Positions 1 to 64,000 of a stretch of 64,000 bases of DNA are shown here, one piece after another. Both the position numbers and the translations under genes were made by a program. The stretch lies in NCBI GenBank assembly GCA_030646755.1, contig JAUSKU010000076.1:5162-69161 (forward strand), read 5' to 3'. Within the stretch, counting starts at the first letter, position 1. Every line of letters starts with the position of its first letter. The notes beneath the pieces are model-generated. The model made no database searches and was not told the DNA's origin. It worked only from the letters and a program-made list of their open reading frames with translations. The stretch is from Deltaproteobacteria bacterium (GTDB lineage Bacteria > Desulfobacterota > JAENJC01).

Positions 1-332
1 CCTCGACCTCAAGCATCAAGATAACAAGGTATTCAAACGACGAGATTGATATTCAGGCCGACATGGCCGAAAACGGCTTCCTTGTTCTTAGTGAGAAATA
101 CTACCCTGGTTGGAAGGCATACGTCGATGGTAAAGAGACAAATATCTTAAAGGCCAACTATATTATGAGGGCCCTCTACTTGTCTAAGGGATCGCATACG
201 GTAGAGTTTGTCTTTGATCCATGGGCATATAAAGTTGGGCTTCGGGTGAGCTCGGCTACATTCCTCTTCCTTATTGGAGCGGTGGTTTGGAGGGTGAGGG
301 AGAACAAGGTAAAGATAACAGTAGAGGTATAG
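1..332 (+). CDS. C-terminal fragment of a YfhO-family (GT-C) membrane glycosyltransferase-like protein; the gene starts upstream of the window
   Basis: The translation ...YYPGWKAYVDGKETNILKANYIMRALYLSKGSHTVEFVFDPW is the characteristic YfhO C-terminal motif. The frame is open to the window edge. Confidence 0.55.
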   Translation, partial: STSSIKITRYSNDEIDIQADMAENGFLVLSEKYYPGWKAYVDGKETNILKANYIMRALYLSKGSHTVEFVFDPWAYKVGLRVSSATFLFLIGAVVWRVRENKVKITVEV

Positions 333-350
333 GTAAAGGGAAAAAATAAA

Positions 351-590
351 ATGAAACGGTTCCTGAAAGTCATTTATGCAGGTTGGATGAAGTTCGCCCA
401 TATCCTGGGTTGGGTAAATACGAGGATAATCCTTACCCTTGTCTATCTCATTATATTTACCCCCCTTGCCCTTATCTTCAGGCTGATAGGAAAGGATCCG
501 ATGGATAGGCGACTTGAGAAAGGTAACAGCTATTGGGTAAAAAGGGAGCAAAAGGTCTTCAGGCAAGAGGATTACCGGAGGCAGTTCTGA
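351..590 (+). CDS. small two-TM membrane protein of the kind found next to NodU/CmcH carbamoyltransferases (SxtJ-like); hypothetical
   Basis: ATG at 351 preceded by an A/G-rich stretch. A hydrophobic 79-aa product lies immediately upstream of and overlapping the carbamoyltransferase gene. The family assignment is from memory of sxtJ/sxtK-like neighbours, not from a search. Confidence 0.4.
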   Translation: MKRFLKVIYAGWMKFAHILGWVNTRIILTLVYLIIFTPLALIFRLIGKDPMDRRLEKGNSYWVKREQKVFRQEDYRRQF

Positions 591-2506
591 GTAGTTACAT
601 ATTAGGCATCTCTGCTTTCTACCATGACTCCGCCGCCTGCCTTGTAAGGGACGGCGAGATCATAGCTGCTGCCCAAGAGGAGCGGTTTACAAGGAAGAAG
701 CACGACGCTGACTTTCCCCATAAGGCTATAGGTTACTGCCTTAAAGAGGCAGGTATAGGTATAGATAATGTTGACATCATTGCCTTCTACGACAAACCCT
801 TCATAAAGCTCGAACGGATACTTGAAACATACCTTTCTGTGGCACCCAGAGGGTGGCTTTCCTTTTTGACCGCAATGCCCGGATTATTAAAACAAAAGAT
901 GTGGGTCCCCCAGATTATCCAAAAAGAGCTGGGATATAGCGGTGAGATTATATTCTGCGAACACCATGAGGCCCATGCCGCATCCGCCTTTTATCCTTCC
1001 CCATTTGAAGAGGCGGCGATACTTACTATGGATGGAGTTGGTGAGTGGGCGACGTCAAGCATAGGTATAGGTAGAGGTAAAGATATAGAACTGCTGTATG
1101 AGCAGAGGTTTCCACATTCCTTGGGCCTCCTCTATTCAGCAATTACATACTACCTCGGTTTCAAGGTCAACAGCGGTGAATACAAGGTTATGGGGCTTGC
1201 GCCATATGGGGAGCCTGCATATAAAGACCTGATACTTAACGAGTTGATTGACCTCAAGGAAGACGGCTCTTTCAGGCTAAACATGAAATATTTCGGCTTC
1301 CTGGATACCCTGAGGATGACAAACAGGAATTTTGACAGACTGTTCGGCGCTCCGGCAAGAAAGCCTGAAACCAGGCTTGCACAACGTGAAATGGATATTG
1401 CAAGGTCCTTACAGGAGGCGACGGAAGAGATCATGCTCAGGATGGCAAGGCATGCCCATAAGATAACAGGAATGAAGAACCTGTGTCTTGCCGGAGGGGT
1501 AGCATTAAACTGCGTAGGTAACGGCCGGATTCTTAGAGAAGGGCCATTTGAGAATATCTGGATACAGCCTGCGGCAGGGGATGCAGGGGGGGCCTTGGGT
1601 GCAGCATTGTTTGGATGGTACAAGTATCTGGGGAATGATAGGATGGTTAGCAGTGTCACCCCCACCCCCACCCACCCCCGTCAAGGGGGAGGGGAAGAGA
1701 GAAAGGAAGAAGAAAGCCTCCCCTCCCTTGGCGGGAGGGGATTGAGGGGAGGGGGAGACTTCATGAAGGGCTCCTACCTCGGCCCCTCCTTTACGGATGA
1801 TGAGATAGAGGAGTTCTTGAAATCAAAGAACGCTCCATTTAAAAAAGTTTCGATCTCGAATATACCAAAAGAGACAGCAAGGCTACTTTCTGATGGCAAG
1901 GTTATCGGCTGGTTCCAGGGAAGGATGGAGTTCGGGCCGAGATCCCTGGGCGCAAGGAGTATCATAGGAGACGCCAGGAATCGGGAGATGCAATCGACCA
2001 TGAACCTCAAGATAAAGTTCAGGGAGTCGTTCCGCCCGTTTGCGCCTTCGGTTCTCCGGGAGGATGTGAACGAATGGTTTGAAATGGACTGCGACAGCCC
2101 ATATATGCTATTAGTTGCCCCCACTAGGGGAAGTAAGAGGATTCCTTTGACTGAAGAACAGGAAGGGCTTTTTGGCATCGAAAAACTCAATATCCCGAAA
2201 TCTGAAATACCGGCAGTTACGCATGTGGATTATTCTGCGAGGATACAGACGGTTCATAGGTATACAAATCCGCTCTATTATGATACGATAACTGAGTTTA
2301 AAAAACTCACAGGTTGTCCGGTGATAGTAAATACCTCCTTTAATGTAAGAGGAGAACCGATAGTCTGTACACCTGATGACGCATACAGGTGTTTTATGAG
2401 GACAAACATGGATAACCTCGTTATCGGCAGCTTTATTCTCGACAAAAAGGACCAGCCTGAATTTAAAGAAGATATGGATTGGCAAAAGGAGTTCGAGTTA
2501 GATTGA
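533..2506 (+). CDS. carbamoyltransferase, NodU/CmcH (HypF-like) family, carrying a ~35-aa in-frame low-complexity insertion; the exact start is uncertain
   Basis: ILGISAFYHDSAACLVRDGEIIAAAQEERFTRKKHD, the HEAHAASAF motif and a C-terminal YrdC-like region are typical of O-carbamoyltransferases. The ATG at 533 overlaps the upstream small ORF, so the true start may be later. Confidence 0.85.
   Translation: MGKKGAKGLQARGLPEAVLSSYILGISAFYHDSAACLVRDGEIIAAAQEERFTRKKHDADFPHKAIGYCLKEAGIGIDNVDIIAFYDKPFIKLERILETYLSVAPRGWLSFLTAMPGLLKQKMWVPQIIQKELGYSGEIIFCEHHEAHAASAFYPSPFEEAAILTMDGVGEWATSSIGIGRGKDIELLYEQRFPHSLGLLYSAITYYLGFKVNSGEYKVMGLAPYGEPAYKDLILNELIDLKEDGSFRLNMKYFGFLDTLRMTNRNFDRLFGAPARKPETRLAQREMDIARSLQEATEEIMLRMARHAHKITGMKNLCLAGGVALNCVGNGRILREGPFENIWIQPAAGDAGGALGAALFGWYKYLGNDRMVSSVTPTPTHPRQGGGEERKEEESLPSLGGRGLRGGGDFMKGSYLGPSFTDDEIEEFLKSKNAPFKKVSISNIPKETARLLSDGKVIGWFQGRMEFGPRSLGARSIIGDARNREMQSTMNLKIKFRESFRPFAPSVLREDVNEWFEMDCDSPYMLLVAPTRGSKRIPLTEEQEGLFGIEKLNIPKSEIPAVTHVDYSARIQTVHRYTNPLYYDTITEFKKLTGCPVIVNTSFNVRGEPIVCTPDDAYRCFMRTNMDNLVIGSFILDKKDQPEFKEDMDWQKEFELD
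1656..1758. repeat. G-rich palindromic MITE-like element, copy 1, in-frame inside the carbamoyltransferase CDS
   Basis: Module A (cacccccacccccacccacccccgtcaaggggagggg) plus module B (cccctcccttggcgggaggggattgaggggaggggg) are also found at 23002..23100 (reverse orientation) and 48081..48176. The element translates as SVTPTPTHPRQGGGEERKEEESLPSLGGRGLRGGGD, which is absent from homologues. Confidence 0.6.
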
Positions 2507-3543
2507 AGTTTAAAAATATACTGATAGGAATAACAATATCTGTTTTCAGTATACTGTTGTCCTTTGCCGTTGCGGAGATTGCTGTCCGCATTTTATATCC
2601 CGGCATAATACCGAGCACAAAGTACGACTGGAGCTCAAGGCATAAGGGATATAAGCTTGAGAAGCCTCATACCACCTTCAGGATTGTAGTCCTTGGAGAC
2701 TCTTTTACATTCGGACAAGGTGTTAGTAGGGATGAGACCTTTCCAAAGAGGCTGGAATCAATGCTCAACAGTTACGGCGGAAGAATCAGGTTTGAGGTAG
2801 TTAATTTAGGGTTTTGCGGGTTGGAAACCAGAGGAGAACTTGAGTTACTCACCCAGGCAGGGATTAATCCTGAGACTTGGCAGCCGGACGAGAGATACCG
2901 TGGGTTGGCATATCAGCCGGATCTGATAATACTTGAATATACCCTGAATGATTCTTCTACGAGTGGAAGGACGCTGGAACAGATAAAGAAGTTTGATGAC
3001 CAATGGAGGAGAGGAGATGTTGTCATAAGGCCCAATAACGGAGCATACAGCCTTCCTGTGCCTGCCAAAGTTGATAAATTTTTGACGGTAAATTCCAGAC
3101 TTTACCTCTTTTCCCTTGATAGATACAATCAGATATTGGGGAGGCTTGGCTTGAGGGAGGCGGGTGACTCTGCTATAAATAGTATGCTAAGCCGTTATGA
3201 AGACAGTTTCGATGGATGGGTAAATGTTAAACAATCATTGTCTGAAATGGCACAGGTTGCCAAAATGAATGATCTGCCTATAGTCTTGGCCATCTATCCC
3301 CAATTAATACAATTAGACAATTATCCTTTTAAAGGAATCCATCAAAAGGTAAAATGGGTAGGGGATGTCTGGGGATTCCATACCCTGGATCTATTTCCTG
3401 CGTTTGAAGGAAAGAACGGAGCCTCCCTTTGGGTCACTCCATCTGACGGGCACCCCAATGCCGATGCCCATGAAATAGCAGCAAAGGCAATATTCTATTA
3501 TCTTACAAAAGAAGGGTTGATCCCGTATCATAAGGGAGGATAG
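2503..3543 (+). CDS. SGNH/GDSL-family hydrolase (putative sugar O-acyl esterase/transferase), paralog A
   Basis: An N-terminal TM helix is followed by a RIVVLGDSFTFGQGV GDSL block. A TTG at 2503 overlaps the upstream stop (the ORF track extends it to 2479). The product is ~45% identical by eye to the 36509..37549 product. Confidence 0.7.
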   Translation: MKFKNILIGITISVFSILLSFAVAEIAVRILYPGIIPSTKYDWSSRHKGYKLEKPHTTFRIVVLGDSFTFGQGVSRDETFPKRLESMLNSYGGRIRFEVVNLGFCGLETRGELELLTQAGINPETWQPDERYRGLAYQPDLIILEYTLNDSSTSGRTLEQIKKFDDQWRRGDVVIRPNNGAYSLPVPAKVDKFLTVNSRLYLFSLDRYNQILGRLGLREAGDSAINSMLSRYEDSFDGWVNVKQSLSEMAQVAKMNDLPIVLAIYPQLIQLDNYPFKGIHQKVKWVGDVWGFHTLDLFPAFEGKNGASLWVTPSDGHPNADAHEIAAKAIFYYLTKEGLIPYHKGG

Positions 3544-3548
3544 ATAGT

Positions 3549-3707
3549 ATGGGCAAGCTCGCGATATTTAAAGAACTCTGGGGCTTTATGAAGGCCAGGA
3601 AGAAGTGGTGGCTTGGACCGATAATTCTATTGCTGCTTCTACTTGGCATTTTAATAGTCTTTACGGAAAGTTCGGCCTTGGCGCCATTTATTTATGCTAT
3701 CTTCTGA
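3549..3707 (+). CDS. 52-aa single-TM small protein (DUF5989-like), missed by the ORF track because it is under 60 aa
   Basis: ATG at 3549 sits 3 nt after the upstream stop. MGKLAIFKELWGFMKARKKWWLGPIILLLLLLGILIVFTESSALAPFIYAIF matches the conserved small protein commonly co-located with carbamoyltransferase/glycosyltransferase clusters. The assignment is from memory. Confidence 0.5.
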   Translation: MGKLAIFKELWGFMKARKKWWLGPIILLLLLLGILIVFTESSALAPFIYAIF

Positions 3708-3720
3708 GAAAGGAACTACA

Positions 3721-4593
3721 ATGAAGGTCATTATTATCGGAGCATCTGGTCAGGTAGGTGGGGCAATAATGCGCCTTGCGCCTAAGGATTGGGAAACTAC
3801 CGGGACATATAGCGGTAAGCCGAAGCCCGGTCTTATACATCTTGATGTCTCCAACAGGAAAGAGGTATTTGAGGTATTTGAAAAGGTCAGACCCGATGTG
3901 GCGATACTTTCAGCCGCATTTACAAATGTAGACCTATGCGAGACCGATAAGGAGCGGGCAGACGCCGTTAATGTCAGCGGCCCTCTTAATATCTGCGATG
4001 CATCTGTGAAACACGGTTCCAAGATGGTCTATATGTCTACTGATTACGTCTTTGACGGGGAAAACGGGCCTTACAGGGAAGATGATGCTCCGAATCCTCT
4101 CGGGTATTATGCCTGGACAAAGCTTGAAGGGGAACGGATAACGGCCTTTACACCTAATCATCTGATAATAAGGACGACAGGCGTCTACAGCGCTGACCCT
4201 GATTCCTTGAACTTTGTCATGCAGGTGATAAAGAGGCTTGGGGCAGGGGAATCTATGAGGGTTCCGAGCGATCAGTACGGCACCCCCACCCTTGCCGACA
4301 ACCTTGCTGAGGGGATTTTGACCCTTTTAACTCTCGGAAAGACCGGCATTTTTAACGTGGCCGGTTCAGACTTTATGGACAGGTATTCGTTTTCACTCCT
4401 TATTGCAGATATATTCGGTCTTGATAAAACCCTTATTACCCAGATAGACACTCCTTCCCTCGGACAAAAGGCAAGAAGGCCTTTAAGGGCAGGGCTTATA
4501 GTTGAGAAGATCGAAAAAGAGGCCGGAATAAAGATGGTTGGAGCAAGGGAGGGTTTAATGTTTGTCAAGGAGAGGCTCAATGCTTCACGGTAA
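3721..4593 (+). CDS. RmlD-like NAD(P)-dependent sugar nucleotide reductase (dTDP-4-dehydrorhamnose reductase family)
   Basis: [16 protein letters not shown] Rossmann motif and a Y..WTK catalytic pair ([10 protein letters not shown]). The ATG at 3721 has an AAGGA RBS. No rmlABC genes are nearby. Confidence 0.75.
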
Positions 4594-5359
4594 GAAAATA
4601 GTAGTTGTCATGCCTGCATATCATGCGGAAAAGACCCTTGAACAGACTTACAGGGAGATACCTTTTGATGTCGTTGATGACGTCGTTCTTGTTGATGATG
4701 CGAGCAGGGACAATACTGTAAAAAAGGCAAGAGATCTCGGTATTAAGCACGTCATAGTACATGAAAAGAACATGGGTTACGGCGGAAATCAAAAGACCTG
4801 CTATAAGAAGGCATTGGAGCTGGGGGCGGAGATTGTGGTTATGCTTCATCCCGATTATCAATATACTCCTAAGCTGATAACCCCTATGGCATCCATGATA
4901 GCCTCCGGTGAATTTGACGTTGTTCTCGGCTCAAGGATATTAGGCACAGGCGCCTTAAAAGGCGGTATGCCCCTTTATAAGTATATCTCCAATAGGTTTC
5001 TTACGTTAATAGAAAATATCCTTCTTGGATATAAGCTTTCTGAATACCACACAGGCTACAGGGCATTCAGCCGTGAGATTCTGGAGAGGCTTCCTCTCCA
5101 CGAGAATTCAAATGACTTTGTCTTTGACAACCAGATGCTTGCCCAAGCCGTCTTCTTCGGATACAGAATCGGCGAAATAACTTGCCCTACTAAGTATTTT
5201 ACAGATGCATCTTCAATAAATTTCAGGAGAAGCGTTACCTATGGCTTTGGAGTCCTTTTGACGGCCATTAAGTTCAGGATACACAGGATGGGACTTATAG
5301 AGTTTCCTATGTTTACTAAAACAGATAAGAACATGTCAAAAATGGGAGAGTTCAAATAA
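4580..5359 (+). CDS. GT2 glycosyltransferase, ArnC/DPM1-like polyprenyl-phosphate sugar synthase type
   Basis: [18 protein letters not shown]...[12 protein letters not shown]...DYQYTP; the ATG at 4580 follows an AAGGAGAGG RBS. Confidence 0.8.
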
Positions 5360-6333
5360 TGTGCCCTTTTTGTAAAAGCTACAAAACAGGGAAGTTGTTT
5401 GACCTGGATAAAAGGGTATACGGCGACAGATTTTCAATAGTTAAATGCGAGGTATGTGGAATCGCATGGACGGACCCTATCCCGGATGAAAGAGAAATCT
5501 CCAAATTCTACCCGGAGGAATATCATGGCAAGATGGGTAGGCAAAGGTTCATGCCTGTCATGGAGTTTCTGGTCTGGCTTTCGAGAAGCAAAAGGGCCAA
5601 AGAGGTCTCATCCCTTAACTCCGTTTTACCCGGAAAGATATTGGATATCGGTTGCGGAAGAGGCTGGATGATAAGCATCCTTAAAAGGATGGGATGGGAG
5701 GTATACGGCACAGAACTTTCCGTGGAGTCTTCGTCATTTGCAAGGGAAAGTCTCAATTTGAATGTACTTACAAAAAAGGTCGCTGACTGTAATTTCCAAT
5801 CAGGACATTTTGATGTAGTCACACTTTGGCACGTCCTTGAACACCTTCCGGACCCGATCTCAGGCCTCAAAGAGATAAACAGGATATTAAAAAATAAAGG
5901 GGCGTTGGTGGTCGAGGTCCCTGATTTAGGAGGATTTCAGGCGAGGTTATTCGGGAACAAGTGGTTTCATCTGGATTCGCCAAGGCACCTGTTCCATTTT
6001 ACAGATAAAACATTAAAAAGGTGCCTTGAGGATACCGGGTTTAAGGTCATAAAGCGCAGAAACATGTCCTGGGAATACGATCTCTTCGGCTTTGTTCAAA
6101 GTAGTTTAAATCTTCTCTGTTTTAAGTTCGACTATCTTTACAACTTCCTCAGGAGCAGGGATGGAAGAATGATTAAAGGGCCTCCGCTAAGATATATCTG
6201 GGACCTCCTGGCAAGCATTGTTTTATTCCCTTTTCTATTAGCTGTCTCAGTGCCAGTATCTTTAATAAGTTCGGCACTGGGGGCAGGAGGCACCATCAAA
6301 TATCATTGTATAAAAAGGCCTGATTTAAAATGA
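5359..6333 (+). CDS. class I SAM-dependent methyltransferase with an N-terminal Cys4 zinc ribbon
   Basis: CPFCKS...CEVCG ribbon; LDIGCGRGW motif I; FDVVTLWHVLEHLPDP. The start overlaps the upstream stop (TAATG). Confidence 0.75.
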   Translation: MCPFCKSYKTGKLFDLDKRVYGDRFSIVKCEVCGIAWTDPIPDEREISKFYPEEYHGKMGRQRFMPVMEFLVWLSRSKRAKEVSSLNSVLPGKILDIGCGRGWMISILKRMGWEVYGTELSVESSSFARESLNLNVLTKKVADCNFQSGHFDVVTLWHVLEHLPDPISGLKEINRILKNKGALVVEVPDLGGFQARLFGNKWFHLDSPRHLFHFTDKTLKRCLEDTGFKVIKRRNMSWEYDLFGFVQSSLNLLCFKFDYLYNFLRSRDGRMIKGPPLRYIWDLLASIVLFPFLLAVSVPVSLISSALGAGGTIKYHCIKRPDLK

Positions 6334-7955
6334 GAAAGTTTTTATCTAATCTTACCCAACATACCCCATTTCTGATATTCATAACCATAATTTTTTTCTA
6401 TATATTTTACCCTTTCCATTATGAAGAGGGAGGAATTTCTGCGGACGCAGTTTTCGATGCCCAGATAGCAAGAAATATCCTGCTTGGCGATGGTCTTGGG
6501 TGGCAGGCAACGCTCCAACCACCTTTTCATGCAATATTAACATCTGCCGTATATCCATTAACAGGAAGTATACTTATAGGTGGCATCCTGATATCAAAGC
6601 TCATGTGGTGGCTTTTGCCTATTCCTGTTTATATACTGGCAAAGGAGATGTTTGGGACCAAGATTGGACTGACTTCAGCTATCCTTGCTTTTTTTCATCC
6701 TCACTTCAGTTTCTCATCAGGGATGATGGAGCCGACCGTAACCTATCCGACCCTTTTGTTATTTGGCATCTGTTTTATGTGGCATGCATTTTCGAAAGAA
6801 AAGATCTTTTATGCCTTCCTCGGAGGATTGTTTTTTACCTTTTCATACCTTAGTCGTTCGGAGGGGTTATTTATATTTCTCATTTCTCTTTCTGTCTTAT
6901 TATTCATTGCCTTTAAAGACTATTTTAAAACAGGCGCTGTTCACAAAAGATTGCTGATCATAGCTGTTTTAATTATTTCTTTCATCTTATCATCTCTTCC
7001 ATATATCTTATTTTTAAAGGATACCTACGGTAAGGTGGTCCTTTCACCTAAGTCGACTTACGTCCAGACATGGATGAAGTGGAGGATATATCATGATAAC
7101 GATCTTGGCGAGACTGGAAATCCTGACCTCTGGGGCCTGAGTAAAAACGGTAAGCTTATGTGGCAGAAACCTAAAGGAATAGGAGACCTTGTAAGATACC
7201 TCATGTCTCAGCCGGAAAAGAGCCTTAGGGTCTACCTCCTTAACTTCAGCATGCAGATACCGGGAAGGATACCAAACAACTCCGGGCAGTGGCTCTATCC
7301 ACAGGTATATCCCTGGTACTTTGTCATACCGGCCTTTTTCTGGATTGCTTCTCGCAGACGGAAAGAGGATTGGGAAAAAACCATATTCCTGCTATCACCC
7401 TTTTTGATCTTATTTATACTCCCTATATTTTCCGAAGGATGGTGGAAATACCTGCTCCCATATTCCCCTTTTTTGATCATCCTTGGAGTTGCAGGCGTTT
7501 CCGATATATGCGAACGATTCCGTTGGAAGCAACTGCTTCCAGCTTTTACTGTGATTATAGCCATCTATTCCCTCTGGACAGTAAAGGCCAGCCCCCTCGT
7601 AAAACATGGCGATAAAGGAGTTATTGCGAGAGGTTCCATGCTTAATGAACAGATAAAAGCCGGAAAATGGGCGCAAAAACGGTTCAAGGGCATCCAGAAT
7701 TACATGGTCCAGTGGAGCAAGTTGACATATTACCTGAACGGAAGATGGATTGCAAAGCCTGTGACAACATACGATGGGATGATTTGGTATGCAAGGAAGA
7801 ACAGGGTGGATTACATTGTGATCGAGACCAGTGGCAGGGACGAATCGGAAGAGATAATAAGGATCATGGGGAATACAGCTGACCTTGAAGTTGCGGATGT
7901 ATATGAGAGCACGACCAGCAGCTACAGTGTTGTATTTTTAAGGCTCAGAAAATAA
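6330..7955 (+). CDS. ArnT/PMT-like GT-C membrane glycosyltransferase (GT39/GT83-type)
   Basis: A polytopic membrane protein whose first periplasmic loop reads DAVFDAQIARNILLGDGLGWQATLQPPFH, resembling the ArnT DxxYAEIAREML..GDW...KPPL motif. ATGA overlap with the upstream gene. Confidence 0.65.
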   Translation: MRKFLSNLTQHTPFLIFITIIFFYIFYPFHYEEGGISADAVFDAQIARNILLGDGLGWQATLQPPFHAILTSAVYPLTGSILIGGILISKLMWWLLPIPVYILAKEMFGTKIGLTSAILAFFHPHFSFSSGMMEPTVTYPTLLLFGICFMWHAFSKEKIFYAFLGGLFFTFSYLSRSEGLFIFLISLSVLLFIAFKDYFKTGAVHKRLLIIAVLIISFILSSLPYILFLKDTYGKVVLSPKSTYVQTWMKWRIYHDNDLGETGNPDLWGLSKNGKLMWQKPKGIGDLVRYLMSQPEKSLRVYLLNFSMQIPGRIPNNSGQWLYPQVYPWYFVIPAFFWIASRRRKEDWEKTIFLLSPFLILFILPIFSEGWWKYLLPYSPFLIILGVAGVSDICERFRWKQLLPAFTVIIAIYSLWTVKASPLVKHGDKGVIARGSMLNEQIKAGKWAQKRFKGIQNYMVQWSKLTYYLNGRWIAKPVTTYDGMIWYARKNRVDYIVIETSGRDESEEIIRIMGNTADLEVADVYESTTSSYSVVFLRLRK

Positions 7956-7980
7956 CAGGCCCCGCATAGGAGATGTTGCC

Positions 7981-9615
7981 ATGTGGACAGATAAGTTCAG
8001 AAAGGTCAGCGCCGAAGCCTTATGGCTAATATTTTTATTTTTTCTTTCATTAGGGGTGAAGGCGTATCTTCTTTTTGAATTCCCCCATGTAGTATTCCTG
8101 AATGAGGCTGATGCCATGGGTTACTTTGCCATCGCGAAGAGTATTATTAATACATGGGGTTTAGGTGACACGTCCATCCATTTTCCACCTTTTTACCCTT
8201 TCGTAATTGCCATTGCCTCGCTGCTTACCGGGGAGTTTGAGATAGCGGGAAGAGTGGTTTCATGTATTATGGGCTCCCTTCTTGCCTTTCCTATTTACCT
8301 TATCGGCAGGGAACTTTACGGCAAGAGGGTGGGCCTCCTTTCTGCTATAGTGGCGATCTTTCTGGGGACATTTGTTGATCTGTCGCTTCAGCCTCTTACC
8401 CAGATGACATATATTCTGTTACTTATAACCGGCATATATCTCGGTATCATTCTGATTAAAAGCCGCTCCCTTACTCTTCACCTTCTTCTGGGACTTACCT
8501 TTGGCGCTGCATACCTGACCCGACCTGAGGGGTTAGTGCCATTTGCCGTTGTCGGGATGACGGTTTCCATTGCAGCACTCAATGAACCCAGCCTGCCGAT
8601 TAGAAGAAGGGTAAAGAGTATATTTCTCATGCTCCTTGGATTTTCGGTTTTGGCTCTACCTTACATCAACTACCTTCACAACCAGACTGGGATATGGACC
8701 ATAAGCGGGAAATCCAGCGCTGCTGTTATAGGAACCGATGCCTCTGCCAGATTGCTTCCAGGGGGCAAGACCCTCGGCGAGGCCTCACATGGAAAGGTTG
8801 GGCTCGGTGACCTATTCCCAAGCCCAGAGGCCTTTCTTAAGACTTATTGGGGGAACATAACCAGATTCGCAGCAATAATCCCTGATCATTTCCCTGTTAA
8901 ATATTTAATCCTGGCCTTCTCCGGGCTTTTATTTGCGATAAAATCAATATTCGATGCGGAAAAAAGTTTAAGGAAGACAATCGTATTGCAAATATTTATA
9001 TTGCTTGCATGTTTGGCAGCCATTCTCCCTGTCTTTGCCTTTAGTGGCATAGGAATGGCTCCTTCATACTTCTTGCCGTTGTTTTATTTAATCATCCTGT
9101 GGTTTGCGAGGGGAGTGGCAGGTGTTGAGGACCTATTTTTGAATTTTATGAAAAATTTAACAGGTAGTGGATTTTTTGAACGGATCAAAAAGTGGTCATT
9201 ACTCTCATTTTCAGTAGTTCTTTTTTTCAGTTATTCTTCAATTCTGCCTGTTTGGAATGAGATGCACAGCGAAGATTCCAGGGTCTACGCAGCAAGTCAG
9301 GAGTTTTTTCTGAAAGATACTGGAAAGTGGCTGAAAGATAACACATCAAAAGATTCCGCTATTATGTCAAGATGGAGCAACATGGGATTTTATGCGGACA
9401 GGAAGTGGGTTTATATCCCTGACGGGGAGATATCAGAAGTGGTTAACTATGCCAAAGAACATAATGTGAGCCATATAATCATAGACTCCAATGCTATTCC
9501 CCGCAGGAGGCCAAAGCTTGGGGCACTGCTTAATCCTTCTGATTTCGAAGGATTAAGACCTGTCTATGTTAGAGAAAAGTATTGGATAAGGGTTATAATA
9601 TATAAGGTACTGTGA
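7981..9615 (+). CDS. ArnT/PMT-like GT-C membrane glycosyltransferase, paralog of 6330..7955
   Basis: NEADAMGYFAIAKSIINTWGLGD...HFPPFYPF; multi-TM protein. Confidence 0.65.
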   Translation: MWTDKFRKVSAEALWLIFLFFLSLGVKAYLLFEFPHVVFLNEADAMGYFAIAKSIINTWGLGDTSIHFPPFYPFVIAIASLLTGEFEIAGRVVSCIMGSLLAFPIYLIGRELYGKRVGLLSAIVAIFLGTFVDLSLQPLTQMTYILLLITGIYLGIILIKSRSLTLHLLLGLTFGAAYLTRPEGLVPFAVVGMTVSIAALNEPSLPIRRRVKSIFLMLLGFSVLALPYINYLHNQTGIWTISGKSSAAVIGTDASARLLPGGKTLGEASHGKVGLGDLFPSPEAFLKTYWGNITRFAAIIPDHFPVKYLILAFSGLLFAIKSIFDAEKSLRKTIVLQIFILLACLAAILPVFAFSGIGMAPSYFLPLFYLIILWFARGVAGVEDLFLNFMKNLTGSGFFERIKKWSLLSFSVVLFFSYSSILPVWNEMHSEDSRVYAASQEFFLKDTGKWLKDNTSKDSAIMSRWSNMGFYADRKWVYIPDGEISEVVNYAKEHNVSHIIIDSNAIPRRRPKLGALLNPSDFEGLRPVYVREKYWIRVIIYKVL

Positions 9616-9618
9616 GTT

Positions 9619-10797
9619 ATGAATATCCAGCAGATGAGAAATATAGATTCCTTAATTGGAGGGATCGTTTGCCTGCTCTTAGAGATCTCTGAGCGGATCA
9701 AAAGGATATTTTTCAACAGACCTTCCATTCCTTCTGATGTAGAAAATATACTGATTACAAAGTATCTGGGAATGGGGAGTATCCTGCTCGCAACCCCGAT
9801 GTTAAGGAGCTTGCGGTCCAAGTTCCCAAAAAGTAAAATTGTCTTCATGACATTTGACGGCAACGCACAGTTTGCCAGGCAAATTAGCGTGATTGATGAA
9901 GTGATTTCAATAAGAACCAAGACATTGTCATCATTCACAATAGACCTGTTGAGGGCTCTTTTTAAAATAAGACGAAAAAGGTTCGATCTGGTCTTTGACC
10001 TCGAGTTTTTTGCCAGATTTTCTACAATTGTCTCATACCTGAGCGGAGCAAAGATGAGGGTTGGGTACTATCTTCCGAAGTTATGGAGGGGTGACCTCCT
10101 TACCCACCAGGTCCATTTTAACCCGTATAAGCACGTCACAGAGGTTTTTGCGGCGCAGTTAAAATCCATCGGAATAAAGGTAACGGATTTCAGCTTAGTT
10201 CCGCCCGTTCTCAAGGAAGAAAAGGTTGCGAGCGTTCGATCATTGCTCAAAGAAAAGGGCGTTAATGAAGGAGAAAAAATAGTATCGGTAAATGTCAACG
10301 CCAGCGACCTGTCTGTAGAGAGGAAGTGGCCCAGAGAGAGTTTTGTAGAGCTTATAGCTTCTATCATTGAACGGGAAAAAGAGACGAGGATTATCCTTGT
10401 AGGTTCAAAAGGAGAGGTAAAATATGTAAAAAGTGTATATGATTCACTACCTGAAGAAACTAGGGGCAGGGTGATAGATCTTTCTGGGAATCTTGATATA
10501 GAGGAGTTCATAGCGCTTCTCAAGCATAGCGCCCTCTTTATAACCAATGACAGCGGTCCTCTTCATATCGCATCCTCCCTTGGTACGCCTACCGTCTCGT
10601 TCTTTGGGCCCGAGTCTCCATCACTTTACGGACCCGTAGGCAGCCGTAATATGGTTTTCTATGCAGGAATATATTGCAGTCCCTGCCTTAATGTTTATAA
10701 TGCCAAAACTGCAATGTGCAAAGGGGACAATCGCTGCATGAAAGAGATAAAGCCTTCAGAAGTTATAGATACCTTGCTTAAAGAAGGGATGTTATAA
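9619..10797 (+). CDS. GT9-family glycosyltransferase (LPS heptosyltransferase-like) with a Cys-rich C-terminal tail
   Basis: ILITKYLGMGSILLATPMLRSLRSKFPKSKIVFMT and LVGSKGE...ITNDSGPLHIASSLGTPTVSFFGP motifs are typical of GT9. Confidence 0.75.
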   Translation: MNIQQMRNIDSLIGGIVCLLLEISERIKRIFFNRPSIPSDVENILITKYLGMGSILLATPMLRSLRSKFPKSKIVFMTFDGNAQFARQISVIDEVISIRTKTLSSFTIDLLRALFKIRRKRFDLVFDLEFFARFSTIVSYLSGAKMRVGYYLPKLWRGDLLTHQVHFNPYKHVTEVFAAQLKSIGIKVTDFSLVPPVLKEEKVASVRSLLKEKGVNEGEKIVSVNVNASDLSVERKWPRESFVELIASIIEREKETRIILVGSKGEVKYVKSVYDSLPEETRGRVIDLSGNLDIEEFIALLKHSALFITNDSGPLHIASSLGTPTVSFFGPESPSLYGPVGSRNMVFYAGIYCSPCLNVYNAKTAMCKGDNRCMKEIKPSEVIDTLLKEGML

Positions 10798-11687
10798 TGA
10801 CTCGATTCGAGAGGATAATCAGGGCATGTCCCGTATGCGGAGATAAGGATTTTAAGAGGCTGTTTTCCAAGGATGGGCTTGAATTCGTCAAATGTAGAGG
10901 TTGCGGCTTGGTTTACATCAACCCCCAGCCTGCGGACGATGAGATAAGCGCCTTATACTCCGAGGATTACTATAAACCCTGGGGTCTGGATACAGATTCT
11001 TCGGTAGTTTCAGAGATGAAGATCACTACCTTTGACGACAAGCTTACAATGGTCGAGAGGTTCATTAAGAAAGGAAGGATACTCGATATAGGATGTGCCA
11101 CAGGATTCTTCCTTGAGGCTGCGAAGAGGAAGGGATGGGACGTCTTCGGAGTGGAGATATCCCCATACTCTGCAGCAATAGCCCAGGAAAGGTTTGGAAA
11201 AGACAGAGTCTTCAGCGGACCACTGGAAGCGGCATCGTACAAGGACGGTTTTTTCGATGTGGTCTTTATGTCGGATCTTGTAGAGCATGTAAAGGACCTT
11301 GATCTTTTTTTTAAAGAAGTCTTTCGAATAGTAAAGGTTAAGGGAATTATTGCAATAGTGACCCCGAACATAGAAAGCCTGTCTTACAGAATCATGAGAA
11401 AGTTATGGCCTCACCTCAAGATGGAGCATCTCTACTATTTTTCGCCTTCAACGATGAAAAGGCTTCTTGAGAGGGAGGGGTTCAACCCGGTTTACATGTC
11501 CGCTGCAACCAAGGCGTTGAACCTGAGTTATGTAGAAAGGCAGTTTTCAACTTATCCAATGCCATTGTTGACCCCTGCGCTCAAGTGGCTTGCAGCGGTA
11601 TTGCCTGATGGCCTGAAAAACAGGAAGATCATGGTACATACCGGAGAAATATTTGTGATTGCCGAGAGAGTAATTAAAAATGCCTGA
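10797..11687 (+). CDS. class I SAM-dependent methyltransferase with an N-terminal Cys4 zinc ribbon, paralog of 5359..6333
   Basis: CPVCGDK...CRGCG ribbon; LDIGCATGFF motif; FDVVFMSDLVEHVKD. Confidence 0.75.
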   Translation: MTRFERIIRACPVCGDKDFKRLFSKDGLEFVKCRGCGLVYINPQPADDEISALYSEDYYKPWGLDTDSSVVSEMKITTFDDKLTMVERFIKKGRILDIGCATGFFLEAAKRKGWDVFGVEISPYSAAIAQERFGKDRVFSGPLEAASYKDGFFDVVFMSDLVEHVKDLDLFFKEVFRIVKVKGIIAIVTPNIESLSYRIMRKLWPHLKMEHLYYFSPSTMKRLLEREGFNPVYMSAATKALNLSYVERQFSTYPMPLLTPALKWLAAVLPDGLKNRKIMVHTGEIFVIAERVIKNA

Positions 11688-13062
11688 TAAGATCCTACTG
11701 CTGAACCCGCCCGGTAAAAAGTTATATGTCCGGGATTATTACTGCAGCAAGATATCTAAAAGCAACTACCTCTTTCATCCCGTTGACCTACTGATGCTCA
11801 GCGGCAGACTGGCTGAACGGTATGAGGTGCGGCTGATAGATGCCATTGCCGACAGAATAGATGATGCCTCCTGCTTAACTATGATTGATGCCATCTCTCC
11901 AGATGTCATAATTTCATTGATTGGCGCCGTATCTCTTGATGAGGACCTGCCGTTTATAAAAAGACTTGCAAAAGATGGACGGCGTATCGTGGTAAGCGGG
12001 GATATCTCACTGGAAAACACAGAGAAATGGTTGGACGGCTATCCCTTTATAGATGCTGTCATCCTTGACTTCACCTCGGATGACATAATTCATTACCTGA
12101 AAGGTAATCACAGCGCAATCAGCGGCATGGTTTACAGAACAGTGAAGGGGATAAGCAAGACCAATCCGGCAAGACCTAAGAATGAGGCTTTTTTCTTGCC
12201 TATACCGAGACACGACCTATTCTCATCTAAAAACTACCGTTTCCCTTTCGTAAGGCACAAACGGTTTGCTACTGTACTTACTGATTATGGCTGTCCGTTC
12301 AGGTGCTCCTTCTGTGTCATGAGCACCCTCGGTTACAGATACAGAGAGGTTGAAAATGTAATCGAGGAGCTCAAAACATTAAAGAGACTTGGCAAGAAGG
12401 AGATCTTTTTTATAGACCAGACCTTCGGTATAAATAAAAAACGCATCCTTGACTTATGTCAAAGAATGAAGGAGGAGGGGTTCAATCTAGGCTGGGTATG
12501 TTATTCAAGGGTGGACTTAGTAGTTGAAGAGGTGATAAAGGGGATGAAGGAGGCTGGCTGTCACACTATAATCTTCGGCGTAGAGTCTGCCAGTGAGGAG
12601 ATACTGAAAAAATATCAGAAGGGTTACAATAAGACCCAGATAAGGGATGCTTTCAGGCTTTGCAAAAAATACAATATTAGAACAGTTGCTACATTCATCC
12701 TCGGCCTGCCTGAGGAGACGGAAGAAACCGCCAATGAGACGATAGAGTTTTTGAAGGAGTTAGATTGCGACTTCGCCTCATTTAATGTGGCGGTTCCCAG
12801 GATGAATACTCCCTTAAGACAAAAGGCTATCCGGGAGGGGCTCATAACCTCTGACCTGGAGATTATGGACCAGGGAGGCGCTTCCATAGCCATGCCGACC
12901 AGGCACTTGACTATGGAACAGGTTCAGGATCTGAAAAAAAAGGCGATCAGGGGGTTCTATCTGAGACCCTCATATCTATGGAGAAGGTTGAAAGGCGTAT
13001 CGTCTTTGTATGAGCTTAAGGAACAGGTTTCCGAGGGGTTAACTTTGCTGAAGGGGATATAG
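11680..13062 (+). CDS. B12-binding domain radical SAM enzyme (class B), 1 of 3 in tandem
   Basis: N-terminal cobalamin-binding Rossmann-like domain (KILLLNPPGKK...) followed by a CPFRCSFC radical SAM cysteine triad. Confidence 0.8.
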   Translation: MPDKILLLNPPGKKLYVRDYYCSKISKSNYLFHPVDLLMLSGRLAERYEVRLIDAIADRIDDASCLTMIDAISPDVIISLIGAVSLDEDLPFIKRLAKDGRRIVVSGDISLENTEKWLDGYPFIDAVILDFTSDDIIHYLKGNHSAISGMVYRTVKGISKTNPARPKNEAFFLPIPRHDLFSSKNYRFPFVRHKRFATVLTDYGCPFRCSFCVMSTLGYRYREVENVIEELKTLKRLGKKEIFFIDQTFGINKKRILDLCQRMKEEGFNLGWVCYSRVDLVVEEVIKGMKEAGCHTIIFGVESASEEILKKYQKGYNKTQIRDAFRLCKKYNIRTVATFILGLPEETEETANETIEFLKELDCDFASFNVAVPRMNTPLRQKAIREGLITSDLEIMDQGGASIAMPTRHLTMEQVQDLKKKAIRGFYLRPSYLWRRLKGVSSLYELKEQVSEGLTLLKGI

Positions 13063-13064
13063 AT

Positions 13065-14489
13065 ATGGCGCGCGTAGCATTTGTACAGAATATGGCATTT
13101 GAATACCTTGGAGTTATGTACATATCCGCCATGCTGAAAAAGCACGGACACAAGGTGGAGATGTTCATTGTAGGGAAGAACGAAGAGAAGACGATAGAAG
13201 AGATTTCATCCTTCAAGCCAGACCTGGTCGGATTTCCATGTACTACGGGGGTGCACAGGTGGGCTCTTAAGTTCGCTGGGAAGATGAAGTTGAGGGTGCC
13301 ATGTAAGGTGATCTTCGGAGGTGCCCATGCAACATACTTCCCTGAAGTCATCAACGACCCCCAGGTAGACATCATCTGTCGAAGCGAAGGGGAGTATGCA
13401 GCCCTTGAGATAGCCGATAAGATAGACAGGGGTTCCGACATCTCAGACACCTTAAACTGTTGGGTGAAGGTGAACGGGTTGGTTGTAAAGAACGACCAGC
13501 GCCCCCTCGTTGAAAACCTCGATGAACTTCCGTTCCCTGACAGGGAACTATATATAGGCAAATACCCATACCTCAAGAGGTCGCAGAAGGCATTCATAGG
13601 CGGAAGGGGTTGCCCCTTTGACTGCACATTCTGTTTTAACCATGCCCTTATTAAGCTATACAAGGGAAAGGGCAAGGTGGTGCGATACAGGAGCGTAGAC
13701 AACCTTATCGCTGAAATTAAAGAGGTCAGGGATAGATACGGTCTGAGAACGGTGTACATGCAGGACGACACCTTCATCCTCAACAAGAAGTGGGTTGCGG
13801 AGTTTGCGGAAAAATACAAGAGGGAGGTAGGGCTGCCGTTTGTCTGCCTTATAAGGGCTGATCTCGCGGACGAGGAGATGATAAAGAAACTTGCTGAGGC
13901 GGGATGCAAGAATGTCTTCTTTGGTGTTGAGGCAGGCTCCGAAGACCTGCGCAATTCCCTACTGAAAAAGAAGGTAACCGATGAGGAGATTAGGAGTGTT
14001 GCTGCACTTCTTAAAAAATATGGGATGAAGTTCAGGACCTACAACATGCTTGGGCTGCCTGGAGAGACCCTCGAAGACGCATTCAGGACTGTAACGATCA
14101 ATGCAGAGATAGGGACGGATTATCCGTGGTGTGCACTTTTCCACCCCTTTCCAGGAACTGAACTGGCGGAATATGCAAAGGAAAAGGGGCTTCTTGATGC
14201 ATCCGTGGATACCGCAAACCCTTCATTTTTCAAGGACAGTATCATAAAGTCCGAACACAAGAGGGAGCTTGTTAATCTCCAGAAGCTCTTTTTCTATGGT
14301 GTGAAGTTTCCAAGGAGCATGCCGCTGATAAAAAGGTTGATACGTCTGAGGCCCAATATCTTTTTTGACTTAGCCTTCCTTGCCAGTTACGCTTGGTGCT
14401 ATCTGCTCAGTGAAAACCTCACATTAAGAGAGATGCTCTCCGTTGGTTTCAGGAACGTCAAGGGGTTCTTCTTCTCAAAAGGGGACTGA
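13065..14489 (+). CDS. B12-binding domain radical SAM enzyme (class B), 2 of 3
   Basis: MARVAFVQNMAFEYLGVMYISAMLKKHGHKVE B12-like domain; GGRGCPFDCTFC radical SAM motif. Confidence 0.8.
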   Translation: MARVAFVQNMAFEYLGVMYISAMLKKHGHKVEMFIVGKNEEKTIEEISSFKPDLVGFPCTTGVHRWALKFAGKMKLRVPCKVIFGGAHATYFPEVINDPQVDIICRSEGEYAALEIADKIDRGSDISDTLNCWVKVNGLVVKNDQRPLVENLDELPFPDRELYIGKYPYLKRSQKAFIGGRGCPFDCTFCFNHALIKLYKGKGKVVRYRSVDNLIAEIKEVRDRYGLRTVYMQDDTFILNKKWVAEFAEKYKREVGLPFVCLIRADLADEEMIKKLAEAGCKNVFFGVEAGSEDLRNSLLKKKVTDEEIRSVAALLKKYGMKFRTYNMLGLPGETLEDAFRTVTINAEIGTDYPWCALFHPFPGTELAEYAKEKGLLDASVDTANPSFFKDSIIKSEHKRELVNLQKLFFYGVKFPRSMPLIKRLIRLRPNIFFDLAFLASYAWCYLLSENLTLREMLSVGFRNVKGFFFSKGD

Positions 14490-14507
14490 CACATACCCCT
14501 TCATGCA

Positions 14508-15962
14508 TTGTCTGGAGGTAAATCTATTTTGAAGACTATCGTATTTGTGAGTCCTCCGCTAACCTTAAGGGAAAGGTACGGTGTAGACCGTCAGAGCGGC
14601 GGGGAGACAATGCCGCTGGGCCTCGCCTTTCTTGCAGGGGTTACGCGGCGCGAAGGTTACGAGACGTATATAGTAGATGCGGAGGTCCTTGGCCTTACTC
14701 CTGAGGGAGCGTCTGAGGCCATAATGCGGCATAACCCGGATGTGGTCGGTTTTACTGCGGTAACGATATCGGTACACCATGCCGCTACCGTAGCCAGACT
14801 AATAAAGAACATTGATAATAAGGTTATAACTCTCGTGGGCGGACATCACATATCTGCGGTCCCCAGTGAGACGATGAAGCTTTTCCCTGAGTTCGACATA
14901 GGCGTGCTTGGTGAAGGAGAAGTAACTATTGTGGAGCTCCTTGACGCCCTGAAAAATGGCCGCAACCTGAAAGATGTGAAGGGCCTTATCCTGAGGGAAG
15001 GAGATGGCTTTTACTTAACAGGGAAAAGAGAGCGCTTGAAAGAGCTTGACTCGCTGCCCTTGCCTGCATGGGACCTCCTTCCAAAAATCTCCGAATACTA
15101 CTGCCCTCCCGTGCACACGGTAAAGAAGCTGCCTGCAACCAACCTGGTCACCTCAAGGGGGTGTCCCGGACAGTGTGTCTTCTGCGCTAGGACCGTATAT
15201 GAAAACAAGGGCACGTATTTCACTGCGGCCCGGGTCATGGAGATGATCAAGGACCTGTATCATAATTACGGCATCAGGGAGATACAGTTCAGGGACGACA
15301 ACTTTACCGTCTTCAGGAAAAGGCTTCTGGAGTTATGCGAAAATTTGAAGGAGGCAAGGCTCGACCTGGCATGGTCCTGTACGGGAAGGGTGGATACTGT
15401 TACGCCTGAGACACTTAAGGCTATGAAAGAAGCAGGGTGCTGGCAGATATGGTACGGTATAGAGAGCGGCTCACAGAGGATTCTTGACCTTGTGCAAAAG
15501 GGGACCACTATAGAGGGAATAAGAGAAGCAGTGAGGTGGACAAAGGATGCCGGTATAAACCCTTGCGGTTTCTTTATAATCGGACATCCAGGTGAGACAA
15601 AGGAGTCGATAAATGAGACCATAGATTTTGCCGTAAACCTCGATCTTGCAGAGTGCCACGCAAGCTTTATGACTCCCTTCCCTGGTTCGGAGCTTTATAT
15701 TACTTACGAAAAATACGGCGCCTTTGAAAACGACTGGAAAAGATTAAACGGATGGACCCCCATGTTTGTTCCATACGGCCTTACTAAAGAAGAGATGAAG
15801 TATTATTCGAACAAATTTCACAAGAGGTTCTTCTTTAGACCGAAAATAATAATCTCATATCTCTTTAAGATACGGAGCTGGAAACACCTTGCTGTTTACA
15901 TGCAGGGATTCCGGGCGCTCCTGAGCTTCCTTAGCAAGAAAGAAAAGAATACGGCCCAATAA
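14508..15962 (+). CDS. B12-binding domain radical SAM enzyme (class B), 3 of 3. The start is TTG 14508, or TTG 14529 with a GGAGGT RBS.
   Basis: ILKTIVFVSPPLT...; SRGCPGQCVFC motif. Confidence 0.8.
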   Translation: MSGGKSILKTIVFVSPPLTLRERYGVDRQSGGETMPLGLAFLAGVTRREGYETYIVDAEVLGLTPEGASEAIMRHNPDVVGFTAVTISVHHAATVARLIKNIDNKVITLVGGHHISAVPSETMKLFPEFDIGVLGEGEVTIVELLDALKNGRNLKDVKGLILREGDGFYLTGKRERLKELDSLPLPAWDLLPKISEYYCPPVHTVKKLPATNLVTSRGCPGQCVFCARTVYENKGTYFTAARVMEMIKDLYHNYGIREIQFRDDNFTVFRKRLLELCENLKEARLDLAWSCTGRVDTVTPETLKAMKEAGCWQIWYGIESGSQRILDLVQKGTTIEGIREAVRWTKDAGINPCGFFIIGHPGETKESINETIDFAVNLDLAECHASFMTPFPGSELYITYEKYGAFENDWKRLNGWTPMFVPYGLTKEEMKYYSNKFHKRFFFRPKIIISYLFKIRSWKHLAVYMQGFRALLSFLSKKEKNTAQ

Positions 15963-16025
15963 CTGATATCGGAGGTAATTAATATTAAACTGAGATATTC
16001 CTTTATCATAATATCCCTGTCCGTT

Positions 16026-17858
16026 GTGGTGTTGTATGCCGACACGATATCTCTGTTCTTCTATTACGACGACTTTGAGCGCCTCAGGGATGTAATAGCA
16101 GGCCAGGGTAATCCTTTTTTTATCTTTACACCTATTTATCGTCCCGGGGTTGCCTACTTCACCCCTATCTTTTATTTGTTTTTTGGCTCCTGTTATAAGC
16201 TCTTCGGTTTTAACCCGACCCCCTTTCACTTAATGAGTATAATCACCCATATCGTCAATTCAAGCCTTGTATGCTATTTTACCTTCCTTCTAACCAGGCA
16301 GAGATTTTTGGCAATGACAGCGGGAATCGTGTTTGCTATAAGTTTTAATATTGTTGATGCCGTTATCTGGCCATCGGCCTATGCAGACCCGATAGCCTTC
16401 CTGTTTTCTATCACGGCCCTCATAGGATTTTATAAATATTTAAAAACACCCAAATCGGCTTATTACGTCATAACCATTATATTTTTCATCCTTGCGCTTT
16501 CTGCAAAGATACAAGCCATGTTTCTACCGATAGGCTTGTTCGTGACAGAACTATATTACTTGACCACCGTGCAACAGAAGTTCAAAACCGCAGTGTTGAT
16601 CAAGTATCTGCCATTTATCATATTGAACCTCGTTTATCTGCTTCTTTTAAAGATCTTTGCCCCTCCCCTCGATGCAGGCTCAATAATTAACCTGAGCACG
16701 ATTTTATCGAACATTATTATAATCCCCCTGCTCTATATAATCCCGGAAGGGATATTGCCGCATTCTATCTTATATCCTCTTATAATTGATATTGGTCTGT
16801 TTGTTATACTACTCGTATTATTTTTCCGGCATTCAGCTAAGAATAACCTAATATGGTATGGGCCTGCCTTGCTGTTTATGGGGATATTGGCGCTGGTCCC
16901 TCTTAAGTGGAACTTCCCTTTGTATCCAGACCCAATGAATGAGAGCATCAGACACCGTCTTTACCTCGGTAACCTTGGATTTTCTATACTCGCAGGGGTG
17001 ATTATTCATGAGATATATCTTTTGACCTCGAATAGACTTACAAGGAGGGCGCTCTTTGTTTGCGGCCTGTTTGTCTTTCTTGCTCTAAATCTGAGTCAGT
17101 TATACAGGATAAAATCAGCATATATAAAAGTGACCTCGGATACCGAAAAGTCGCTTAATCAACTCAGAGAGTTGATTACTCAACTTCCGATTGAAAAAAG
17201 AAATATCTATATAGTGAATTTTCCACCTAACCAAGGGTTTGGAGTATCTATACAGAAACTCTTTCTGAATATAAAGGGGCTGAATCTTGGATTATGGCCT
17301 ACCGAGATACCTATAGGGTTGCCGGAAGATAGCCTTCAGATCTATTTGCATCTCAATGGCAACATATATGACCGCAATAGCAATGTTAGGAATGTTGCTT
17401 CAACTGCATGGGAGCATTTATACTCCGGCCAGTTTCTTCTGCTGACGGGGAAACAAGCAGATGCGGTGGAAGAGTTGCGAATGGCTTCAACAAATAGCTC
17501 ATGGGGTGATGGGAAAATTCATCATATTTTAGGTGTCACCTATCTTGGATTAGGGGAAAAAGAGCAGGCAATCGAAGAATTAAACAAGGCAATATTGAAT
17601 AATAGACGATATCCTGAAATTTATTCTTTACTTGGGACGTTGTATTTTGAAAAAGGAGATATTAACAGGGCTATTGAAAACCTTGGGCTTGCATTAAAAT
17701 CTAATCCTGCGGATTTCAAGATAATGGAGGATCTGGCTCTTATATATGAGGCTAAAGGAGAGATCCAGAAAGCAAGAATTTTATTTAAAAAGGCATTGTC
17801 ATTTGAGAGCAGACCAGAGTATAGGCGACAGATTGAGGAAAAGTTGCACAAGCACTGA
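16026..17858 (+). CDS. TMTC-like membrane protein: DUF1736-type multi-TM domain plus C-terminal TPR repeats (putative GT-C O-mannosyltransferase-like)
   Basis: The membrane domain aligns by eye with the 57474 and 59292 products (FHLMSIITHIVNSSLVCYFTFLL vs NWHPLTMISYALDYSIWGL...). The C-terminal 150 aa are TPR-like (GDGKIHHILGVTYLGLGEKEQAIEELNKAI...). GTG/alternative start. Confidence 0.55.
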   Translation: MVLYADTISLFFYYDDFERLRDVIAGQGNPFFIFTPIYRPGVAYFTPIFYLFFGSCYKLFGFNPTPFHLMSIITHIVNSSLVCYFTFLLTRQRFLAMTAGIVFAISFNIVDAVIWPSAYADPIAFLFSITALIGFYKYLKTPKSAYYVITIIFFILALSAKIQAMFLPIGLFVTELYYLTTVQQKFKTAVLIKYLPFIILNLVYLLLLKIFAPPLDAGSIINLSTILSNIIIIPLLYIIPEGILPHSILYPLIIDIGLFVILLVLFFRHSAKNNLIWYGPALLFMGILALVPLKWNFPLYPDPMNESIRHRLYLGNLGFSILAGVIIHEIYLLTSNRLTRRALFVCGLFVFLALNLSQLYRIKSAYIKVTSDTEKSLNQLRELITQLPIEKRNIYIVNFPPNQGFGVSIQKLFLNIKGLNLGLWPTEIPIGLPEDSLQIYLHLNGNIYDRNSNVRNVASTAWEHLYSGQFLLLTGKQADAVEELRMASTNSSWGDGKIHHILGVTYLGLGEKEQAIEELNKAILNNRRYPEIYSLLGTLYFEKGDINRAIENLGLALKSNPADFKIMEDLALIYEAKGEIQKARILFKKALSFESRPEYRRQIEEKLHKH

Positions 17859-17910
17859 GAATGTTCCCAAAATCATAGACAGAAGCCCTTCCATATGATA
17901 CAAATAACTC

Positions 17911-20418
17911 ATGAACAACGAGAACTTTAAAGACCTCCTGCCCCTCGTCAGCAAACCAAGCCGCTATCTCGGAACCGAGGTCAACTCCATACACAAGGAC
18001 CTGGATAAGGTAGATATCAAGATCGCCCTGGCATTCCCTGATGTATATGAAGTTGGGATGTCCCATCAGGGACTCCATATCCTTTACCATATATTAAACA
18101 GTTTCCCATACGTCGCGGCAGAGCGGGCATATGCCCCCTGGCTCGATATGGAGAAGCTCCTCAGGGAAAGGGGCCTTCCGCTTTCCTCCCTGGAATCAAA
18201 CATCCCTCTTCGGGAGTTCGACATATTGGGGTTTTCCCTCCAGTACGACCTCTGCTATACCAACATGCTCAACATGATGGACCTTGCAGATATCCCTCTC
18301 CGGGCTTCGGAGAGGGATGGGACCTTCCCCCTGGTTATTGCAGGAGGCCCCTGCGTATTCAACCCTGAGCCTGTGGCAGAATTCCTTGATGCAGTTCTTA
18401 TAGGTGACGGGGAAGAGGCGCTTCCTGAGATAGTTGAGACATACAGGAACTGGAAGTTGAGTGGATGCGAAGGTGGGAAGTTGGGCCTTCTTCGAACCTT
18501 GGCGACAATTAAGGGTGTGTATGTGCCTTCCTTCTTCGATGTCTCATACAAAGACGACGGGACTGTTAAAGAGATAAGACCGAAGTATGACGACTATCCA
18601 AAGGTCGAAAAGAGGATAGTCGGAGACCTCAACACCGTCCCATATCCTGATAAGCCGATAGTCCCTTTCATGCAGATCGTCCATGACAGGGTAAACCTGG
18701 AGGTAACAAGGGGATGCACAAGGGGTTGCAGGTTCTGCCAGGCAGGGATGATATACAGGCCAACAAGGGAGAGGACGCCTGAGAAGCTCCAGGAGATAGC
18801 AGAGAAGGCGTTGCGTTCTACCGGGTACGAAGACCTGTCACTCCTCTCCCTTTCCACAGGCGACTACTCCTGTATAAGCGATCTGCTTGCCAATCTTATG
18901 GACAGATATTCCGATGAAAAGATTGCCATATCCCTGCCTTCCATGAGGGTCGACACCATGAGCCCTGAGCTGATCTCTGAGATAAAGAGGGTCAGAAAGA
19001 CAGGTTTTACAATGGCCCCGGAGGCCGGAAGCGAGAGGCTCAGGGAGGTAATTAACAAGGGGATAACGGAGGAGGACCTCCTGAATTCAGTCCGGCAGGT
19101 ATTTGAGGCGGGATGGGATTCGGTAAAACTCTACTTCATGATAGGCCTGCCAACGGAGACCGATGACGATATCGTGGCCATAGCGGATATGGCGGGCAAG
19201 GCGATGAAGATATGCAGGCAACTGAGGGGGAAGAGTGCCACGGCGTCAGTTGCAACCTTTGTCCCAAAACCCCACACCCCTTTTCAGTGGGAGCCTCAGA
19301 TGAGGATTGACGAGACAAGGAGGAGGCATGATATACTAAAGAGGGAGCTGAAGAAAAACAGGGTGACCTTCAAGTGGCATGAACCTGCAATGAGCGAATT
19401 GGAGGGGGTATTCGCAAGAGGGGACAGGCGCTTGTCAAAAGTAATAGCCAGGGCCTTCGAACTTGGGTGCAGGTTTGACGGATGGGGGGAGATCTTCAGG
19501 TACGACCTCTGGCAGAGGGCCTTCGATGAGTGCGGAGTTGTTCCTTCTTTTTACCTGAGAAAAAGAGGTTTTGAAGAGACCCTACCATGGGACCACATAG
19601 ATTCTGGGGTATCAAAGAAGTACCAGGTATTAGAGGCAAAAAGAAGCTACGAGAACGTATTTACTCCGGACTGCCGCTATGATGACTGCACCGGCTGCGG
19701 CCTTTGTGACTTCAAGACGATAAAAAACAGGATTGGGGAGGGAGATGTCACGAGAAGGCCCAAACCTCTCCTTAAACCAAAACCGAACCTTGCAGTGCGG
19801 CGGATAAGGCTCACCTACTCAAAGCTTGAAGAGGCCAGGCTTCTGGGACATCTGGAGCTGGCCAGCGTGTTTTCGAGAGCAGTAAGGAGGGCGGGCATTC
19901 CGGTGCGCTACTCCTCAGGATTTCACCCAGCGCCCAGGATAATATTCTCCCCCCCGATATCTCTCGGAATGGAATCTATGGAGGAGTTTGCAGATATAGA
20001 GATAGAGGGTTATATTTCCTGTACGGAGATAAAGGACAGGCTGAACCTGGAACTCCCTAAAGGCATCAAGATAACAGAGACTGGAGACATAGAGATGGGG
20101 CTACCTGCCGTCACTTCGGCAGTGACGAAGGCGGACTATGAAATAAAGTGGCCAGTGGTCGGTGGTCAGGGGTCAGCGGTTTTAAGGGATTTTATGGGAA
20201 AGGACTCATTTCTCTTCAAAAAGGAACGAACCGGTAGGGAGTATGATATAAGGCCGCTGATTGAACGGCTTGAGGCTGCGGACAATAAGATAGGGATGAC
20301 CATAAAGGCCGGGAAGGAAGGGGGCATAAAACCTGGGGAGCTTGTCCAGACCCTCCTGGGCCTCAATGATGAAGAGACAAAGTTGCTGAGGATTATGAAG
20401 ACGAGGACGTACTTATAA
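17911..20418 (+). CDS. radical SAM protein of the TIGR03960 family fused to a C-terminal TIGR03936/DUF2344 domain
   Basis: N-terminus VSKPSRYLGTEVNSIHKD; radical SAM CTRGCRFC. At 835 aa the length equals TIGR03960 (~600) plus DUF2344 (~230). It sits directly upstream of an RNase G gene, the usual genomic context. Confidence 0.75.
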   Translation: MNNENFKDLLPLVSKPSRYLGTEVNSIHKDLDKVDIKIALAFPDVYEVGMSHQGLHILYHILNSFPYVAAERAYAPWLDMEKLLRERGLPLSSLESNIPLREFDILGFSLQYDLCYTNMLNMMDLADIPLRASERDGTFPLVIAGGPCVFNPEPVAEFLDAVLIGDGEEALPEIVETYRNWKLSGCEGGKLGLLRTLATIKGVYVPSFFDVSYKDDGTVKEIRPKYDDYPKVEKRIVGDLNTVPYPDKPIVPFMQIVHDRVNLEVTRGCTRGCRFCQAGMIYRPTRERTPEKLQEIAEKALRSTGYEDLSLLSLSTGDYSCISDLLANLMDRYSDEKIAISLPSMRVDTMSPELISEIKRVRKTGFTMAPEAGSERLREVINKGITEEDLLNSVRQVFEAGWDSVKLYFMIGLPTETDDDIVAIADMAGKAMKICRQLRGKSATASVATFVPKPHTPFQWEPQMRIDETRRRHDILKRELKKNRVTFKWHEPAMSELEGVFARGDRRLSKVIARAFELGCRFDGWGEIFRYDLWQRAFDECGVVPSFYLRKRGFEETLPWDHIDSGVSKKYQVLEAKRSYENVFTPDCRYDDCTGCGLCDFKTIKNRIGEGDVTRRPKPLLKPKPNLAVRRIRLTYSKLEEARLLGHLELASVFSRAVRRAGIPVRYSSGFHPAPRIIFSPPISLGMESMEEFADIEIEGYISCTEIKDRLNLELPKGIKITETGDIEMGLPAVTSAVTKADYEIKWPVVGGQGSAVLRDFMGKDSFLFKKERTGREYDIRPLIERLEAADNKIGMTIKAGKEGGIKPGELVQTLLGLNDEETKLLRIMKTRTYL

Positions 20419-20478
20419 AAGTGGTCAGGGATCAGGGGTCAGTAAAATCCGACCACCGGCCACTAACATGGGGTCATT

Positions 20479-21474
20479 ATGCCTGAACTTCGCCTGAACC
20501 TTATAACACGTGAGTGGGTTATAATAGCCAAAGAGAGAGCAAAGAGGCCAGAGGAGTTCAGGATAACATCCGAGAGAAGGGCTCTGCCACAGTTTTCCGA
20601 GACATGCCCTTTCTGTCCCGGGAATGAGGGGAGGACACCGCCTGAGACCTATTCCCTCAGGGATGAGAATGGATGGTCAGTGAGGGTTACCCCGAACAAG
20701 TTTGCCGCTCTTTCCTACAAAGGTGAAAGAAAGAGGGAGAACGGGGGCATAAAAAGGACGCTGAGCGGGGTAGGTATCCATGAGGTGATTGTTGAGACCC
20801 CTTCCCACAACATGACTACGGCCCTTCTTCCCCTGAACCAGGTGGAGAATATCCTCAGGGTATACAGGGAGAGGTTTGTGGAGGCGTACAAAGACCCGAG
20901 GGTGGAACATGTCATAATCTTCAAGAACCAGGGGGAAAGGGCGGGGACGTCACTGGAGCACCCCCACTCCCAGCTGGTAGGTACCCCTGTGACGCCGATC
21001 CAGGTCAGGATGAGGGTTGATGAGGCGATACGTTTCTTTGACGACACAGGCGACTGTCTCATGTGCAAGACCCTGAAGGATGAGCTGCAGGAAGGAACAA
21101 GGATAATAATGGAGACAGAGCACTTTGTGGCATTCATACCCTATGCAGCCCTCTCCCCTTTTCATACATGGATATTTCCCAGGAGGCACAACCCCTCCTT
21201 TGCAGGTATAACTGATGAAGAGATAAACGACCTGGCAAGGATCATGAAGACCACACTGGGAAAGGTATATTACGGTCTTGATAATCCTGATTTTAATTAT
21301 ACAATACGTTCCATGAGGCCCATATCAGGCAACATAGAGTTTTTCCACTGGTATCTCAGCATAGTACCAAGGGTTTATCAGACATCGGGGTTTGAGATGG
21401 GGTCCGGAATGTATATAAATATGGCTCTGCCTGAGGCAAGCGCAGAGTTTTTAAGGAGCATAGATGTCCAATGA
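20479..21474 (+). CDS. GalT-like HIT-superfamily nucleotidyltransferase (galactose-1-phosphate uridylyltransferase family)
   Basis: Zinc-site CPFCPGNE followed by the HPHSQL histidine-triad variant. Confidence 0.7.
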   Translation: MPELRLNLITREWVIIAKERAKRPEEFRITSERRALPQFSETCPFCPGNEGRTPPETYSLRDENGWSVRVTPNKFAALSYKGERKRENGGIKRTLSGVGIHEVIVETPSHNMTTALLPLNQVENILRVYRERFVEAYKDPRVEHVIIFKNQGERAGTSLEHPHSQLVGTPVTPIQVRMRVDEAIRFFDDTGDCLMCKTLKDELQEGTRIIMETEHFVAFIPYAALSPFHTWIFPRRHNPSFAGITDEEINDLARIMKTTLGKVYYGLDNPDFNYTIRSMRPISGNIEFFHWYLSIVPRVYQTSGFEMGSGMYINMALPEASAEFLRSIDVQ

Positions 21475-22984
21475 ATTGATTATAAACGCCACAAGTTATG
21501 AAACAAGGGTCGCCCTTCTCGAAAATGGCATAGTTTCCGAGCTTTTCATCGAGAGAAGCCGGGACTTGGGGATATTCGGGAACATATACAAGGGAAGGGT
21601 CGTAAAGATACTTCCAGGTATGCAGGCAGCCTTTGTGGATATAGGACTTGAGAGGACCGCCTTCCTGTATGTTACCGACGTAAGTGAGGGAGTTGAAGAG
21701 TATGATGTCTTTATGAAAGAAGGGGATGAAGGGATAGAGTTCGAATCAGAGCTTGGCTCCGTCCGATTTTCCCCTGCCGCATCCGTCCCGATAGAGGACC
21801 TCTTAAAAGAGGGACAGGAAGTGCTGGTACAGGTGTCAAAAGAGCCCCTCGGTACAAAGGGCGCGAGGATAACATCCCATATATCCCTTGCCGGAAGACA
21901 CCTGGTATTCACGCCGACCGTTGATCATGTAGGAGTATCCAGGAGGATCGAGAACGATAAGGAGAGAAAGAGGCTTAAGGACATTGTTTCGGGTATAAGG
22001 CCTCCAGGAACAGGATTTATAGTAAGGACCGTAAGCGAGGGAAAGAGCGAAGAAGAGCTGAGGGCTGACATGGATTACCTGGTCAAGCTCTGGGACAACA
22101 TACAGAAAAAGAGGGAAAACGCCTCAGCCCCAGCCCTGATCCATTCGGAGCTTAACCTTACTCTCAGGGTCATAAGGGACATGTTCTCGGCAGATATATC
22201 CAGGCTGGTCATAGACTCAAATAATGAGTATGAGAAGGCGATGGAGTTTGTAAATACCTTTATGCCAAAGGTTTCCGAGTTCATAGAACTTTATGAAAGA
22301 GATGAACCGATATACGATGCCTACGGGATAGAGCTTGAGATAAGCAGAGCTCTTGGTAAAAGGGTGTGGCTCAAATCCGGCGGGTATATAATCATAGACC
22401 AGACCGAGGCCTTGGCTGCCATAGATGTCAACACAGGAAGGTATACTGGCAAAAAGAAGCTCGAGGACACTGTACTTAAGACAAACCTGGAGGCAGTCAA
22501 GGAAGTGGCTTATCAGCTGCGGCTGAGGAACCTGGGCGGGATCGTAATCATAGACTTCATAGACATGGATAAGCCCGCCAACAGGGAGAAGGTATATAAT
22601 GCCCTCATGGAGGCCCTCAAAAAGGACAAGGCCAGGACCAACATATTGAAGATATCGGAGTTCGGCCTCATTGAGATGACCAGGAAAAGGGTCAGGGAGA
22701 GTCTCAACCAACTTCTTTGCGAGCCTTGCCCTTATTGTGACGGAAGGGGAACGATAAAGTCGAAGAATACCATATGCTACGGGATATTCAGGGCTGTAAG
22801 GCGGGAGTCTCCCGACCTCCCTGGAGAAAAGATATTGATCGCAGTAAACCCCGAGATAGCAGACCTGTTATATGATGAAGAAAGCCAGGGTGTCGAAGAA
22901 CTTGAGAAATCTCTCGGCAAAAAGATCATCATTAAGGCCAGAAATACCTTCCATCAGGAGCAGTACGAGATAACAGGGATATAA
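21464..22984 (+). CDS. rng: ribonuclease G (RNase E/G family)
   Basis: S1 domain at the N-terminus and an RNase E/G catalytic core (DFIDMD...). ~505 aa, typical of Rng/CafA. Confidence 0.85.
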   Translation: MSNELIINATSYETRVALLENGIVSELFIERSRDLGIFGNIYKGRVVKILPGMQAAFVDIGLERTAFLYVTDVSEGVEEYDVFMKEGDEGIEFESELGSVRFSPAASVPIEDLLKEGQEVLVQVSKEPLGTKGARITSHISLAGRHLVFTPTVDHVGVSRRIENDKERKRLKDIVSGIRPPGTGFIVRTVSEGKSEEELRADMDYLVKLWDNIQKKRENASAPALIHSELNLTLRVIRDMFSADISRLVIDSNNEYEKAMEFVNTFMPKVSEFIELYERDEPIYDAYGIELEISRALGKRVWLKSGGYIIIDQTEALAAIDVNTGRYTGKKKLEDTVLKTNLEAVKEVAYQLRLRNLGGIVIIDFIDMDKPANREKVYNALMEALKKDKARTNILKISEFGLIEMTRKRVRESLNQLLCEPCPYCDGRGTIKSKNTICYGIFRAVRRESPDLPGEKILIAVNPEIADLLYDEESQGVEELEKSLGKKIIIKARNTFHQEQYEITGI

Positions 22985-23001
22985 ACCTTATTTTCTCTAA
23001 T

Positions 23002-23100
23002 TCCCCCTCTCCCTTGACGGGAGAGGGTTGGGGTGAGGGTGAAACGTCACCATGCTGGTTCCCCTCCCCTTAATCCCCTCCCACCAGGGGAGGGGATTAA
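23002..23100. repeat. G-rich palindromic MITE-like element, copy 2, intergenic and in reverse orientation
   Basis: ccccctctcccttgacgggagagggttggggtgagggtg plus cccctccccttaatcccctcccaccaggggaggggattaa are the reverse complements of modules A and B. Confidence 0.6.
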
Positions 23101-23139
23101 TAGATGGTTGCTTTAGTCAAAGTCTATTCTTAGGTTATT

Positions 23140-23955
23140 ATGGTTATTCCTAAAAAACGTTTCGGCCAGCATTTTCTTAAAGATAAAAATATTATCCGCA
23201 AGATAGTTGACGGGGCCGGTGTTTCAAAAGATGATCTCGTCCTGGAGATAGGGCCTGGGCTTGGGGATATGACCTCTCTCCTTTGCGAGAGGGCTGAGAG
23301 GGTCATTGCTGTTGAGTTAGACAGGGAGCTTTACTCCATCCTCTTAGAGAAGTTCGGTAGGGGGACAGGGGAAAATAATGTTGAAATCGTTAATGCAGAT
23401 GCCCTGAGGTTTGACATTGGCGGACTCTTCGAGAGATTCGGCAAGAAGATTAAGGTCGTTGCCAATCTCCCTTACAACATCTCTACCCCATTACTTTTCA
23501 AGTTCTTTGAGGATAGGGATTACATATCCTCCATGACCCTGATGTTTCAGAAGGAGGTGGCCGACAGGCTTACAGCAGTCCCTGGAACCAAGGATTACGG
23601 GGTGCTTTCAATCTATGCGCAACTGTACACCAAACCATCCTTCCTGTTCAAGGTCTCACCCCATGCATTCACGCCGCCCCCTAAGGTTGATTCAGCAGTT
23701 GTAAGACTCGATGTCCTCAAGGAACCCTCTGTTAAGGCAATTGATGAAGGGTTTATGCTTAAGGTTGTAAAGGCTGCATTCGGGCAAAGGAGAAAGACCC
23801 TGAGTAATGCCCTTAGTTCAGGACTAGGGCTCCCTAAGGAGGCTGTGAATACGACGCTGAAGAGGGCTATGGTGGATGGTTCGAGGAGGGGGGAAACCCT
23901 CACCCTTGGAGAGTTCTGCAATCTCTCAGATGTCTTTGCGGCTGACACTTTGTAA
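23140..23955 (+). CDS. rsmA: 16S rRNA (adenine1518/1519-N6)-dimethyltransferase
   Basis: FGQHFL start; LEIGPGLG SAM motif; NLPYNISTP. Confidence 0.9.
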   Translation: MVIPKKRFGQHFLKDKNIIRKIVDGAGVSKDDLVLEIGPGLGDMTSLLCERAERVIAVELDRELYSILLEKFGRGTGENNVEIVNADALRFDIGGLFERFGKKIKVVANLPYNISTPLLFKFFEDRDYISSMTLMFQKEVADRLTAVPGTKDYGVLSIYAQLYTKPSFLFKVSPHAFTPPPKVDSAVVRLDVLKEPSVKAIDEGFMLKVVKAAFGQRRKTLSNALSSGLGLPKEAVNTTLKRAMVDGSRRGETLTLGEFCNLSDVFAADTL

Positions 23956-23975
23956 GTTAATCCTATTTTTTTTAG

Positions 23976-24004
23976 TTGACTAAGTACAAATTATGTGATA
24001 AAGT
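23976..24004 (+). promoter_or_regulatory. sigma70-like promoter for carD/cdnL
   Basis: TTGACT (23976..23981), 17-bp spacer, TAAAGT (23999..24004). The AAGGAGG RBS lies 6 nt before ATG 24045. Confidence 0.45.
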
Positions 24005-24044
24005 CCAACAGTCCTAATTACAGGCCTACACTAAGGAGGCATCT

Positions 24045-24527
24045 ATGTTCAAGATTGGAGACAAGGCAGTTTATCCAGCTTACGGGGTAGGTGTTATCGA
24101 GGCCGTTGAGGAAAAGGATATCATGGGGACGAGGCAGACTTTTTTTATCTTCAGAACCCTCGACAGCGATGTCACAATCATGATACCTAAGGAAAATACC
24201 GTTAAGGTAGGGCTCAGGAAGATCATCGGGGCAAAGGAAGTTCCAAAGGTTTACAAGATACTTAGTCAGAAAGATGTCAGGTTTGAAACCCAGACATGGA
24301 ATCGCAGGTTCAGGGCATATACGGAAAAGATAAACTCTGGCTCACTCCTCGAGGTAGCAGAGGTAATGAGAGATCTCTTCCTGCTTAAGTCCGCAAAGGA
24401 TCTCTCCTTTGGCGAAAGGAAGATGTTAGACACAGCGAGGAACCTCCTTATAAAGGAGCTGGCAGTTGCAGAGAACGTCGGCAAGGAAAAGGTTGAGGAA
24501 GGGATAAGGAGCATTCTCCAGAATTAA
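24045..24527 (+). CDS. cdnL: CarD/CdnL-family RNA polymerase-binding transcription factor
   Basis: MFKIGDKAVYPAYGVGVIE... matches the CarD_CdnL_TRCF N-terminal domain; 160 aa. Confidence 0.85.
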   Translation: MFKIGDKAVYPAYGVGVIEAVEEKDIMGTRQTFFIFRTLDSDVTIMIPKENTVKVGLRKIIGAKEVPKVYKILSQKDVRFETQTWNRRFRAYTEKINSGSLLEVAEVMRDLFLLKSAKDLSFGERKMLDTARNLLIKELAVAENVGKEKVEEGIRSILQN

Positions 24528-24557
24528 TAAAAGTCAGTCAGCCGTTTTATCAGACAG

Positions 24558-24590
24558 AGCAACGTGGCAAACCCATGTTGCTTTTTTTGT
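24558..24590 (+). terminator. rho-independent terminator after carD
   Basis: gcaacgtggcaaacccatgttgc hairpin followed by TTTTTTT. Confidence 0.55.
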
Positions 24591-24627
24591 TTCAACCAAT
24601 ACCTGCAAACAATGGGGAAGCGAGACC

Positions 24628-25338
24628 TTGGAAAGAGAAGATGTCGTTAAAAATCTGAATAATGTCAGGCGGTCTGTTATAAGGCTCCTGCTCTCTTTCT
24701 CCGCCATGGCCATGATCAGCTACTTCTTTTGGAAGGAGATACTCGGCTTTATTCAAAAACCGTTAGGGATGTCCCTTGTTTACTACAGCATACCGGAGGC
24801 CTTTTTGACTTCGGTAAGGATTGCGCTTTTTGCAGGGGTCTTTTTATCAGCGCCCTTCATGTTTAATGAGATATGGAGTTCTATTGCCCCCTTTTTTACT
24901 CCTCATAGCAGGAGATATTCGCCCTGGGTCATAGGATCCGCATCTCTCCTCTTTTATGCCGGGGGCATTATCTGTTATTTGCTTCTCTTGCCGGCAGGGA
25001 TAAAGTTCCTTATAGGTTATCAAACCGACCATATAATTGCAGCCATTTCCGTAGAAAGTTATATATCTTTCTTCGCCTCAATGATATTTGGATTCGGCCT
25101 CGCCTTTGAGATGCCACTGGTCATGCTTCTCCTTGGGAAGGCCGGCATTGTTAATGCGGCCATTTTACGGAAATACAGGAGATATGCCATCCTCGTAATC
25201 GTCATAGCTTCGGCAATTATTACTCCTACCCCCGACTTATTAAACTTAAGCCTTATGGCAGCCCCGCTCTTTGCCCTATATGAGCTGAGCATAATCCTTG
25301 TAATGCTCTTTGGGGCTGAAAAGACCAGGACCACTTAA
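24628..25338 (+). CDS. tatC: twin-arginine translocase subunit TatC (TTG start)
   Basis: Six-TM topology; ~236 aa as expected for TatC. Confidence 0.8.
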   Translation: MEREDVVKNLNNVRRSVIRLLLSFSAMAMISYFFWKEILGFIQKPLGMSLVYYSIPEAFLTSVRIALFAGVFLSAPFMFNEIWSSIAPFFTPHSRRYSPWVIGSASLLFYAGGIICYLLLLPAGIKFLIGYQTDHIIAAISVESYISFFASMIFGFGLAFEMPLVMLLLGKAGIVNAAILRKYRRYAILVIVIASAIITPTPDLLNLSLMAAPLFALYELSIILVMLFGAEKTRTT

Positions 25339-25405
25339 AAGACCTTGAAATGGTGTAATTTTATATGCTATAAATTCGGCTTTAAGTGTTTATAAGGAGG
25401 CCCCA

Positions 25406-25693
25406 TTGACCCTGACTATTAAAGAAGTGGAACATGTCGCAAACCTGGCAAGGCTTGATCTGGCTGAAGGAGAGGCCGAAAGATTTAAAGGACAGATCGA
25501 CGCAATACTCAGTTATGTAGAAAAACTGAAGCAGTTGAATACAGATGGGGTCGAGCCCACTTCCCATGCCATACCGGTCAACAACGTCTTCAGAGAAGAC
25601 AATATCATGCAGCCTTTGGGGCAGGAAAGGGCCCTGGCTAACGCCCCTGACAAGGCAGACGGATGCTTCAGGGTGCCGAAGGTGGTGGAATAA
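25406..25693 (+). CDS. gatC: Asp/Glu-tRNA amidotransferase subunit C
   Basis: TTG start 6 nt after an AGGAGG RBS; [20 protein letters not shown] is the GatC signature. Confidence 0.85.
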
Positions 25694-25694
25694 A

Positions 25695-27152
25695 ATGAAA
25701 CTATACGAACTAACCATCCATGAGCTACATGAAAAGCTTAAGAACAAAGAGGTCTCGTCGGTAGAGGCAACGAGGGAAGTGTTTTCCCGAATAGATGCCG
25801 TTGAAGACAAGGTCCGCTCCTTTGTTACCATCACCAGGGATGAGGCGCTCAAGCAGGCGGAAGATGCAGACAAGAGGATAGCAGCGGGGGATATAAGGCC
25901 CCTTACAGGCATACCTATTGCCGTAAAAGACATCTTCTGTACAAAGGGGATAAGGACAACCTGTTCATCAAAGATACTGGAAACTTTCATACCACCTTAT
26001 GATTCTACTGTAGTTGCTAAACTGAAGGAGGAAGGGGCGGTAATCCTGGGCAAGACCAATATGGATGAGTTTGCCATGGGCTCTTCCACTGAGACATCAT
26101 TTTTCGGGATAACAAGGAACCCGTGGGATTTGGCCCGTGTTCCGGGTGGGAGCAGCGGAGGCTCCGCCTCGTCCGTTGCAGCATCGGAGTGTATAGCATC
26201 TATTGGTACTGACACAGGGGGTTCCATAAGGCAGCCTGCCTCCTGTTGCGGGATCGTGGGCTTGAAACCAACATACGGCAGGGTCAGCCGATACGGGATG
26301 ATAGCCTTTGCATCATCCCTTGACCAGGGCGGACCTATGACAAAGGATGTAATGGATGCGTCCATCATGCTCCAGGCCATAGCCGGACATGACAGGATGG
26401 ATTCTACGTCGGTAGGTATAGCTGTCCCCGACTATTCAAAGGCCCTCAGTGGAAATATAAAGGGGCTAAGGATCGGTCTCCCGAAAGAGTACTTCATTGA
26501 AGGGATGGACAGGGAGGTTGATGAGTCGGTTCGCAAAGCGGTTAAGGATATGGAGAAGCTTGGAGCCGAGGTTGTCGAGATAACCCTTCCTCATACCGAA
26601 TATGCAGTGGCAGTATATTACCTTGTTGCAACAGCCGAGGCATCTTCAAATCTTGCCCGTTTTGACGGAGCGAAATACGGATACAGGGCTAAAAATGCCA
26701 AAGACCTCCTCGACATGTATAAAAGGTCAAGGGCAGAAGGTTTTGGCTCCGAAGTTAAGAGGAGGATAATGCTCGGAACCTATGCCCTCTCTTCAGGATA
26801 CTATGACGCATATTACCTCAAGGCCCAGAAGGCAAGGACACTTATAAAGAAAGACTTTGATGATGCGTTCAAAAAGTGCGATGTCATAGTTACGCCAACG
26901 GCGCCTACTCCAGCCTTTAAGATAGGAGAGAAGACGGCTGACCCTCTTCAGATGTATTTATCCGATATATTTACCATCTCCGTGAACCTGGCCGGAGTTC
27001 CAGCCATATCGCTCCCCTGCGGCTTTACCGGCAGCAACCTGCCGATAGGGCTCCAGATCATTGGAAAGGGATTTGATGAGGAGACTGTGCTCCGGGCGGC
27101 GCACTCCTATGAACAGGCAACTGAATGGCACAAGAAAAGAGCAAATCTTTAA
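25695..27152 (+). CDS. gatA: Asp/Glu-tRNA amidotransferase subunit A
   Basis: ATG at 25695 directly after the gatC stop. [15 protein letters not shown]... plus the amidase signature [14 protein letters not shown]. The ORF-track extension to 25545 is a frame artefact. Confidence 0.9.
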
Positions 27153-27165
27153 ATACAATACTTTT

Positions 27166-27242
27166 AATCCACAGATTACGCAGATGGCGCAGATTGATTT
27201 ATAGGCAAAGATTAAAATCTGTGGAATCTGTGAAATCTGCGG
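27166..27242. promoter_or_regulatory. array of 9-10 bp-phased AATCTGYGG / CCGCAGATT repeats (three inverted plus three direct) upstream of the phosphomannomutase gene
   Basis: aatccacagatt / acgcagatggcgcagattg / aaatctgtgg aatctgtga aatctgcgg. A related array is at 54693..54851. Confidence 0.4.
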
Positions 27243-27263
27243 ATAAAATGTTTTGAGGAGCAT

Positions 27264-28724
27264 ATGATCAACAAAGGCATTTTCAGGGAATACGACATAA
27301 GGGGCATAGCGGAGAAAGACCTTACCGATGAGGTGGTAACGCTGATAGGGAAGGGGTACGGGACCCTTGTAAGGCGTGAGACGTCAGACGTCAGACGTAA
27401 GCCGAAAGTGGCCGTGGGGCGGGATGTAAGGCTCAGCTCTAAGAGGCTCAGGGACGCCCTTATAAACGGTCTGACCTCTGTCGGTATTGACGTCATGGAT
27501 GTAGGCGAATGCCCGACCCCTCTCCTGTATTTCGCCGCATATACGCGGGATGTGGACGGCGGTATAATGATAACCGGGAGTCACAACCCCCCGGAATACA
27601 ATGGTTTCAAGATACTGATAGGTAAAGACACCATCCACGGCGGAGGGATTCAAGACCTCAGAAAGCTTATAGATACAGGTTCATTCGCCACCGGCCCAAT
27701 CGGCAGCGTTGAAGCCTTTGACGTGATCCCGGCCTACATCAAGGACGTAAAAGAAAGGTTCAACGCTGCCGGGAAAAAGATAAAGGCCGTAGTTGATTCA
27801 GGTAACGGCACAGGCGGCCTCGTTGCCCCGGAACTGTTAAAAAGCATAGGAGTCGATGTAATCCCGCTCTTCTGTGAGGTGGACGGCAATTTCCCGAACC
27901 ACCACCCCGACCCTACAGTCCCGGAAAACCTCAAAACCCTTATAGACAGGGTCATATCCGAGAATGCAGACCTTGGCATTGCCTATGATGGGGATTCGGA
28001 CAGGATCGGTGTTGTAAATGAGAAGGGCGCCATTATCTGGGGAGACCAGCTTATGATCCTCTTTGCGAGGGACATATTGAAGGGGACTGTCCCAGATTTA
28101 CGGACACCCCCCCTCAATCCCCCCCTTGCTAAGGGGGGGACGAAAGGGGGGGTAGAATCGGGACTGTCCCCGGCTTTGACGGAGAAACCTGTATTCGTTG
28201 GTGAGGTGAAGTGTTCCCAAGTCATGTATGACGACATTGAGAAGAAGGGCGGAAGGGCCATCATGTGGAAGGCAGGGCACTCCCTGATAAAAGACAAGAT
28301 GAAGAAGGAGAAGGCTGTCCTTGCAGGGGAGATGAGCGGGCATATTTTCTTTGCCGATAGATACTATGGTTTCGATGACGCCATCTACGCCACCTGCCGG
28401 GTCATAGAGATACTGAAAAAAGAAGGGAAACCTCTTTCCGAGCTTCTGGCCGACCTTCCAGAGACCTTTAACACGCCGGAGATCCGGGTAGACTGCCCGG
28501 ATGACAAGAAGTTCGATATAGTAGAGAGGGCGAAGGAGAAACTGGCAAAGGACTATCCCATAATCGATGTAGATGGTGTTAGAGTGAAGTTTAAAGAGGG
28601 TTGGGGCCTGATAAGGGCGTCCAATACCCAGCCTGTATTGGTGACAAGGTTTGAGGCGTCATCGGAAGAAAAACTCTTGGAATACAGGCATATTGTAGAG
28701 AAACTGCTGAAGGAGGTTATTTAA
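27264..28724 (+). CDS. phosphomannomutase/phosphoglucomutase (alpha-D-phosphohexomutase) with a ~30-aa in-frame insertion
   Basis: TGSHNPPEYNGFK active-site loop; GEMSGHIFFADRYYGFDD. The insertion lies between the LFARDIL and VFVGEVKCS blocks. Confidence 0.85.
   Translation: MINKGIFREYDIRGIAEKDLTDEVVTLIGKGYGTLVRRETSDVRRKPKVAVGRDVRLSSKRLRDALINGLTSVGIDVMDVGECPTPLLYFAAYTRDVDGGIMITGSHNPPEYNGFKILIGKDTIHGGGIQDLRKLIDTGSFATGPIGSVEAFDVIPAYIKDVKERFNAAGKKIKAVVDSGNGTGGLVAPELLKSIGVDVIPLFCEVDGNFPNHHPDPTVPENLKTLIDRVISENADLGIAYDGDSDRIGVVNEKGAIIWGDQLMILFARDILKGTVPDLRTPPLNPPLAKGGTKGGVESGLSPALTEKPVFVGEVKCSQVMYDDIEKKGGRAIMWKAGHSLIKDKMKKEKAVLAGEMSGHIFFADRYYGFDDAIYATCRVIEILKKEGKPLSELLADLPETFNTPEIRVDCPDDKKFDIVERAKEKLAKDYPIIDVDGVRVKFKEGWGLIRASNTQPVLVTRFEASSEEKLLEYRHIVEKLLKEVI
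28094..28159. repeat. diverged G-rich palindromic element inserted in the phosphomannomutase CDS, flanked by 11-bp direct repeats
   Basis: ccccccctcaatcccccccttgctaagggggggacgaaaggggggg is flanked by GGGACTGTCCC at 28083..28093 and 28160..28170. It is related to module B of the element family. Confidence 0.5.
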
Positions 28725-28731
28725 TACAGCC

Positions 28732-30060
28732 ATGGCCACTATTGCTCCGCTTCGAGGTGTTTTATACAATCCTGAAAAAACCGGGGATATTTCCAATATT
28801 GCTGCCCCCCCTTATGATGTGATATCTCCCAAAAAACAGGAAGAGCTATACCAGAAAAGCCATTACAATGTTGTCAGGCTTGAGTATGGTAAGGAGTATC
28901 CAGCGGATAATGAGGCTGAAAATCGCTACACGAGGGCTTCGGAAGAGTTTAAAAAATGGCTGGAGAACGGGGTGCTTGTGAGGGATGAAGCCCCTGCCAT
29001 ATACGTTTATGAACAGGACTATGTGGGGAAAGACGGCTGTATTAAGACAAGGAAGGGGTTCATTGCCCGTGTAAGACTGGAGGAATTTGATTCCGGTGTG
29101 ATCCTCCCCCATGAAAGAACCCTTTCAGGCCCCAAGACTGACAGGCTCAAGCTAATAAAGGCTTGCAGGGCAAACTTCTCCCCCATATTCTCCCTCTACT
29201 CTGACCCTGACATGAGGACAGATACCCTCCTTTCAGGTGCAACCAAGGAATCACCCATTATTAACTTTAATGATGAGGACGGTATTTCCCACAGGCTCTG
29301 GAAAGTCACAGATGAGGAGGTCATAACAAGGCTTCAGGAAGAGATGGCAGATAAGATGATATTCATAGCAGACGGGCACCACCGATATGAGACCGCCCTT
29401 AATTATAGAAATGAAGTCATTAAGACACACCCCCATTTTACAGGCACAGAGAGTTTTAATTACACCCTCATGTACTTTTCAAATATGGATGATGAGGGAC
29501 TGACAGTATTTCCAACCCATAGACTGATATACGGATTGGGAGATTTCAACCCCGAACTCTTTGAGGAGAAGCTTTCTGAAAATTTTGAGATAGAAAGGTT
29601 TCAGGATATAAGAGAAAACCTGAAGGCCTTTCTTGAAAGGCTCTCGGAAAAGGGGAAGGATACTCACTCCTTTGGCGTATATGCAAAAGGGTGGAACAGC
29701 GCCGCCATCGTCACCCTTAAGAACGAGGGGACAATGGACGGGTTTGCAACCGAACACTCCATAGCTTACAGAAGGCTTGACGTCACCATCCTACATACAC
29801 TGATAATCGAAAACATCCTGGGTATAAGCAGGGAAAAGCAGGAGAGGAAGGAGAATATCGAATATATCCAGGACGAGATGGAAGGGCTGTCAAAGGTGAT
29901 GGATGGGAACAGGCAGATCCTTTTTATGCTGAACCCGACCAAGGTCAGAGAAGTAGAAGATGTAGCAAGGGCAAAAGATAAGATGCCGCAGAAGTCTACA
30001 TACTTCTATCCAAAGGTTCCGACAGGCCTTGTTATAAACGTAATAGACCGCAGAAGGTAG
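28732..30060 (+). CDS. DUF1015 family protein
   Basis: N-terminus MATIAPLRGVLYNPEK...APPYDVIS matches the DUF1015 consensus (from memory); ~440 aa. Confidence 0.55.
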   Translation: MATIAPLRGVLYNPEKTGDISNIAAPPYDVISPKKQEELYQKSHYNVVRLEYGKEYPADNEAENRYTRASEEFKKWLENGVLVRDEAPAIYVYEQDYVGKDGCIKTRKGFIARVRLEEFDSGVILPHERTLSGPKTDRLKLIKACRANFSPIFSLYSDPDMRTDTLLSGATKESPIINFNDEDGISHRLWKVTDEEVITRLQEEMADKMIFIADGHHRYETALNYRNEVIKTHPHFTGTESFNYTLMYFSNMDDEGLTVFPTHRLIYGLGDFNPELFEEKLSENFEIERFQDIRENLKAFLERLSEKGKDTHSFGVYAKGWNSAAIVTLKNEGTMDGFATEHSIAYRRLDVTILHTLIIENILGISREKQERKENIEYIQDEMEGLSKVMDGNRQILFMLNPTKVREVEDVARAKDKMPQKSTYFYPKVPTGLVINVIDRRR

Positions 30061-30068
30061 AAATCCTT

Positions 30069-30108
30069 TTGACTTTTTCTGACTTTCTACTGTATACTGT
30101 ATACAATT
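30069..30108 (+). promoter_or_regulatory. promoter/operator of the GntR-family regulator gene; near-leaderless
   Basis: TTGACT (30069..30074), 18-bp spacer, TATACT (30093..30098). Tandem GTATAC palindromes (tgtatactgtatac) end 5 nt before the ATG. Confidence 0.35.
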
Positions 30109-30801
30109 ATGGCACGCAGACCAAGAAGGACAATCGATAAGACCCAGACCTTGAGGGAGAGGATAGTAAATGTCCTCAGGGAATCTATCATAAAGGGGAC
30201 ACTGAAACCCGGTGAACGCGTGGCGGAGTCGGATCTTGCCGAGAAGTACGGGATAAGCAGGACCCCCATAAGAGAGGCCTTCAGGCAGCTCGAAACGGAA
30301 GGATTTTTGAAGGTCATCCCGAGGAGGGGGGCTGAGGTGGCCTCTCTTACGGAGGAGGATGTACGGGAGTTTTATGAAGTAAAGTCTCTCCTGGAGAGTT
30401 ATGCTGCAAAGGTCGCCGCGGAGAGGCTTACCGAAAGGGATATAAAGAGGCTTGAACTTCTTAATGCATCCATGGAGCGTTTCGCCCAGAATGGCGATAT
30501 AAAGGGGTTTTTCAAGGCTGACAACGAGTTCCACGACGTATTCATCCAGAAATGCGGGAACGACAAGCTTTGCAATATCATTCAAAATCTGCTTCAGCAG
30601 TTCCAAAGGGTCAGGATTGCATCCTTCGTCATAAAGGGGAGGATGGAGGTATCGGTAGAACAGCATAAGGACATTATAAAGGCCTGTTGTGATAAAGATT
30701 CCGGCCTTGTTGAGCAGCTTGTCAAGAGGAATGCCGAGTACAGCGCAAAGCTTCTGACCCAGCGCTTTCAAAAAAGCGGTGAAGCAGAGTTAAGGGGGTA
30801 A
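30109..30801 (+). CDS. GntR-family transcriptional regulator (FadR/FCD subfamily)
   Basis: wHTH AEKYGISRTPIREAFRQLETEGFL plus a C-terminal FCD-like helical domain. Confidence 0.8.
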   Translation: MARRPRRTIDKTQTLRERIVNVLRESIIKGTLKPGERVAESDLAEKYGISRTPIREAFRQLETEGFLKVIPRRGAEVASLTEEDVREFYEVKSLLESYAAKVAAERLTERDIKRLELLNASMERFAQNGDIKGFFKADNEFHDVFIQKCGNDKLCNIIQNLLQQFQRVRIASFVIKGRMEVSVEQHKDIIKACCDKDSGLVEQLVKRNAEYSAKLLTQRFQKSGEAELRG

Positions 30802-30804
30802 CTA

Positions 30805-31494
30805 ATGATTATTACTAAACAGAAACCCTTTGAGGTCATAAAGGATTATCTCAGGGACAACAAGAAGATATACATAGTGGGGTGCGGCGAATGCGCAACC
30901 CTCTGTAAGACCGGTGGGCCTGAAGAGATCGAGGAGATGGCCCAGAAACTTCGAGAAGCGGGGAAGGAAGTAACCGGAGGTTATGTGGCCACCGCTCCAT
31001 GCAATGTGATCGGCACCAAGATCGAGATGAAGAAGAAGGGAGACCCTGTCAAAGAGGCGGATGCGGTAATAGTCCTCGCGTGCGGCGCAGGCGTCGGGTC
31101 TGTGGCAGAGACGTATGAAGATAAAAACGTGGTTCCTGGCTGCGATTCCCTGTTCCTCGGGAATACCATCAGGGTAGGATATTATGACGAAAGGTGCACG
31201 ACCTGCGGAGAGTGCATCCTTGAGGAGACCGGAGGCATCTGTCCCGTGACTACATGCGCCAAAGGGCTTCTCAACGGACCTTGCGGCGGCATGAACAACG
31301 GGAAGTGCGAGATAAGCCCTGATATAGAGTGCGCATGGGTCAAGATATACCAGAGGCTTGAGAAAAAGGGGAAGCTTGATAAGTTTGAAAAGATCCATGA
31401 GGCCAAGGACTATTCAAAACACACGAAACCCGGTATTTTTGAAGGCGAGAAGTACGCAAAGATGAGGAAAAGGCCTGAGGGAGGCAAGAAATGA
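30805..31494 (+). CDS. metV: MetV-like zinc-finger protein (MTHFR C-terminal-domain family), partner of MetF
   Basis: Cys-rich (CGECATLCKTGGP...LACGAGVG...CTTCGECIL...GLLNGPCGG). It is translationally coupled to the downstream metF, as in acetogen/sulfate-reducer metVF. Confidence 0.6.
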   Translation: MIITKQKPFEVIKDYLRDNKKIYIVGCGECATLCKTGGPEEIEEMAQKLREAGKEVTGGYVATAPCNVIGTKIEMKKKGDPVKEADAVIVLACGAGVGSVAETYEDKNVVPGCDSLFLGNTIRVGYYDERCTTCGECILEETGGICPVTTCAKGLLNGPCGGMNNGKCEISPDIECAWVKIYQRLEKKGKLDKFEKIHEAKDYSKHTKPGIFEGEKYAKMRKRPEGGKK

Positions 31495-32366
31495 AGAGTT
31501 TCAGAGAAGCCTTGGAGGCCGGTGAATTTGTCATCACTGCCGAGTGCGGGCCGCCTAAAGGGACTGACATAACGGAACTGAAGGAACATGCGAAACACCT
31601 CCTGGGAAAGGTCCACGCACTCAACGTGACTGACAACCAGTCATCAGTTATGAGGGCCGGTTCCCTTGCAATAAGCAAGGTACTTCTCGATATGGGGCAT
31701 GATCCCATATACCAGATTACATGCAGGGACAGGAACAGGCTTGCCATCCAGTCGGACCTGCTTTCCGCCCATATCCTCGGGATAAGGAACGTCCTCTGCC
31801 TCACAGGTGACAGTGTGAGCGTTGGCGATCACAAAGGGGCAAAGGCAGTATTCGATCTTGAGTCCGTCCAACTCCTCAAGGTTGTGGAGTCTTTGAATAA
31901 CGGGAAGGACATGGCGGGTAACGACCTTAAGGGTTCAACAAGCCTATTTCCAGGCGCAGTGGTGACACCTGAGGCAAACCCTGTGGAGCCCCAGCTGATG
32001 AAGTTTTCAAAGAAGGTAAGGTCCGGGGCAAGGTTCTTCCAGAGCCAGGCCATATATGACATAGAAAAGTTCAAGACCTTTATGGATTACGCAAGGAAGT
32101 TTGACACCAAGATACTTGCCGGGATATTGCTCCTGAAGAGCGCAGGTATGGCCAATTTCCTAAATGCCAATGTCCCTGGTATAACCGTCCCGCAAAACCT
32201 TATAGATGAACTTAAGGCAGCAGGGAAAGAAAAGGCCCTGGACTGCGGGATGGACATAGCGGCCCGCCAGGTAAGGGAACTAAAAGATATCTGCGACGGC
32301 GTCCACATCATGGCCATAGGTCTTGAGGACAAGGTGCCGGAGATACTAAAAAGAGCAGGATTTTAA
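31491..32366 (+). CDS. metF: 5,10-methylenetetrahydrofolate reductase
   Basis: FEFFPP-equivalent ITAECGPPKG; TIM-barrel MTHFR family; 291 aa. Confidence 0.85.
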   Translation: MKSFREALEAGEFVITAECGPPKGTDITELKEHAKHLLGKVHALNVTDNQSSVMRAGSLAISKVLLDMGHDPIYQITCRDRNRLAIQSDLLSAHILGIRNVLCLTGDSVSVGDHKGAKAVFDLESVQLLKVVESLNNGKDMAGNDLKGSTSLFPGAVVTPEANPVEPQLMKFSKKVRSGARFFQSQAIYDIEKFKTFMDYARKFDTKILAGILLLKSAGMANFLNANVPGITVPQNLIDELKAAGKEKALDCGMDIAARQVRELKDICDGVHIMAIGLEDKVPEILKRAGF

Positions 32367-32371
32367 TGTAG

Positions 32372-32398
32372 GGGCGGGGTTACCCCGCCCCTACACCA
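32372..32398 (+). terminator. perfect 12-bp GC-rich hairpin after metF (no T-tract)
   Basis: gtaggggcgggg tta ccccgcccctac. Confidence 0.35.
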
Positions 32399-32407
32399 GT
32401 CAAATAT

Positions 32408-33133
32408 ATGCCCCAATCCACCCTAAAAGTTGTTCTCCTCCGCCACACTCCTGAGCCTGAAGAGGCAATAGCCCTGGCTGCGAAGCTCTGCTATTCTTCC
32501 GCCAACATAGGGGACCTCCAGGGAAAGATAGAGGCCAAGGACCAGAAGGGGTTTGTGGAGAAGCTCGTCAAGATCGGGCACATGTCCCCGATAGAACATG
32601 TCTCTTTTACCTTCGGTATAGAGGGCATCTCAAGGGCGTGTTCCCACCAGCTCGTCAGACACAGGCTTGCATCATATTCCCAGCAGTCCCAGAGATATGT
32701 GAAGGCAGGGGGAGAAAAGGGTTTTAACTTTATCATTCCACCGAGCGTTGTCGAGGCCGGAAGGAGGGAATGGTTCATCGAAAAGATGGACCAGCTTCAG
32801 ATGTGGTATGACGAACTGGTTGAGGAGCTGGGAGACCTTGGAGAGAAGTCCAACGAGGACGCCAGGTTCCTTTTGCCTAATGCGGCTGAGACAAAGATAA
32901 TAGTCACGATGAATGCAAGGGAGCTCCTTCATTTCTTCAGGCAGCGTTGCTGCAACAGGGCACAGTGGGAGATAAGGAGGATGGCAGAGGAGATGCTCAA
33001 GCTTGCCAGGGAAGTAGCCCCTACTATATTCAGGTCCTCAGGCCCTGGCTGTGTCTCAGGCCCCTGCACAGAAGGTGAAATGACATGCGGAAAGATAAAA
33101 GAGGTAAGAGAAAAATACGGAGTTAAGCCTTAG
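32408..33133 (+). CDS. thyX: FAD-dependent thymidylate synthase
   Basis: RHRLASYSQQSQRY ThyX motif. Confidence 0.9.
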   Translation: MPQSTLKVVLLRHTPEPEEAIALAAKLCYSSANIGDLQGKIEAKDQKGFVEKLVKIGHMSPIEHVSFTFGIEGISRACSHQLVRHRLASYSQQSQRYVKAGGEKGFNFIIPPSVVEAGRREWFIEKMDQLQMWYDELVEELGDLGEKSNEDARFLLPNAAETKIIVTMNARELLHFFRQRCCNRAQWEIRRMAEEMLKLAREVAPTIFRSSGPGCVSGPCTEGEMTCGKIKEVREKYGVKP

Positions 33134-34412
33134 CAGATAGCGCCCTTCTTCCGATGTCCTTCCTGTAATGCACGCCGTTCCAGTTTATCTTTGAAACAGC
33201 CTGATACGCACTATCAATCGCCTCTTTGATGCCATTGCCCAATGCGGTCACGCCCAAGACCCTTCCGCCGTTTGTTACAACCTTCCCATCTTTCAGAGCA
33301 GTCCCGGCATGGAATACCATCACGTCATTCATCTTTGCCGCGTCATCAAGGCCCTTTATCTCGTCCCCTTTTTTGTAATCACCGGGGTATCCGCCTGCTG
33401 CCATGACAACGCATACCGAGGCCCTATTATCCCACTCAATCCTTATATCCGAAAGCCTTTCGTCAATCACAGCCTCCATGACCTCTATGATGTCGCTCTT
33501 CATCCTCATCATCAGAGGCTGTGTTTCAGGGTCACCGAACCTGGCATTGAACTCCAGTGCCTTTGGGCCTTTTCTGGTCATCATCAAGCCCGCATAAAGA
33601 ACTCCTTTGTAAGGCCTCCCTTCCGAAGCCATGCCTTGCACTGTCGGAAGCATGATCTCTTTCATGACCCTTTCCCTGAGTTCATCAGTCAATACTGGCG
33701 CAGGGGAATAAACTCCCATGCCTCCGGTATTCGGTCCCTCATCGTTATCATAGATCCTTTTGTGGTCCTGGGCAGAAGGCATGGGAAGAACGATCTTCCC
33801 GTCGGTAAAGGCCAGGAAGGAGACCTCTTCACCCTCCAGAAACTCCTCTATTACCACCTCGTCCCCCGCAGCGCCAAAGGCCTTGTCCCCCATTATCATG
33901 TTCACTGCATCAATCGCCTCTTCCAAAGTTGATGCGACTATAACGCCTTTCCCTGCTGCAAGGCCTGAGGCCTTGACTACTATGGGAGCACCCTTGGCCT
34001 TAACATAAGAAATGGCCTTCTCCTTCTCTGTAAAGGCCTCGTATTCTGCGGTAGGTATGCCGTATTTTTTCATAACGGCCTTTGAGAACGCCTTGCTACC
34101 CTCTATCTCGGCGGCCCTCCTGCTTGCCCCGAATATCCTCAGCCCAGCATTCTCGAATTCATCAACTATCCCTGCTGTCAGAGGCACTTCAGGCCCGACC
34201 ACAGTAAGATCGATACCTTCCTTTTTTGCAAAGGAGAGAAGCCGGTCTATATCCTCGACTTTGATGTCCACACACTCTGCAATCTGAGCAATGCCGGCAT
34301 TCCCAGGGGCGCAAAATAATATTGAATTTTGAGTTTTAAATTTTGTACTTTGTTTTATCTTCCAAACAAGGGCGTGTTCGCGACCGCCGGAGCCTACAAC
34401 TAAAATCTTCAT
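33123..34412 (-). CDS. purD: phosphoribosylamine--glycine ligase
   Basis: MKILVVGSGGREHALVWK...APGNAG. The start was chosen at the internal ATG (34412) matching the PurD N-terminus; the ORF track extends to 34463. Confidence 0.9.
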   Translation of the reverse strand: MKILVVGSGGREHALVWKIKQSTKFKTQNSILFCAPGNAGIAQIAECVDIKVEDIDRLLSFAKKEGIDLTVVGPEVPLTAGIVDEFENAGLRIFGASRRAAEIEGSKAFSKAVMKKYGIPTAEYEAFTEKEKAISYVKAKGAPIVVKASGLAAGKGVIVASTLEEAIDAVNMIMGDKAFGAAGDEVVIEEFLEGEEVSFLAFTDGKIVLPMPSAQDHKRIYDNDEGPNTGGMGVYSPAPVLTDELRERVMKEIMLPTVQGMASEGRPYKGVLYAGLMMTRKGPKALEFNARFGDPETQPLMMRMKSDIIEVMEAVIDERLSDIRIEWDNRASVCVVMAAGGYPGDYKKGDEIKGLDDAAKMNDVMVFHAGTALKDGKVVTNGGRVLGVTALGNGIKEAIDSAYQAVSKINWNGVHYRKDIGRRALSAKA

Positions 34413-34443
34413 TATCTTTCTCCTTGAAATTTTATCAAATGTA

Positions 34444-36363
34444 CTAATGCTTTGGATTCTCAACTTTACTTAGCCTGCTTAGCCTTAAAGGCGGTGTTGG
34501 CATATTTGGATGTTTTTGTAAATCCCCCCATTTAATGCTTATCAACTCTATTTGCCGGCCTTTATTCTCCTCCATATCTTTTCTGTTTAGACAAAAGGTG
34601 ATTATCTTTCCAAACTCAGATTTCTCATCTGATATGCGTTGCATTTTCTTAAGGCCTGCCTTTACTTCTATCTCTTCATCGGAATATATCTTTCTCATCC
34701 ACTCAGGGACGCCACCTACAGGTTCTACATGTATTGCAAGACACTCAGGGGAATCAAGGAAGTGAGTTGTTACTGGATTTACCATGCAACTATCAGTGAT
34801 ATCCCATCCCCGATTGTTGAAAGGTATTCCATACTTGGATTCCTGGTCCCTGCATTTATATTCTACAGGCAGAAGAGGATCTGTCGTCTGTCTCATTTGT
34901 GTAAGCTCTTTTTGGGCTACTTCAGCCGTTATGCAAATTGTCTTTCTAATTTCGCTGCGATGCCAGTGACGGGGGTTAATTTTCGCATGTGTTAAACTAA
35001 ACAGGCTCCAGCCCAGAAAGACAGCGCTCAAAATCAGGTTTAATACATAGGAGATATTTTTTGAAAATTTATACTGGACTAAACGGCCTATATAGAAATA
35101 TAGCGCTATAATCCCAATAACAATCGATGCTCCAAAATCCACAAAATATCGAGACGAGAACACTGGAAAGCGGGAATAAAAATAAAACAGCATTACGAAA
35201 CTACAGAATGACCATAATCCACTCATCTGAATGACTTTTTTGTCAAGAGAAGAGCTAAAACTGCTCTTGTTGATGAGGCCAACCGCCACAATAACCCATG
35301 ACAGGAATAAAAGAAAGGGGGTCAAAGAATCATATGGCCTAAAATAGAACTCCCGTATTCGTGGAAAACCCGACCCCGTTAACAGCCTTTCATCAAGGAA
35401 GTAAGGTATATCAAGATCGGTAAAAAATAAATCTGAAAACAATTCACTTCCTGCATTTAGAATTGGCATCCGTGCAAATGAGTCATCAAACTTCATGATA
35501 TAATCCTGAATGGGATACCCGCTCAGCAACAAGTTGTGGCCAAATTCAATGGGACTGTTAAAGCGCAAATAATTAGTTACTAACAAAAATATGATCCCTG
35601 CACTAAAAAGAAGAAGACCGAGCCAACGGAATTTTATCTGTCTATCTTTTGCAAGGTAAAATATCATTAATAAAGTTACCGCACCGTAAGAAATAGCGGT
35701 AGGTCGAAGGTTTGGTGAAAAACCTGCAAGAAAGCAAATTAAGAAGAAAAGGCGACTCTTGTGATTATTCAAAAAGAGCAGCAGCAATGCAAAGAGCATT
35801 AACGCCCAGAGGTAACTATATGCGATGACCTCTTCATAAGAGTCAAATCTGGCACGTACCATAGTAATAAAGGCAGGGTTAAGCAATCCAAAAACGAGAA
35901 TCGGAATATTTTTAACTCTTTTTTTAAATTGATCTCTTATACTCAGATCAGTATTTATAAGCGAATCGAGAGACTTCCAAAATATTGCTGCAACCAAAAA
36001 GTAAACTATTGCAAAGACTATCCTGTCAGGAAAACCGAATGAGCCAAAGGCCTTGCCAAGGATTTCAAATGGTAACCGTATAATAGGAACACCCAGGCCC
36101 CAAAGTTGGTGCATGCCGTTACCCCAAGCCCAGTCACCACTATGGCCATAAGGAACAGGGTTTAGCGCAAGTTCTCCTCGCAAAAAGGCGTCAGTCTGCA
36201 GTCGAAGCGATTGATTAAATGAATACCACTTTCCGATCTCAGGAATTAACCCGGTAACGTAAAGCATTATCCCAGTTATAATGATAGGCACAAGGATAGG
36301 GAATGGCCCCTTTAAACTTAGCAGAAATTTCTTCTTGCTTGCCTTACTTAATATTTCCGCCAT
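34444..36363 (-). CDS. large polytopic membrane protein, probable GT-C-type glycosyltransferase (shares a DWAWG loop motif with 37553..39487)
   Basis: Over 12 predicted TM segments. The loop YGHSGDWAWGNGMHQLWGLGVP resembles [14 protein letters not shown] of the adjacent ArnT-like gene. The ATG at 36363 overlaps a TAA (TAATG). Confidence 0.45.
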   Translation of the reverse strand: MAEILSKASKKKFLLSLKGPFPILVPIIITGIMLYVTGLIPEIGKWYSFNQSLRLQTDAFLRGELALNPVPYGHSGDWAWGNGMHQLWGLGVPIIRLPFEILGKAFGSFGFPDRIVFAIVYFLVAAIFWKSLDSLINTDLSIRDQFKKRVKNIPILVFGLLNPAFITMVRARFDSYEEVIAYSYLWALMLFALLLLFLNNHKSRLFFLICFLAGFSPNLRPTAISYGAVTLLMIFYLAKDRQIKFRWLGLLLFSAGIIFLLVTNYLRFNSPIEFGHNLLLSGYPIQDYIMKFDDSFARMPILNAGSELFSDLFFTDLDIPYFLDERLLTGSGFPRIREFYFRPYDSLTPFLLFLSWVIVAVGLINKSSFSSSLDKKVIQMSGLWSFCSFVMLFYFYSRFPVFSSRYFVDFGASIVIGIIALYFYIGRLVQYKFSKNISYVLNLILSAVFLGWSLFSLTHAKINPRHWHRSEIRKTICITAEVAQKELTQMRQTTDPLLPVEYKCRDQESKYGIPFNNRGWDITDSCMVNPVTTHFLDSPECLAIHVEPVGGVPEWMRKIYSDEEIEVKAGLKKMQRISDEKSEFGKIITFCLNRKDMEENKGRQIELISIKWGDLQKHPNMPTPPLRLSRLSKVENPKH

Positions 36364-36530
36364 TATTTCTTCCTTTGATCCATTCTCTCAGCCTCTCTCA
36401 AGTGTTCATACATATCCACGACTTTAGGCTTTATTGCCAGGGCTTTTCTGAAAAGCTTTGCAGCCTCCTTCTTTTTCCCTTCTTTAATCTCCTGACGATC
36501 CTCTATTGCTACCGTGGAGCCAACCTTTCC
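36364..36530 (-). pseudogene. remnant of a TPR-domain gene 3' end; no start codon; its stop is coupled (TAATG) to the downstream membrane protein gene
   Basis: The minus-strand frame reads EGKVGSTVAIEDRQEIKEGKKKEAAKLFRKALAIKPKVVDMYEHLREAERMDQRKK*. It overlaps the SGNH gene 3' end in another frame. Confidence 0.3.
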
Positions 36531-37549
36531 TTCTTGAGGTATGTAAATATATCAGCAGCAGCTATTTCATGAGATCTGGCGTTGGGGTGATGATCAATGA
36601 GATTGACTCGAAGAGATTCAACATCCAGCCCTTCAAATGCCGGCAGCAGGTCATGGGTGTAAAAACCTAACGTATTAGCCGTATCGCAGACTTTTTTATG
36701 TACCATTTTATAAGGATATTTATCTAAAAGTTCCATATAGGGATAGGCTATCAAGACAATAGGGATTTCTTTTTGTTTAGCAATATTGGCCATCCCGTAT
36801 AGGGCTTGTTTTACATATATCCATCCAGGATAATTTTCATTGTACTTTTCTATAGTATCCACTATGGCTGAATTCCCCCCTTCTCGCAGTCCAAGGCGGG
36901 CCAGTATTTGGGTGTATCTACCCAGAAAAAACAGGTAAAATCTGGAATTGTTGGTTAAGAACATATCAATTCTATTAGGGAGGGGCAAGGCATATGGCCC
37001 AGAATTATATTGAATGGCTAGATGACCATTTTTAAATCTGCGTTGGTTTGGCAGCAGGTCCTCCAAAAGAAACCGTTTTGTAGATGTTACATCGTTCAAT
37101 GTATATTCTACCAAGACCATGTCGGGTTGATATGCTAACCCATAATATCCGGAATCTACCGACCACGTTGAAGGGTTCAATCCCTTTTGTGTAAGAACAA
37201 TCAACTCCTGAACAGTATTTAGGTCAAGGAACCCTAAATTTATTACCTCAACCCTGGTTTCCGAGCTTTTGCTGTTAAGCAACGATTCCAGCCTGTACGC
37301 AAATGTCTCTTCCTTTTTTACCCCCATGCCGAAGGTGAAAGAATCTCCGAGAACAACAATTCTAAAGGTATTGGGCGGTTTTTGAAGGGTGTACCCTGCG
37401 TGCCTTAAGCTCCAGTCATACATCGTAGTCGGAACAATGCCTGGATAGAGAAAACGTACGGCAATCTCTGCCACAACAAAGAACAAGGAGATACTGCAGA
37501 GGGACAATATCAATCCTATGATGACATTTCTGGGTTTTTCATTGCCCAT
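36509..37549 (-). CDS. SGNH/GDSL-family hydrolase, paralog B
   Basis: FRIVVLGDSFTFGMGV; the architecture is colinear with 2503..3543. Confidence 0.7.
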   Translation of the reverse strand: MGNEKPRNVIIGLILSLCSISLFFVVAEIAVRFLYPGIVPTTMYDWSLRHAGYTLQKPPNTFRIVVLGDSFTFGMGVKKEETFAYRLESLLNSKSSETRVEVINLGFLDLNTVQELIVLTQKGLNPSTWSVDSGYYGLAYQPDMVLVEYTLNDVTSTKRFLLEDLLPNQRRFKNGHLAIQYNSGPYALPLPNRIDMFLTNNSRFYLFFLGRYTQILARLGLREGGNSAIVDTIEKYNENYPGWIYVKQALYGMANIAKQKEIPIVLIAYPYMELLDKYPYKMVHKKVCDTANTLGFYTHDLLPAFEGLDVESLRVNLIDHHPNARSHEIAAADIFTYLKKERLAPR

Positions 37550-37552
37550 ATC

Positions 37553-39487
37553 TTATTTGTTTACGGCCTCATTAAGGTGTTCTCTATACTCTATAGAATC
37601 AGGTTTTATTTCCAGTGCCTGTTTAAACATTTTAATAGCTCTTAATTTATTGCCTTCCTTCAATAATACCATACCCAAGGTATCCATATATTCCGGGGTA
37701 TCGGGCTCTATTCCTAATGCTTTTTCCGCATATTTCCTTGCATCCTCTAATCTCTTTCCATCATTAAGATAAAGCCATGCCAGATTGTTAAGGGCCTCGG
37801 CCTGCGTGTCGTCCAGACGTAAGGCCTCCACATATGCCTTTTCCGCCCCCTTCCTATCATCATTTCCCAAAAGGATAGAGCCGATGACCGAATTAATCTT
37901 GGCCTTGGTCACCAGATCCAACTCGAAAGAAAGAAGCCCCCTATATTCCTCAAGGGCCTCGCCCTTAAAGCCCGCTTTTTCCAGGCTGCTGGCATACGAT
38001 AACCTTAGTAAGCCATCGAATGGAAAGGCTTTCAGAGCATTTCTATATTCTGATACAGCTTCCCGATACATACCATTCTTCATATATATATTTCCCAATA
38101 TCTTCTGAGAATGTTCAGGTGGATATCTAAGTATGTTTAGGTTGGCAACTACGCCCATTAGCATAATAGATAGGATGACAATAAATGTTTTTTTGTAGTC
38201 TCTTTCTTTAAAATATGCATATGACCTATCTATGGAGAATGCCGCATAAACACAGAGGAATGGAACTATAGGGAGCCGGAACCTGCCGATTATATAGAAT
38301 AAAACCAGGGTAAACATGAAGATCAAGACTATCCCATAACTCAGGAGGTGCCCCCTCCAGTTTCCGAGGGAAAGAAACAATCCTATAATGACAAAAGGTG
38401 AAATAATGCCGAATGAAATCAGAGGTAAACTCAGGACTGTGGAAGAGTGTTTAACAAAGTAATAATCCACATTATTCGGAACCTCATACCAGTTCCAAAA
38501 CAAGAGAAACTTTTTGAAGGTAAGTCTGACAAATGCTGCCGGTTTTTCATAAATAAACCTTTTGCCTAAAGAGAACCAATAATTTGATATTTCCGAAGAT
38601 TTAAGCTTTCTCCCTAATAACTTTTCCGGAACCCCTCTCGTTCTCTCCTCCTCCCGTTGTGGAATCAATTTGTACAGATTGCTTGTTAGCGCCCCGCCGT
38701 CTGATTCAATATTGTTTCCTTGGAAAAAATTTATTCCGCCATTGTAAGTGACGAGCACAAAATCTCTTTCAACAATGTAATTCCGTATCGTGGCTGGAGA
38801 TATTATAAGCACAGTTCCAAGAATGAAGGCGCATATTGATGCTAAATCCTTTTTTCCCTTCCTTTTCCAGTCAACCCCCCATAATATAAATAAAGGGATA
38901 AAAAGGAGGACATTCGGCTGACTAAGGACTGTTAGACCAAGAACAATGCCTGAGATTAACCAGAGGGTTGAAGAATCTTTTTTTTTCGCCTTAAGCACCA
39001 ACAGGATGGCAAGAGTCGTAGTAAATGCAGCCAGCGAATTCTTTAATAACTCTCCATCCATGAATATGGAATATGAATAAAAGGCCCCTATGAGTCCGGC
39101 TATTCTGCCTACCCTTTTACTGAAAAGCTCCTCACCTATCCAATATGTCACCATCCAGGTAACGGAGCCCAAGAACACCTGTAAAACCCCTACAACTAAG
39201 TAATTATGCCCAAAGATGTGATAAACTATGGCGAGAAAATAGGCATAGAAAGGGGAAGCCCAGTAGACCTTGTCGCCTCCTATCCAATTACCTTGAGCAA
39301 TCCCCCATGCCCAGTCGTCGTAATATTGAGAATCCAGTTGCGGATTTGTTAAAAAAGGATGGTCTCTGATCTCGATGATATAAATAAGGCGGATGGAAAG
39401 AGCTATTATAAATATGATTAATGGCCAGGGATCTTTTGAGGCGGGAACAGTCCCCTTATCAGAAGTCTCCATCGCTTTTTGCATCAA
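37553..39487 (-). CDS. ArnT/PMT-like GT-C membrane glycosyltransferase with C-terminal TPR repeats
   Basis: [17 protein letters not shown]...WASPFYAYF loop after the first TM helix. The C-terminal 230 aa are TPR ([22 protein letters not shown]...). Confidence 0.65.
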
Positions 39488-41043
39488 TGCCTGAAATGCC
39501 TCATACCTGTAAATACCATCGCCAGACCATGCTCGTTGGCTGCCTCTATCACCTCGTTGTCCCTTATAGAGCCGCCAGGCTGGATGATGGCCGTTGCCCC
39601 TGCCTCTGCGGCTGTATCCACACCGTCCCTGAAAGGGAAAAAGGCATCGGAGGCCACAACGGAACCTTTCAGGCCAGAGTGGGCCTTTATAGCCGCGATC
39701 TTTGATGAATCAACCCTCGACATCTGGCCAGCCCCTATGCCGACCGTCCTGTCCTCGAATGCATACACTATGGCATTGGACTTTACATGCTTGCAAACCT
39801 TCCATGCAAAGAGAAGGGCCTTAAGCTCTTCATCGGTTGGCTTTCTTCTTGTAACGACCTTTAGGTCTTTTTCTTCAAGGCTTCCAAGGTCCCTGTCCTG
39901 GACAAGGATTCCGCCAACCACCTTCTTTATGTCCATCCCGCCTGGATGGTATTTCGTGAATATGGGGGCCTGAAGGAGTCTGAGATTCTTGCTCCCCTTG
40001 AATATCTCCAGTGCCTCAGGGGAAAATCCAGGTGCAATCACCGCTTCCATGAAGGTTGATGTTACCTCCTGGGCTGTCTCCTCATCAACGATCCTGTTAA
40101 AACCGGCTACACCTCCGAAGGAGGATACAGGATCACCAGCCCTGGCCTTTCTATAGGCATCTGCCGGGTTACTGCCGGAAATGGCTACACCGCAGGGGTT
40201 TGTATGCTTTATCACAACAGCCGCTATCTCAGGGAACTCCTTGACCGTCTCGAAGGCTGCATCCAGGTCCAGGATATTGTTGAACGAAAGCTCCTTCCCC
40301 TGAAGCTGTCTTGAGTTGGATACGCAAGGCTCTCCGCTCTCCCTTTCCACGTAAAAGGCTGCGCCCTGGTGGGGATTTTCCCCGTACCTCAGATCCTGGG
40401 CCTTTTTATATTGCAACGTAAGGGTTTCAGGGAACTTCTTCTCAGGCCTTCTTTCCTCAAGTCTACCGAGATAGTTGGAAATGGCGCCGTCATATCTGGC
40501 AGTAAGTTCAAATACCTTCTTTGCCAGCCTGAAGTGGGTATCGGAAGAAAGGTGACCTCCGCTCTTTTTAAGCTCATCGAGGATGACGTGGTAGTCATCG
40601 GGATCGGTAACCACAGCCACATCCTTGTGGTTTTTGGCAGCAGAACGCAGCATGGTAGGCCCGCCTATATCTATATTCTCTATGGCCTCTTCGAAGGTGC
40701 ACCCTTTTGAGATGGTCGCCTCAAAAGGATAAAGGTTCACCACCACCATATCGATGGGCTTTATACCGTGCTCCTCCATGTCCTTCACATGCTCCGGGTT
40801 GTCCCTCATCCCAAGGAGACCGCCGTGGATCTTCGGATGAAGGGTCTTCAGCCTCCCGTCCATCATCTCAGGGAAACCTGTGTAATCAGAGACATCAGTC
40901 ACCTTTATCCCGTTTTCCCTGATCAGCTTTGCAGTCCCTCCGGTGGAAAGGATCTCAACCCCTAACTCTGAAAGCCCCTTGGCAAAATCAATTATTCCCT
41001 TCTTGTCAGAAAGACTGATAAGAGCCCTCTTTATAACGGCCAT
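39484..41043 (-). CDS. purH: bifunctional AICAR transformylase / IMP cyclohydrolase
   Basis: [24 protein letters not shown]...TGGTAK; 519 aa. Confidence 0.9.
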
Positions 41044-41052
41044 TTTATCCTC

Positions 41053-41529
41053 CTACCTCTTAAGTTCCACAAGCTTTTTAAGATGCAGCATCTCTTCCCG
41101 TACGAGTTCATCAACTGCGGCAATATCGCCTTTATTTATCAGAGGCTTCATCCCTTGAAGAAAGAGTATCGAGTCCTTCTCAAACTCGATGGCCATATCT
41201 ATGGCATCTTTTTCGCTTTTTATCTCAAGGGCAGCCTCTTCCGCTTTAAGTTCGGTGGTAAATACCCTCGCATCTGCCAGGGCCTTGAGATAAAGGGTAT
41301 ACTCCTCGACTTCCGCAGGAGATAAATCCGAATCTCCTGTACTGAATCTCGACAATATTCCCTGAAACCTCTTTATATGGTTCTTTTCCTCACCTGCAAG
41401 CCAAACTATCAGCTCTCTGGCCTTGCCGTCAGAGACCTTAGTAGCGGCTTTGCCGTAAAAGGCAGCCCCGTTTTTTTCGATCTGGATGGCTATCTCCAGA
41501 AGTTCCTTCCCTGAAAATATTATCGACAT
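41053..41529 (-). CDS. ferritin-like/rubrerythrin-family protein (no rubredoxin domain)
   Basis: ExxH-type diiron helices (AGEEKNHIKRF; FEKDSILFLQGM). The ATG at 41529 has a GGGGAGG RBS. Confidence 0.5.
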   Translation of the reverse strand: MSIIFSGKELLEIAIQIEKNGAAFYGKAATKVSDGKARELIVWLAGEEKNHIKRFQGILSRFSTGDSDLSPAEVEEYTLYLKALADARVFTTELKAEEAALEIKSEKDAIDMAIEFEKDSILFLQGMKPLINKGDIAAVDELVREEMLHLKKLVELKR

Positions 41530-41578
41530 AAAAACCTCCCCTTTTATATGTAGAGACATAACATGTTACGTATCTACC

Positions 41579-43090
41579 TTATTTCCCCGTCGGCACACCA
41601 CTGGTAAGCAGGTATTTAAGGTCATCATCCTCAAACTTTATCCCGCCTCCGACGAACACAGAACGCCTGTCATTGTTGGCAATGTCATCACCCCCGCCCA
41701 CTAAAAACAGGTGTTTGAAGAAATCATAGCTGGCCGATGCCTTGAGGCGGGGGGTAGACTCTCTGTTGAAATCCCATGCATCTAGAGAGAGCTTCACCCT
41801 GTCCCTGAACAGATGGTAGTCAGCACCCACCCCTCCGGTAGATTCGACGATCCCACCTCTTACAGTCAGGTCATAGTACCTCTTGGCAATCTGGGCATTG
41901 AACTTGAGCCTGTCCGATGTCTTCTCTTCGTGGGTGGCAAGGGTAGTCCCATTAGTTGTGGTTACTCTGTCAGTAGTTGTACTGTACCCATCAGGGTCGT
42001 CCACTATCCCCAACAGATAGTATTTGTCAGGCTTTGGCTGGATCTTCAGGTTCAGGTAGCTCTTGGTCTCTTCCCTCCTGGTAAGGTACTCACCTCTGTA
42101 GTCTATGAAGAACTTGAAGGACTGGATCTTCGTAAAATAGTTATCAAGGCCTGTCAATGTGCTGTTAAGCTTCTCATAAGTTGTGTCCTCATTTATAAGC
42201 CTTCCTATGGTCCCTTCACCCTTCTCTATCTTCTTGGATACGTTGGTTATGGAGTCCAGTGTGTCCTGAAGCTTGCTTGATGCGGTCTTTATATTCTCCA
42301 CCGTGTCCTTGAGATTCCCTCTGTTCTCCTTGATTATATCGGAGAGGTTGTCCGCAGCGAGCTTCAGGGAGTCGGATATCTCCGGGGTCCTGTCCTTGAG
42401 GACCTTTGAAAACTCCTCAAGGTTAGCGATGGTCTGATTAAGCGCGTCCCTGTTCTGGCTGGACATCTCCCTCATGTCCTGGCTGAATGCCTCGAAGTTA
42501 TCTATCATCCTGCCAAGTTTGTTTTCAGTAAAAGCCATATTCAGGTTTTCGCTTATGTCCCGGATATTGTCTATTATGGCCCTTAAGGAATCCTTACCTT
42601 CTTCGCCGCCAAGGACCTTGTTCATAGAGGAAGTAACCCCTTTGATATCTGTTATGACATCCGATAGCTGGGAGAAGAGCTGGTCCATGTCCGCTGGGGA
42701 CGAGGCCTTGACTATCTCCTCTCCCCTCTTCAACTTCCTTGCCTGGGCTGAGCCTGGCACTATCTCAATATGCTTTTCCCCCATCAATCCCGTTCCCCTT
42801 ACAACCGCCTCAGAGTCCTCCGGGATATTGAGGCCGTCCGCTATCCTTAAGGTAAGCACTGCCATGTTGTCGGAAAGGCGGATGTCTTCAACCTTCCCAA
42901 TCTCAACACCGGCTATCTTCACAGGGGATTTAAGGTCCACGCCGGCCATAGTTTTAAACCTGACCTTGAGTGTGTACCCCTTTTCCTTCCCGAATTTGTA
43001 TTGGCCTATGGTCAGGGTCATGTATGTAAGGATCACAACACCTATGACAACGAATATTCCGACCTTGGCCTCTGTGGTAATCTGGCTCAT
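41579..43090 (-). CDS. mlaD: MCE-domain protein, MlaD-like with a long C-terminal helical extension
   Basis: N-terminal TM plus the MCE fold (KVGIFVVIGVVIL...GVDLKSPVKIAGVEIGKV); last in a mlaE-mlaF-mlaD gene order. Confidence 0.75.
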   Translation of the reverse strand: MSQITTEAKVGIFVVIGVVILTYMTLTIGQYKFGKEKGYTLKVRFKTMAGVDLKSPVKIAGVEIGKVEDIRLSDNMAVLTLRIADGLNIPEDSEAVVRGTGLMGEKHIEIVPGSAQARKLKRGEEIVKASSPADMDQLFSQLSDVITDIKGVTSSMNKVLGGEEGKDSLRAIIDNIRDISENLNMAFTENKLGRMIDNFEAFSQDMREMSSQNRDALNQTIANLEEFSKVLKDRTPEISDSLKLAADNLSDIIKENRGNLKDTVENIKTASSKLQDTLDSITNVSKKIEKGEGTIGRLINEDTTYEKLNSTLTGLDNYFTKIQSFKFFIDYRGEYLTRREETKSYLNLKIQPKPDKYYLLGIVDDPDGYSTTTDRVTTTNGTTLATHEEKTSDRLKFNAQIAKRYYDLTVRGGIVESTGGVGADYHLFRDRVKLSLDAWDFNRESTPRLKASASYDFFKHLFLVGGGDDIANNDRRSVFVGGGIKFEDDDLKYLLTSGVPTGK

Positions 43091-43096
43091 AAACTC

Positions 43097-43873
43097 CTAT
43101 TTTATATTTTCTGCCGTTATCGGCCCCTCTGCCCTTCCGTGGATAAACTGCTGCACTATCTCATTCTTGGAGTTTTTTATCTCGTCAGGAGTCCCGACCT
43201 CTATAATCTTACCTTTATAAAGCATGGCAATCTTGTCCGCTATCTTGTAAGCGCTGACCATGTCGTGGGTTATGGCTATAGAAGTCACCTTAAGCGTCTT
43301 CTTCAGATGGATGATAAGTTCATTTATCACATCAGCCATGATGGGGTCAAGTCCTGTCGTGGGCTCGTCATAAAGAAGTATCTCCGGCTCCATGCAGATG
43401 GCCCTTGCCAGGCTCACCCTCTTCATCATCCCGCCAGAAAGCTCAGATGTCCTGAGGTTTTCCACGTTAAAAAGCCCAACGAGCTTGAGCTTTTCTACGG
43501 CCCTTTCCTTTATCTCCTTGCCGGAAAGATTGGTATGCTGCTTCAGGCCGAAACCTACGTTCTCCCATACGGAGAGGGAATCAAAAAGGGCTCCTCCCTG
43601 AAAGAGCATCCCGAACTTCTTCCTTATATCGTTCAGTTCCAATTCCCTGAGAGAGGTAACCTCCTGCCCTGAAACATACACCTTACCTGCATCAGGCCTG
43701 AGGATGCCTATTATACACTTGATGAGGACACTCTTCCCGGTACCGCTCCCTCCAAGGACTACCATGCTCTCGCCCTTGTTGATCTCAAGGTCAGCACCCT
43801 GGAGGACCTTCTTGGAGCCAAAGGACTTATACAGGTCAACAACCTTTATCATCGGTTCAGAAAGTTCAGTCAT
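43097..43873 (-). CDS. mlaF: ABC transporter ATP-binding protein MlaF
   Basis: Walker A GGSGTGKS, signature LSGGM, Walker B LLYDEP. Confidence 0.85.
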   Translation of the reverse strand: MTELSEPMIKVVDLYKSFGSKKVLQGADLEINKGESMVVLGGSGTGKSVLIKCIIGILRPDAGKVYVSGQEVTSLRELELNDIRKKFGMLFQGGALFDSLSVWENVGFGLKQHTNLSGKEIKERAVEKLKLVGLFNVENLRTSELSGGMMKRVSLARAICMEPEILLYDEPTTGLDPIMADVINELIIHLKKTLKVTSIAITHDMVSAYKIADKIAMLYKGKIIEVGTPDEIKNSKNEIVQQFIHGRAEGPITAENIK

Positions 43874-43874
43874 A

Positions 43875-44645
43875 TCAAAAAAGGAATGCCGTTATAAAGT
43901 AATTTGAAATAAGTATCAGCATGGAAGATAGCACCACTGCCCTGGTAGTGGCTATACCTACCCCCTCGGCACCTCCCTTTGTATAGAAACCCTGATAGCA
44001 GCCAATAAGGGCTATTATTATGCCGAATACTGCGGCCTTTAAAAGTCCTCCGTATATATCTTCCATCTCCAGATACTCCTTGGTCCTCTTTATATAAACC
44101 GTTGGGTTTGCCCCAAGCAGGTTGACCCCTATTAAATAGCCTCCTATGATCCCTATCATGTCAGCTATGGCCGTAAGAATCGGAAGTACCAAAAAGGCCG
44201 CAATAAACCTCGGCACAATAAGGTATTTGACCGGGTTGGTCGCCAGGGTGAGGAGGGCGTCTATCTGCTCAGTCACCCGCATGGTCCCTAGCTCCGCTGC
44301 CATTGCAGCCCCGACCCTTCCTGAGACCATCAAGCCCGTAAGCACTGGGCCAAGCTCCCTTGTCATGGAGAGGGCCACAACCGTACCAACGAGGGACTCC
44401 GCGTTGAACCTCCTGAAGCCTGTATAACTCTGAAGGGCAAGGACCATCCCTGTAAATGTTGCGGTAATAAGGACCACGGGCATGGAGTTTACCCCAACCT
44501 GCTCCATCTGCCTAAGGATATCCCTAATGGCATAGGGAGGCCTTACAGCCCACTTTATGGTCTGAAAAAGGAGGAGGGCAATCCTCCCCGCCTCTTCTAT
44601 GAAGCGGATGATCTTTGCCCCGAGTATGTGAAAAAGTTTTAACAT
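43875..44645 (-). CDS. mlaE: ABC transporter permease MlaE
   Basis: MlaE/YrbE-family permease; 256 aa; multi-TM. Confidence 0.85.
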   Translation of the reverse strand: MLKLFHILGAKIIRFIEEAGRIALLLFQTIKWAVRPPYAIRDILRQMEQVGVNSMPVVLITATFTGMVLALQSYTGFRRFNAESLVGTVVALSMTRELGPVLTGLMVSGRVGAAMAAELGTMRVTEQIDALLTLATNPVKYLIVPRFIAAFLVLPILTAIADMIGIIGGYLIGVNLLGANPTVYIKRTKEYLEMEDIYGGLLKAAVFGIIIALIGCYQGFYTKGGAEGVGIATTRAVVLSSMLILISNYFITAFLF

Positions 44646-45748
44646 TTAGTTCTCACGTAAACCCTCGGCACCCTTCCCGAAACCCTGCAAAAAAGCTCAT
44701 ATGAGATAGTCCCTGCCCTCCTGGCCAGTTCGTCGGCAAAGCTCTCCATATCTCCCTGCCTTCCCCAGAGCACTACCTCGTCACCTACAACTGCCTCAGG
44801 GATATCGGTTATGTCAATCATAATCAGGTCCATGCACACCAGCCCTGCAATCTTTGCCATCTTTCCTCTTACAACTACTTCACCGACATTGGAAAGATGT
44901 CTTGGATACCCGTCGGCATAACCTATTGGAACAACACCTATAATGCTGTCCCGCTCAGCTATAAACTTCCTTGCATAGCTTACACTCTCACCCTTGCTGA
45001 TTCTTTTTATCTGAATTATACCACTCTTTAAGGTCATGACAGGCTTCAACTCTATTTTATCCCTAAACCAGATGGATGGGTAGGAACCGTACAGGGTTAT
45101 ACCTGGCCTCACAAGATTAAGGTAATCCGGGAATTCATCCCAAATCATTGCCGCACTATTTTCAATGTGAATATAATCTGGAGAAAATCCCAAAGATCTG
45201 ATTTGATTTATAGTTTCGGAAAAGACATGGAACTGTTCCTCCATGAACCCCCTATCCTTATTATCTGCTGTGGCAAAGTGGGAAAGTACACCTTCGATTT
45301 TTATGTTTTTAAGCTCTTTTACTCTTTTAAAAAAATATTCAATGTCGTCGGGCAGGATTCCCAGTCTCTTCATCCCTGTGTCTATTTTTACATGGACTGG
45401 AACAATTCTCCCAGCTCTTTCTGCCTCGCTGGAAAGCTCCTCTATGGTCTCTAAGGAATAAACTACAGGTGTAAGATCATATTTCAGTACAACCTCAGCC
45501 TCTCCCTGGAATATACCATTGAGAAGAAGTATGGGCTTTTTGATTCCGGCATCCCTGAGTTCAATCCCCTCCTGGAGAATAGCCACTCCCAGCATGTCAG
45601 CGCCGAGCCTCTCAAGTTCCCTTGATACCTTCACAGCACCGTGGCCATAGGCATTAGCCTTGACAACAGCCAGGATCTTCCTGTCTCCGGCCTTTCCCTT
45701 TATATTACTGTAATTGTGGCCAAGGGCATCCAGGTCTATCTCCGCCAT
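44639..45748 (-). CDS. alr: alanine racemase
   Basis: AVVKANAYGHG PLP-lysine motif. Confidence 0.85.
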   Translation of the reverse strand: MAEIDLDALGHNYSNIKGKAGDRKILAVVKANAYGHGAVKVSRELERLGADMLGVAILQEGIELRDAGIKKPILLLNGIFQGEAEVVLKYDLTPVVYSLETIEELSSEAERAGRIVPVHVKIDTGMKRLGILPDDIEYFFKRVKELKNIKIEGVLSHFATADNKDRGFMEEQFHVFSETINQIRSLGFSPDYIHIENSAAMIWDEFPDYLNLVRPGITLYGSYPSIWFRDKIELKPVMTLKSGIIQIKRISKGESVSYARKFIAERDSIIGVVPIGYADGYPRHLSNVGEVVVRGKMAKIAGLVCMDLIMIDITDIPEAVVGDEVVLWGRQGDMESFADELARRAGTISYELFCRVSGRVPRVYVRTKC

Positions 45749-45784
45749 GGTAGGCCTTCCAAACTCAATATTTGAAATTTTAGC

Positions 45785-46774
45785 TTATCCCCCTATCTGC
45801 GACATAGTCCTCTCAAAATCAAGCTCAGCCCTTCTGTCCAGCTCATGCCCTTCCGGCTTTATTCCCGCAGCCTTCATAAAAAGCTCCTTAAGTTCTTCCA
45901 GGGAAGCCCCTTCCCTGATAGGGGTCTTCATGTCCACACCTAGTTTTTCATTGAAGAGACAGGACCTCAACCACCCGTCGGAAGAAAGCCTTAACCTGTT
46001 GCACGATCCGCAGAAATGGTCGCTCATGGAGCTTATAAAACCTATAGTCCCTATAGCTCCCTTTATTTTAAAGGTCTTGGCGGGTCCCATACCTGCTCCC
46101 TTCTCAACCGTTTCGAGCTCAAAGACTTTCTTAAGCCTTTCTATAAGCTCGGCAGCCTTGATAAACTTCTTCTCTTTATGCAGCCTCAAATCTCCTATCG
46201 GCATGAACTCTATGTAACGGACATGTAGAGGCCTGTCGAAGGTCAATCTCGCCATATCCTCTACCTCGTCATCGTTAAACTCTGGGATTATAACAGCATT
46301 AAGCTTAACTGGTGACAGGCCTGCCTCAAGGGCGGCATCAACTCCTTCAAGAACGGCCCTAAGGTCCCCTCCCCTTGTGATCTCAAAAAACCTGTCAGGC
46401 CTCAGGGAGTCGAGACTGATATTTACCCTGTCCAGCCCGGCGCCCTTCAGCTCCTTTGCCAACTTTGAAAGGAGGAGGGCATTGGTGGTCATGGTTACCT
46501 CTTCGATCCCATCAACTTCTTTAAGCATGCCAACAAGTCTCGGAAGGTCCCGCCTTACCGTCGGCTCGCCACCTGTGAGCCTGACGCTCCTTATCCCAAG
46601 CCAGGCGCCTGCCCTTACTATCTCCCTTATTTCACCATAGTGAAGGACTTCATAATGAGGAATAAGGTTTACCCCTTCAGGCGGCATGCAGTATGTGCAG
46701 CGCATGTTGCACCTGTCTGTCAGGGAGATCCTGAGGTACTCTATCTTTCTGTTGTAAGAATCGGTGATAGGCAT
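45785..46774 (-). CDS. moaA: GTP 3',8-cyclase
   Basis: IEYLRISLTDRCNMRCTYC radical SAM motif and a C-terminal second cluster; start chosen at MPITD. Confidence 0.85.
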   Translation of the reverse strand: MPITDSYNRKIEYLRISLTDRCNMRCTYCMPPEGVNLIPHYEVLHYGEIREIVRAGAWLGIRSVRLTGGEPTVRRDLPRLVGMLKEVDGIEEVTMTTNALLLSKLAKELKGAGLDRVNISLDSLRPDRFFEITRGGDLRAVLEGVDAALEAGLSPVKLNAVIIPEFNDDEVEDMARLTFDRPLHVRYIEFMPIGDLRLHKEKKFIKAAELIERLKKVFELETVEKGAGMGPAKTFKIKGAIGTIGFISSMSDHFCGSCNRLRLSSDGWLRSCLFNEKLGVDMKTPIREGASLEELKELFMKAAGIKPEGHELDRRAELDFERTMSQIGG

Positions 46775-46811
46775 ATGATTTTTGTAAGGGCACAAGGGCC
46801 ATGCCCCTGCC

Positions 46812-47306
46812 TTATGGTTTACGTTTGTATTCCCCTGACTTTCCGCCAGCCTTATACAAAAGGCCGATGTTCTCGAAGGTCATCTCCTTGTCTACGGCCT
46901 TGCACATATCATATATCGTAAGGAGTGTAGTGGTAACGGCGGTAAGGGCCTCCATCTCAACCCCTGTCTGACCCGTGGTCTGTACCCTGGCCTCCACATC
47001 AATGGACACAAGGCCGTCATCGTCCGGAACCGGGTTTTCCTTGAAGTTTATGCCTATGCCGGTAAGAAAGAGAGGATGGCACATTGGAATAATCTCGGAT
47101 GTCTTCTTTGCCCCCATTATGCCAGCCACCTGGGCCACAGCCAAGACGTCACCCTTCTTCATCTTTCCTTCCAGGATGAGTTGCAACGTCTCTGGTTTCA
47201 TACATACCCGTCCTCCGGCAATGGCAACCCTACTGGTTGCCTCCTTGCCGGAAACATCCACCATCCTTGCCCTTCCCTCAGAATCAAAGTGTGTAAACCT
47301 TTCCAT
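46812..47306 (-). CDS. moaC: cyclic pyranopterin monophosphate synthase
   Basis: [24 protein letters not shown]...; the internal ATG was chosen because the upstream ORF-track extension lacks homology. Confidence 0.8.
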
Positions 47307-47355
47307 GCCGTTATCATGCCACCTTGAGGCCTCATTGTCAACTGGCAAATAACTC

Positions 47356-47384
47356 TTGACTAAAACCCCAAACCGTCCTAAAAT
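47356..47384 (+). promoter_or_regulatory. sigma70-like promoter for moaDE in the divergent moaC/moaDE intergenic region
   Basis: TTGACT (47356..47361), 17-bp spacer, TAAAAT (47379..47384). Confidence 0.45.
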
Positions 47385-47406
47385 GCCTTCTTTATAGGGA
47401 CTTTTT

Positions 47407-48072
47407 ATGATAAAAGTACGGTTTTTTGCGGTCATCAAAGAACGATTAGGAAAGGAAGATATCTCTCTTGACCTATCTAAAGGGAGTGTGGCTGAAATAA
47501 TAAGGGCCATAGGAGAGGAGTTCCCAAATTTTGAATCTGTGTTGAAGAGCTTCAATGCAATGATAGCGGTAAATCACGAGATGGCGGATATGGACACTAT
47601 CGTAAAGGATGGAGACGAAGTGGCCTTTATCCCTCCCTTTTCTGGGGGCGAAGGGATGGTCAGGATACAAGAAGGGAACTTTTCCTTAGATGAGGAGATA
47701 GAAAGGGTCAAAAAAAGTTCAAAGAGGATCGGCGGAATTGCCGTGTTCCTGGGAACCGCCAGGGATCTCTCAAAAGGTAAGGACATAAGTGGCCTTTCCT
47801 TCGAACATTACCCGGTGATGGCAGATAGAAAGCTCAATGAGATTAGGGAACGGGCAATAAAGGAATTTGGAGTCATAGAGGTCTCCATAGTCCACAGGAC
47901 AGGTAAAATAGGGATAGGCGAAAACATTGTCCTCATAGTTGCCGCAGCAGAGCACAGGAAAGAGGCATTTAAGGCCTGCGAATTCACTATTGATGAACTT
48001 AAAAGGATTACCCCCATCTGGAAAAAGGAAACTACCATAAGCGGTGAGGAATGGGTTGAGCAACACCCATAG
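47407..48072 (+). CDS. moaDE: molybdopterin synthase MoaD-MoaE fusion
   Basis: The N-terminal ~80 aa are a ubiquitin-like MoaD ending in GG (IPPFSGG). The C-terminal ~140 aa are MoaE. Confidence 0.8.
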
Positions 48073-48080
48073 TTTAATGT

Positions 48081-48176
48081 CATCCCCTCCCCTGGCGGGA
48101 GGGGATGAAGGGGAGGGGGAATTTTAGCATGACAGTTCACCCCCACCCCAACCCTCCCCCGTCAAGAGGGAGGGAG
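48081..48176. repeat. G-rich palindromic MITE-like element, copy 3, intergenic, ordered module B then A
   Basis: catcccctcccctggcgggaggggatgaaggggaggggg ... cacccccaccccaaccctcccccgtcaagagggaggg. Confidence 0.6.
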
Positions 48177-48194
48177 TAATTGCAGGAGGCTAAT

Positions 48195-48434
48195 ATGGCT
48201 GAAAAAAAGATCTGTCCCACATGCGGCCAGGTTATCAAGGAAAAGAAGGGCGGATTAATCCTGCCTATCATAATCGGAACTGTTATCTGGTTATTAATTA
48301 CAATTGCATTTAATCAATACTACTTTGCAGGCTCTGGGTTCTGGGACACTATGCCTCTAATACACCTGTTTTTCGGTGTTCTCCTCGGCATAACCAACGG
48401 CCTTATTGTGGGCTTAATAATGAGGAAAAAATAA
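48195..48434 (+). CDS. small zinc-ribbon (CPTCG) membrane protein; hypothetical
   Basis: MAEKKICPTCGQ plus two TM helices. Confidence 0.4.
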   Translation: MAEKKICPTCGQVIKEKKGGLILPIIIGTVIWLLITIAFNQYYFAGSGFWDTMPLIHLFFGVLLGITNGLIVGLIMRKK

Positions 48435-48444
48435 AGAAACCTTT

Positions 48445-48924
48445 ATGCGTAAGAAGCTGCTGTATCTGATATTGTTGCTCTTATTAACATATGGATGTAA
48501 GGGCAAGGAGGTCGTAGGCACAACTGCTGTTGATTTTGTTCTTGAGGGGATCAGCGGAGGACAGATTACATACTCAGAACTAAAAGGCAGGCCTGTACTC
48601 CTTTACTTTTTTGCATCCTGGTGAGTACGCTGCAAAGACGAACTCCCTCTGGTCGAGAGGGCATATAAAAACCATAAAGATAAAGGGTTGCAGATAATAG
48701 GGATCGGCTTCCAGGACACAAGGGAAAATATCAGAAATTATGCTAATGAAAATAAACTCCCATATCCTGTAGCATACGATGACGAGAACAAAGTTGCCTC
48801 CTCTTACGGCCTTCCGTACGGTGCCGGCGTTATATTTATATCAAAGGACGGGATCGTGACAGGCAGGTTCAGAAGCGGCTTCACGGAACCTGACTTCGAA
48901 AAAGAACTGAAAAAGATGCTATGA
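48445..48924 (+). CDS. thioredoxin-fold (TlpA/ResA-like) thiol:disulfide oxidoreductase selenoprotein with a UxxC redox motif; in-frame UGA at 48622..48624
   Basis: ATG at 48445 gives signal peptide MRKKLLYLILLLLLTYGC, then ...PVLLYFFASW-U-VRC... It continues in the same frame as ORF-track 48688..48924. A hairpin ccctct-GGUCG-agaggg lies 21 nt downstream of the UGA as a SECIS candidate. Confidence 0.6.
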
Positions 48925-50435
48925 AAAAAATCCTATTTATAACCCCCCCATACCATGCAGGCGTAGTAGAAGTTGCCGGCCGCTGGGTCCCGCTGAACAT
49001 GGTCTATATCGCGGCTGCTGCAAGAGAAGCCGGCCTTGAGGCCCATATCTATGATGCCATGACCAAGGGCGTCGGACATGCCGAGATAGAGGCAAAGATA
49101 AGGGAGCTTCAGCCTGATTACGTTGCAACTACTGCCATAACCTGCACATCCCCCGACGCCTTAAAGGTAATTGAGACTGCCAAAAGGGTGAACCCGAAGA
49201 TAGTCACTATAATAGGCGGGATACACTCAACCTTTATGTATAATGAGATGTTTGATCTCTCCAAAGGGAATCTCGACTTTATAGTAAGAGGAGAGGGAGA
49301 CATAACTGTTAGAGAACTCCTTGCCACCATTGAAGCAGGCGGAGACCTTAACGATGTCCGCGGCATAGCCTACAAAAAAGGTGACAAGATAATAAAGACA
49401 CCGGGACGTCCCCTGATGCCTGCATCAGAGCTTGATAGCCTTCCCCAGGCGTGGGACCTGTTGGATTGGGAAGATTACGTTTATTTCATACTCCCGAAGT
49501 CAAGGCTCGGCGCGATAGCTACCTCAAGAGGTTGCGACAAGGATTGCACCTTCTGCTCCCAGAGGATTTTCTGGGAGAAGTCGTGGAGGGGAAGGAGTCC
49601 GGATTCTCTCATTAAAGAGATAGAGCTCCAGCACCTCAAATACGGTGTAAATGTAATCCTTCTGACTGACGACTATCCTACCCTCGACAGGAATAGGTGG
49701 GAAACCTTCCTGGACATGCTGATTGAAAAAAACTGGCCGATATACCTCCTTATGGAGACAACGGTTGGAGACATCATCAGGGACAGAGACATCTTAACAA
49801 AATATAGAAAGGCGGGGATTATACATATCTACGTCGGAACCGAATCTGTCAGCCAGGAGACCCTTGATTTAATAAAGAAGGATGTCAAGGTTGATGAGTC
49901 GAGGGAGGCGCTCCGGCTGCTGAACGAACACGGGATCATAACTGAAACCTCCATGATCCTCGGCTTCCCTTCGGAGACAAAAAAGTCTATTGAAGATACG
50001 CTGGTATTGGCAAAAGAATACAACCCAGACTTCTGCCATTTCCTTGCCATAGCGCCATGGCCTTATGCAGACATATATGCTGAACTGGAGAGGTATATTG
50101 TTGTCAAAGACTACAAACGCTATAACCTCATAGACCCTATAATAAAGCCGGAAAAGATGACCTTGGAAGAGATAGACCAGGCCATAGTTGACTGCTACAG
50201 GGATTTCTATATGGGGAAGATGCATGAAATAATGGGATTGAAGGACCAGTTCAAGAGAGAATACCTCCTTACCTCAATGAAGCTCATGATGAACTCTTCA
50301 TTCCTTATAAAGAAGCTTGGCCACATGGAAGGAATGCCAGAGGAAATGAGGCTCAGGATGTCATCCGGGGCCGCGGCCCATGGAGAGATGGTTGCTATGA
50401 ACAAAGACCTTTTGAAGGAGAGGATTAATAAATGA
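48921..50435 (+). CDS. B12-binding domain radical SAM enzyme (class B), fourth copy in the window
   Basis: MKKILFITPPYHAG... cobalamin-binding domain; SRGCDKDCTFC. ATGA overlap with the selenoprotein stop. Confidence 0.8.
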   Translation: MKKILFITPPYHAGVVEVAGRWVPLNMVYIAAAAREAGLEAHIYDAMTKGVGHAEIEAKIRELQPDYVATTAITCTSPDALKVIETAKRVNPKIVTIIGGIHSTFMYNEMFDLSKGNLDFIVRGEGDITVRELLATIEAGGDLNDVRGIAYKKGDKIIKTPGRPLMPASELDSLPQAWDLLDWEDYVYFILPKSRLGAIATSRGCDKDCTFCSQRIFWEKSWRGRSPDSLIKEIELQHLKYGVNVILLTDDYPTLDRNRWETFLDMLIEKNWPIYLLMETTVGDIIRDRDILTKYRKAGIIHIYVGTESVSQETLDLIKKDVKVDESREALRLLNEHGIITETSMILGFPSETKKSIEDTLVLAKEYNPDFCHFLAIAPWPYADIYAELERYIVVKDYKRYNLIDPIIKPEKMTLEEIDQAIVDCYRDFYMGKMHEIMGLKDQFKREYLLTSMKLMMNSSFLIKKLGHMEGMPEEMRLRMSSGAAAHGEMVAMNKDLLKERINK

Positions 50436-52363
50436 TCTCCCAAAGAACCCGTCTCATCCTCTTGACTTTATCCGCCATAATCCCCTTTTTTATATATCTG
50501 CTTACCGTTGCCCCGACCGTGGTCTTTTTTGACTCCGGGGAACTCATAACAAGCTCTTTCCTTGTCTCCCCGGCTCATCCTCCGGGATATCCGCTGTATG
50601 TAATGATGGGTAAATTTGCGACCTTTCTCCCCTTTGGCAGTGTAGCATATAAGGTCAACATCATGGCGGCCTTTTTCAGCTCCCTCGCTGTCATGACAGT
50701 CTTCCTGATAACCTCTCAAGTCATAAAGGACCTTCAGGTTTCCGAGACGCTGAGAAGGTATCAAGAGCTGATTTCGTTCGCAACGGCTATAACATTTGCC
50801 TTCTCTTACAGCCTGTGGAATCAGGCTATCATCGCAGAGGTTTACCCGCTCAATACCTTTATAACCGGACTTCTCATATATATTCTTTTATCGTGGAGGG
50901 ACAAAGCCCAGGAAATTAAGAAGATGAGAAGATGGGAAGATGGGAACCTCTCAACCTCTCAACCTCTCAATTTCTCAACTTCTCAACTTAATGATTCACG
51001 TCTTTTGTATTTAGTTTGCTTCCTGTTCGGGCTCGGCCTCGGCAATCACCATACCCTTCTTGTCATATTGCCTATTATCTTTCTGGTTGTGGCCGTGACA
51101 AACTGGCGCCTACTCTTTGATGCAAAGGCTTGGAGTATTTCCCTGGCATTCTTCATGCTCGGTCTTTCGGTATATATATTCCTTCCTTTGCGGGCCCTGC
51201 AAAACCCGGAACTCAACTGGGGAGACCCGGACACCATATCCAAATTAAAATGGGTCATATTCAGGGAAGGGTATCCAAAAGGAGAGCTATCCCGTCCCTG
51301 GGGTCTCTTCTGGCAGCAGGCGAAGACCTTTGACATAATCTATGAGTTTAGCGGCGCGGGCCTCCTTATGGGGTGCCTGGGAATAATAGCCTATATCATA
51401 AAAAAACCGATGGAGGTCCTCATAACAGTATCGGTAATCCTGATTTTAAGCCTCGGTATCATCATTTACGGGAACCCCATCCCCGAGAATGTCTTTCTAA
51501 TAGAATCCTTTCACACACCCTCCTATATGATATTTTCCGTCTGGATAGGGGCAGGGATGTTTTTCCTCCTCAGTCTCATTTATAGATTTGCCGGAAAAGT
51601 TTTTGAATCAAAGGTGATGACAGCGGTATTGGCTGTATTGATCATACTCCTTCCAACCTCGCTCTGTGCATACTTTTATCCATGGAACGACAGAAGTGAT
51701 GATTTCATTGCTTATGATTACGCACAGAACGAGCTTGCCACCATGCCGTCGAACTCCGTACTCTTCACATGGGGTGACAGCGGCGCTTTCCCTCTCTGGT
51801 ACGCCCAGATGGTGGAGAGGTTCCAGCCTAGCGTTTTGCTGATACATACCCCGCACCTGTCTACAAAGTGGTATATAGACGAATTACCGGATTCCGTAAG
51901 GCTGGGACAGCTTCAATGGATACAGAAAGATGACCTTTATGCTGAGGCAGTCTTCATGATAATGCTTAGGGAAAATTACGGAAACTACCCGCTCTATATT
52001 GACTATTCCACCAGATATTCTGTGCCGGTAGAGGGTTATGCATCAATCCCCCAGGGCCTTGTCTATGAACTTAGCACAGATTCCATGAAAATGACTGATA
52101 TCAATATGTGGGGTAAGTATGCCATGAGGGGGATATACAAAAAAGACCCATACAGGGATCTTGATACAGGGAAGGCGGTATCCATATACGCCAACACACT
52201 CTTTGATGTAGGGAACCATCTCCTCAGGCTTGGATACTCGGATGAGGCCTATACCCAGTTTGGAGAGGCGGCAAAGATAAGCCCGGGGTTGAAACAGCAG
52301 GTAAGAGAGATAATGTTCGGCCAGCCTGAAAAGCCTGAGGGAAAGCCTGAGGGGCATCCATGA
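50432..52363 (+). CDS. DUF2723 (TMEM260-like) polytopic membrane protein, putative GT-C glycosyltransferase
   Basis: VVFFDSGELITSSFLVSPAHPPGYPLY matches the DUF2723 N-terminal signature. Confidence 0.7.
   Translation: MISQRTRLILLTLSAIIPFFIYLLTVAPTVVFFDSGELITSSFLVSPAHPPGYPLYVMMGKFATFLPFGSVAYKVNIMAAFFSSLAVMTVFLITSQVIKDLQVSETLRRYQELISFATAITFAFSYSLWNQAIIAEVYPLNTFITGLLIYILLSWRDKAQEIKKMRRWEDGNLSTSQPLNFSTSQLNDSRLLYLVCFLFGLGLGNHHTLLVILPIIFLVVAVTNWRLLFDAKAWSISLAFFMLGLSVYIFLPLRALQNPELNWGDPDTISKLKWVIFREGYPKGELSRPWGLFWQQAKTFDIIYEFSGAGLLMGCLGIIAYIIKKPMEVLITVSVILILSLGIIIYGNPIPENVFLIESFHTPSYMIFSVWIGAGMFFLLSLIYRFAGKVFESKVMTAVLAVLIILLPTSLCAYFYPWNDRSDDFIAYDYAQNELATMPSNSVLFTWGDSGAFPLWYAQMVERFQPSVLLIHTPHLSTKWYIDELPDSVRLGQLQWIQKDDLYAEAVFMIMLRENYGNYPLYIDYSTRYSVPVEGYASIPQGLVYELSTDSMKMTDINMWGKYAMRGIYKKDPYRDLDTGKAVSIYANTLFDVGNHLLRLGYSDEAYTQFGEAAKISPGLKQQVREIMFGQPEKPEGKPEGHP
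50919..50998. repeat. eight consecutive 8-bp units (aagatgRg x3, aacctctc x3, aatttctc, aacttctc) inside the DUF2723 CDS
   Basis: Direct reading of 50919..50998; it encodes KMRRWEDGNLSTSQPLNFSTSQLN. Confidence 0.5.
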
Positions 52364-53226
52364 AGATAACCGGGGAAACGAAGGTCATTGGAATCTTCGG
52401 ATATCCGGTCAGACACTCCCTGTCACCTTTGATGCAAAATGCTGCCTTAATGGACCTTGGGCTAAATTACATCTATCTGCCATTTGAGGTAAGACCTGAA
52501 CAACTTGAGACTGCTATAAAAGGAATCAGAGCCCTCGGAATATCCGGCGTAAATATTACTATCCCTCACAAAGAGAAGGTGATCCCTTTCCTCGATGAGG
52601 TGACAGAAGAGGCATCTCTCATAGGCTCCGTCAACACCATAGAAAACAAGAATGGCAAGTTGATAGGACATAACACCGACTCCATGGGATATATAAGGTC
52701 TCTTCGTGAAGACGGGGGTTTCGAACCCAGAGGGAAGAATATATTAGTCATAGGAGCAGGCGGGGCTGCCAGGGGGATAATAGCCGGCCTGTCAATGAAT
52801 GATGTATCGGTTATTTTTATCGCCAACCGGACTGTGGAAAAAGGAAAGGCCCTCGCTGAGGAGTTTAAAAATAAATTCAGACAGATAAATTTTTCCGCCC
52901 TCCCCCTCTCATCCCTTAAAGATCCTGAGATCCTTTCTCAAGTCGACTTAGTAGTTAACGCCACTTCCATGGGGCTGGAAGAAGGTGCCCCGGACGTCGA
53001 ATTTTCATTAACCCCTCCGCATACCCTTGTTTCAGATATAATCTATAAGCCGGCAGTGACACCTTTTTTAAAGAAGGCCCAGGATGCCGGACGCAAGACA
53101 TTAGGCGGCCTTGGGATGCTCGTATACCAAGGGGCTATAAGCCTTGAGATATGGACGTCTCAAAAAGCGAAGGTTGAAGTGATGAGGAATTCCCTTACGC
53201 CTTTCCTCGCTCCTTGCAAATCTTGA
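52360..53226 (+). CDS. aroE: shikimate dehydrogenase
   Basis: GIFGYPVRHSLSPLMQNAA; NTD..G; GAGGAARG Rossmann motif. Confidence 0.85.
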   Translation: MKITGETKVIGIFGYPVRHSLSPLMQNAALMDLGLNYIYLPFEVRPEQLETAIKGIRALGISGVNITIPHKEKVIPFLDEVTEEASLIGSVNTIENKNGKLIGHNTDSMGYIRSLREDGGFEPRGKNILVIGAGGAARGIIAGLSMNDVSVIFIANRTVEKGKALAEEFKNKFRQINFSALPLSSLKDPEILSQVDLVVNATSMGLEEGAPDVEFSLTPPHTLVSDIIYKPAVTPFLKKAQDAGRKTLGGLGMLVYQGAISLEIWTSQKAKVEVMRNSLTPFLAPCKS

Positions 53227-53268
53227 ATCAGATGTTAAACTAATTAAAAATATCTAAAGGAGACCCGT

Positions 53269-53508
53269 ATGCCAAAGAAAACTGAAGAAAAAAAGGAAAC
53301 GGCAGGCCGCTTAGGCGTTCCGCCTGTTAGAGAAACCTACCAGGAGATGAAGGGGAGCAAGAAGGTTGAGGATGAGGTAGAAAAAAGGGAAAGAAGAAGA
53401 GAGGAAAAGGTACACGAGCATCTGGAACATGAGAAGGTGAAGGGTTACAAAGAACACCTCCCTCCTGTTGAAGACCGGATAAAGACAGAGCGCCCTCCAT
53501 TTAAATAG
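53269..53508 (+). CDS. small highly charged (K/E/R-rich) hypothetical protein
   Basis: ATG with a GGAGA RBS; 79 aa; low complexity. The coding status is uncertain. Confidence 0.3.
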   Translation: MPKKTEEKKETAGRLGVPPVRETYQEMKGSKKVEDEVEKRERRREEKVHEHLEHEKVKGYKEHLPPVEDRIKTERPPFK

Positions 53509-53524
53509 AGGCAGAGGTATAAAA

Positions 53525-53572
53525 GTAAAGGTAGAGGTAGAGAAATTCCTTTACCTTTACCTTTACCTTTAC
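53525..53572. terminator. hairpin built from (CTTTAC)4 and its inverted complement between convergent genes
   Basis: gtaaaggtagaggtagag aaattc ctttacctttacctttacctttacc. Confidence 0.4.
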
Positions 53573-54445
53573 CTAATGAGACTTGAAGTCAATATCAAAG
53601 ACATGATATGTGCTTCCCGGCGGGAAGTAGATAAGTCCCCAGTAAGAAACAACTGCGGTTAAGAATGCGACAATGGCAAGGTTCGCCCCCCTCCTCCCCT
53701 TCCAGCCGTAGAATAGCCTCATGTGTATCGCAAGGCCATACGCAAGCCATGTGATGAGAGACGTGGAATTAACCAGGTCCCACTGCCACCATGTTCCGAA
53801 CAGGATCGAGGAATAGTAAGAACCGAGGGCAAACATCACTGTATGGGTTATAAAACCGAGATTGATGTAACGGAAGATGAGGTCATCCAAAACTTCAGGT
53901 CCCAGGTTTTGCTTTCCCCTGGCCACTGACCACTGACCACTGACCACTAATAAATAAACCCCTGCCAAACAAGCAGCCGCAGTATAACTCCCAAAGGCCA
54001 CCCATGAAAACAGGGCATGAAAGTCAACCCAAAGGCTCCTCTCTGATATGGTCAATGGTATTCTCTCCGTCTTGAATGTAAGACCGTAAAAGATTATGAG
54101 TGACGCAATAGGAACGGTTGTTAAAATAAGTAACCTGAAATGTCCATGGATAGACCTGTAAGAAAATGCAGTGTAAAGAAGCATAAACCACGACCCTGCC
54201 AGTGCCGCCTCGTAAGTGCCAAATACTGGAGGGTGCCCTATCCCATACCAGCGGATGCCGGCTGATGTGGCTTGGAAGAACAGGCCTGTCGTCAACATCA
54301 AAGCTGACAACCTTGCCTGTAACATCATCGCTGATATAAGGGATACCGAATATAAAAAGATACTCCCAATAAGAAACCAGAACTCTATTCCGCTCACTGC
54401 GCCACCTCTCCCGCGACTATCATCTGAATAATGAGCCTCTTGCAA
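53573..54445 (-). CDS. ccsA: cytochrome c assembly protein, CcsA/ResC family
   Basis: Tryptophan-rich WWD heme-handling motif FGTWWQWDLV; polytopic. Confidence 0.75.
   Translation of the reverse strand: MQEAHYSDDSRGRGGAVSGIEFWFLIGSIFLYSVSLISAMMLQARLSALMLTTGLFFQATSAGIRWYGIGHPPVFGTYEAALAGSWFMLLYTAFSYRSIHGHFRLLILTTVPIASLIIFYGLTFKTERIPLTISERSLWVDFHALFSWVAFGSYTAAACLAGVYLLVVSGQWSVARGKQNLGPEVLDDLIFRYINLGFITHTVMFALGSYYSSILFGTWWQWDLVNSTSLITWLAYGLAIHMRLFYGWKGRRGANLAIVAFLTAVVSYWGLIYFPPGSTYHVFDIDFKSH
53921..53948. repeat. (CCACTGA)3.5 heptanucleotide tandem repeat (GTGGTCA on the coding strand) inside ccsA
   Basis: ccactgaccactgaccactgaccacta encodes VVSGQWSVA. A related GTGGTCAG motif occurs at 20148..20180 and 20422..20466. 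Confidence 0.5.
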
Positions 54446-54941
54446 AAGTCCTTAACCACAGGACACAGAAAAAATAATAAATAAGGAGAAAGGGTGAAAA
54501 TGGAGAAAAGGAGAGGATACATATCAGTTACAAAGTTTCTACCTTTCCCCAATTTCTCCATTTCTCCTAAATCTCCAGGGCCTCTGTGTTTTGAATAGTT
54601 TTGCAATTAGCTTTTAATGATAACATCAAATCCCGGTCTTTTGAACTACAAAGTCAAAAGTCATTACTTTGACATCTAAGTTCTGCAATTGGCCGCAGAT
54701 GCACGCAGATAAACGCAGCTACCAACAGTAGGTGCTTCTAAGCAAAACCAACAGTTATTGTTTGTAATGATTTCACCCAAAAGGTGAGTATTGTTTTTTG
54801 TTTAAGTCTTTGAAATATCAGTGCAAATCCGTGTAAATCTGTGGCTAAATGCTTTTTTAGGTGACATATAAATTGCAAAAGCGTTCACGTTTGCATGGTG
54901 CATAGTTTACAAATATATACCACCATCTTTAACGATTTTCA

Positions 54942-54970
54942 TTGACACAATTATATCTAATTGATATAAA
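54942..54970 (+). promoter_or_regulatory. sigma70-like promoter for the 55015 gene
   Basis: TTGACA (54942..54947), 17-bp spacer, TATAAA (54965..54970). Confidence 0.45.
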
Positions 54971-55014
54971 GATATTATCACTTTGTTGTTTTTCCCAAAA
55001 AACGAGGCAAAGGA

Positions 55015-57429
55015 ATGGCCTTACCAGCTCAAAAAAAGTTTTTGCTTCCCCTTTTTTTCCTTTCCGGCTTTTCAGCCCTTATCTATGAGGTTATATGGGC
55101 CAGGATGCTGACCCTTGTGTTCGGCTCCACGGTTGAGGCGATAAGCGCCGTCGTCACAGCCTTTATGGCAGGACTTGCTGTTGGAAGCTACTTCATGGGA
55201 AAGTGGGCGGATAGACGAAACAACACCTTGCTGATATATTCCATTACAGAGTTCGGCATCGGAATAGTCAGCCTCTTCTTTTACTTTATTATTATATACC
55301 TTCCTGATATCCATTCCACATTTCACGATATAGTAGATATTAAAACTTCCTTTGTAGTATTCAATAACAGCGGATATATCATGGATTTTCTCCTGGTCTT
55401 TATACCCGCAACCCTGATGGGTGCTACATTCCCATTGATGGTAAAATCTTATGTCTCATCCCGAAATTATGTGGGCGAGGGAATGAGCGTAATTTATGCC
55501 ATAAATACACTTGGGGCAGTATTTGGCGCTTTCTCTGCAGGATTTCTCCTGATCCCCTATTTTGGCGTAATGAGGACTGTTTTTATCGCAGTAACGATCA
55601 ATATCTTGCTGGCCATGGCCGCTTATCTGATAAAAAGGGTTCTCCCACTCAGACCAGCCATTTCAGTAATAACGCCTATACCACCCGCATTCCAGGATAA
55701 CGATACGTCGCGACCTCTGGCCCCGATTTCCCATACAGAACCGATTGCAGCATTCTCAGTACTGCTTGTTATGACCCTTTCAGGGTTTGCATCTCTCGCC
55801 TATCAGATCGCATGGACCAGGGTTCTGACCATGGTAATAGGGAACTCTGTTTATGCATTCGCTACAATACTAACAACCTTCCTGGCGGGTATAGCCATAG
55901 GGAGCTTTGCCTTTATCAGGCATATAGACAGGGTAAAAGACAAGATTCTTTTATTGGGAATCCTGCAGCTTTCCCTGTGGCTTTCAGTTGTCACCTTCCT
56001 TCCAAGGGTTGATTCTCTCCCATCCATCTTTCTGGCACTTTTCAGGCACCTACCTGCAAACTTCACGGGAATTATATTTATTGAATTCATTGTTACATTC
56101 ACCGTCGTCCTTCTCCCCACGATACTTATGGGCGCATCCTTCCCGGTTGCAGCAAGGATATACATAAACACAGTCGATTCAATAGGAGAAGGGTTGGGAA
56201 GGCTTTATGCCGTTAACACCGTAGGAGCTATCTTCGGCTCCTTTCTTACAGGCTTTATATTCATACCCGCTCTTGGTGTACAAAAGACCATATTCTTCAT
56301 ATCTGCCCTGAACCTCTTTTCCGGCATCATCCTTATAGGTCAGGCCGGAAGTTTACGGAAAACCTGGAGGATTTCTGTTCCCGCATTTTCGGTTATATTT
56401 TTCCTGTATTTCGGCGCTACAAACCATGACTGGAACAAGAACCTTTTGAACAGAGGGGTTTATGTCTACGCCGAATGGCTGAAAAAGCTCCCTGAGATGG
56501 GGGCAGACCTGGATAAGTTTTCAAGCCAGTTTGAACTACTTTATTATGAAGAAGGAAGGGGTGGAACTGTTGCTGTTTCTAAAACGCGAGACAGGGTGCT
56601 GTCCCTTCAAATAAACGGCAAGACCGATGCAAGCACAAGCGATGCAGATATGCAAACCCAAATCATGATAGCAGCCTTACCCCTTCTTACGCATCCTGAT
56701 CCTGAAGAGATTGCCATAGTAGGCTTGGGAAGCGGAGTTACTCTTGGAGCCGCTGAAAGGTTCCCTCTAAAAAAGATCGAATGCATAGAAATTATCCCTG
56801 AGGTTGTCAAGGCTAACAGGTATTTTACCAACTTCAATCACAATGCATTAGATGACCCCAGGGTATCCCTTATAATAGGAGATGCACGTCGTCATTTAAC
56901 TGTTTCCAGGAAGAAGTATGATATTATTATAGATGAGCCTTCAAATCCGTGGATAGCCGGGTCATCCAACCTTTTTACTTTAGAGTTTTTCCGGCTTGTA
57001 AAAGACAGGCTTAATGAAAACGGCATATTATGTCAATGGTTTAATCTTTATACAATCGATACATCCGAACTGAAGATCCTTCTTAACACGTTCAGAACCG
57101 TTTTCCCTCATGTGACTGTCTGGGCATTTTCAGAGGAAGATTTGATTATTTTGGGTTCCAACAATCCCTTACAGATTGACGAAGATCGTTTAGACTATGC
57201 CTTCTCTGAATTTGAAATAAAAAAAGAGCTTTTACGGGCCGGGATAGTAGATAAGGATCGAATCAAATCAGCATATTTGATCGGGAATAACGAACTTGAA
57301 AGATTTTGCAAGGGAGCCGGATTAAACACAGACAATAGGCCCGTCATAGAATTCGAGGCCCCAAAGAGGCTTTACCGTCCCACTACGGAAAAGAATATCT
57401 CGGCCATCCTTTCATCTGCATCATTTTAA
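55015..57429 (+). CDS. fused MFS-like membrane domain / spermidine synthase-like (polyamine aminopropyltransferase fold) protein
   Basis: Two 7-TM halves starting with FFLSGFSALIYEVIWARML are followed by a SpeE-like C-terminal domain (IVGLGSGVT...DIIIDEPSNPW). Confidence 0.75.
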   Translation: MALPAQKKFLLPLFFLSGFSALIYEVIWARMLTLVFGSTVEAISAVVTAFMAGLAVGSYFMGKWADRRNNTLLIYSITEFGIGIVSLFFYFIIIYLPDIHSTFHDIVDIKTSFVVFNNSGYIMDFLLVFIPATLMGATFPLMVKSYVSSRNYVGEGMSVIYAINTLGAVFGAFSAGFLLIPYFGVMRTVFIAVTINILLAMAAYLIKRVLPLRPAISVITPIPPAFQDNDTSRPLAPISHTEPIAAFSVLLVMTLSGFASLAYQIAWTRVLTMVIGNSVYAFATILTTFLAGIAIGSFAFIRHIDRVKDKILLLGILQLSLWLSVVTFLPRVDSLPSIFLALFRHLPANFTGIIFIEFIVTFTVVLLPTILMGASFPVAARIYINTVDSIGEGLGRLYAVNTVGAIFGSFLTGFIFIPALGVQKTIFFISALNLFSGIILIGQAGSLRKTWRISVPAFSVIFFLYFGATNHDWNKNLLNRGVYVYAEWLKKLPEMGADLDKFSSQFELLYYEEGRGGTVAVSKTRDRVLSLQINGKTDASTSDADMQTQIMIAALPLLTHPDPEEIAIVGLGSGVTLGAAERFPLKKIECIEIIPEVVKANRYFTNFNHNALDDPRVSLIIGDARRHLTVSRKKYDIIIDEPSNPWIAGSSNLFTLEFFRLVKDRLNENGILCQWFNLYTIDTSELKILLNTFRTVFPHVTVWAFSEEDLIILGSNNPLQIDEDRLDYAFSEFEIKKELLRAGIVDKDRIKSAYLIGNNELERFCKGAGLNTDNRPVIEFEAPKRLYRPTTEKNISAILSSASF

Positions 57430-57473
57430 ATATTATCAATGTCTAACCCCATGACGTTATATAAAGACGAGTA

Positions 57474-59225
57474 ATGAGATTCCTGTCTAATAAAAACCTG
57501 ACGTTACCTTTTCTGATCGCCCTTGTCACGTTTATAACCTATCTCCCGGCCCTGAACAACGATTTTGTGAACTGGGACGACCCGACCTATGTCTATGAAA
57601 ACCCGCATCTCCAATTATTAAATTTAGATTTCATAGAATGGGCCTTTTCATCAGTATATTTCAGCAACTGGCACCCTCTTACGATGATTTCCTATGCATT
57701 GGATTATTCCATCTGGGGGCTGAACCCATTTGGATACCACCTGACCAATATATTTTTTCATGCTTGCAATACCTTCCTGGTTTTCGTCCTGGTTGTGCGT
57801 TTGATAGAATGTCAACCCAACTCCCCCATCCCCCTTTTTAATAAAGAGGGGGTCAGGGGGCGTTATCCTTCATCCCTCGTTGCCGCCTCTGTAACCGCCC
57901 TTCTATTCGGCATCCACCCTATACATGTAGAGTCGGTTGCATGGGTGTCCGAAAGAAAGGATGTCTTATGCGCCTTTTTCTTTTTACTGGCCCTTCTCGT
58001 ATATCTCAGATATGTCTCTGCGAAAACCAGAACATCACTCCTCTATAGTCTGTGTCTCCTTCTCTTCGCAATGGCGCTGCTGAGCAAGCCTATGGCCGTG
58101 TCATTCCCTGTTGTCCTGCTGATACTGGACTTCTACCCCTTAAAGAGATTCCGGGCCGGAGATGAAAAGATTAAGAGAATCCTGGCGGAAAAACTGCCAT
58201 TCTTCCTGTTCAGCCTTTTGTCGTCATTGATGACCGTATGGGCGCAATATTTGGGAGGATCATTAAAACCGCTTGAAATCTATCCCCTTACTACTCGTTT
58301 CTTTGTAGCCATGTGGGCGATACTTTTCTATCTGTCAAAGATGCTCATCCCTCTTGACCTTGCCCCTTTTTACCCCTACCCTTCCCAAATCACCGCAACA
58401 CATATAGGGGCCTTTATCCTCGTATCCGGGCTGATCGCCTACTGCATTAAGAATAGACTTTTAACTGCCGTCTGGTCTTATTATATAATCACCCTTATTC
58501 CTGTCATCGGGATCGTGCAGGTCGCCGGATTCGCAGCAGCCGACCGTTATACATACCTGCCTAGCATAGGGCCGTTTATGCTTGCCGGCATTGCCATAAG
58601 CCTGCTCATTGAAGGCTATTCAAGATACAAAAAGGCAGTTGTTGCCGTGCTTGCAGGCCTGACTGTCCTTACTGTAAGTATGACAATAAAACAGATAGAG
58701 GTATGGAGGGACTCTATTACCCTCTGGTCTCATGAGATAAAGATATATCCTGATTTCTACAGCTCCTATTATAGCCGTGGGAATGCCTATATAAAATTGA
58801 ATAGATATGATGAGGTAATAAGCGATTATACCAAGGCCATTGAACTTAACCCTAAATACCTGGATGCCTACAATAACCGGGGGAACATCTATTTCGATTT
58901 GGGCAATTATCAGGCAGCATTATCGGATTATAATAAGGCGCTTGAACTCAACCCTCTGGACAGCCAGGTCTACACCAATCGAGGCAACGCATATCTCGGG
59001 TTGGGGGACTATGCTCAGGCAATAAAGAACCATGATAGGGCCATTGAGCTCAACCCAAACGACGCAACGGCTTACAACAATCGCGGTGCCGCCTATTTCA
59101 GATCAGGAAATTACGCCCATGCGATAAGGGACTTCAGCAGGGCCGTCGAGCTTGATCCGCAGTTCACTGATGCATATAACAATTTACAAGCGGCCGACCG
59201 CTCCTTTAAAGCCATCGATAGATAA
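57474..59225 (+). CDS. TMTC-like protein: DUF1736 membrane domain plus C-terminal TPR repeats (putative GT-C O-mannosyltransferase-like)
   Basis: FVNWDDPTYVYENPHL...NWHPLTMISYALDYSIWGLNPFGYHLTN and seven C-terminal TPR units (YNNRGNIYFDLGNYQAAL...). Confidence 0.65.
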   Translation: MRFLSNKNLTLPFLIALVTFITYLPALNNDFVNWDDPTYVYENPHLQLLNLDFIEWAFSSVYFSNWHPLTMISYALDYSIWGLNPFGYHLTNIFFHACNTFLVFVLVVRLIECQPNSPIPLFNKEGVRGRYPSSLVAASVTALLFGIHPIHVESVAWVSERKDVLCAFFFLLALLVYLRYVSAKTRTSLLYSLCLLLFAMALLSKPMAVSFPVVLLILDFYPLKRFRAGDEKIKRILAEKLPFFLFSLLSSLMTVWAQYLGGSLKPLEIYPLTTRFFVAMWAILFYLSKMLIPLDLAPFYPYPSQITATHIGAFILVSGLIAYCIKNRLLTAVWSYYIITLIPVIGIVQVAGFAAADRYTYLPSIGPFMLAGIAISLLIEGYSRYKKAVVAVLAGLTVLTVSMTIKQIEVWRDSITLWSHEIKIYPDFYSSYYSRGNAYIKLNRYDEVISDYTKAIELNPKYLDAYNNRGNIYFDLGNYQAALSDYNKALELNPLDSQVYTNRGNAYLGLGDYAQAIKNHDRAIELNPNDATAYNNRGAAYFRSGNYAHAIRDFSRAVELDPQFTDAYNNLQAADRSFKAIDR

Positions 59226-59291
59226 GCCTTCCAGAGGTATTGTCAACACATTTAGGTTGACTGAAAGGGCGCGTTCACGTATCATAACAAG

Positions 59292-61298
59292 GTGAAGAAA
59301 AGAAAGAAGCAGGAAAACCTTACTACGCAAAAAACCTCTATTTCACAAGCACATAGCGATCCTCAACAACATAGCGCTTTTATTTTTTCCGAGCATCTCC
59401 TGCCATTTATTACGGCTTTTTCTGTTGCCCTTATCACCTTCATAATCTACCTCCCCACCCTTAATAACGGCTTTGTAAACTGGGACGACCCCACATATAT
59501 CTACGAAAACCCGCACATACGCTTATTAAACCTCTCTTTTATAAAATGGGCCTTCTCATCTGTATACTTCAGCAACTGGCACCCGTTAACGGTGATCTCC
59601 TATGCATTGGATTATGCCGTATGGGGGCTAAACCCTTTCGGATACCACCTGACCAACATTGTTTTTCATGCGGCAAATACGTTTCTGGTTTTTGTCCTGG
59701 CTGTACGTTTAACCGAATGTGGAATAACTCAAAATTTAAAATTCAAAACTCAAAACTTTCAGTTGATCTCCGCCTCTGCAACCGCCCTTCTCTTTGGCAT
59801 ACACCCTGTCCATGTGGAGTCTGTTGCGTGGGTGTCTGAAAGAAAGGATGTCTTATGCGCCTTTTTCTTCTTATTAAGCCTTATTTCATACGTCAAATAT
59901 GTATCTGTAAAGACTACTAAGCCTTATGTCCTGAGTCTTGTCTTTTTCATACTGGCGCTGATGAGCAAACCGATGGCTGTCTCATTGCCTGCGGTACTGC
60001 TGATACTGGACTTTTATCCGTTAAAGAGATTCCAGGCCGGGAATGAAAAGATAAAAAGAGTCATGGTGGAAAAACTGCCTTTCTTTCTGTTCACCCTTTT
60101 GTCGTCATTGATAACCATATGGGCTCAATACTCTGAAGGAGCGTTAAAGCCGCTTGAAATCTATCCCCTTACTACCCGATTTTTTGTAGCCATATGGGCG
60201 ATACTTTTCTATCTGTCAAAAATGCTCCTTCCTCTCGACTTTGCCCCGTTTTACCCATACCCTTCCCAAATCACCATAATGCACATAGGGGCCTTTATCC
60301 TAGTGTCAGGACTGACAGCCTACTGCATTAAGAATAGACTCTTATCCGCCGTCTGGTCTTATTATATAATCACACTTATCCCTGTTATCGGAATAATTCA
60401 GGTTGGCAACTCTGCGGCGGCCGACCGTTATACATACCTGCCCTCCATAGGACTGTTCGTGCTTGTGGGCATAGCTATAGCCCGATTCATTGAAATGCAT
60501 TCGAAGTATAGAACGGCGGTAGCGGTCGTGCTTGCAGGCCTTGCTATTTTTACTGTAAGCATGACCATTAAACAGATAGGTGTGTGGAGGGACTCTATTA
60601 CCCTCTGGTCTCATGAAATTGCAATATTTCCCGAGACTATGGCAGCTCCTTATGATTACCGTGGGACCGCTTATAGCAAATTAGGCAATTATGAGAAGGC
60701 CATTGCGGATTTTAATATGGCAATAAAGTTAAACCCTGCTTATCCTGAGGCTTATAACAACAGGGGAGATGTTTATTTTAAATTGGGAGATTATCAGCAA
60801 GCAATCAAAAATTACAGTACCGCAATTGAGTTAGCTCCCGGATATGCCGAAGCTCATAATAACCGTGGACGTATCTATGCTATGCAAGGGAGACTTGATG
60901 AGGGGATGCATGAATTTCAGACTGCATTAAAATTGAAACCTATTTCAGAAGCCCACAGCAATCTGGGAAGCATCTATGCAAGTAAAGGAAGACTAACAGA
61001 AGCGATCGCTGAATTTCAGAAAGCGTTGAGTCTCGAGCCGGATGAACATATCTATTACTACGGCTTAGGTAATGTCTATCATACTCTGGAGCAGCTGGAT
61101 GAGGCCAAATATTATTATGAGGAAGCTTTACGTCTGAACGGGAATTTTGTAGAAGCCCATTACAGTTTAGGAGTAGTTTATATTAAAATGGGATTTAAAG
61201 AAAAAGGAATAATGGAATTAGAATCAGCGTTAAAGCTAAAACCTGGATTTGAACCTGCCCGCCAACTACTGGAATCCCTCATTACTTCCCGTCATTGA
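59292..61298 (+). CDS. TMTC-like protein, tandem paralog of 57474..59225 (GTG start)
   Basis: The N-terminal 450 aa are ~75% identical to the upstream paralog; longer TPR tail. Confidence 0.65.
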   Translation: MKKRKKQENLTTQKTSISQAHSDPQQHSAFIFSEHLLPFITAFSVALITFIIYLPTLNNGFVNWDDPTYIYENPHIRLLNLSFIKWAFSSVYFSNWHPLTVISYALDYAVWGLNPFGYHLTNIVFHAANTFLVFVLAVRLTECGITQNLKFKTQNFQLISASATALLFGIHPVHVESVAWVSERKDVLCAFFFLLSLISYVKYVSVKTTKPYVLSLVFFILALMSKPMAVSLPAVLLILDFYPLKRFQAGNEKIKRVMVEKLPFFLFTLLSSLITIWAQYSEGALKPLEIYPLTTRFFVAIWAILFYLSKMLLPLDFAPFYPYPSQITIMHIGAFILVSGLTAYCIKNRLLSAVWSYYIITLIPVIGIIQVGNSAAADRYTYLPSIGLFVLVGIAIARFIEMHSKYRTAVAVVLAGLAIFTVSMTIKQIGVWRDSITLWSHEIAIFPETMAAPYDYRGTAYSKLGNYEKAIADFNMAIKLNPAYPEAYNNRGDVYFKLGDYQQAIKNYSTAIELAPGYAEAHNNRGRIYAMQGRLDEGMHEFQTALKLKPISEAHSNLGSIYASKGRLTEAIAEFQKALSLEPDEHIYYYGLGNVYHTLEQLDEAKYYYEEALRLNGNFVEAHYSLGVVYIKMGFKEKGIMELESALKLKPGFEPARQLLESLITSRH

Positions 61299-61609
61299 GG
61301 CGGCCTGAATTTGTGATAATGCTAATATATTTCTATCGTTAGTGAACAAATCCCCAGTCTTTAGGCTGGGGATTCAGGCATCAGAAATCAAATGGCCTCC
61401 GCTTCGCTCCGGGCGGCCATTTATCCCCAGGCTTGAAAACCAGGGGTTTTCTGGCCGATTTTATAAAGATTGGGGCTTCAGGAGTATCGTTCTTTGAATA
61501 ATTAGAGGATGGGTTGTTGTAAAAACCCATCCTCTAACATGGCGCAGTACTTCGTTGAAATGCTTCTTTACATAGTAAGGTAAAAAATAATCAATAGACT
61601 CCTTAGTAG

Positions 61610-62887
61610 CTATCGTCCTTTTTGAGTATATTTCATTGTTAAGTAATCATAACCCCCGATATCGGAGTATGTCGTACCTGTTACATATACTGCTCCCGCA
61701 GCATCTACAGCGATATCTGATGACTCATCAGCGGAGCCTCCGTCAAATGTCCTCACCCACTTTTCATTTCCGCCTGTATCATATTTAATTGTAACAACAT
61801 TTGTCGGCATGTTAACAGGTTGGATTCTCCCGGTAATATAGATACCACTATCTACATCCATAGCCATAGCGGAAGGCTTTTCACCATTATTCCCGCTGTC
61901 ATATCTTGTTGTCCATTGCAAGCTACCGTTGACGTCATACTTGACAGTAACAATATTTGCTACCCGGTTACTGTTGTCACTTGAACCAGTCACGTAGACA
62001 TTCCCTGTAGCATCGACCATAATGGCTTCAGCCAAGTCCTCGTAACCATAGCCAGCATCGTAATTCCTAATCCACTGCTCATTCCCATTTGTATCATACT
62101 TTATTGTAGTGTAATCGTTCCATCCCCCTGCATTTTCGCTTCGCCCCGCTATATAAATATTGCCTGAAGAATCAACTAAGAGTGCGGCAGGCCTATCCTC
62201 AAAACCACCGTCATATCGCCTGGCCCATAATTCATTTCCATTAGGGTCATACTTTACAGTCGCAAAGTCAAAGCCGCCTGAAGAAGAGTCGCTATATCCT
62301 GTCACACATATATTCCCAGACGTATCTAAAGCAAGACCGAACGGGTAATCGCTCCATAACCCGCCATACCACTTAACCCACACCTCATTCCCATTCGCAT
62401 CATATTTTATTGTAGCATAATCATTTCCGCCGGAAGGGCCAATGCTACTTTTTGCTACATATATATTTCCAGAAAAATCAACGGCGATAGCATTACCGCC
62501 ATCCTTTACCCATAATTCATTTCCATTTGTATCATACTTTAGAGTGGCAGTAGTCCCTGTCACATAAACATTGCCGAAGGAATCAACAACCAAAGCAGAA
62601 GGCACATCCGGCATCGCCCAATACCCATTATCATACCGCTTGACCCACAGTTGATTCCCATTAGTATCATATTTTATTGTCGCATAGTCGGAATTTTCTC
62701 CCCAACTTGTTCCCGTCACATATACGTTACCCCACGGATCAAGTGAAACGGCAATCACCTTATCATTACCATGGACAGCTCCATCATATGTTCTTATCCA
62801 TTTTTCTATAGCAACTTGCGCCCCAGCATAATGCGGTAACAATAAAAACAGGAACGACATCACTGCAACGGATATTTTCCACCTCAT
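61610..62887 (-). CDS. secreted beta-propeller (SBBP-type) repeat protein
   Basis: Signal peptide MRWKISVAVMSFLFLLLPHYAGA; more than 8 repeats of YDTNGN(E/Q)LWV(K/R)RYDG. Confidence 0.65.
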   Translation of the reverse strand: MRWKISVAVMSFLFLLLPHYAGAQVAIEKWIRTYDGAVHGNDKVIAVSLDPWGNVYVTGTSWGENSDYATIKYDTNGNQLWVKRYDNGYWAMPDVPSALVVDSFGNVYVTGTTATLKYDTNGNELWVKDGGNAIAVDFSGNIYVAKSSIGPSGGNDYATIKYDANGNEVWVKWYGGLWSDYPFGLALDTSGNICVTGYSDSSSGGFDFATVKYDPNGNELWARRYDGGFEDRPAALLVDSSGNIYIAGRSENAGGWNDYTTIKYDTNGNEQWIRNYDAGYGYEDLAEAIMVDATGNVYVTGSSDNSNRVANIVTVKYDVNGSLQWTTRYDSGNNGEKPSAMAMDVDSGIYITGRIQPVNMPTNVVTIKYDTGGNEKWVRTFDGGSADESSDIAVDAAGAVYVTGTTYSDIGGYDYLTMKYTQKGR

Positions 62888-62985
62888 AATAACTCCTCCT
62901 TATCAATATAGTATTTTGATCTTTATATTCCACATTCATATCTCAAAAGCAGAGACCCTTTTTTCACCTCCTTTCTTGCCGATTT

Positions 62986-63035
62986 GACACAAAAAAAACG
63001 CCTCCCCAGATGATTTCCAGGAAAGGCGTTTCACT
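62986..63035 (-). terminator. rho-independent terminator for the minus-strand TMTC-like gene
   Basis: On the minus strand: aaacgcctttcctggaaatcatctggggaggcgtttttttt. Confidence 0.5.
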
Positions 63036-63061
63036 AAAAGCGTTGTTAAGGCTGGTTTTAT

Positions 63062-63085
63062 TGAATTGAATTGAATTGAATTGAA
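63062..63085. repeat. (GAATT)4-5 pentanucleotide microsatellite in the 3' region of the minus-strand TMTC-like gene
   Basis: ttattgaattgaattgaattgaattgc. Confidence 0.5.
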
Positions 63086-63230
63086 TTGCAGGAGACGTGC
63101 CATTGGAACCTCCTTCTTATCAACAGGGATTTTTGAACTAATTTGTCTTCCTATATATCTCGTTAAATCTTTAATGTCAATAAATATTTTGGGACGGTTT
63201 TACAGAGGAATCGGGCAGGTTTAACGGGGT

Positions 63231-64000
63231 TCAATTCTCAATTAAAGCAAGTTCCTGCCGGGCCGGATAAAAATCCGGCTTCAACTTCAGTGCCATTTCA
63301 AATGCCTCCCTCGCATTGTCCTTCACGCCCTTTGCGAGATATGCCTTCCCCAGATTAAAATAGACGTAGTGGTCCGGCTTAAGCTTTATAGCAGCCTGAT
63401 ACTCAAGTATGGCGTCATCAAGGCGCCCCATTTTATAATAGGTGTTTGCAAGATAGTTATAATATGAGGGGTCGTTTGGATTCAGCTCTATCGCTGCATT
63501 ATACTCCCGCACCGCCTCATCAAAGCACATCTGCTTAAGATATATGCTTCCCAGGCTACTGTGGTAGTATGGATTATTTGGGCTTAGCCTGATAGCCGCC
63601 TGATGCTGCCTTATGGCATCTTCAAGACGTCCGAGCTTGCCGTAAGTGACTCCAAGATTATAATTAGCATTAGTATGGAGCGGGTTCAACTCAACTGCCT
63701 TTTCAAGGTCGCTAACAGCCTTGGCATACTCTCCTCTCATCAGATAGGCCTGTCCGCGGTTGTTATACCCCAGTACCGTTTCTTGATTGAGTTTAATTTG
63801 ATGGGACCAGAGGGTTATAGAGTCCTGCCATATGCCTATTTGTTTTATTGTCTTGACGATCAAAATCCCTGATAGAAGGACCAAGATGCCTATGATGCCG
63901 GCCAGATAATGTTTTTTTGAAAGACCCTCAAAGACGCGTCCTATACCCAGCCCGGCAAGAAGGAATAGACTCAGGCTCGGTAGATACGTGTATCGGTCAG
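63231..64000 (-). CDS. TMTC-like protein, third paralog; the N-terminus lies beyond the window end
   Basis: TIKQIGIWQDSITLWSHQIK plus TPR repeats are colinear with the 57474 and 59292 products. The frame stays open upstream of the first in-window ATG (63884) to nt 64000. Confidence 0.6.
   Translation of the reverse strand, partial: DRYTYLPSLSLFLLAGLGIGRVFEGLSKKHYLAGIIGILVLLSGILIVKTIKQIGIWQDSITLWSHQIKLNQETVLGYNNRGQAYLMRGEYAKAVSDLEKAVELNPLHTNANYNLGVTYGKLGRLEDAIRQHQAAIRLSPNNPYYHSSLGSIYLKQMCFDEAVREYNAAIELNPNDPSYYNYLANTYYKMGRLDDAILEYQAAIKLKPDHYVYFNLGKAYLAKGVKDNAREAFEMALKLKPDFYPARQELALIEN

Follow-up and report, generated by a model that had tools for sequence, protein, structure and literature searches.

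How a long palindrome comes to lie, in frame, within an intact housekeeping gene is the question raised by a phosphomannomutase (PMM) locus in the 64-kb stretch of bacterial DNA analysed here, referred to below as the window. The original prediction described a G7/C7 palindromic element inserted in the gene, bounded by an 11-bp direct repeat that looked like a target-site duplication (TSD), the two copies being 77 bp apart and read in different frames, so that either a compensating indel had occurred or the repeat was part of the element. Here, we describe the host enzyme, the architecture of the insert and the repeat family to which it belongs, and argue that the segment is very probably a small non-autonomous, hairpin-forming repeat, composed of two nested modules and fixed, with the reading frame kept, in a permissive loop of a PMM/phosphoglucomutase (PGM).

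The host enzyme and its inserted segment

The host gene contains all four Pfam domains PGM_PMM_I-IV above cut-offs (E 4.5e-36 to 7.7e-15), and the best structural matches of its product are P. aeruginosa PMM/PGM (PDB 1k35/2fkf, E 2.3e-131). The phosphoserine loop TGSHNP, the metal loop DGDxDR, the sugar loop GEMSGH and the phosphate loop RASNT are all present, and S106/H107, D242/D244/D246/R247, E356/S358/H360 and R451/S453/N454/T455 are invariant in a 27-sequence alignment of host orthologues; we take the catalytic and ligand-binding roles of these residues to be those of other PMM/PGM enzymes. The gene thus appears, from its domains and motifs, to encode an alpha-D-phosphohexomutase (PMM/PGM, AlgC/ManB type), in which the conserved motif residues are all intact around the insert. 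When the protein is aligned to P. aeruginosa PMM/PGM, host residues 274-311 (38 residues) lie opposite residues 273-279 of the 2fkf_A chain (7 residues), which gives ~31 extra residues, close to the ~29 originally proposed and to the ~30 that the element adds. In the AlphaFold model (mean pLDDT 81.5), residues 276-306 have pLDDT below 50 and sit between helix 260-274 and strand 310-314; the inserted peptide is predicted to be disordered and to occupy a surface or otherwise tolerant part of the enzyme, between the first helix and the first strand of domain III.

Table 1. Coordinates of the host gene and of the parts of the element in the window
Feature	Position	Strand	Basis
Phosphomannomutase/phosphoglucomutase (host gene, 486 aa, intact)	27264..28724	+	Pfam, PDB, alignment
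Complete composite palindrome (88 nt plus a flanking G and C, 90 nt in all)	28082..28171	+	single long hairpin
Translated unit, 30 codons, GTVPDLRTPPLNPPLAKGGTKGGVESGLSP	28083-28172	+	reading frame of host gene
Shell left arm GGGACTGTCCCAGATTTACGGAC, including left terminal 11-mer 28083-28093	28083..28105	+	nhmmer, 58-nt family profile positions 1-23, E 2.5e-6
Core, 48-nt C7-N5-C7-N7-G7-N6-G7 hairpin replacing shell tip	28106..28153	+	run pattern, fold
Shell right arm (GGG)TAGAATCGGGACTGTCCC, including right terminal 11-mer 28160-28170	28150..28170	+	nhmmer, model positions 38-58, E 2.8e-5
Conserved left flank AG	28081..28082	+	119 family copies listed
Conserved right flank CG	28171..28172	+	119 family copies listed
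Junction GCTTTGACGGAGAAACCT (ALTEKP)	28173..28190	+	common to all element-bearing orthologues; kept in element-less allele P0011

The two terminal 11-mers (GGGACTGTCCC) are exact copies with a start-to-start distance of 77 nt and are read in different frames, as GTVP and GLSP, all of which agrees with the original description. With one mismatch allowed, GGGACTGTCCC has 5 matches in the window against 1.09 expected, a number reached by 1 of 100 shuffles. Between the 11-mers lie two C7 runs (28107-13 and 28119-25) and two G7 runs (28133-39 and 28146-52), and the pattern CCCCCCCN{3,20}CCCCCCC, searched on both strands, finds the element only (0.04 matches expected in the window). This C7/G7 centre, which had been linked to a module B, belongs to the same broad class as the window's other G/C-run modules. 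As DNA the element folds into a hairpin with an MFE of -34.6 kcal/mol (z -5.25, equalled by none of 200 shuffles), confirming the palindrome; adding the conserved AG/CG flanks brings z to -7.1, and as RNA the hairpin reaches -63.8 kcal/mol.

The terminal inverted repeat of the element has 12-nt arms (GGGGACTGTCCC and GGGACTGTCCCC) that are 92% complementary, and because the 11-mer, GGGAC-T-GTCCC, is itself near-palindromic, this inverted repeat can equally be read as a direct repeat. A T·T mismatch forms the centre of the paired 11-mers, and the shell arms are asymmetric, an asymmetry conserved in the family. The window copy appears to be a composite, in which the tip of an outer 58-nt module (the shell) gave way to an inner 48-nt C7/G7 module (the core); the shell right arm and the last G run of the core overlap by 3 nt. 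Since the 88 nt together with the flanking G and C make 90 nt, or 30 codons, there is no frameshift, and the compensating indel offered in the original prediction is not needed. The ribosome would be expected to read through the element, yielding a 30-residue Gly/Pro/Ser/Thr-rich, charged segment and a protein with peptides such as GTVPDLR, GGVESGLSPALTEK and the span GTVPDLR…VESGLSPALTEK.

A dispersed family of shells and cores

A search pattern requiring both 11-mers and GTAGAAT matched at least 120 metagenome loci, 12 predicted viral contigs and 3 loci in 2 genome assemblies (the genome-contig loci L055, L057 and L058). Among the matches listed, 119 copies are distinct, and 58 nt is their most frequent length; the 88-nt length was seen 15 times before de-duplication, and the window architecture occurs at 14 other loci. 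The basic unit is the shell of 58 nt, or of 60 nt (20 codons) with the flanking G and C, an imperfect palindrome of the form GGGACTGTCCC-AGATTTACGGAC…GTCGTAGAATC-GGGACTGTCCC with usual flanks AG and CG. Both unit lengths, 60 and 90 nt, are divisible by three, and each strand has two stop-free frames. The core type is also found without a shell (L137, L176, L219, L227, L232 and L239), and a C5/G5 version of it lies inside shells at at least nine loci.

Family hairpins fold with z from -4.4 to -8.1, and in the variable centre 5 pairs have changed on both sides (26 cells, a score as high in none of 500 shuffles and 2-7 cells in slid controls), which shows that the centre keeps its base pairing via compensatory changes. 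Beyond the element itself, nhmmer with the family profile found no further shell copy in the 64-kb window, and the surrounding 10-21 kb of P0002 and P0005, the closest relatives, also gave none. BLAST of a 62-nt consensus against annotated plasmids and phages gave no match, Rfam returned nothing above threshold for the element region (only far sub-threshold hairpin look-alikes), and literature searches yielded only eukaryotic primers and similar for the 11-mer and no paper describing such a repeat family. The family appears, on these searches, to be previously undescribed, and abundant in groundwater and sediment bacteria (uncultivated, labelled Deltaproteobacteria or Nitrospirae).

When at least 60 open codons are required on both sides of a copy, 48 of the 119 copies listed (~40%) lie in frame inside unrelated genes, 32 of these 48 using the frame GTVPDLRT…VESGLSP; family copies also lie between genes. 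Pfam-confirmed hosts comprise a NifEN-type oxidoreductase, a histidine kinase (inside HATPase_c), a MiaB/RimO-type radical SAM enzyme, Kdo transferase, UbiD, ManC, MqnC/CofH, IleRS, FabF and PyrK, and insertion has recurred in the same loops, twice in PMM and twice in ManC. The strong bias in frame and strand could stem either from selection acting on the peptide or from insertion by a directional mechanism. A tandem-dimer peptide query against proteins returned nine short ORFs only. At L243, two inverted copies enclose only a 141-aa small secreted-protein ORF, with no transposase between them.

Origin of the insert in the PMM gene

Could the extra loop instead be ancestral to this PMM lineage and under selection for its function, perhaps in regulation or interaction, its palindromic DNA being incidental? 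The insert has been kept open and in frame, the gene of the window shares with L003, L004, L005 and L002 the junction CGGCTTTG(A/T)(C/A)(G/A)GA(G/A)AAACC, and two sub-clades with only 80% DNA identity have the element at one and the same site, with identical junctions, all of which such a loop would explain. However, the same DNA unit is also found in unrelated genes and between genes, the insert is predicted to be disordered, close orthologues either lack the element or carry quite different loop repeats (other short repeats occupy the same PMM loop in P0002, P0005 and P0010), and the loop is short in outgroup orthologues (58-62% identity). We regard an ancestral loop as very unlikely.

The same comparison bears on the history of the insertion. 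P0008 and P0011 are 96% identical in DNA and their differences include a single clean 60-nt indel; P0011, the element-less allele, retains TCCCC and the right junction and is nested in the element-bearing clade, and is for these reasons read as a 60-nt deletion without microhomology. The reconstruction of an empty site from orthologues, as originally proposed, has thus succeeded in part: an element-less allele exists, which reads as a secondary deletion, and no true pre-insertion site was recovered among the orthologues compared. At L205, a PMM of only 56% identity carries a shell in this loop too, with junctions of its own. On the reading of the segment as a mobile hairpin repeat, the insertion would be old, because the same junctions occur in those two divergent sub-clades, and would later have been deleted in the P0011 lineage and replaced by other short repeats in P0002, P0005 and P0010. 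It may persist as a nearly neutral change, with selection sparing only in-frame, stop-free copies in tolerant loops.

A classical MITE that duplicated an 11-bp target, GGGACTGTCCC, on insertion and had its frame restored by a later indel would account for the exact direct repeats that bound the palindrome and for their 77-nt spacing, which is not a multiple of three. Against this, the same 11-mer stands at both ends of all 119 distinct copies listed, at unrelated loci, and is therefore part of the element and not its target. This invariance is partly by construction, the search patterns having demanded both 11-mers. In the shell left arm, ATTTAC, which is absent from the search pattern, is invariant in 55 distinct family members. 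The flanks, unlike the terminal 11-mers, are independent of the pattern: a flanking duplication of 5-8 nt is found in none of the 119 copies listed, and flanking matches of 2, 3 and 4 nt are rare (6, 1 and 2 of 119). What the flanks do show is conservation, with A at position -2 in 73% and G at -1 in 84% of the 119 copies listed, and C at +1 in 80% and G at +2 in 72%, at equal frequencies in coding and non-coding copies. With frame repair also superfluous for a 90-nt unit, we reject the duplication account as highly improbable; of the two alternatives in the original prediction, it is the repeat as part of the element that the family termini uphold.

Nor need the element be translated at all if ribosomes bypassed it between the 11-mers, as happens in T4 gene 60 and in the byp elements of yeast mitochondria, or if it were removed from the mRNA, and the matching sequences at its two ends and the very stable RNA hairpin would suit such a scheme. 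A 77-nt hop between equivalent 11-mer codons, however, lands out of frame and meets a stop after ~13 codons, whereas reading straight through meets no stop and leads back into the conserved EKPVFVGEVKCS block. In-gene copies almost always use stop-free frames, and only 2 of 126 family copies listed separate two long ORFs, the pattern expected of translated copies. Ribosome hopping is rejected on grounds of frame, and an untranslated element is most improbable. An assembly artefact or chimaera, conceivable for G/C homopolymer hairpins that are difficult to sequence and a window taken from a metagenome-assembled genome (MAG), has a negligible probability, the identical gene and element having been independently assembled from SRR13727527 (L001) and orthologous copies being present in ENA, NCBI and JGI assemblies from other samples.

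Relation to known repeats, and wider meaning

Bacterial REPs are ~20-40 nt long, extragenic by definition, and carry a 5' GTAG outside the stem. The window family resembles REP/BIME repeats, which RAYT (TnpA_REP) mobilises, and single-strand transposition of the IS200/IS605 type in being a set of small imperfect palindromes without TSD, with conserved mismatches and asymmetry and a structure upheld by compensatory changes, and in having many copies at gene ends or in intergenic regions. It differs in that its GTAG lies within the 3' arm (CGTAGAAT) and not 5' of the stem, and in that ~40% of copies listed are intragenic, which places it outside the REP/RAYT definition of a short extragenic palindrome with 5' GTAG. 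The GC clusters and byp elements of yeast mitochondria are GC-rich mobile hairpins that also invade protein-coding genes; ribosomes skip byp elements, for which the frame need not be kept, whereas members of the window family are in frame and stop-free. The family is not of the byp kind, whose coding gaps carry stops or break the frame: here the insert can be read throughout, in frame, and in-gene copies avoid stop-containing frames.

Bacterial MITEs (Correia/NEMIS, ERIC, BOX, RUP, Nezha and others) are usually 100-400 nt long, with a TSD and a recognisable IS parent (PMC10969869). The window family shares with them terminal inverted repeats, a non-autonomous and multi-copy nature and occasional in-frame ORF fusions, but is not a classical MITE, the 119 copies listed being without TSD. 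Rickettsia palindromic elements (RPEs; Ogata et al. 2000, as described in PMC10969869 and PMC3184786) measure about 105-150 nt and are, like the window family, short, palindromic, non-autonomous dispersed repeats, often in frame in unrelated housekeeping genes, with an inserted peptide that the protein fold tolerates; the window family, by comparison, has units of 60 or 90 nt and a different host lineage. Its modular shell with exchangeable cores, its strong frame bias and its presence on predicted viral contigs are further differences. The features of an RPE-like functional class are all seen, namely a hairpin, dispersed multiple copies, recurrent in-frame insertion and, assessed for PMM only among the hosts, a tolerant site. 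By analogy, the window family appears to behave like RPEs and yet to be unrelated to them, set apart by size and host.

How such a family moves can be addressed only tentatively. The absence of TSD, the asymmetry between strands, the conservation of the flanks and covariation that preserves the structure are the reasons for considering that it may spread as a single-stranded hairpin with the help of an enzyme acting in trans, much as REP/RAYT or IS200/IS605 elements do, a suggestion that we hold with rather less than even confidence. Palindromic repeats ending in GGGGAC(A/T)GTCCCC also occur in Planctomycetota, Actinomycetota, Bacillota, Proteobacteria, Omnitrophota and others. A suggestive 108 of 162 pairs across phyla have an identical centre base of the 11-mer on both arms. 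A wider reading, which is speculative and on balance unlikely, would make the shell one lineage of a much wider undescribed superfamily of palindromes with GGGGAC(A/T)GTCCCC ends, moved by a hypothetical single-strand-specific enzyme, with the 60/90-nt branch adapted to life inside genes: its length is 3n, its frames are stop-free, the preferred one would encode a harmless disordered peptide, and its cores can be exchanged.

To our knowledge, the Rickettsia RPEs are essentially the only textbook example of selfish palindromes that invade housekeeping genes in frame. The window family would be a second, unrelated and apparently much more abundant one, in free-living uncultivated bacteria and their phages. 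It would explain odd low-complexity loops in MAG proteins (GTVPDLRT…VESGLSP, PPLxPLxKGGxKGG), which is of value for annotation, and it offers natural presence/absence alleles in the form of 96%-identical genes differing by a 60-nt unit. The system opens the questions of which protein sites tolerate random insertions of 20-30 residues, whether the bias to one frame comes from peptide selection or directional insertion, and which enzyme moves hairpin repeats that lack a TSD. If the superfamily reading were true, these bacteria would possess a natural, general generator of loop insertions for their proteins and for phage genes.

A composite hairpin in the phosphomannomutase gene

Between two exact copies of an 11-mer, the phosphomannomutase/phosphoglucomutase (PMM) gene carries two C7 and two G7 runs in an arrangement unique in the window (0.04 expected by chance). 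The 90 bases concerned fold as a single long hairpin, at -34.6 kcal/mol as single-stranded DNA (z -5.25 against dinucleotide shuffles) and -63.8 kcal/mol as RNA, so that both the direct repeat and the G7/C7 palindrome of the original prediction are real. The extra residues noticed there are borne out by alignment with P. aeruginosa PMM/PGM structures (E 2.3e-131), in which 38 residues (274-311) face 7 of the solved enzyme, and the protein retains its phosphoserine, metal, sugar and phosphate loops, each invariant among aligned relatives. In an AlphaFold2 model from a 27-sequence alignment the core is confident (mean pLDDT 81.5) and residues 276-306, flanked by helix 260-274 and strand 310-314, score below 50, which predicts that the insert forms a disordered excursion where domain III begins. 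An assembly artefact was considered and rejected, because an independent assembly of a public read set (locus L001) holds the identical gene and insert.

The element is a composite, in which a 48-nt core hairpin stands in place of the tip of a shell, a 58-nt imperfect palindrome with terminal 11-mers, since the C/G-run core also occurs alone in contigs of the same kinds (L137, L176, L219, L227, L232, L239) and a C5/G5 version lies within shells at at least nine unrelated loci. A different core, CCCTCTCCC/GGGAGAGGG, sits in an element with a decayed right end in the PMM orthologue P0021 and in intact shells in L254, a viral contig whose source metagenome is also that of P0021; there a giant ORF of roughly 2000 residues contains two such composite copies. 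With its flanking G and C the shell unit measures 60 nt and the composite 90 nt, and the frameshift anticipated from the 77-nt spacing of the repeats thus disappears; that spacing is irrelevant because both 11-mers are part of the inserted unit, the alternative that the original prediction had entertained. Sequence search and a family profile found no shell in the 64-kb window besides the PMM copy.

Positions of the element, its host gene and other repeats (window coordinates unless a locus is named)
Feature	Position	Strand	Description
PMM ORF	27264-28724	+	all four PGM_PMM Pfam domains
Composite hairpin	28082-28171		90 bases
Left 11-mer	28083-28093		GGGACTGTCCC
Right 11-mer	28160-28170		GGGACTGTCCC
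Core	28106-28153		48 nt, C/G-run centre, second repeat type
Carbamoyltransferase ORF	533-2506
Carbamoyltransferase modules	1656-1756		CACCCCCACCCCC…GGGGGAGGG and TCCCCTCCCTTGGCGGGAGGGGATTGAGGGGAGGGGGA, encoding …VTPTPTHPRQGGGEERKEEESLPSLGGRGLRGGGD…
Intergenic module pair	23005-23111		CCCCTCCC/GGGAGGGG
Intergenic module pair	48083-48174		CCCCTCCC/GGGAGGGG
Intergenic palindrome	27163-27248		immediately upstream of PMM start; AATCTGTGG 9-mer repeats
Heptamer array in PMM	27375-27398		CGTCAGA × 3.4
Heptamer array	20147-20180		AGTGGTC
Heptamer array	34318-34345		AATTTTG
Heptamer array	53919-53948		CTGACCA
Heptamer array	59726-59757		AACTCAA
Shell copy in L058	5608-5665		between trpC-like and trpF-like ORFs

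Other repeats accompany the element. The carbamoyltransferase gene holds a second in-frame palindromic insertion of the window, two inverted G/C-run modules that occupy the linker between Carbam_trans_N (aa 23-359) and Carbam_trans_C (aa 449-638). The two intergenic module pairs, 87-95% complementary across loci, are of a type that acts as core within shells of relatives (L007, L254), and the palindrome upstream of PMM returned only sub-threshold hairpin look-alikes from Rfam. At least two of the further heptamer arrays, 20147-20180 and 53919-53948, lie by their coordinates inside long ORFs. Elsewhere, a PurL-like ORF of ~1390 codons (L219) and a MiaB/RimO-like gene (L137) each combine a shell copy with several in-frame G/C-run cores (PPHPPLGKGGSEGGV, PLPPFTKGGLGGI, PPSPPFRKGGMGGF; NPPLSPLSKGGIKGGY twice).

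Age of the insertion in the PMM lineage

Across a close clade of 20 proteins (71-93% alignment identity), the segment between FARDIL and (V/I)GEVKCS is hypervariable and the remainder highly conserved. Loop DNA was read in the window and in the fetched sequences of eight relatives. The window and P0006 have an 88-nt unit centred on C/G runs; P0008 and P0009 have a 58-nt unit with the same ends and a short centre, GGGACTGTCCCAGATTTACGGAC(A/G)GAGCAGAGCGGAG(T/C)CGTAGAATCGGGACTGTCCC; and P0021 has the left end, a CCCTCTCCC/GGGAGAGGG centre and a decayed right end. Heptamer runs (GGGGTCA and GACGTAA) fill the loop in P0005 and P0010, a small hairpin of another kind does so in P0002, and P0011 shows no such repeat. 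In outgroup orthologues (58-62% identity) the loop is short (KKKPGATF…). The element starts at an identical point in all five sequences that carry it, and the right junction CGGCTTTGACGGAGAAACC is common to the window, P0006, P0008 and P0009. As the two element-bearing sub-clades share only about 80% DNA identity, these shared boundaries suggest that the insertion is old in this lineage.

The relatives proposed as a source of the empty site do include an element-less allele, P0011, which is 96% identical in DNA to P0008 save for a single clean 60-nt indel. It is not the pristine site that had been hoped for: because it retains TCCCC and the junction CGGCTTTGACGGAGAAACC, found otherwise only beside the element, and is nested among element-bearing sequences, we read it as a probable secondary in-frame deletion. 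A second hypervariable loop of the window PMM consists of the heptamer array (RRETSDVRRKPK); most close orthologues keep its length (11-12 residues) with other heptamers (GGGGTCA, GTGGTCA, ACAACAG). This array resembles cyanobacterial STRR heptamers.

The dispersed shell family and its host genes

Two scans define the family. The first, over one genome per species with two GGGACWGTCCC copies 36-66 nt apart, gave, among the matches listed, mostly unrelated palindromes from many phyla, the near relatives of the 58-nt unit being L055 and L057 (one Nitrospirae MAG) and L058 (the MAG of P0009), with L012 more divergent. Palindromes and tandem arrays ending GGGGAC(A/T)GTCCCC occur in many phyla among the matches listed (L010-L129, genome-contig scan), including a Planctomycetota type, GGGACAGTCCCATTTTCGCGGCG…CGCCGCGAAAATCGGGACAGTCCC, and arrays of 25-56-nt period (L075, L084, L027, L049, L036); both arms share the same centre base in 108 of 162 pairs listed, a pattern not expected of a simple hairpin. 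The second scan, requiring both 11-mers and GTAGAAT, with well under one chance match expected by our own estimate, recovered at least 120 loci in the metagenome collection and 12 predicted viral contigs. De-duplication of the matches listed leaves 119 distinct copies of modal length 58 nt, and 88-nt copies account for 15 of 130 beforehand. This census is a lower bound in which exact-match patterns bias the copies recovered, and host taxonomy follows MAG labels alone.

The arms of the shell are conserved and truly asymmetric, since the left arm is an exact mirror of the right in none of the copies; the left-arm ATTTAC, absent from the search pattern, is invariant in 55 aligned distinct 58-mers, and nearly all copies, with few exceptions, retain a T·T mismatch midway along the paired 11-mers. 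The hairpin itself is maintained, because five base pairs of the variable centre change on both sides (26 sequence cells), a value reached in 0 of 500 shuffles (slid controls, 2-7 cells). Over the 119 copies the two bases outward are A (73%) and G (84%) on the left and C (80%) and G (72%) on the right, equally in coding and non-coding copies.

Of these copies, 48 are internal to ORFs, with at least 60 open codons on each side, and 13 more lie at ORF ends, coding status being assigned by ORF length with a Pfam check on ten cases. Only two separate two long ORFs, so gene disruption is rare. On either strand of the shell two frames are open and the third contains a stop (TAG or TAA), and 32 of the 48 internal copies are read in the frame of the PMM copy, GTVPDLRT(E/K)(R/Q)S(G/E)VVESGLSP; the second commonest, on the reverse strand, reads GDSPDSTT…SGTVP. 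This strong preference for a single frame and, with respect to the host gene, a single orientation could stem from peptide selection, conceivable because the other open frames encode Cys/Arg-rich or hydrophobic peptides in our translation of the consensus, or else from a directional mechanism. Pfam confirms ten different hosts: a NifEN-type oxidoreductase, a histidine kinase (insert within HATPase_c), a MiaB/RimO-type radical SAM enzyme (UPF0004, Radical_SAM and TRAM domains), Kdo transferase, UbiD, mannose-1-phosphate guanylyltransferase (ManC), MqnC/CofH, isoleucyl-tRNA synthetase, FabF and PyrK. Permissive loops are hit repeatedly, since the same loop holds a shell, with different junctions, in a PMM (L205) that shares only 56% identity with the window protein, and two ManC genes carry different variants at one site. 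In L058 the shell provides a C-terminus, …EGTVPDLRT, and a single in-frame TAG with the downstream ORF still in frame, which looks like a fused trpCF linker with one interrupting stop. The viral contigs (L250-L261, IMG/VR) hold five in-frame copies, which lie in the giant ORF of L254 and in long ORFs, three in all and without annotation, of L253, L256 and L259. Phages may be carriers of the family or agents of its spread.

Mobility and relation to known repeats

The element is a dispersed hairpin repeat with asymmetric, conserved arms, a stem preserved by compensatory change, lengths in multiples of three and a placement that is often in frame. It lacks a target-site duplication: none of the 119 copies has flanking direct repeats of 5-8 nt, shorter matches being confined to 2 nt (6/119), 3 nt (1/119) and 4 nt (2/119), and the original reading of the 11-bp repeat as such a duplication was wrong. 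Since this absence is coupled with strand-specific features, we tentatively favour, at somewhat less than even odds, mobility via a single-stranded hairpin intermediate and a putative trans-acting enzyme, in the style of REP/RAYT or IS200/IS605. A classical DDE-type MITE is unlikely on the same two grounds. Selection probably passes only in-frame, stop-free copies in tolerant loops; the PMM copy is probably translated and nearly neutral, and a repeat-bearing loop would turn unstable through nesting, replacement and deletion. The window copy is an ordinary passenger, probably ancient and neutral.

In the searchable literature we found neither the 11-mer nor such a repeat family described; nor did we find the family in Rfam, or copies of it in annotated plasmids and phages. 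In Rickettsia, the repeats known as Rickettsia palindromic elements (RPEs) have entered many metabolic genes without breaking the reading frame (PMC10969869, PMC3184786). Functionally the shell family is the same phenomenon, yet it differs in size, host and architecture and is not a member of the RPE families; it likewise differs from MITEs in lacking target-site duplications, and from REPs in not being confined to extragenic sites and in having no 5'-GTAG. The shell family adds a new, abundant case of selfish DNA within protein-coding genes.

Follow-up and report, generated by a model that had tools for sequence, protein, structure and literature searches.

What kind of repeat is the G-rich, palindromic element of about 100 bp at positions 48081-48176, and how do such elements come and go? 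The question was addressed across the window, that is the whole stretch of 64 kb of DNA analysed here, from an uncultured metagenome-assembled genome (MAG) labelled 'Deltaproteobacteria'. The original prediction had seen in it one of three full copies of a dispersed, non-autonomous, MITE- or REP-like family with one diverged relative and possibly a second.

Short units in inverted pairs

All five loci of the original prediction were present in the window at the coordinates given (1656, 23002, 28094, 48081 and 57826). A rule-based finder, set to a minimum stem of 8, no more than one imperfect triad and triads of the types G·G:C, A·A:T or T·A:T alone, returned nine units of about 35 nt, all at those five loci and nowhere else in the window, and zero units in five mononucleotide shuffles of the window. 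The triplex rule was obeyed by all nine, with stems of 9-10 and 0-1 imperfect triads. Six strong units form three inverted pairs, two overlap (28105-28154) and one is degenerate (57819-57852), so that the possible relative suspected at 57826..57865 was detected as well. A degenerate unit pattern matched five times in the window, while 0.00 matches were expected from 100 dinucleotide-preserving shuffles. Chance G/C composition was thus ruled out as a source of the similarity, which is positional and not merely a matter of poly-G/C, and the idea of a dispersed, positionally conserved family was borne out. The flagged element consists of two units and a spacer:

48083..48118, plus strand: subtype B unit, left half, TCCCCTCCCC / TGG / CGGGAGGGGA / TGA / AGGGGAGGGG
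48119..48139, no strand: spacer between the two units, from the alignment; 3 nt shorter in the orthologous copy of L244
48140..48174, minus strand: subtype A unit, right half, CCCTCCCTC / TTGAC / GGGGGAGGG / TTG / GGGTGGGGG

Read on the G-rich strand, a unit starts with a pyrimidine block, CCCTCTCCC or CCCCTCCC, which is followed by a loop of 3-7 nt, an exactly complementary purine block, a linker of 1-5 nt and a second purine block. The latter is the mirror image of the first and carries A or T where the duplex has A:T. Subtype B is distinguished by CCCCTCCC blocks and a longer (5-nt) second loop. In the flagged element, the left unit was found with a 10-triad stem containing one imperfect triad and also matched the degenerate pattern; in the right unit, the third block mirrors the second, with T opposite an A:T pair.

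The modules A and B that had been recognised in the three full copies were recovered by a repeat finder with 86-95% identity or complementarity. For module A, 1656-1693 is 92% identical to 48137-48174 and shows 86-87% complementarity to 23005-23049; for module B, 1719-1756 is 92% identical to 48083-48120 and shows 92-95% complementarity to 23061-23097. Modules A and B prove to be one kind of unit, read in opposite directions, so that each element of about 100 bp joins two subtypes as an inverted pair. Each of the three strong loci is an A+B pair of this type, with about 20 nt between the units. The 23002 copy, described before as a reverse complement, is indeed one, but of the 48081 order (B then A) and not of the 1656 order (A then B). 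Single-strand folding with ViennaRNA, in which only hairpins are modelled, yielded three consecutive hairpins for the B-then-A pairs and one long nested hairpin for the A-then-B pair. The z-scores of the copies ranged from -2.7 to -5.8, in agreement with the stable hairpins that had been anticipated.

No Rfam family was detected at gathering thresholds anywhere in the window. No transposase or RAYT was found among the sizeable window ORFs scanned against Pfam, supporting the view that the elements are non-autonomous within the window; by Pfam, the ORFs are genes for envelope glycans, cofactors, nucleotides and housekeeping functions. A perfect GGGGCGGGG/CCCCGCCCC hairpin was noticed at 32371-32391, directly after the stop codon of the MTHFR gene; it lacks a third block and is therefore not a triplex-motif unit.

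Filled, empty and nested sites at orthologous loci

The flagged element is intergenic, between moaD-moaE and a small ORF, and the comparison of orthologous loci that had been proposed as a check was informative. In L244 (MoaE 81% identity) a matching B+A element occupies the identical position downstream of moaE. The site is empty in L243 (MoaE 80%), where a 19-nt spacer alone precedes the corresponding small ORF. In the closest relative, L242 (MoaE 95%), it is rearranged, without the element, the small ORF and the next gene. There, moaE leads straight to a TMEM260-like gene (L242 3164-3260), and the roughly 2.3 kb missing relative to window positions 48073-50431 comprise a B12-binding radical SAM gene besides the element and the small ORF. 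No target-site duplication was visible in the filled/empty comparison at this site. The longest MoaC ORF (46812-47555, minus strand) has about 97 residues ahead of its Pfam domain and shares about 150 nt with the divergent moaD-moaE fusion (47407-48072); the true MoaC start codon probably lies further downstream in the ORF.

Several copies had been reported to lie inside genes. This holds for the copies at 1656, 28094 and 57826, but those at 23002 and 48081 are intergenic. The first of the intragenic copies is a complete pair:

575..2506, plus strand: carbamoyltransferase gene, Pfam N domain 9-345 and C domain 435-624
1659..1693, minus strand: subtype A unit in the carbamoyltransferase ORF, from the finder and the DNA of orthologous sites
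1694..1717, no strand: purine-rich spacer of the intragenic pair, from the sequence
1718..1753, plus strand: subtype B unit in the carbamoyltransferase ORF, from the finder and folding

A 108-nt insert (1649-1756) takes the place of a 4-codon loop between the N and C domains, in frame, and protein alignment revealed that this segment is missing from homologues. In the AlphaFold2 model of the carbamoyltransferase (pTM 0.83), residues 356-389 are predicted as coil with pLDDT below 50. L003 and every more distant homologue have an empty loop; L001 has an A unit and an unrelated hairpin there, and L002 a degenerate A-like unit in another reading frame. With one A-A mismatch in its stem, the 1659-1693 unit is decaying relative to the L001 copy. 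Again, no target-site duplication was found in the filled/empty comparison. The hairpin adjoining the A unit in L001 (11160-11195) is perfect, has the sequence TAGGGGCAATTCATGAATTGCCCCTA and encodes the peptide 'GAIHELPLQ'. It has no copy in the window; similar '...PLQ' peptides occur at the variable loop of phosphomannomutase (PMM) relatives. A literature search found no published description of the peptide motifs KKGDLGGF, GAIHELPL and similar ones. The intragenic pair has three of six frames free of stops and each intergenic pair one of six; three elements are too few to argue selection from the openness of the intragenic frames.

The second intragenic locus, regarded so far as a diverged relative at 28094, does contain a real unit. 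This is a palindromic C7/G7 unit set into a hairpin repeat of another kind, 60 nt long:

28083..28172, plus strand: unrelated outer hairpin repeat with arms GGGGACTGTCCCAGATTTACGGAC / GTCGTAGAATCGGGACTGTCCCC
28105..28154, no strand: palindromic C7/C7/G7/G7 unit, the triplex motif being readable on both strands, from the finder and folding

The C7/G7 unit occupies the apical loop of the outer hairpin, and both lie in frame in the PMM gene (27264-28724), whose product has Pfam domains I-IV. Relative to P. aeruginosa PMM/PGM, the insert contributes about 31 extra residues, near the start of Pfam domain III. Orthologues form a nested series: L241 is empty, L239 carries only the 60-nt GGGACTGTCCC-type hairpin, and in the window and in L240 the 17-nt apical loop of this hairpin is swapped for the 47-nt C7/G7 palindromic unit. 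At this loop, too, the filled/empty comparison disclosed no target-site duplication. The outer hairpin of about 60 nt, which stands alone at L239 2700-2760, encodes 'GTVPDLRTEQSGVVESGLSP'. Further PMM relatives (P0125, P0132, P0136-P0138, P0205 and P0209) carry loop peptides such as SGVRGQGS, SEVRSQKS and GLQLTTHNSQL, which, to judge from the peptides, look like derivatives of 7-nt tandem repeats. The loop thus seems to collect short repeats in general.

The third intragenic locus holds a single unit:

57819..57866, no strand: degenerate C5/C5/G5/G5 palindromic unit, found with 9 triads, 1 of them imperfect

It lies in frame in a variable loop of a membrane/TPR protein gene (57474-59225). The 75-nt segment with the unit is non-homologous to a 54-nt segment of the tandem paralogue, and the repeat offsets are 1908 against 1887. 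This gene and its neighbour (59292-61298) are tandem membrane-protein paralogues with C-terminal TPR repeats, 79-84% identical at the DNA level over long stretches; the TPR-coding parts of both match a TPR gene on the opposite strand (63231-63884) as inverted repeats. The variable loop of the second paralogue contains an A/T-rich segment of 7-nt periodicity (CAAAATTTAAAATTCAAAACTCAA, 59730-59753), the reverse complement of which recurs with 22 of 24 bases near the 5' end of purD (34322-34345). Both encode 'KFKTQN' in frame and may represent a small tandem-heptamer repeat family, or chance. Six copies of a 58-nt repeat, spaced 132-315 nt apart, were seen at 61744-62689 inside ORF 61610-62887; since Pfam SBBP beta-propeller repeats lie there, they are ordinary protein repeats.

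Taken together, orthologous sites gain, lose and remodel elements of this kind with no duplication of the target, and the elements encode nothing of their own. The intragenic copies encode loops that are absent from homologues and predicted to be disordered.

Family membership and competing explanations

A motif of E. coli has been named, in sequence, BoxC, PIT (potential intrastrand triplex) element and TM-ECO, and has the consensus 5'-CCCTCNCCC N3-6 GGGNGAGGG N3 GGGNGAGGG-3' (Holder et al., 2015, PMC4666352; earlier work by Hoyne & Maher, 2000, is cited therein). E. coli MG1655 harbors 23 copies, all intergenic, with five inverted pairs that each consist of a type A and a type B unit, and the strict consensus was reported in 262 proteobacterial genomes (PMC4666352). 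The isolated strand forms a very stable triplex by CD and NMR, with 18 imino signals that fit a triplex and not a G-quadruplex (G4), while DMS footprinting gave no triplex footprint in vivo (PMC4666352). Neither promoter or terminator activity nor a link to transposons or mobile elements was observed for the motif, which was associated with local sequence variability and genome instability (PMC4666352). The pair at 23002 provides the closest connection to it:

23004..23039, plus strand: subtype A unit, from the rule-based finder and the TM-ECO consensus match
23061..23096, minus strand: subtype B unit, partner of 23004-23039, from the finder and repeat similarity

Positions 23005-23039 match the published TM-ECO consensus exactly, once in the window and never in 100 shuffles. 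The strict consensus is fitted by this window unit alone; the others are variants with GGGGGAGGG/GGGTGGGGG blocks, or with CCCCTCCC blocks and a 5-nt second loop, and hence point to a broader G/C-rich triplex-motif class rather than the strict TM-ECO consensus. When the 23002 pair was used as a blastn query, matches turned up in 5014 of the 5426 complete genomes of E. coli searched, the matching genomes having a median of 13 places each. Among the best matches listed, the pair aligned as a single piece with 76% identity over 85% of the 116-nt query (E = 8e-9), and the E. coli sites lay in unannotated intergenic DNA. An alignment of three copies of this lineage with one from E. coli contains 57 invariant columns and shows the common plan of unit, spacer and inverted unit. 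The 76% similarity could reflect convergence under one structural rule instead of common descent. At the best-matching E. coli site (yggN-yggL, strain K_EC180), K-12 MG1655 has a different, REP-like sequence, for which its record (L289 3625-3807) gives no repeat annotation at yggN-yggL; as the two strains differ there, the E. coli locus used for the alignment is strain-variable. In the window, the 23002 pair is intergenic, between an RNase E/G-family gene and an rRNA adenine dimethylase gene (rsmA/ksgA-type). Four promoter-like consensus matches were found near it (0.5 expected), and no terminator-like site overlaps either intergenic pair (48081, 23002).

Related units were then collected from other genomes. 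A loosened pattern retrieved at least 120 loci in viral contigs with GC contents of 0.39 to 0.73; among these matches listed, the complementary C block was nearly always complete, though the pattern did not demand one. With a subtype-B pattern, at least 114 loci were obtained in species-representative genomes, and those listed came mostly from MAGs labelled Syntrophales, Syntrophaceae, Deltaproteobacteria or Desulfobacterota, while others carried the labels Nitrospirae, Aminicenantes, Chloroflexi or Acetobacteraceae. Among the matches listed, neighbours within 120 nt were inverted in 79 of 83 cases in genome contigs and 49 of 60 in viral contigs, and single units and overlapping palindromic units were common. 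On units not selected by the search patterns, again among the matches listed, the third-block base opposite A:T was A or T in 110/110 and 268/273 cases (378/383 in total). Where purine blocks were asymmetric, the third block was mirror-only in 119 and direct-only in 2 of the matches listed. Such mirror and A/T constraints are predicted by an antiparallel purine-motif third strand, but not by a plain hairpin repeat, a direct repeat or a G-quadruplex.

In-frame units were also met elsewhere, in a methyltransferase (L226), CobQ (L225) and a PMT_2 glycosyltransferase (L001). In one MAG contig (L166), heptosyltransferase, LpxK and LpxB genes lie within 8 kb, each with an in-frame 'PPLKKGDTGGF'-type unit:

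1405-1436, 2357-2388 and 7419-7493 of L166: in-frame units

In L231 (1923-2013), an inverted pair joins two CoA-transferase family III domains in a 791-codon stop-free frame; the repeat may have fused two genes here, or a stop codon may have been lost.

The window units thus share with BoxC/PIT/TM-ECO the succession of a Y block, a 3-6 nt loop, a complementary R block, a loop of about 3 nt and a mirrored R block, as well as the one exact consensus match, the inverted two-subtype pairing and the 76% whole-pair identity. A transposase is not associated in either case (here within the window), and presence or absence varies between relatives. In contrast to the E. coli elements, they reside in an uncultured MAG labelled 'Deltaproteobacteria', their subtype B has CCCCTCCC blocks and a 5-nt second loop, and three of the five window loci lie in frame inside Pfam-supported genes, whereas all 23 MG1655 copies are intergenic. 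This intragenic location is a difference in behaviour, not in sequence definition. We are therefore confident that the window elements are members of the BoxC/PIT/TM-ECO family already known from E. coli. Each unit of about 35 nt very probably represents, to judge from its sequence, a class II purine-motif intrastrand triplex motif, the proposed folding in the window resting on the sequence rule and, by analogy, on the E. coli oligonucleotide data. The set constitutes new, lineage-specific BoxC/PIT/TM-type intrastrand-triplex-motif repeats in inverted pairs.

Alternative readings have to be weighed against the same evidence. The G-quadruplex-like tracts put forward in the original prediction do fit the sequence: every unit has four G3+ tracts with loops of 1-5 nt and hence a canonical G4 motif (four runs of at least three G, loops 1-7 nt). 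Such tracts could fold into a G4 that regulates transcription or translation, with the C block as a competing (i-motif) switch, and the two intergenic copies do lie between co-oriented genes, shortly upstream of the next start codon. A G4 explains less than a triplex, however, because it needs no mirror symmetry, no restriction to A/T opposite A:T and no perfectly complementary C block, all of which are features of the units (the first two in 119 mirror-only against 2 direct-only and in 378/383 cases among the matches listed). The imino signals of the E. coli motif are triplex-consistent, units occur in both orientations and inside ORFs, and earlier work saw no promoter or terminator activity (PMC4666352), making a regulatory G4 very unlikely.

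Mobilisation of inverted doublets in trans, by a RAYT (an IS200/IS605-type tyrosine transposase) encoded elsewhere in the genome, would make the elements REPs or REPINs. Like REP, BIME and REPIN sequences, they are short GC-rich palindromes that occur as inverted dimers, form long hairpins and mosaic clusters and are polymorphic in presence between strains or at orthologous sites (PMC3116915; PMC3733652). REPs have even been found as dimers inside genes, translated as 20-30 aa (PMC3733652). A REP is defined by a conserved tetranucleotide, GTAG (or CGTC), at an end of its palindrome (PMC3733652), but the ends of the window units differ between copies, no such tag is conserved and CGTC is found near a unit in the 23002 copy only. 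Moreover, no RAYT or other transposase is present among the ORFs of the 64-kb window, the most constrained feature is the third, mirror-image purine block, which a plain REP hairpin lacks and does not need, and the E. coli family showed no link to mobile elements (PMC4666352). 'REP' is therefore at most a loose analogy, and we regard this origin as improbable, if slightly less so than the G4. The MITE label has to be given up almost entirely, although size (about 100 bp), palindromic structure, dispersal, non-coding nature and the existence of filled and empty sites would agree with it. None of three filled/empty comparisons (moaE-downstream, carbamoyltransferase, PMM) revealed a target-site duplication, and the insertions substitute a few resident bases instead of duplicating them. 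No terminal inverted repeats distinct from the palindrome and no related IS within the window were found, and single and overlapping units are so common that the pair of about 100 bp is not the sole mobile unit. The intrastrand-triplex reading accounts for the mirror block, the A/T rule and the E. coli NMR data.

Turnover of the elements and its meaning

In the proposed mechanism, the pyrimidine block would pair with the purine block to give a hairpin, and the mirror-image purine block would return along the purine strand as an antiparallel third strand with G·G:C, A·A:T or T·A:T triads. Such a triplex might arise briefly when replication or repair exposes single-stranded DNA, and copies may then spread and turn over through slippage, template switching or gene conversion between them. 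In this lineage, copies would persist where they land in a surface loop or linker and their length is a multiple of three, presumably because a Pro/Gly/Ser/Arg-rich peptide makes a tolerated disordered loop. Judged from the element-bearing sites, the turnover is compatible with the local instability reported for the E. coli motif.

The small dispersed repeats of cyanobacteria described by Elhai et al. in 2008 are reportedly very short hairpins that nest inside other repeats. By description, they resemble the elements studied here in this nesting of repeats in repeats; the sequences and hosts differ. Another parallel is offered by the Rickettsia palindromic elements (RPEs), which are not known from outside Rickettsia. 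RPEs, reported as about 150 bp, likewise insert in frame in unrelated housekeeping genes, the fold of which tolerates the added peptide (PMC10969869). Compared by description, the window units differ in being G/C blocks of about 35 nt that belong to a cross-phylum family and in the predicted disorder of the encoded peptide. As in-frame palindromes are known for REPs (PMC3733652) and RPEs (PMC10969869), the intragenic copies are new for the family, not new in kind.

What stands out most is that several repeat families have colonised the same protein loops, repeatedly, in frame and nested within one another. Examples are the interdomain linker of the carbamoyltransferase and the loop at the start of PMM domain III; in such loops triplex-motif units, the GGGACTGTCCC hairpin, the TAGGGGCAATTCATGAATTGCCCCTA hairpin and, in relatives, loop peptides of apparent 7-nt tandem-repeat origin were found. 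Quite tentatively, and with considerable doubt, we suggest that in this lineage certain surface loops of conserved enzymes receive short structured repeats again and again, from several unrelated families that nest in each other's hairpin loops. Insertion or gene conversion would then be guided by structure and independent of a transposase, and would also generate diversity in protein linkers. If true, such a process would be more than mere tolerance of random insertions.

With this assignment, repeats that abound in metagenome-assembled genomes, and that otherwise yield odd Pro/Gly-rich 'insertions' or spurious small ORFs, receive a name and a published structural model. It extends the known behaviour of the family to contigs labelled as many other groups and to copies inside functional genes. 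The series of filled, empty and nested orthologous sites provides material for studying how transposase-less repeats spread.

Follow-up and report, generated by a model that had tools for sequence, protein, structure and literature searches.

The question raised by this locus is what a group of polytopic membrane proteins with tetratricopeptide repeat (TPR) tails does, and what such proteins might modify. Three genes of this kind lie at the end of the window, by which is meant the whole stretch of 64,000 nucleotides that was analysed:

57474..59225, forward strand: TMTC-like GT-C glycosyltransferase, paralog 1 (583 aa)
59292..61298, forward strand: TMTC-like GT-C glycosyltransferase, paralog 2 (668 aa, GTG start)
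63231..>64000, reverse strand: TMTC-like paralog 3, C-terminal 255 residues, the gene continuing past the end of the window

The open reading frames and their paralogy, both proposed in an earlier note on this DNA, were borne out. Paralogs 1 and 2 are 64% identical over their full length. In paralog 1, an 11-TM catalytic module (residues 1-420) is followed by about 4 TPRs (residues 421-583), and the tail of paralog 2 is longer, with about 6 repeats. The 11-helix module and the TPR_1 matches, at 3e-47 (paralog 1) and 1e-48, agree with the layout described in that note, a polytopic GT-C-like domain and then a TPR tail. The fragment of paralog 3 comprises the end of EL5 with DRYTY, the last two transmembrane helices, a linker and the TPR region; its 255 residues are identical to the C-terminus of a database protein from the same 83,430-bp MAG contig (P0012, 608 aa). 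In public annotation, TMTC-like proteins are simply called 'tetratricopeptide repeat protein'.

By structural model and by sequence comparison, the membrane modules of the three paralogs are of GT-C fold and, specifically, are TMTC homologs. When the AF2 model of paralog 1 (pLDDT 91.7, pTM 0.92) was compared with the PDB by Foldseek, ranks 1-16 were exclusively GT-C structures (probability 0.97-1.00), including STT3, ArnT, AglB, PglB, Pmt1, AftD, AftA, and ALG9. A 60-sequence family profile was aligned by hhalign to 8 TMTC1-4 N-domains with a probability of 99.84% (E 2.7e-30, 384 columns), positions 15-421 of the family being matched to 6-430 of TMTC, that is, end to end. Human TMTC3 was also matched by BLASTP at 4e-16, with 30% identity over 214 residues. 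These results sustain the TMTC relationship first suggested in the earlier note.

The DUF1736 label given to the same domains fails. PF08409 (DUF1736) did not match any TMTC-like membrane domain, even at E<=10, and is absent from all 120 nearest homologs; as a positive control, the same Pfam library matched human TMTC3 and TMTC1 at 1e-31. The PMT, PMT_2, and TMEM260 Pfam models gave no match to the TMTC-like proteins (E<=10). Homology was shown by other routes because NCBIfam and Pfam are both silent on the isolated membrane domains. Against PDB sequences, phmmer found nothing for the N-domain, and a PDB profile search with the family alignment (A1) was dominated by TPR proteins and uninformative on the membrane domain. 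No TMTC structure was found in the PDB, whether it was searched by sequence or by fold.

The motifs of paralog 1 are FVNWDD at position 31, HPIHVES at 148, SERKD at 159, SKP at 204, and DRYTY at 357. DD, HPxHxE, RxD, K, and DRxxY are intact in all three paralogs, the third being read through P0012. Among 60 homologs at about 50% identity, the invariant residues are D35, D36, P68, H96, H148, P149, E153, E160, R161, K162, K205, Y286, P293, P298, Y300, D357, and Y361, with R358 and D163 conserved in at least 90%. These invariant residues correspond to motifs M1, M2, M3, M4 (Lys), and M7 of TMTC (PMC7801869). M1, M3, and M7 are kept as DD, R161-K-D163, and D357-R-x-x-Y361; M2 (SHKSYRP) is partial, appearing as SNWHP with an invariant Pro; and in M4 (KE[TQ]xxT), Lys205 is kept and Glu has become Pro or Ala. 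The TMTC DW position aligns by hhalign to an LAPFYPYP stretch, and the DW, DNP, and KE motifs are all replaced in the paralogs. The residues modelled as TMTC metal ligands are among those replaced: in KE, the Glu gives way to Pro or Ala, and in DW, the Asp falls within the Pro/Tyr-rich stretch, so the catalytic details of the bacterial family may differ from those of TMTC. The motif-function assignments in TMTC rest on homology models, without solved structures.

In the predicted topology, loop 1 carries DD, loop 2 HPxHxE and RxD, loop 3 the Lys, loop 4 a Y-x6-P...P-x-Y-P segment, and loop 5 DRxxY. The frequency of K+R per residue is 0.29 in predicted cytoplasmic loops versus 0.03 in periplasmic loops, and the loop of D35/D36, predicted to be periplasmic, contains 0 K+R. 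Thus, the family-invariant polar motifs are all predicted to face the periplasm. From the 11 TM helices, the N-in orientation and the positive-inside count, we infer that the TPR tail lies on the same, active-site (periplasmic) side.

The two parts of these proteins have diverged unequally. Pairwise identities among the three paralogs are 76, 57, and 59% in the N-domain versus 38, 31, and 39% in the TPR tail; for paralogs 1 and 2, the values are 76% and 38%. With catalytic modules 57-76% identical and tails 31-39% identical, the paralogs most likely share a common donor and have distinct acceptors, as in TMTC1-4.

Taken by sequence, model, and analogy, it is fairly probable that the paralogs are inner-membrane GT-C enzymes of the TMTC lineage, which transfer sugar from a polyprenyl phosphate in the periplasm, probably to proteins selected by the TPR tails. 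By analogy with TMTC and Pseudomonas TfpW, the most probable acceptors would be periplasmic or secreted proteins. If solved GT-C enzymes and the TMTC models are taken as guides, a GT2 on the cytoplasmic face would make the polyprenyl-phosphate-linked monosaccharide, which would then be flipped. The donor phosphate would be gripped by the Lys of loop 3 and the Arg of loop 5, the acceptor hydroxyl would be activated by the first Asp of the DD motif, and the acceptor would be recruited by the TPR tail.

The TMTC-like bacterial family is composed of 82,041 clusters at 50% identity and is spread over many phyla, including Nitrospirota, Desulfobacterota, Planctomycetota, Verrucomicrobiota, Acidobacteriota, and others. 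Among 61 species-representative loci, 25 carry 2-6 copies within 21 kb. The locus in the window is an ordinary example of a very large family, and its density of GT-C genes, described in the earlier note as unusual, is normal for such loci. Literature searches found no characterised bacterial GT105 or TMTC-like enzyme. Proteins annotated only as TPR proteins turn out to be GT-C proteins of the TMTC lineage with the family-invariant motifs intact. A tractable bacterial member could yield the first structure and direct enzymology of the TMTC lineage, and could bring to light a widespread glycosylation activity of the periplasm that has been overlooked. These stakes attach to the whole family and less to the locus in the window.

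The nine GT-C genes counted previously in the window were recovered (3 PMT_2, 1 TMEM260-like/DUF2723, 4 TMTC-like, and 34444-36363). The six found outside the end cluster, together with a candidate source of donor, are as follows:

6330-7955 and 7981-9615, forward strand: tandem PMT_2-type GT-C genes (PF13231 3e-8 and 2e-13)
16026..17858, forward strand: diverged TMTC-like protein with TPR tail (610 aa; BLASTP 6e-10; hhalign 99.6%, E 1e-23)
34444..36363, reverse strand: orphan GT-C-fold membrane protein with C-terminal beta-rich domain (AF2 pLDDT 86.9)
37553..39487, reverse strand: PMT_2-type GT-C with TPR tail (PF13231 7e-14)
50432..52363, forward strand: TMEM260-like (DUF2723) GT-C (PF11028 1.1e-42)
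4562..5359, forward strand: small GT2, candidate polyprenyl-phosphate-sugar synthase and possible donor supply (PF00535 4e-20)

The 16026 copy is, as had been proposed, a more diverged member. It is too short for TM1 and retains DD as its sole motif, HPxHxE, RxD, and DRxxY having been lost; judged on its sequence, it is a degenerate TMTC-like relative. The PMT_2-type protein at 37553..39487 shows no detectable relation to the TMTC-like family alignment (hhalign probability 0.3%). For the orphan at 34444..36363, no Pfam or NCBIfam match was obtained, the top 23 Foldseek hits are all GT-C (best EmbB, 1e-5), and 40 homologs were found among 5.8e9 proteins. In NCBIfam, the small GT2 comes closest to AglJ, PpgS, and dolichyl-phosphate hexose transferase; with E-values between 1e-14 and 1e-17, each of these matches is far below its cut-off. 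Neither Rfam nor a tRNA scan gave any match in the window.

A count over 140 genes that flank the family in species genomes gave GT2 (9), PMT_2 (6), methyltransferases (5), PEP-CTERM (5), and TMEM260-like (2), and no propeller family was among the recurrent neighbours. The commonest neighbours (GT2, PMT_2, methyltransferases) are of glycan type and would suit glycan or lipid as well as protein acceptors. Polysaccharide-export proteins also bear TPR domains.

Such neighbours lead to the first alternative, which is possible but on the unlikely side: the acceptor would be a glycan or lipid (LPS core, O-antigen, exopolysaccharide, or lipid A), the TPR tail would dock on assembly or export machinery, and the enzyme would act like ArnT or like the GT-C component of three-component extracytoplasmic systems. 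Across genomes, GT2, PMT_2, and methyltransferases are the top non-TPR neighbours, ArnT ranks high among the structural matches, and three-component systems are on record (PMC11127046). Within the window itself, positions 533-20418 hold a cluster of glycan type, in which GT2, GT9 heptosyltransferase-like, RmlD-like, and carbamoyltransferase genes accompany the diverged 16026 copy. The three intact copies (57-64 kb), however, stand outside any glycan-synthesis operon, and strongly diverged TPR tails on conserved modules are easier to reconcile with a range of protein acceptors than with a single glycan. Moreover, TMTC1-4, the closest characterised proteins by sequence, modify proteins, and so does TfpW, the closest characterised bacterial protein of the same architecture, likened here by description and not by sequence.

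A broader form of the protein-acceptor reading is decidedly doubtful. The family would conduct general periplasmic protein O-glycosylation, each paralog, with its own diverged TPR tail, serving one class of beta-rich secreted proteins; candidate classes are SBBP, NHL, and YncE propellers, NosD beta-helices, and PEP-CTERM proteins. If this is true, the family would be the prokaryotic counterpart, and perhaps the forerunner, of the cadherin pathway of metazoan TMTC, and the window would hold a group of enzymes right beside a candidate substrate. The genes and signals around the end cluster bear on that candidate:

55015..57429, forward strand: fused MFS-like membrane domain and spermidine-synthase-fold protein (804 aa; NF037959 3.6e-48, PF01564 (Spermine_synth) 1.6e-21)
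61440..61454, forward strand: terminator-like hairpin 3' of paralog 2 (consensus scan)
61610..62887, reverse strand: secreted SBBP beta-propeller repeat protein (425 aa; PF06739 x7, 2.5e-32)
63001..63025, reverse strand: terminator-like hairpin lying after the paralog 3 stop and before the SBBP start (10-bp stem then T8; consensus scan)

Both protein-coding neighbours are as the earlier note described them. The SBBP protein has seven repeats and a hydrophobic, signal-like N-terminus of Sec type, which ends AGA|Q and is without a lipobox Cys; the fused MFS/spermidine-synthase gene is on the same strand as paralog 1 and 44 nt 5' of it. Literature searches found no characterised example of such a fusion, and its adjacency to TMTC-like genes occurs in just 1 of the 61 loci, by which it was rejected as a conserved partner. 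SBBP was rejected in the same role. The promoter and terminator scan is at consensus level and its counts hardly exceed those of shuffles (promoter-like sites, 33 against 22.1 expected; terminator-like, 12 against 8.4).

That the paralogs O-mannosylate the adjacent SBBP propeller, in a bacterial parallel to the action of TMTC on the beta-rich domains of cadherins, is quite improbable. The Sec signal would bring SBBP into the periplasm, where the catalytic face and TPR tail are also predicted to lie, tfpW adjoins its substrate gene pilA, and in a related MAG, TMTC-like genes adjoin propellers of NHL and YncE-like type as well as NosD beta-helix proteins (L001, L002, L005). The wider comparison argues against the pairing, and the substrate role proposed in the earlier note found no comparative support. 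An SBBP homolog was present within 10 kb of TMTC-like genes in 0 of 61 species-representative loci, where other beta-rich neighbours were seen once each (NHL 1/61, NosD 1/61). No TMTC-like or any other GT-C gene was found near SBBP relatives in 50 metagenome loci (448 kb), and propellers are missing from the recurrent neighbours. At the locus itself, the terminator-like hairpin parts paralog 3 from SBBP, the SBBP gene is convergent with paralog 2, and nothing points to mannose. The SBBP and MFS/spermidine-synthase genes are not demonstrably members of a glycosylation system.

The last alternative, that the proteins serve without catalysis as TPR scaffolds or chaperones in the membrane and merely retain a GT-C-like fold, is hardly credible: the annotation names only the repeats, PIG-U is a non-enzymatic GT-C-like fold (PMC7801869) and most motifs are gone from the 16026 copy, but the acidic, basic, and His residues at catalytic and phosphate-binding positions are invariant in 60 homologs and the three paralogs, a pattern that would be surprising if no enzymatic constraint acted on them.

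As periplasmic GT-C transferases, the paralogs can be set beside several known systems. PMT/POMT (GT39) and TMEM260 (DUF2723) also have the GT-C fold and O-glycosylate proteins from a polyprenyl-phosphate sugar, as the paralogs probably do; they are separate families, however, as the hhalign value of 0.3% with the PMT_2-TPR protein of the window illustrates. The window encodes homologs of both types, PMT_2 and TMEM260-like, and these reappear next to TMTC-like genes at other loci. ArnT (GT83) is the undecaprenyl-phosphate-L-Ara4N:lipid A transferase. It has in common with the paralogs the GT-C_A fold, a polyprenyl-phosphate monosaccharide donor, and a periplasmic active site (5f15 match, 5e-4), but it has no TPR tail and acts on a lipid, the structural alignment shows only 13-15% identity, and the PMT_2 Pfam model misses the TMTC-like proteins of the window.

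TfpW of Pseudomonas aeruginosa is a pilin O-arabinofuranosyltransferase that uses decaprenyl-phosphate-D-Araf as donor; this 11-TM inner-membrane GT-C has a periplasmic C-terminal TPR, a periplasmic DDx motif, and a Pro-rich motif in periplasmic loop 4 (bioRxiv 10.1101/2020.04.19.049825). Set beside it by description, the paralogs agree in the 11 TM helices, the periplasmic DD-type motif, the Pro-rich loop 4, and the periplasmic TPR. In contrast to tfpW, which consistently adjoins pilA, the TMTC-like family is without a conserved substrate gene, and no type IV pilin gene was seen beside the TMTC-like genes of the window.

TMTC1-4 (CAZy GT105) are ER protein O-mannosyltransferases for cadherins and protocadherins, reportedly recognised as cadherin O-mannosyltransferases only in 2017. 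The bacterial proteins differ from them in loop 4, where DUF1736 (DNP, DW) is replaced by Y-x6-P...P-x-Y-P-x-P and PF08409 is negative, and in loop 3, where KE(T/Q) has become KP or KA. The TPR tails of the window paralogs are shorter (about 4-6 repeats), and in a bacterial host the donor would be an undecaprenyl-type phosphate sugar and not Dol-P-Man. Common to both are an 11-TM GT-C module homologous from end to end; the DD, [SN]xxxxP, HPxHxE, RxD, loop-3 Lys, and [DE]RxxY motifs; a C-terminal TPR on the active-site side; and several paralogs with diverged TPR tails.

All open reading frame positions claimed in an earlier note on this DNA were confirmed, and the layout between 55 and 64 kb is as follows.

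55015-57429 (+), fused MFS/spermidine-synthase protein, 804 aa (NF037959, 3.6e-48; Spermine_synth, 1.6e-21)
57474-59225 (+), TMTC-like paralog 1, 583 aa, starting 44 nt 3' of the MFS/spermidine-synthase gene
59292-61298 (+), TMTC-like paralog 2, 668 aa, starting 66 nt 3' of paralog 1
61440-61454 (+), terminator-like hairpin 3' of paralog 2 (consensus-level evidence only)
61610-62887 (-), SBBP beta-propeller protein, 425 aa, with seven SBBP repeats (2.5e-32)
63025-63001 (-), terminator-like hairpin between paralog 3 and the SBBP gene (consensus-level evidence only)
63231 to beyond 64000 (-), TMTC-like paralog 3, 3' part only, the gene continuing past the window end

The 255 translated residues of paralog 3 exactly match the C-terminal end of P0012, a 608-aa database protein from the same 83,430-bp MAG contig. 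Paralogs 1 and 2 share 64% identity over the whole proteins. With the conserved ITLWSH linker taken as the boundary, pairwise identity among the three paralogs is 76, 57 and 59% in the N-domains (the 11-TM membrane modules), and only 38, 31 and 39% in the TPR tails. The SBBP protein carries a signal-like sequence at its N-terminus, without a lipobox. Neither Rfam families at gathering score nor tRNA or tmRNA genes were found in the whole window (1-64000).

Pfam and NCBIfam recognise only TPRs in the full TMTC-like proteins. The isolated N-domains matched nothing at E<=10, PF08409 (DUF1736), PMT and PMT_2 included. PF08409 from the same library does recognise the N-domains of human TMTC3 and TMTC1 (1e-31), and the earlier note's DUF1736 label is thus wrong at the HMM level. 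The TMTC homology proposed with it was otherwise borne out. An AlphaFold2 model of the N-domain, computed from 60 homologs (pLDDT 91.7, pTM 0.92), has GT-C enzymes as all of its best 16 PDB matches, among them STT3, ArnT, AglB, PglB, Pmt1, AftD, AftA and ALG9. In hhalign, the bacterial profile aligned with the TMTC1-4 N-domains (human and fly sequences, taken from an alignment in the supplement of PMC7801869) at 99.84% probability and E 2.7e-30, over 384 columns spanning both domains, and BLASTP against human TMTC3 gave 4e-16, with 30% identity across 214 residues. The same profile had no detectable match to the PMT_2+TPR protein of the window (probability 0.3%); hence the family's kinship lies specifically with the TMTC lineage.

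When the N-domain was searched with phmmer against 50%-identity representatives (1.84 billion), 82,041 proteins passed E<=1e-3; 49,630 of these passed 1e-10 and 19,030 passed 1e-30. In species-representative genomes, two exact motif patterns matched 600 or more stretches, spread over Nitrospirota, Nitrospinota, Desulfobacterota, Planctomycetota, Verrucomicrobiota, Acidobacteriota, Gemmatimonadota, Ignavibacteria and others. Among the matches listed, all homologs are named just "tetratricopeptide repeat protein" or similar. GT105, the CAZy family of TMTC1-4, occurs in prokaryotes "to a limited degree" (bioRxiv 10.1101/2023.08.23.554508), and a literature search for a characterised bacterial TMTC-like or GT105 member found none. 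Within the TMTC lineage, the locus typifies a bacterial branch that is very large and uncharacterised. The density first described as unusual is ordinary for this family: 2-6 members lie within about 21 kb in 25 of the 61 motif-matched species-representative loci that extend over 12 kb or more. Arrays of 5-6 genes in about 20 kb, expansions bigger than that of the window, were observed in Nitrospirota, Planctomycetota, Verrucomicrobiota and Smithellaceae (loci L003 6775-19982; L034, L047, L055, L056).

The count of nine GT-C genes in 64 kb was correct, comprising four TMTC-like genes and the following five.

6330, PMT_2-type GT-C
7981, PMT_2-type GT-C
34444-36363 (-), GT-C without family match, from its AF2 model against known structures
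37553 (-), PMT_2-type GT-C
50432, TMEM260-like GT-C (1e-42)

The fourth TMTC-like gene, at 16026-17858 (+), is the genuine relative it was claimed to be (BLASTP 6e-10; hhalign 99.6%), though degenerate. Only 64 nt separate its start from the end of the gene before it, too little for TM1 to be encoded. The DD alone is retained (FYYDD, residues 12-16; DD at 15-16), and a motif scan found HPxHxE, RxD and DRxxY all lost. Judged from its sequence, the protein may be either inactive or of an unusual N-out topology. Four radical SAM genes besides the one at 48921-50435 (11680, 13065, 14508, 17911) surround this copy, those at 13065 and 14508 with a detected B12-binding domain.

The 639-aa membrane protein at 34444-36363 (-) has no Pfam or NCBIfam match, and a search of 5.8 billion proteins gave just 40 relatives; of these, two distant ones carry a fused GT2 domain, and short contigs hold several in tandem. 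Its AF2 model (pLDDT 86.9) has GT-C structures only in the first 23 ranks, EmbB and EmbA being best, and a beta-rich domain at the C-terminus. The gene adjoins a GDSL-like gene (36509-37549) and the PMT_2+TPR gene. Its predicted fold points to an orphan GT-C family whose novelty arguably exceeds that of the TMTC-like genes.

Elsewhere in the window, the TMEM260-like gene (50432-52363, +) overlaps by 4 nt both a B12-binding radical SAM gene (48921-50435) and aroE (52360-53226, +); in a related MAG (L001 5089-7482), a B12-radical SAM gene and CcsA/ResB genes lie beside TMTC-like genes. The thyX-MTHFR-DUF5981 housekeeping block (30805-33133) has a syntenic counterpart on a contig of MAG GCA_040961615.1 (L002 19940-21974), where the flanks hold GT2, GT4, two TMEM260+TPR, one TMTC-like and two NHL propeller genes. 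The two relatives differ in the glycosyltransferase genes that adjoin the block.

The SBBP product had been proposed as substrate. In the related MAG (L001, L002, L005), TMTC-like genes lie near NHL and YncE-like propellers and NosD beta-helix proteins, as well as TMEM260+TPR and GT2 genes; the beta-rich substrate idea drawn from it fails to generalise. SBBP homologs were near TMTC-like genes in 0/61 species loci, and NHL, NosD and MFS/spermidine synthase in 1/61 each. When the 140 non-TPR genes closest to the family members were classified by Pfam, the tally was GT2 (9), PMT_2 (6), SAM-methyltransferases (5), PEP-CTERM (5) and TMEM260-like (2), with no propeller family recurring. Conversely, 50 metagenome loci (448 kb) with SBBP relatives held zero TMTC-like, other GT-C or MFS/spermidine-synthase genes. 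These results lend no support to the functional role proposed for the propeller, and the adjacency is best read as coincidental, at most lineage-specific. The PEP-CTERM proteins, found in species genomes (loci L011-L086), are a possible candidate acceptor class. The glycan-type genes among the neighbours of TMTC-like genes lend support to the main rival explanation, less likely but plausible, that these enzymes modify a glycan or lipid.

Across 60 homologs (about 50% identity), D35, D36, W66, P68, H96, H148, P149, E153, E160, R161, K162, K205, Y286, P293, P298, Y300, D357 and Y361 (paralog 1 numbering) are invariant, and R358 and D163 are kept in at least 90%. Such invariance of catalytic residues makes a purely structural role unlikely. 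Set beside the TMTC motifs described in PMC7801869, the bacterial family has M1 (DD), M3 (RxD), M7 ([DE]RxxY) and the HPxHxE box invariant in TMTCs; M2 is partial (SNWHP versus SHKSYRP), and M4 retains the Lys, with Pro or Ala instead of the TMTC Glu. The loop-4 DNP and DW motifs of TMTCs are replaced by Y-x6-P-x4-P-x-Y-P-x-P, which explains the missing DUF1736 match. Every motif of the bacterial family is intact in all three paralogs. When the AF2 helices were sorted into 11 TM segments, K+R per residue was 0.29 in predicted cytoplasmic loops versus 0.03 in motif-bearing loops; from this bias we infer that the modelled active-site loops and TPR tail face the periplasm, like those of TMTC and TfpW.

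The best-supported reading is that the paralogs are periplasm-facing GT-C transferases. The donor would be a polyprenyl-phosphate monosaccharide, its phosphate held by the loop-3 Lys and loop-5 Arg, and the DD motif would act on the acceptor, as modelled on solved GT-C structures and TMTC models; the TPR tail may make the acceptor choice. A candidate donor synthase is the GT2 at 4562-5359, 50 kb from the paralogs and weakly similar to AglJ, PpgS and dolichyl-phosphate hexose transferases. Because the catalytic modules are conserved and the TPR tails strongly diverged, the sequences suggest a shared donor and differing acceptors among the paralogs. These acceptors are most likely proteins, by analogy with TMTC1-4 and with Pseudomonas aeruginosa TfpW, a pilin O-glycosylating GT-C that has 11 TM helices and a TPR domain in the periplasm (bioRxiv 10.1101/2020.04.19.049825).
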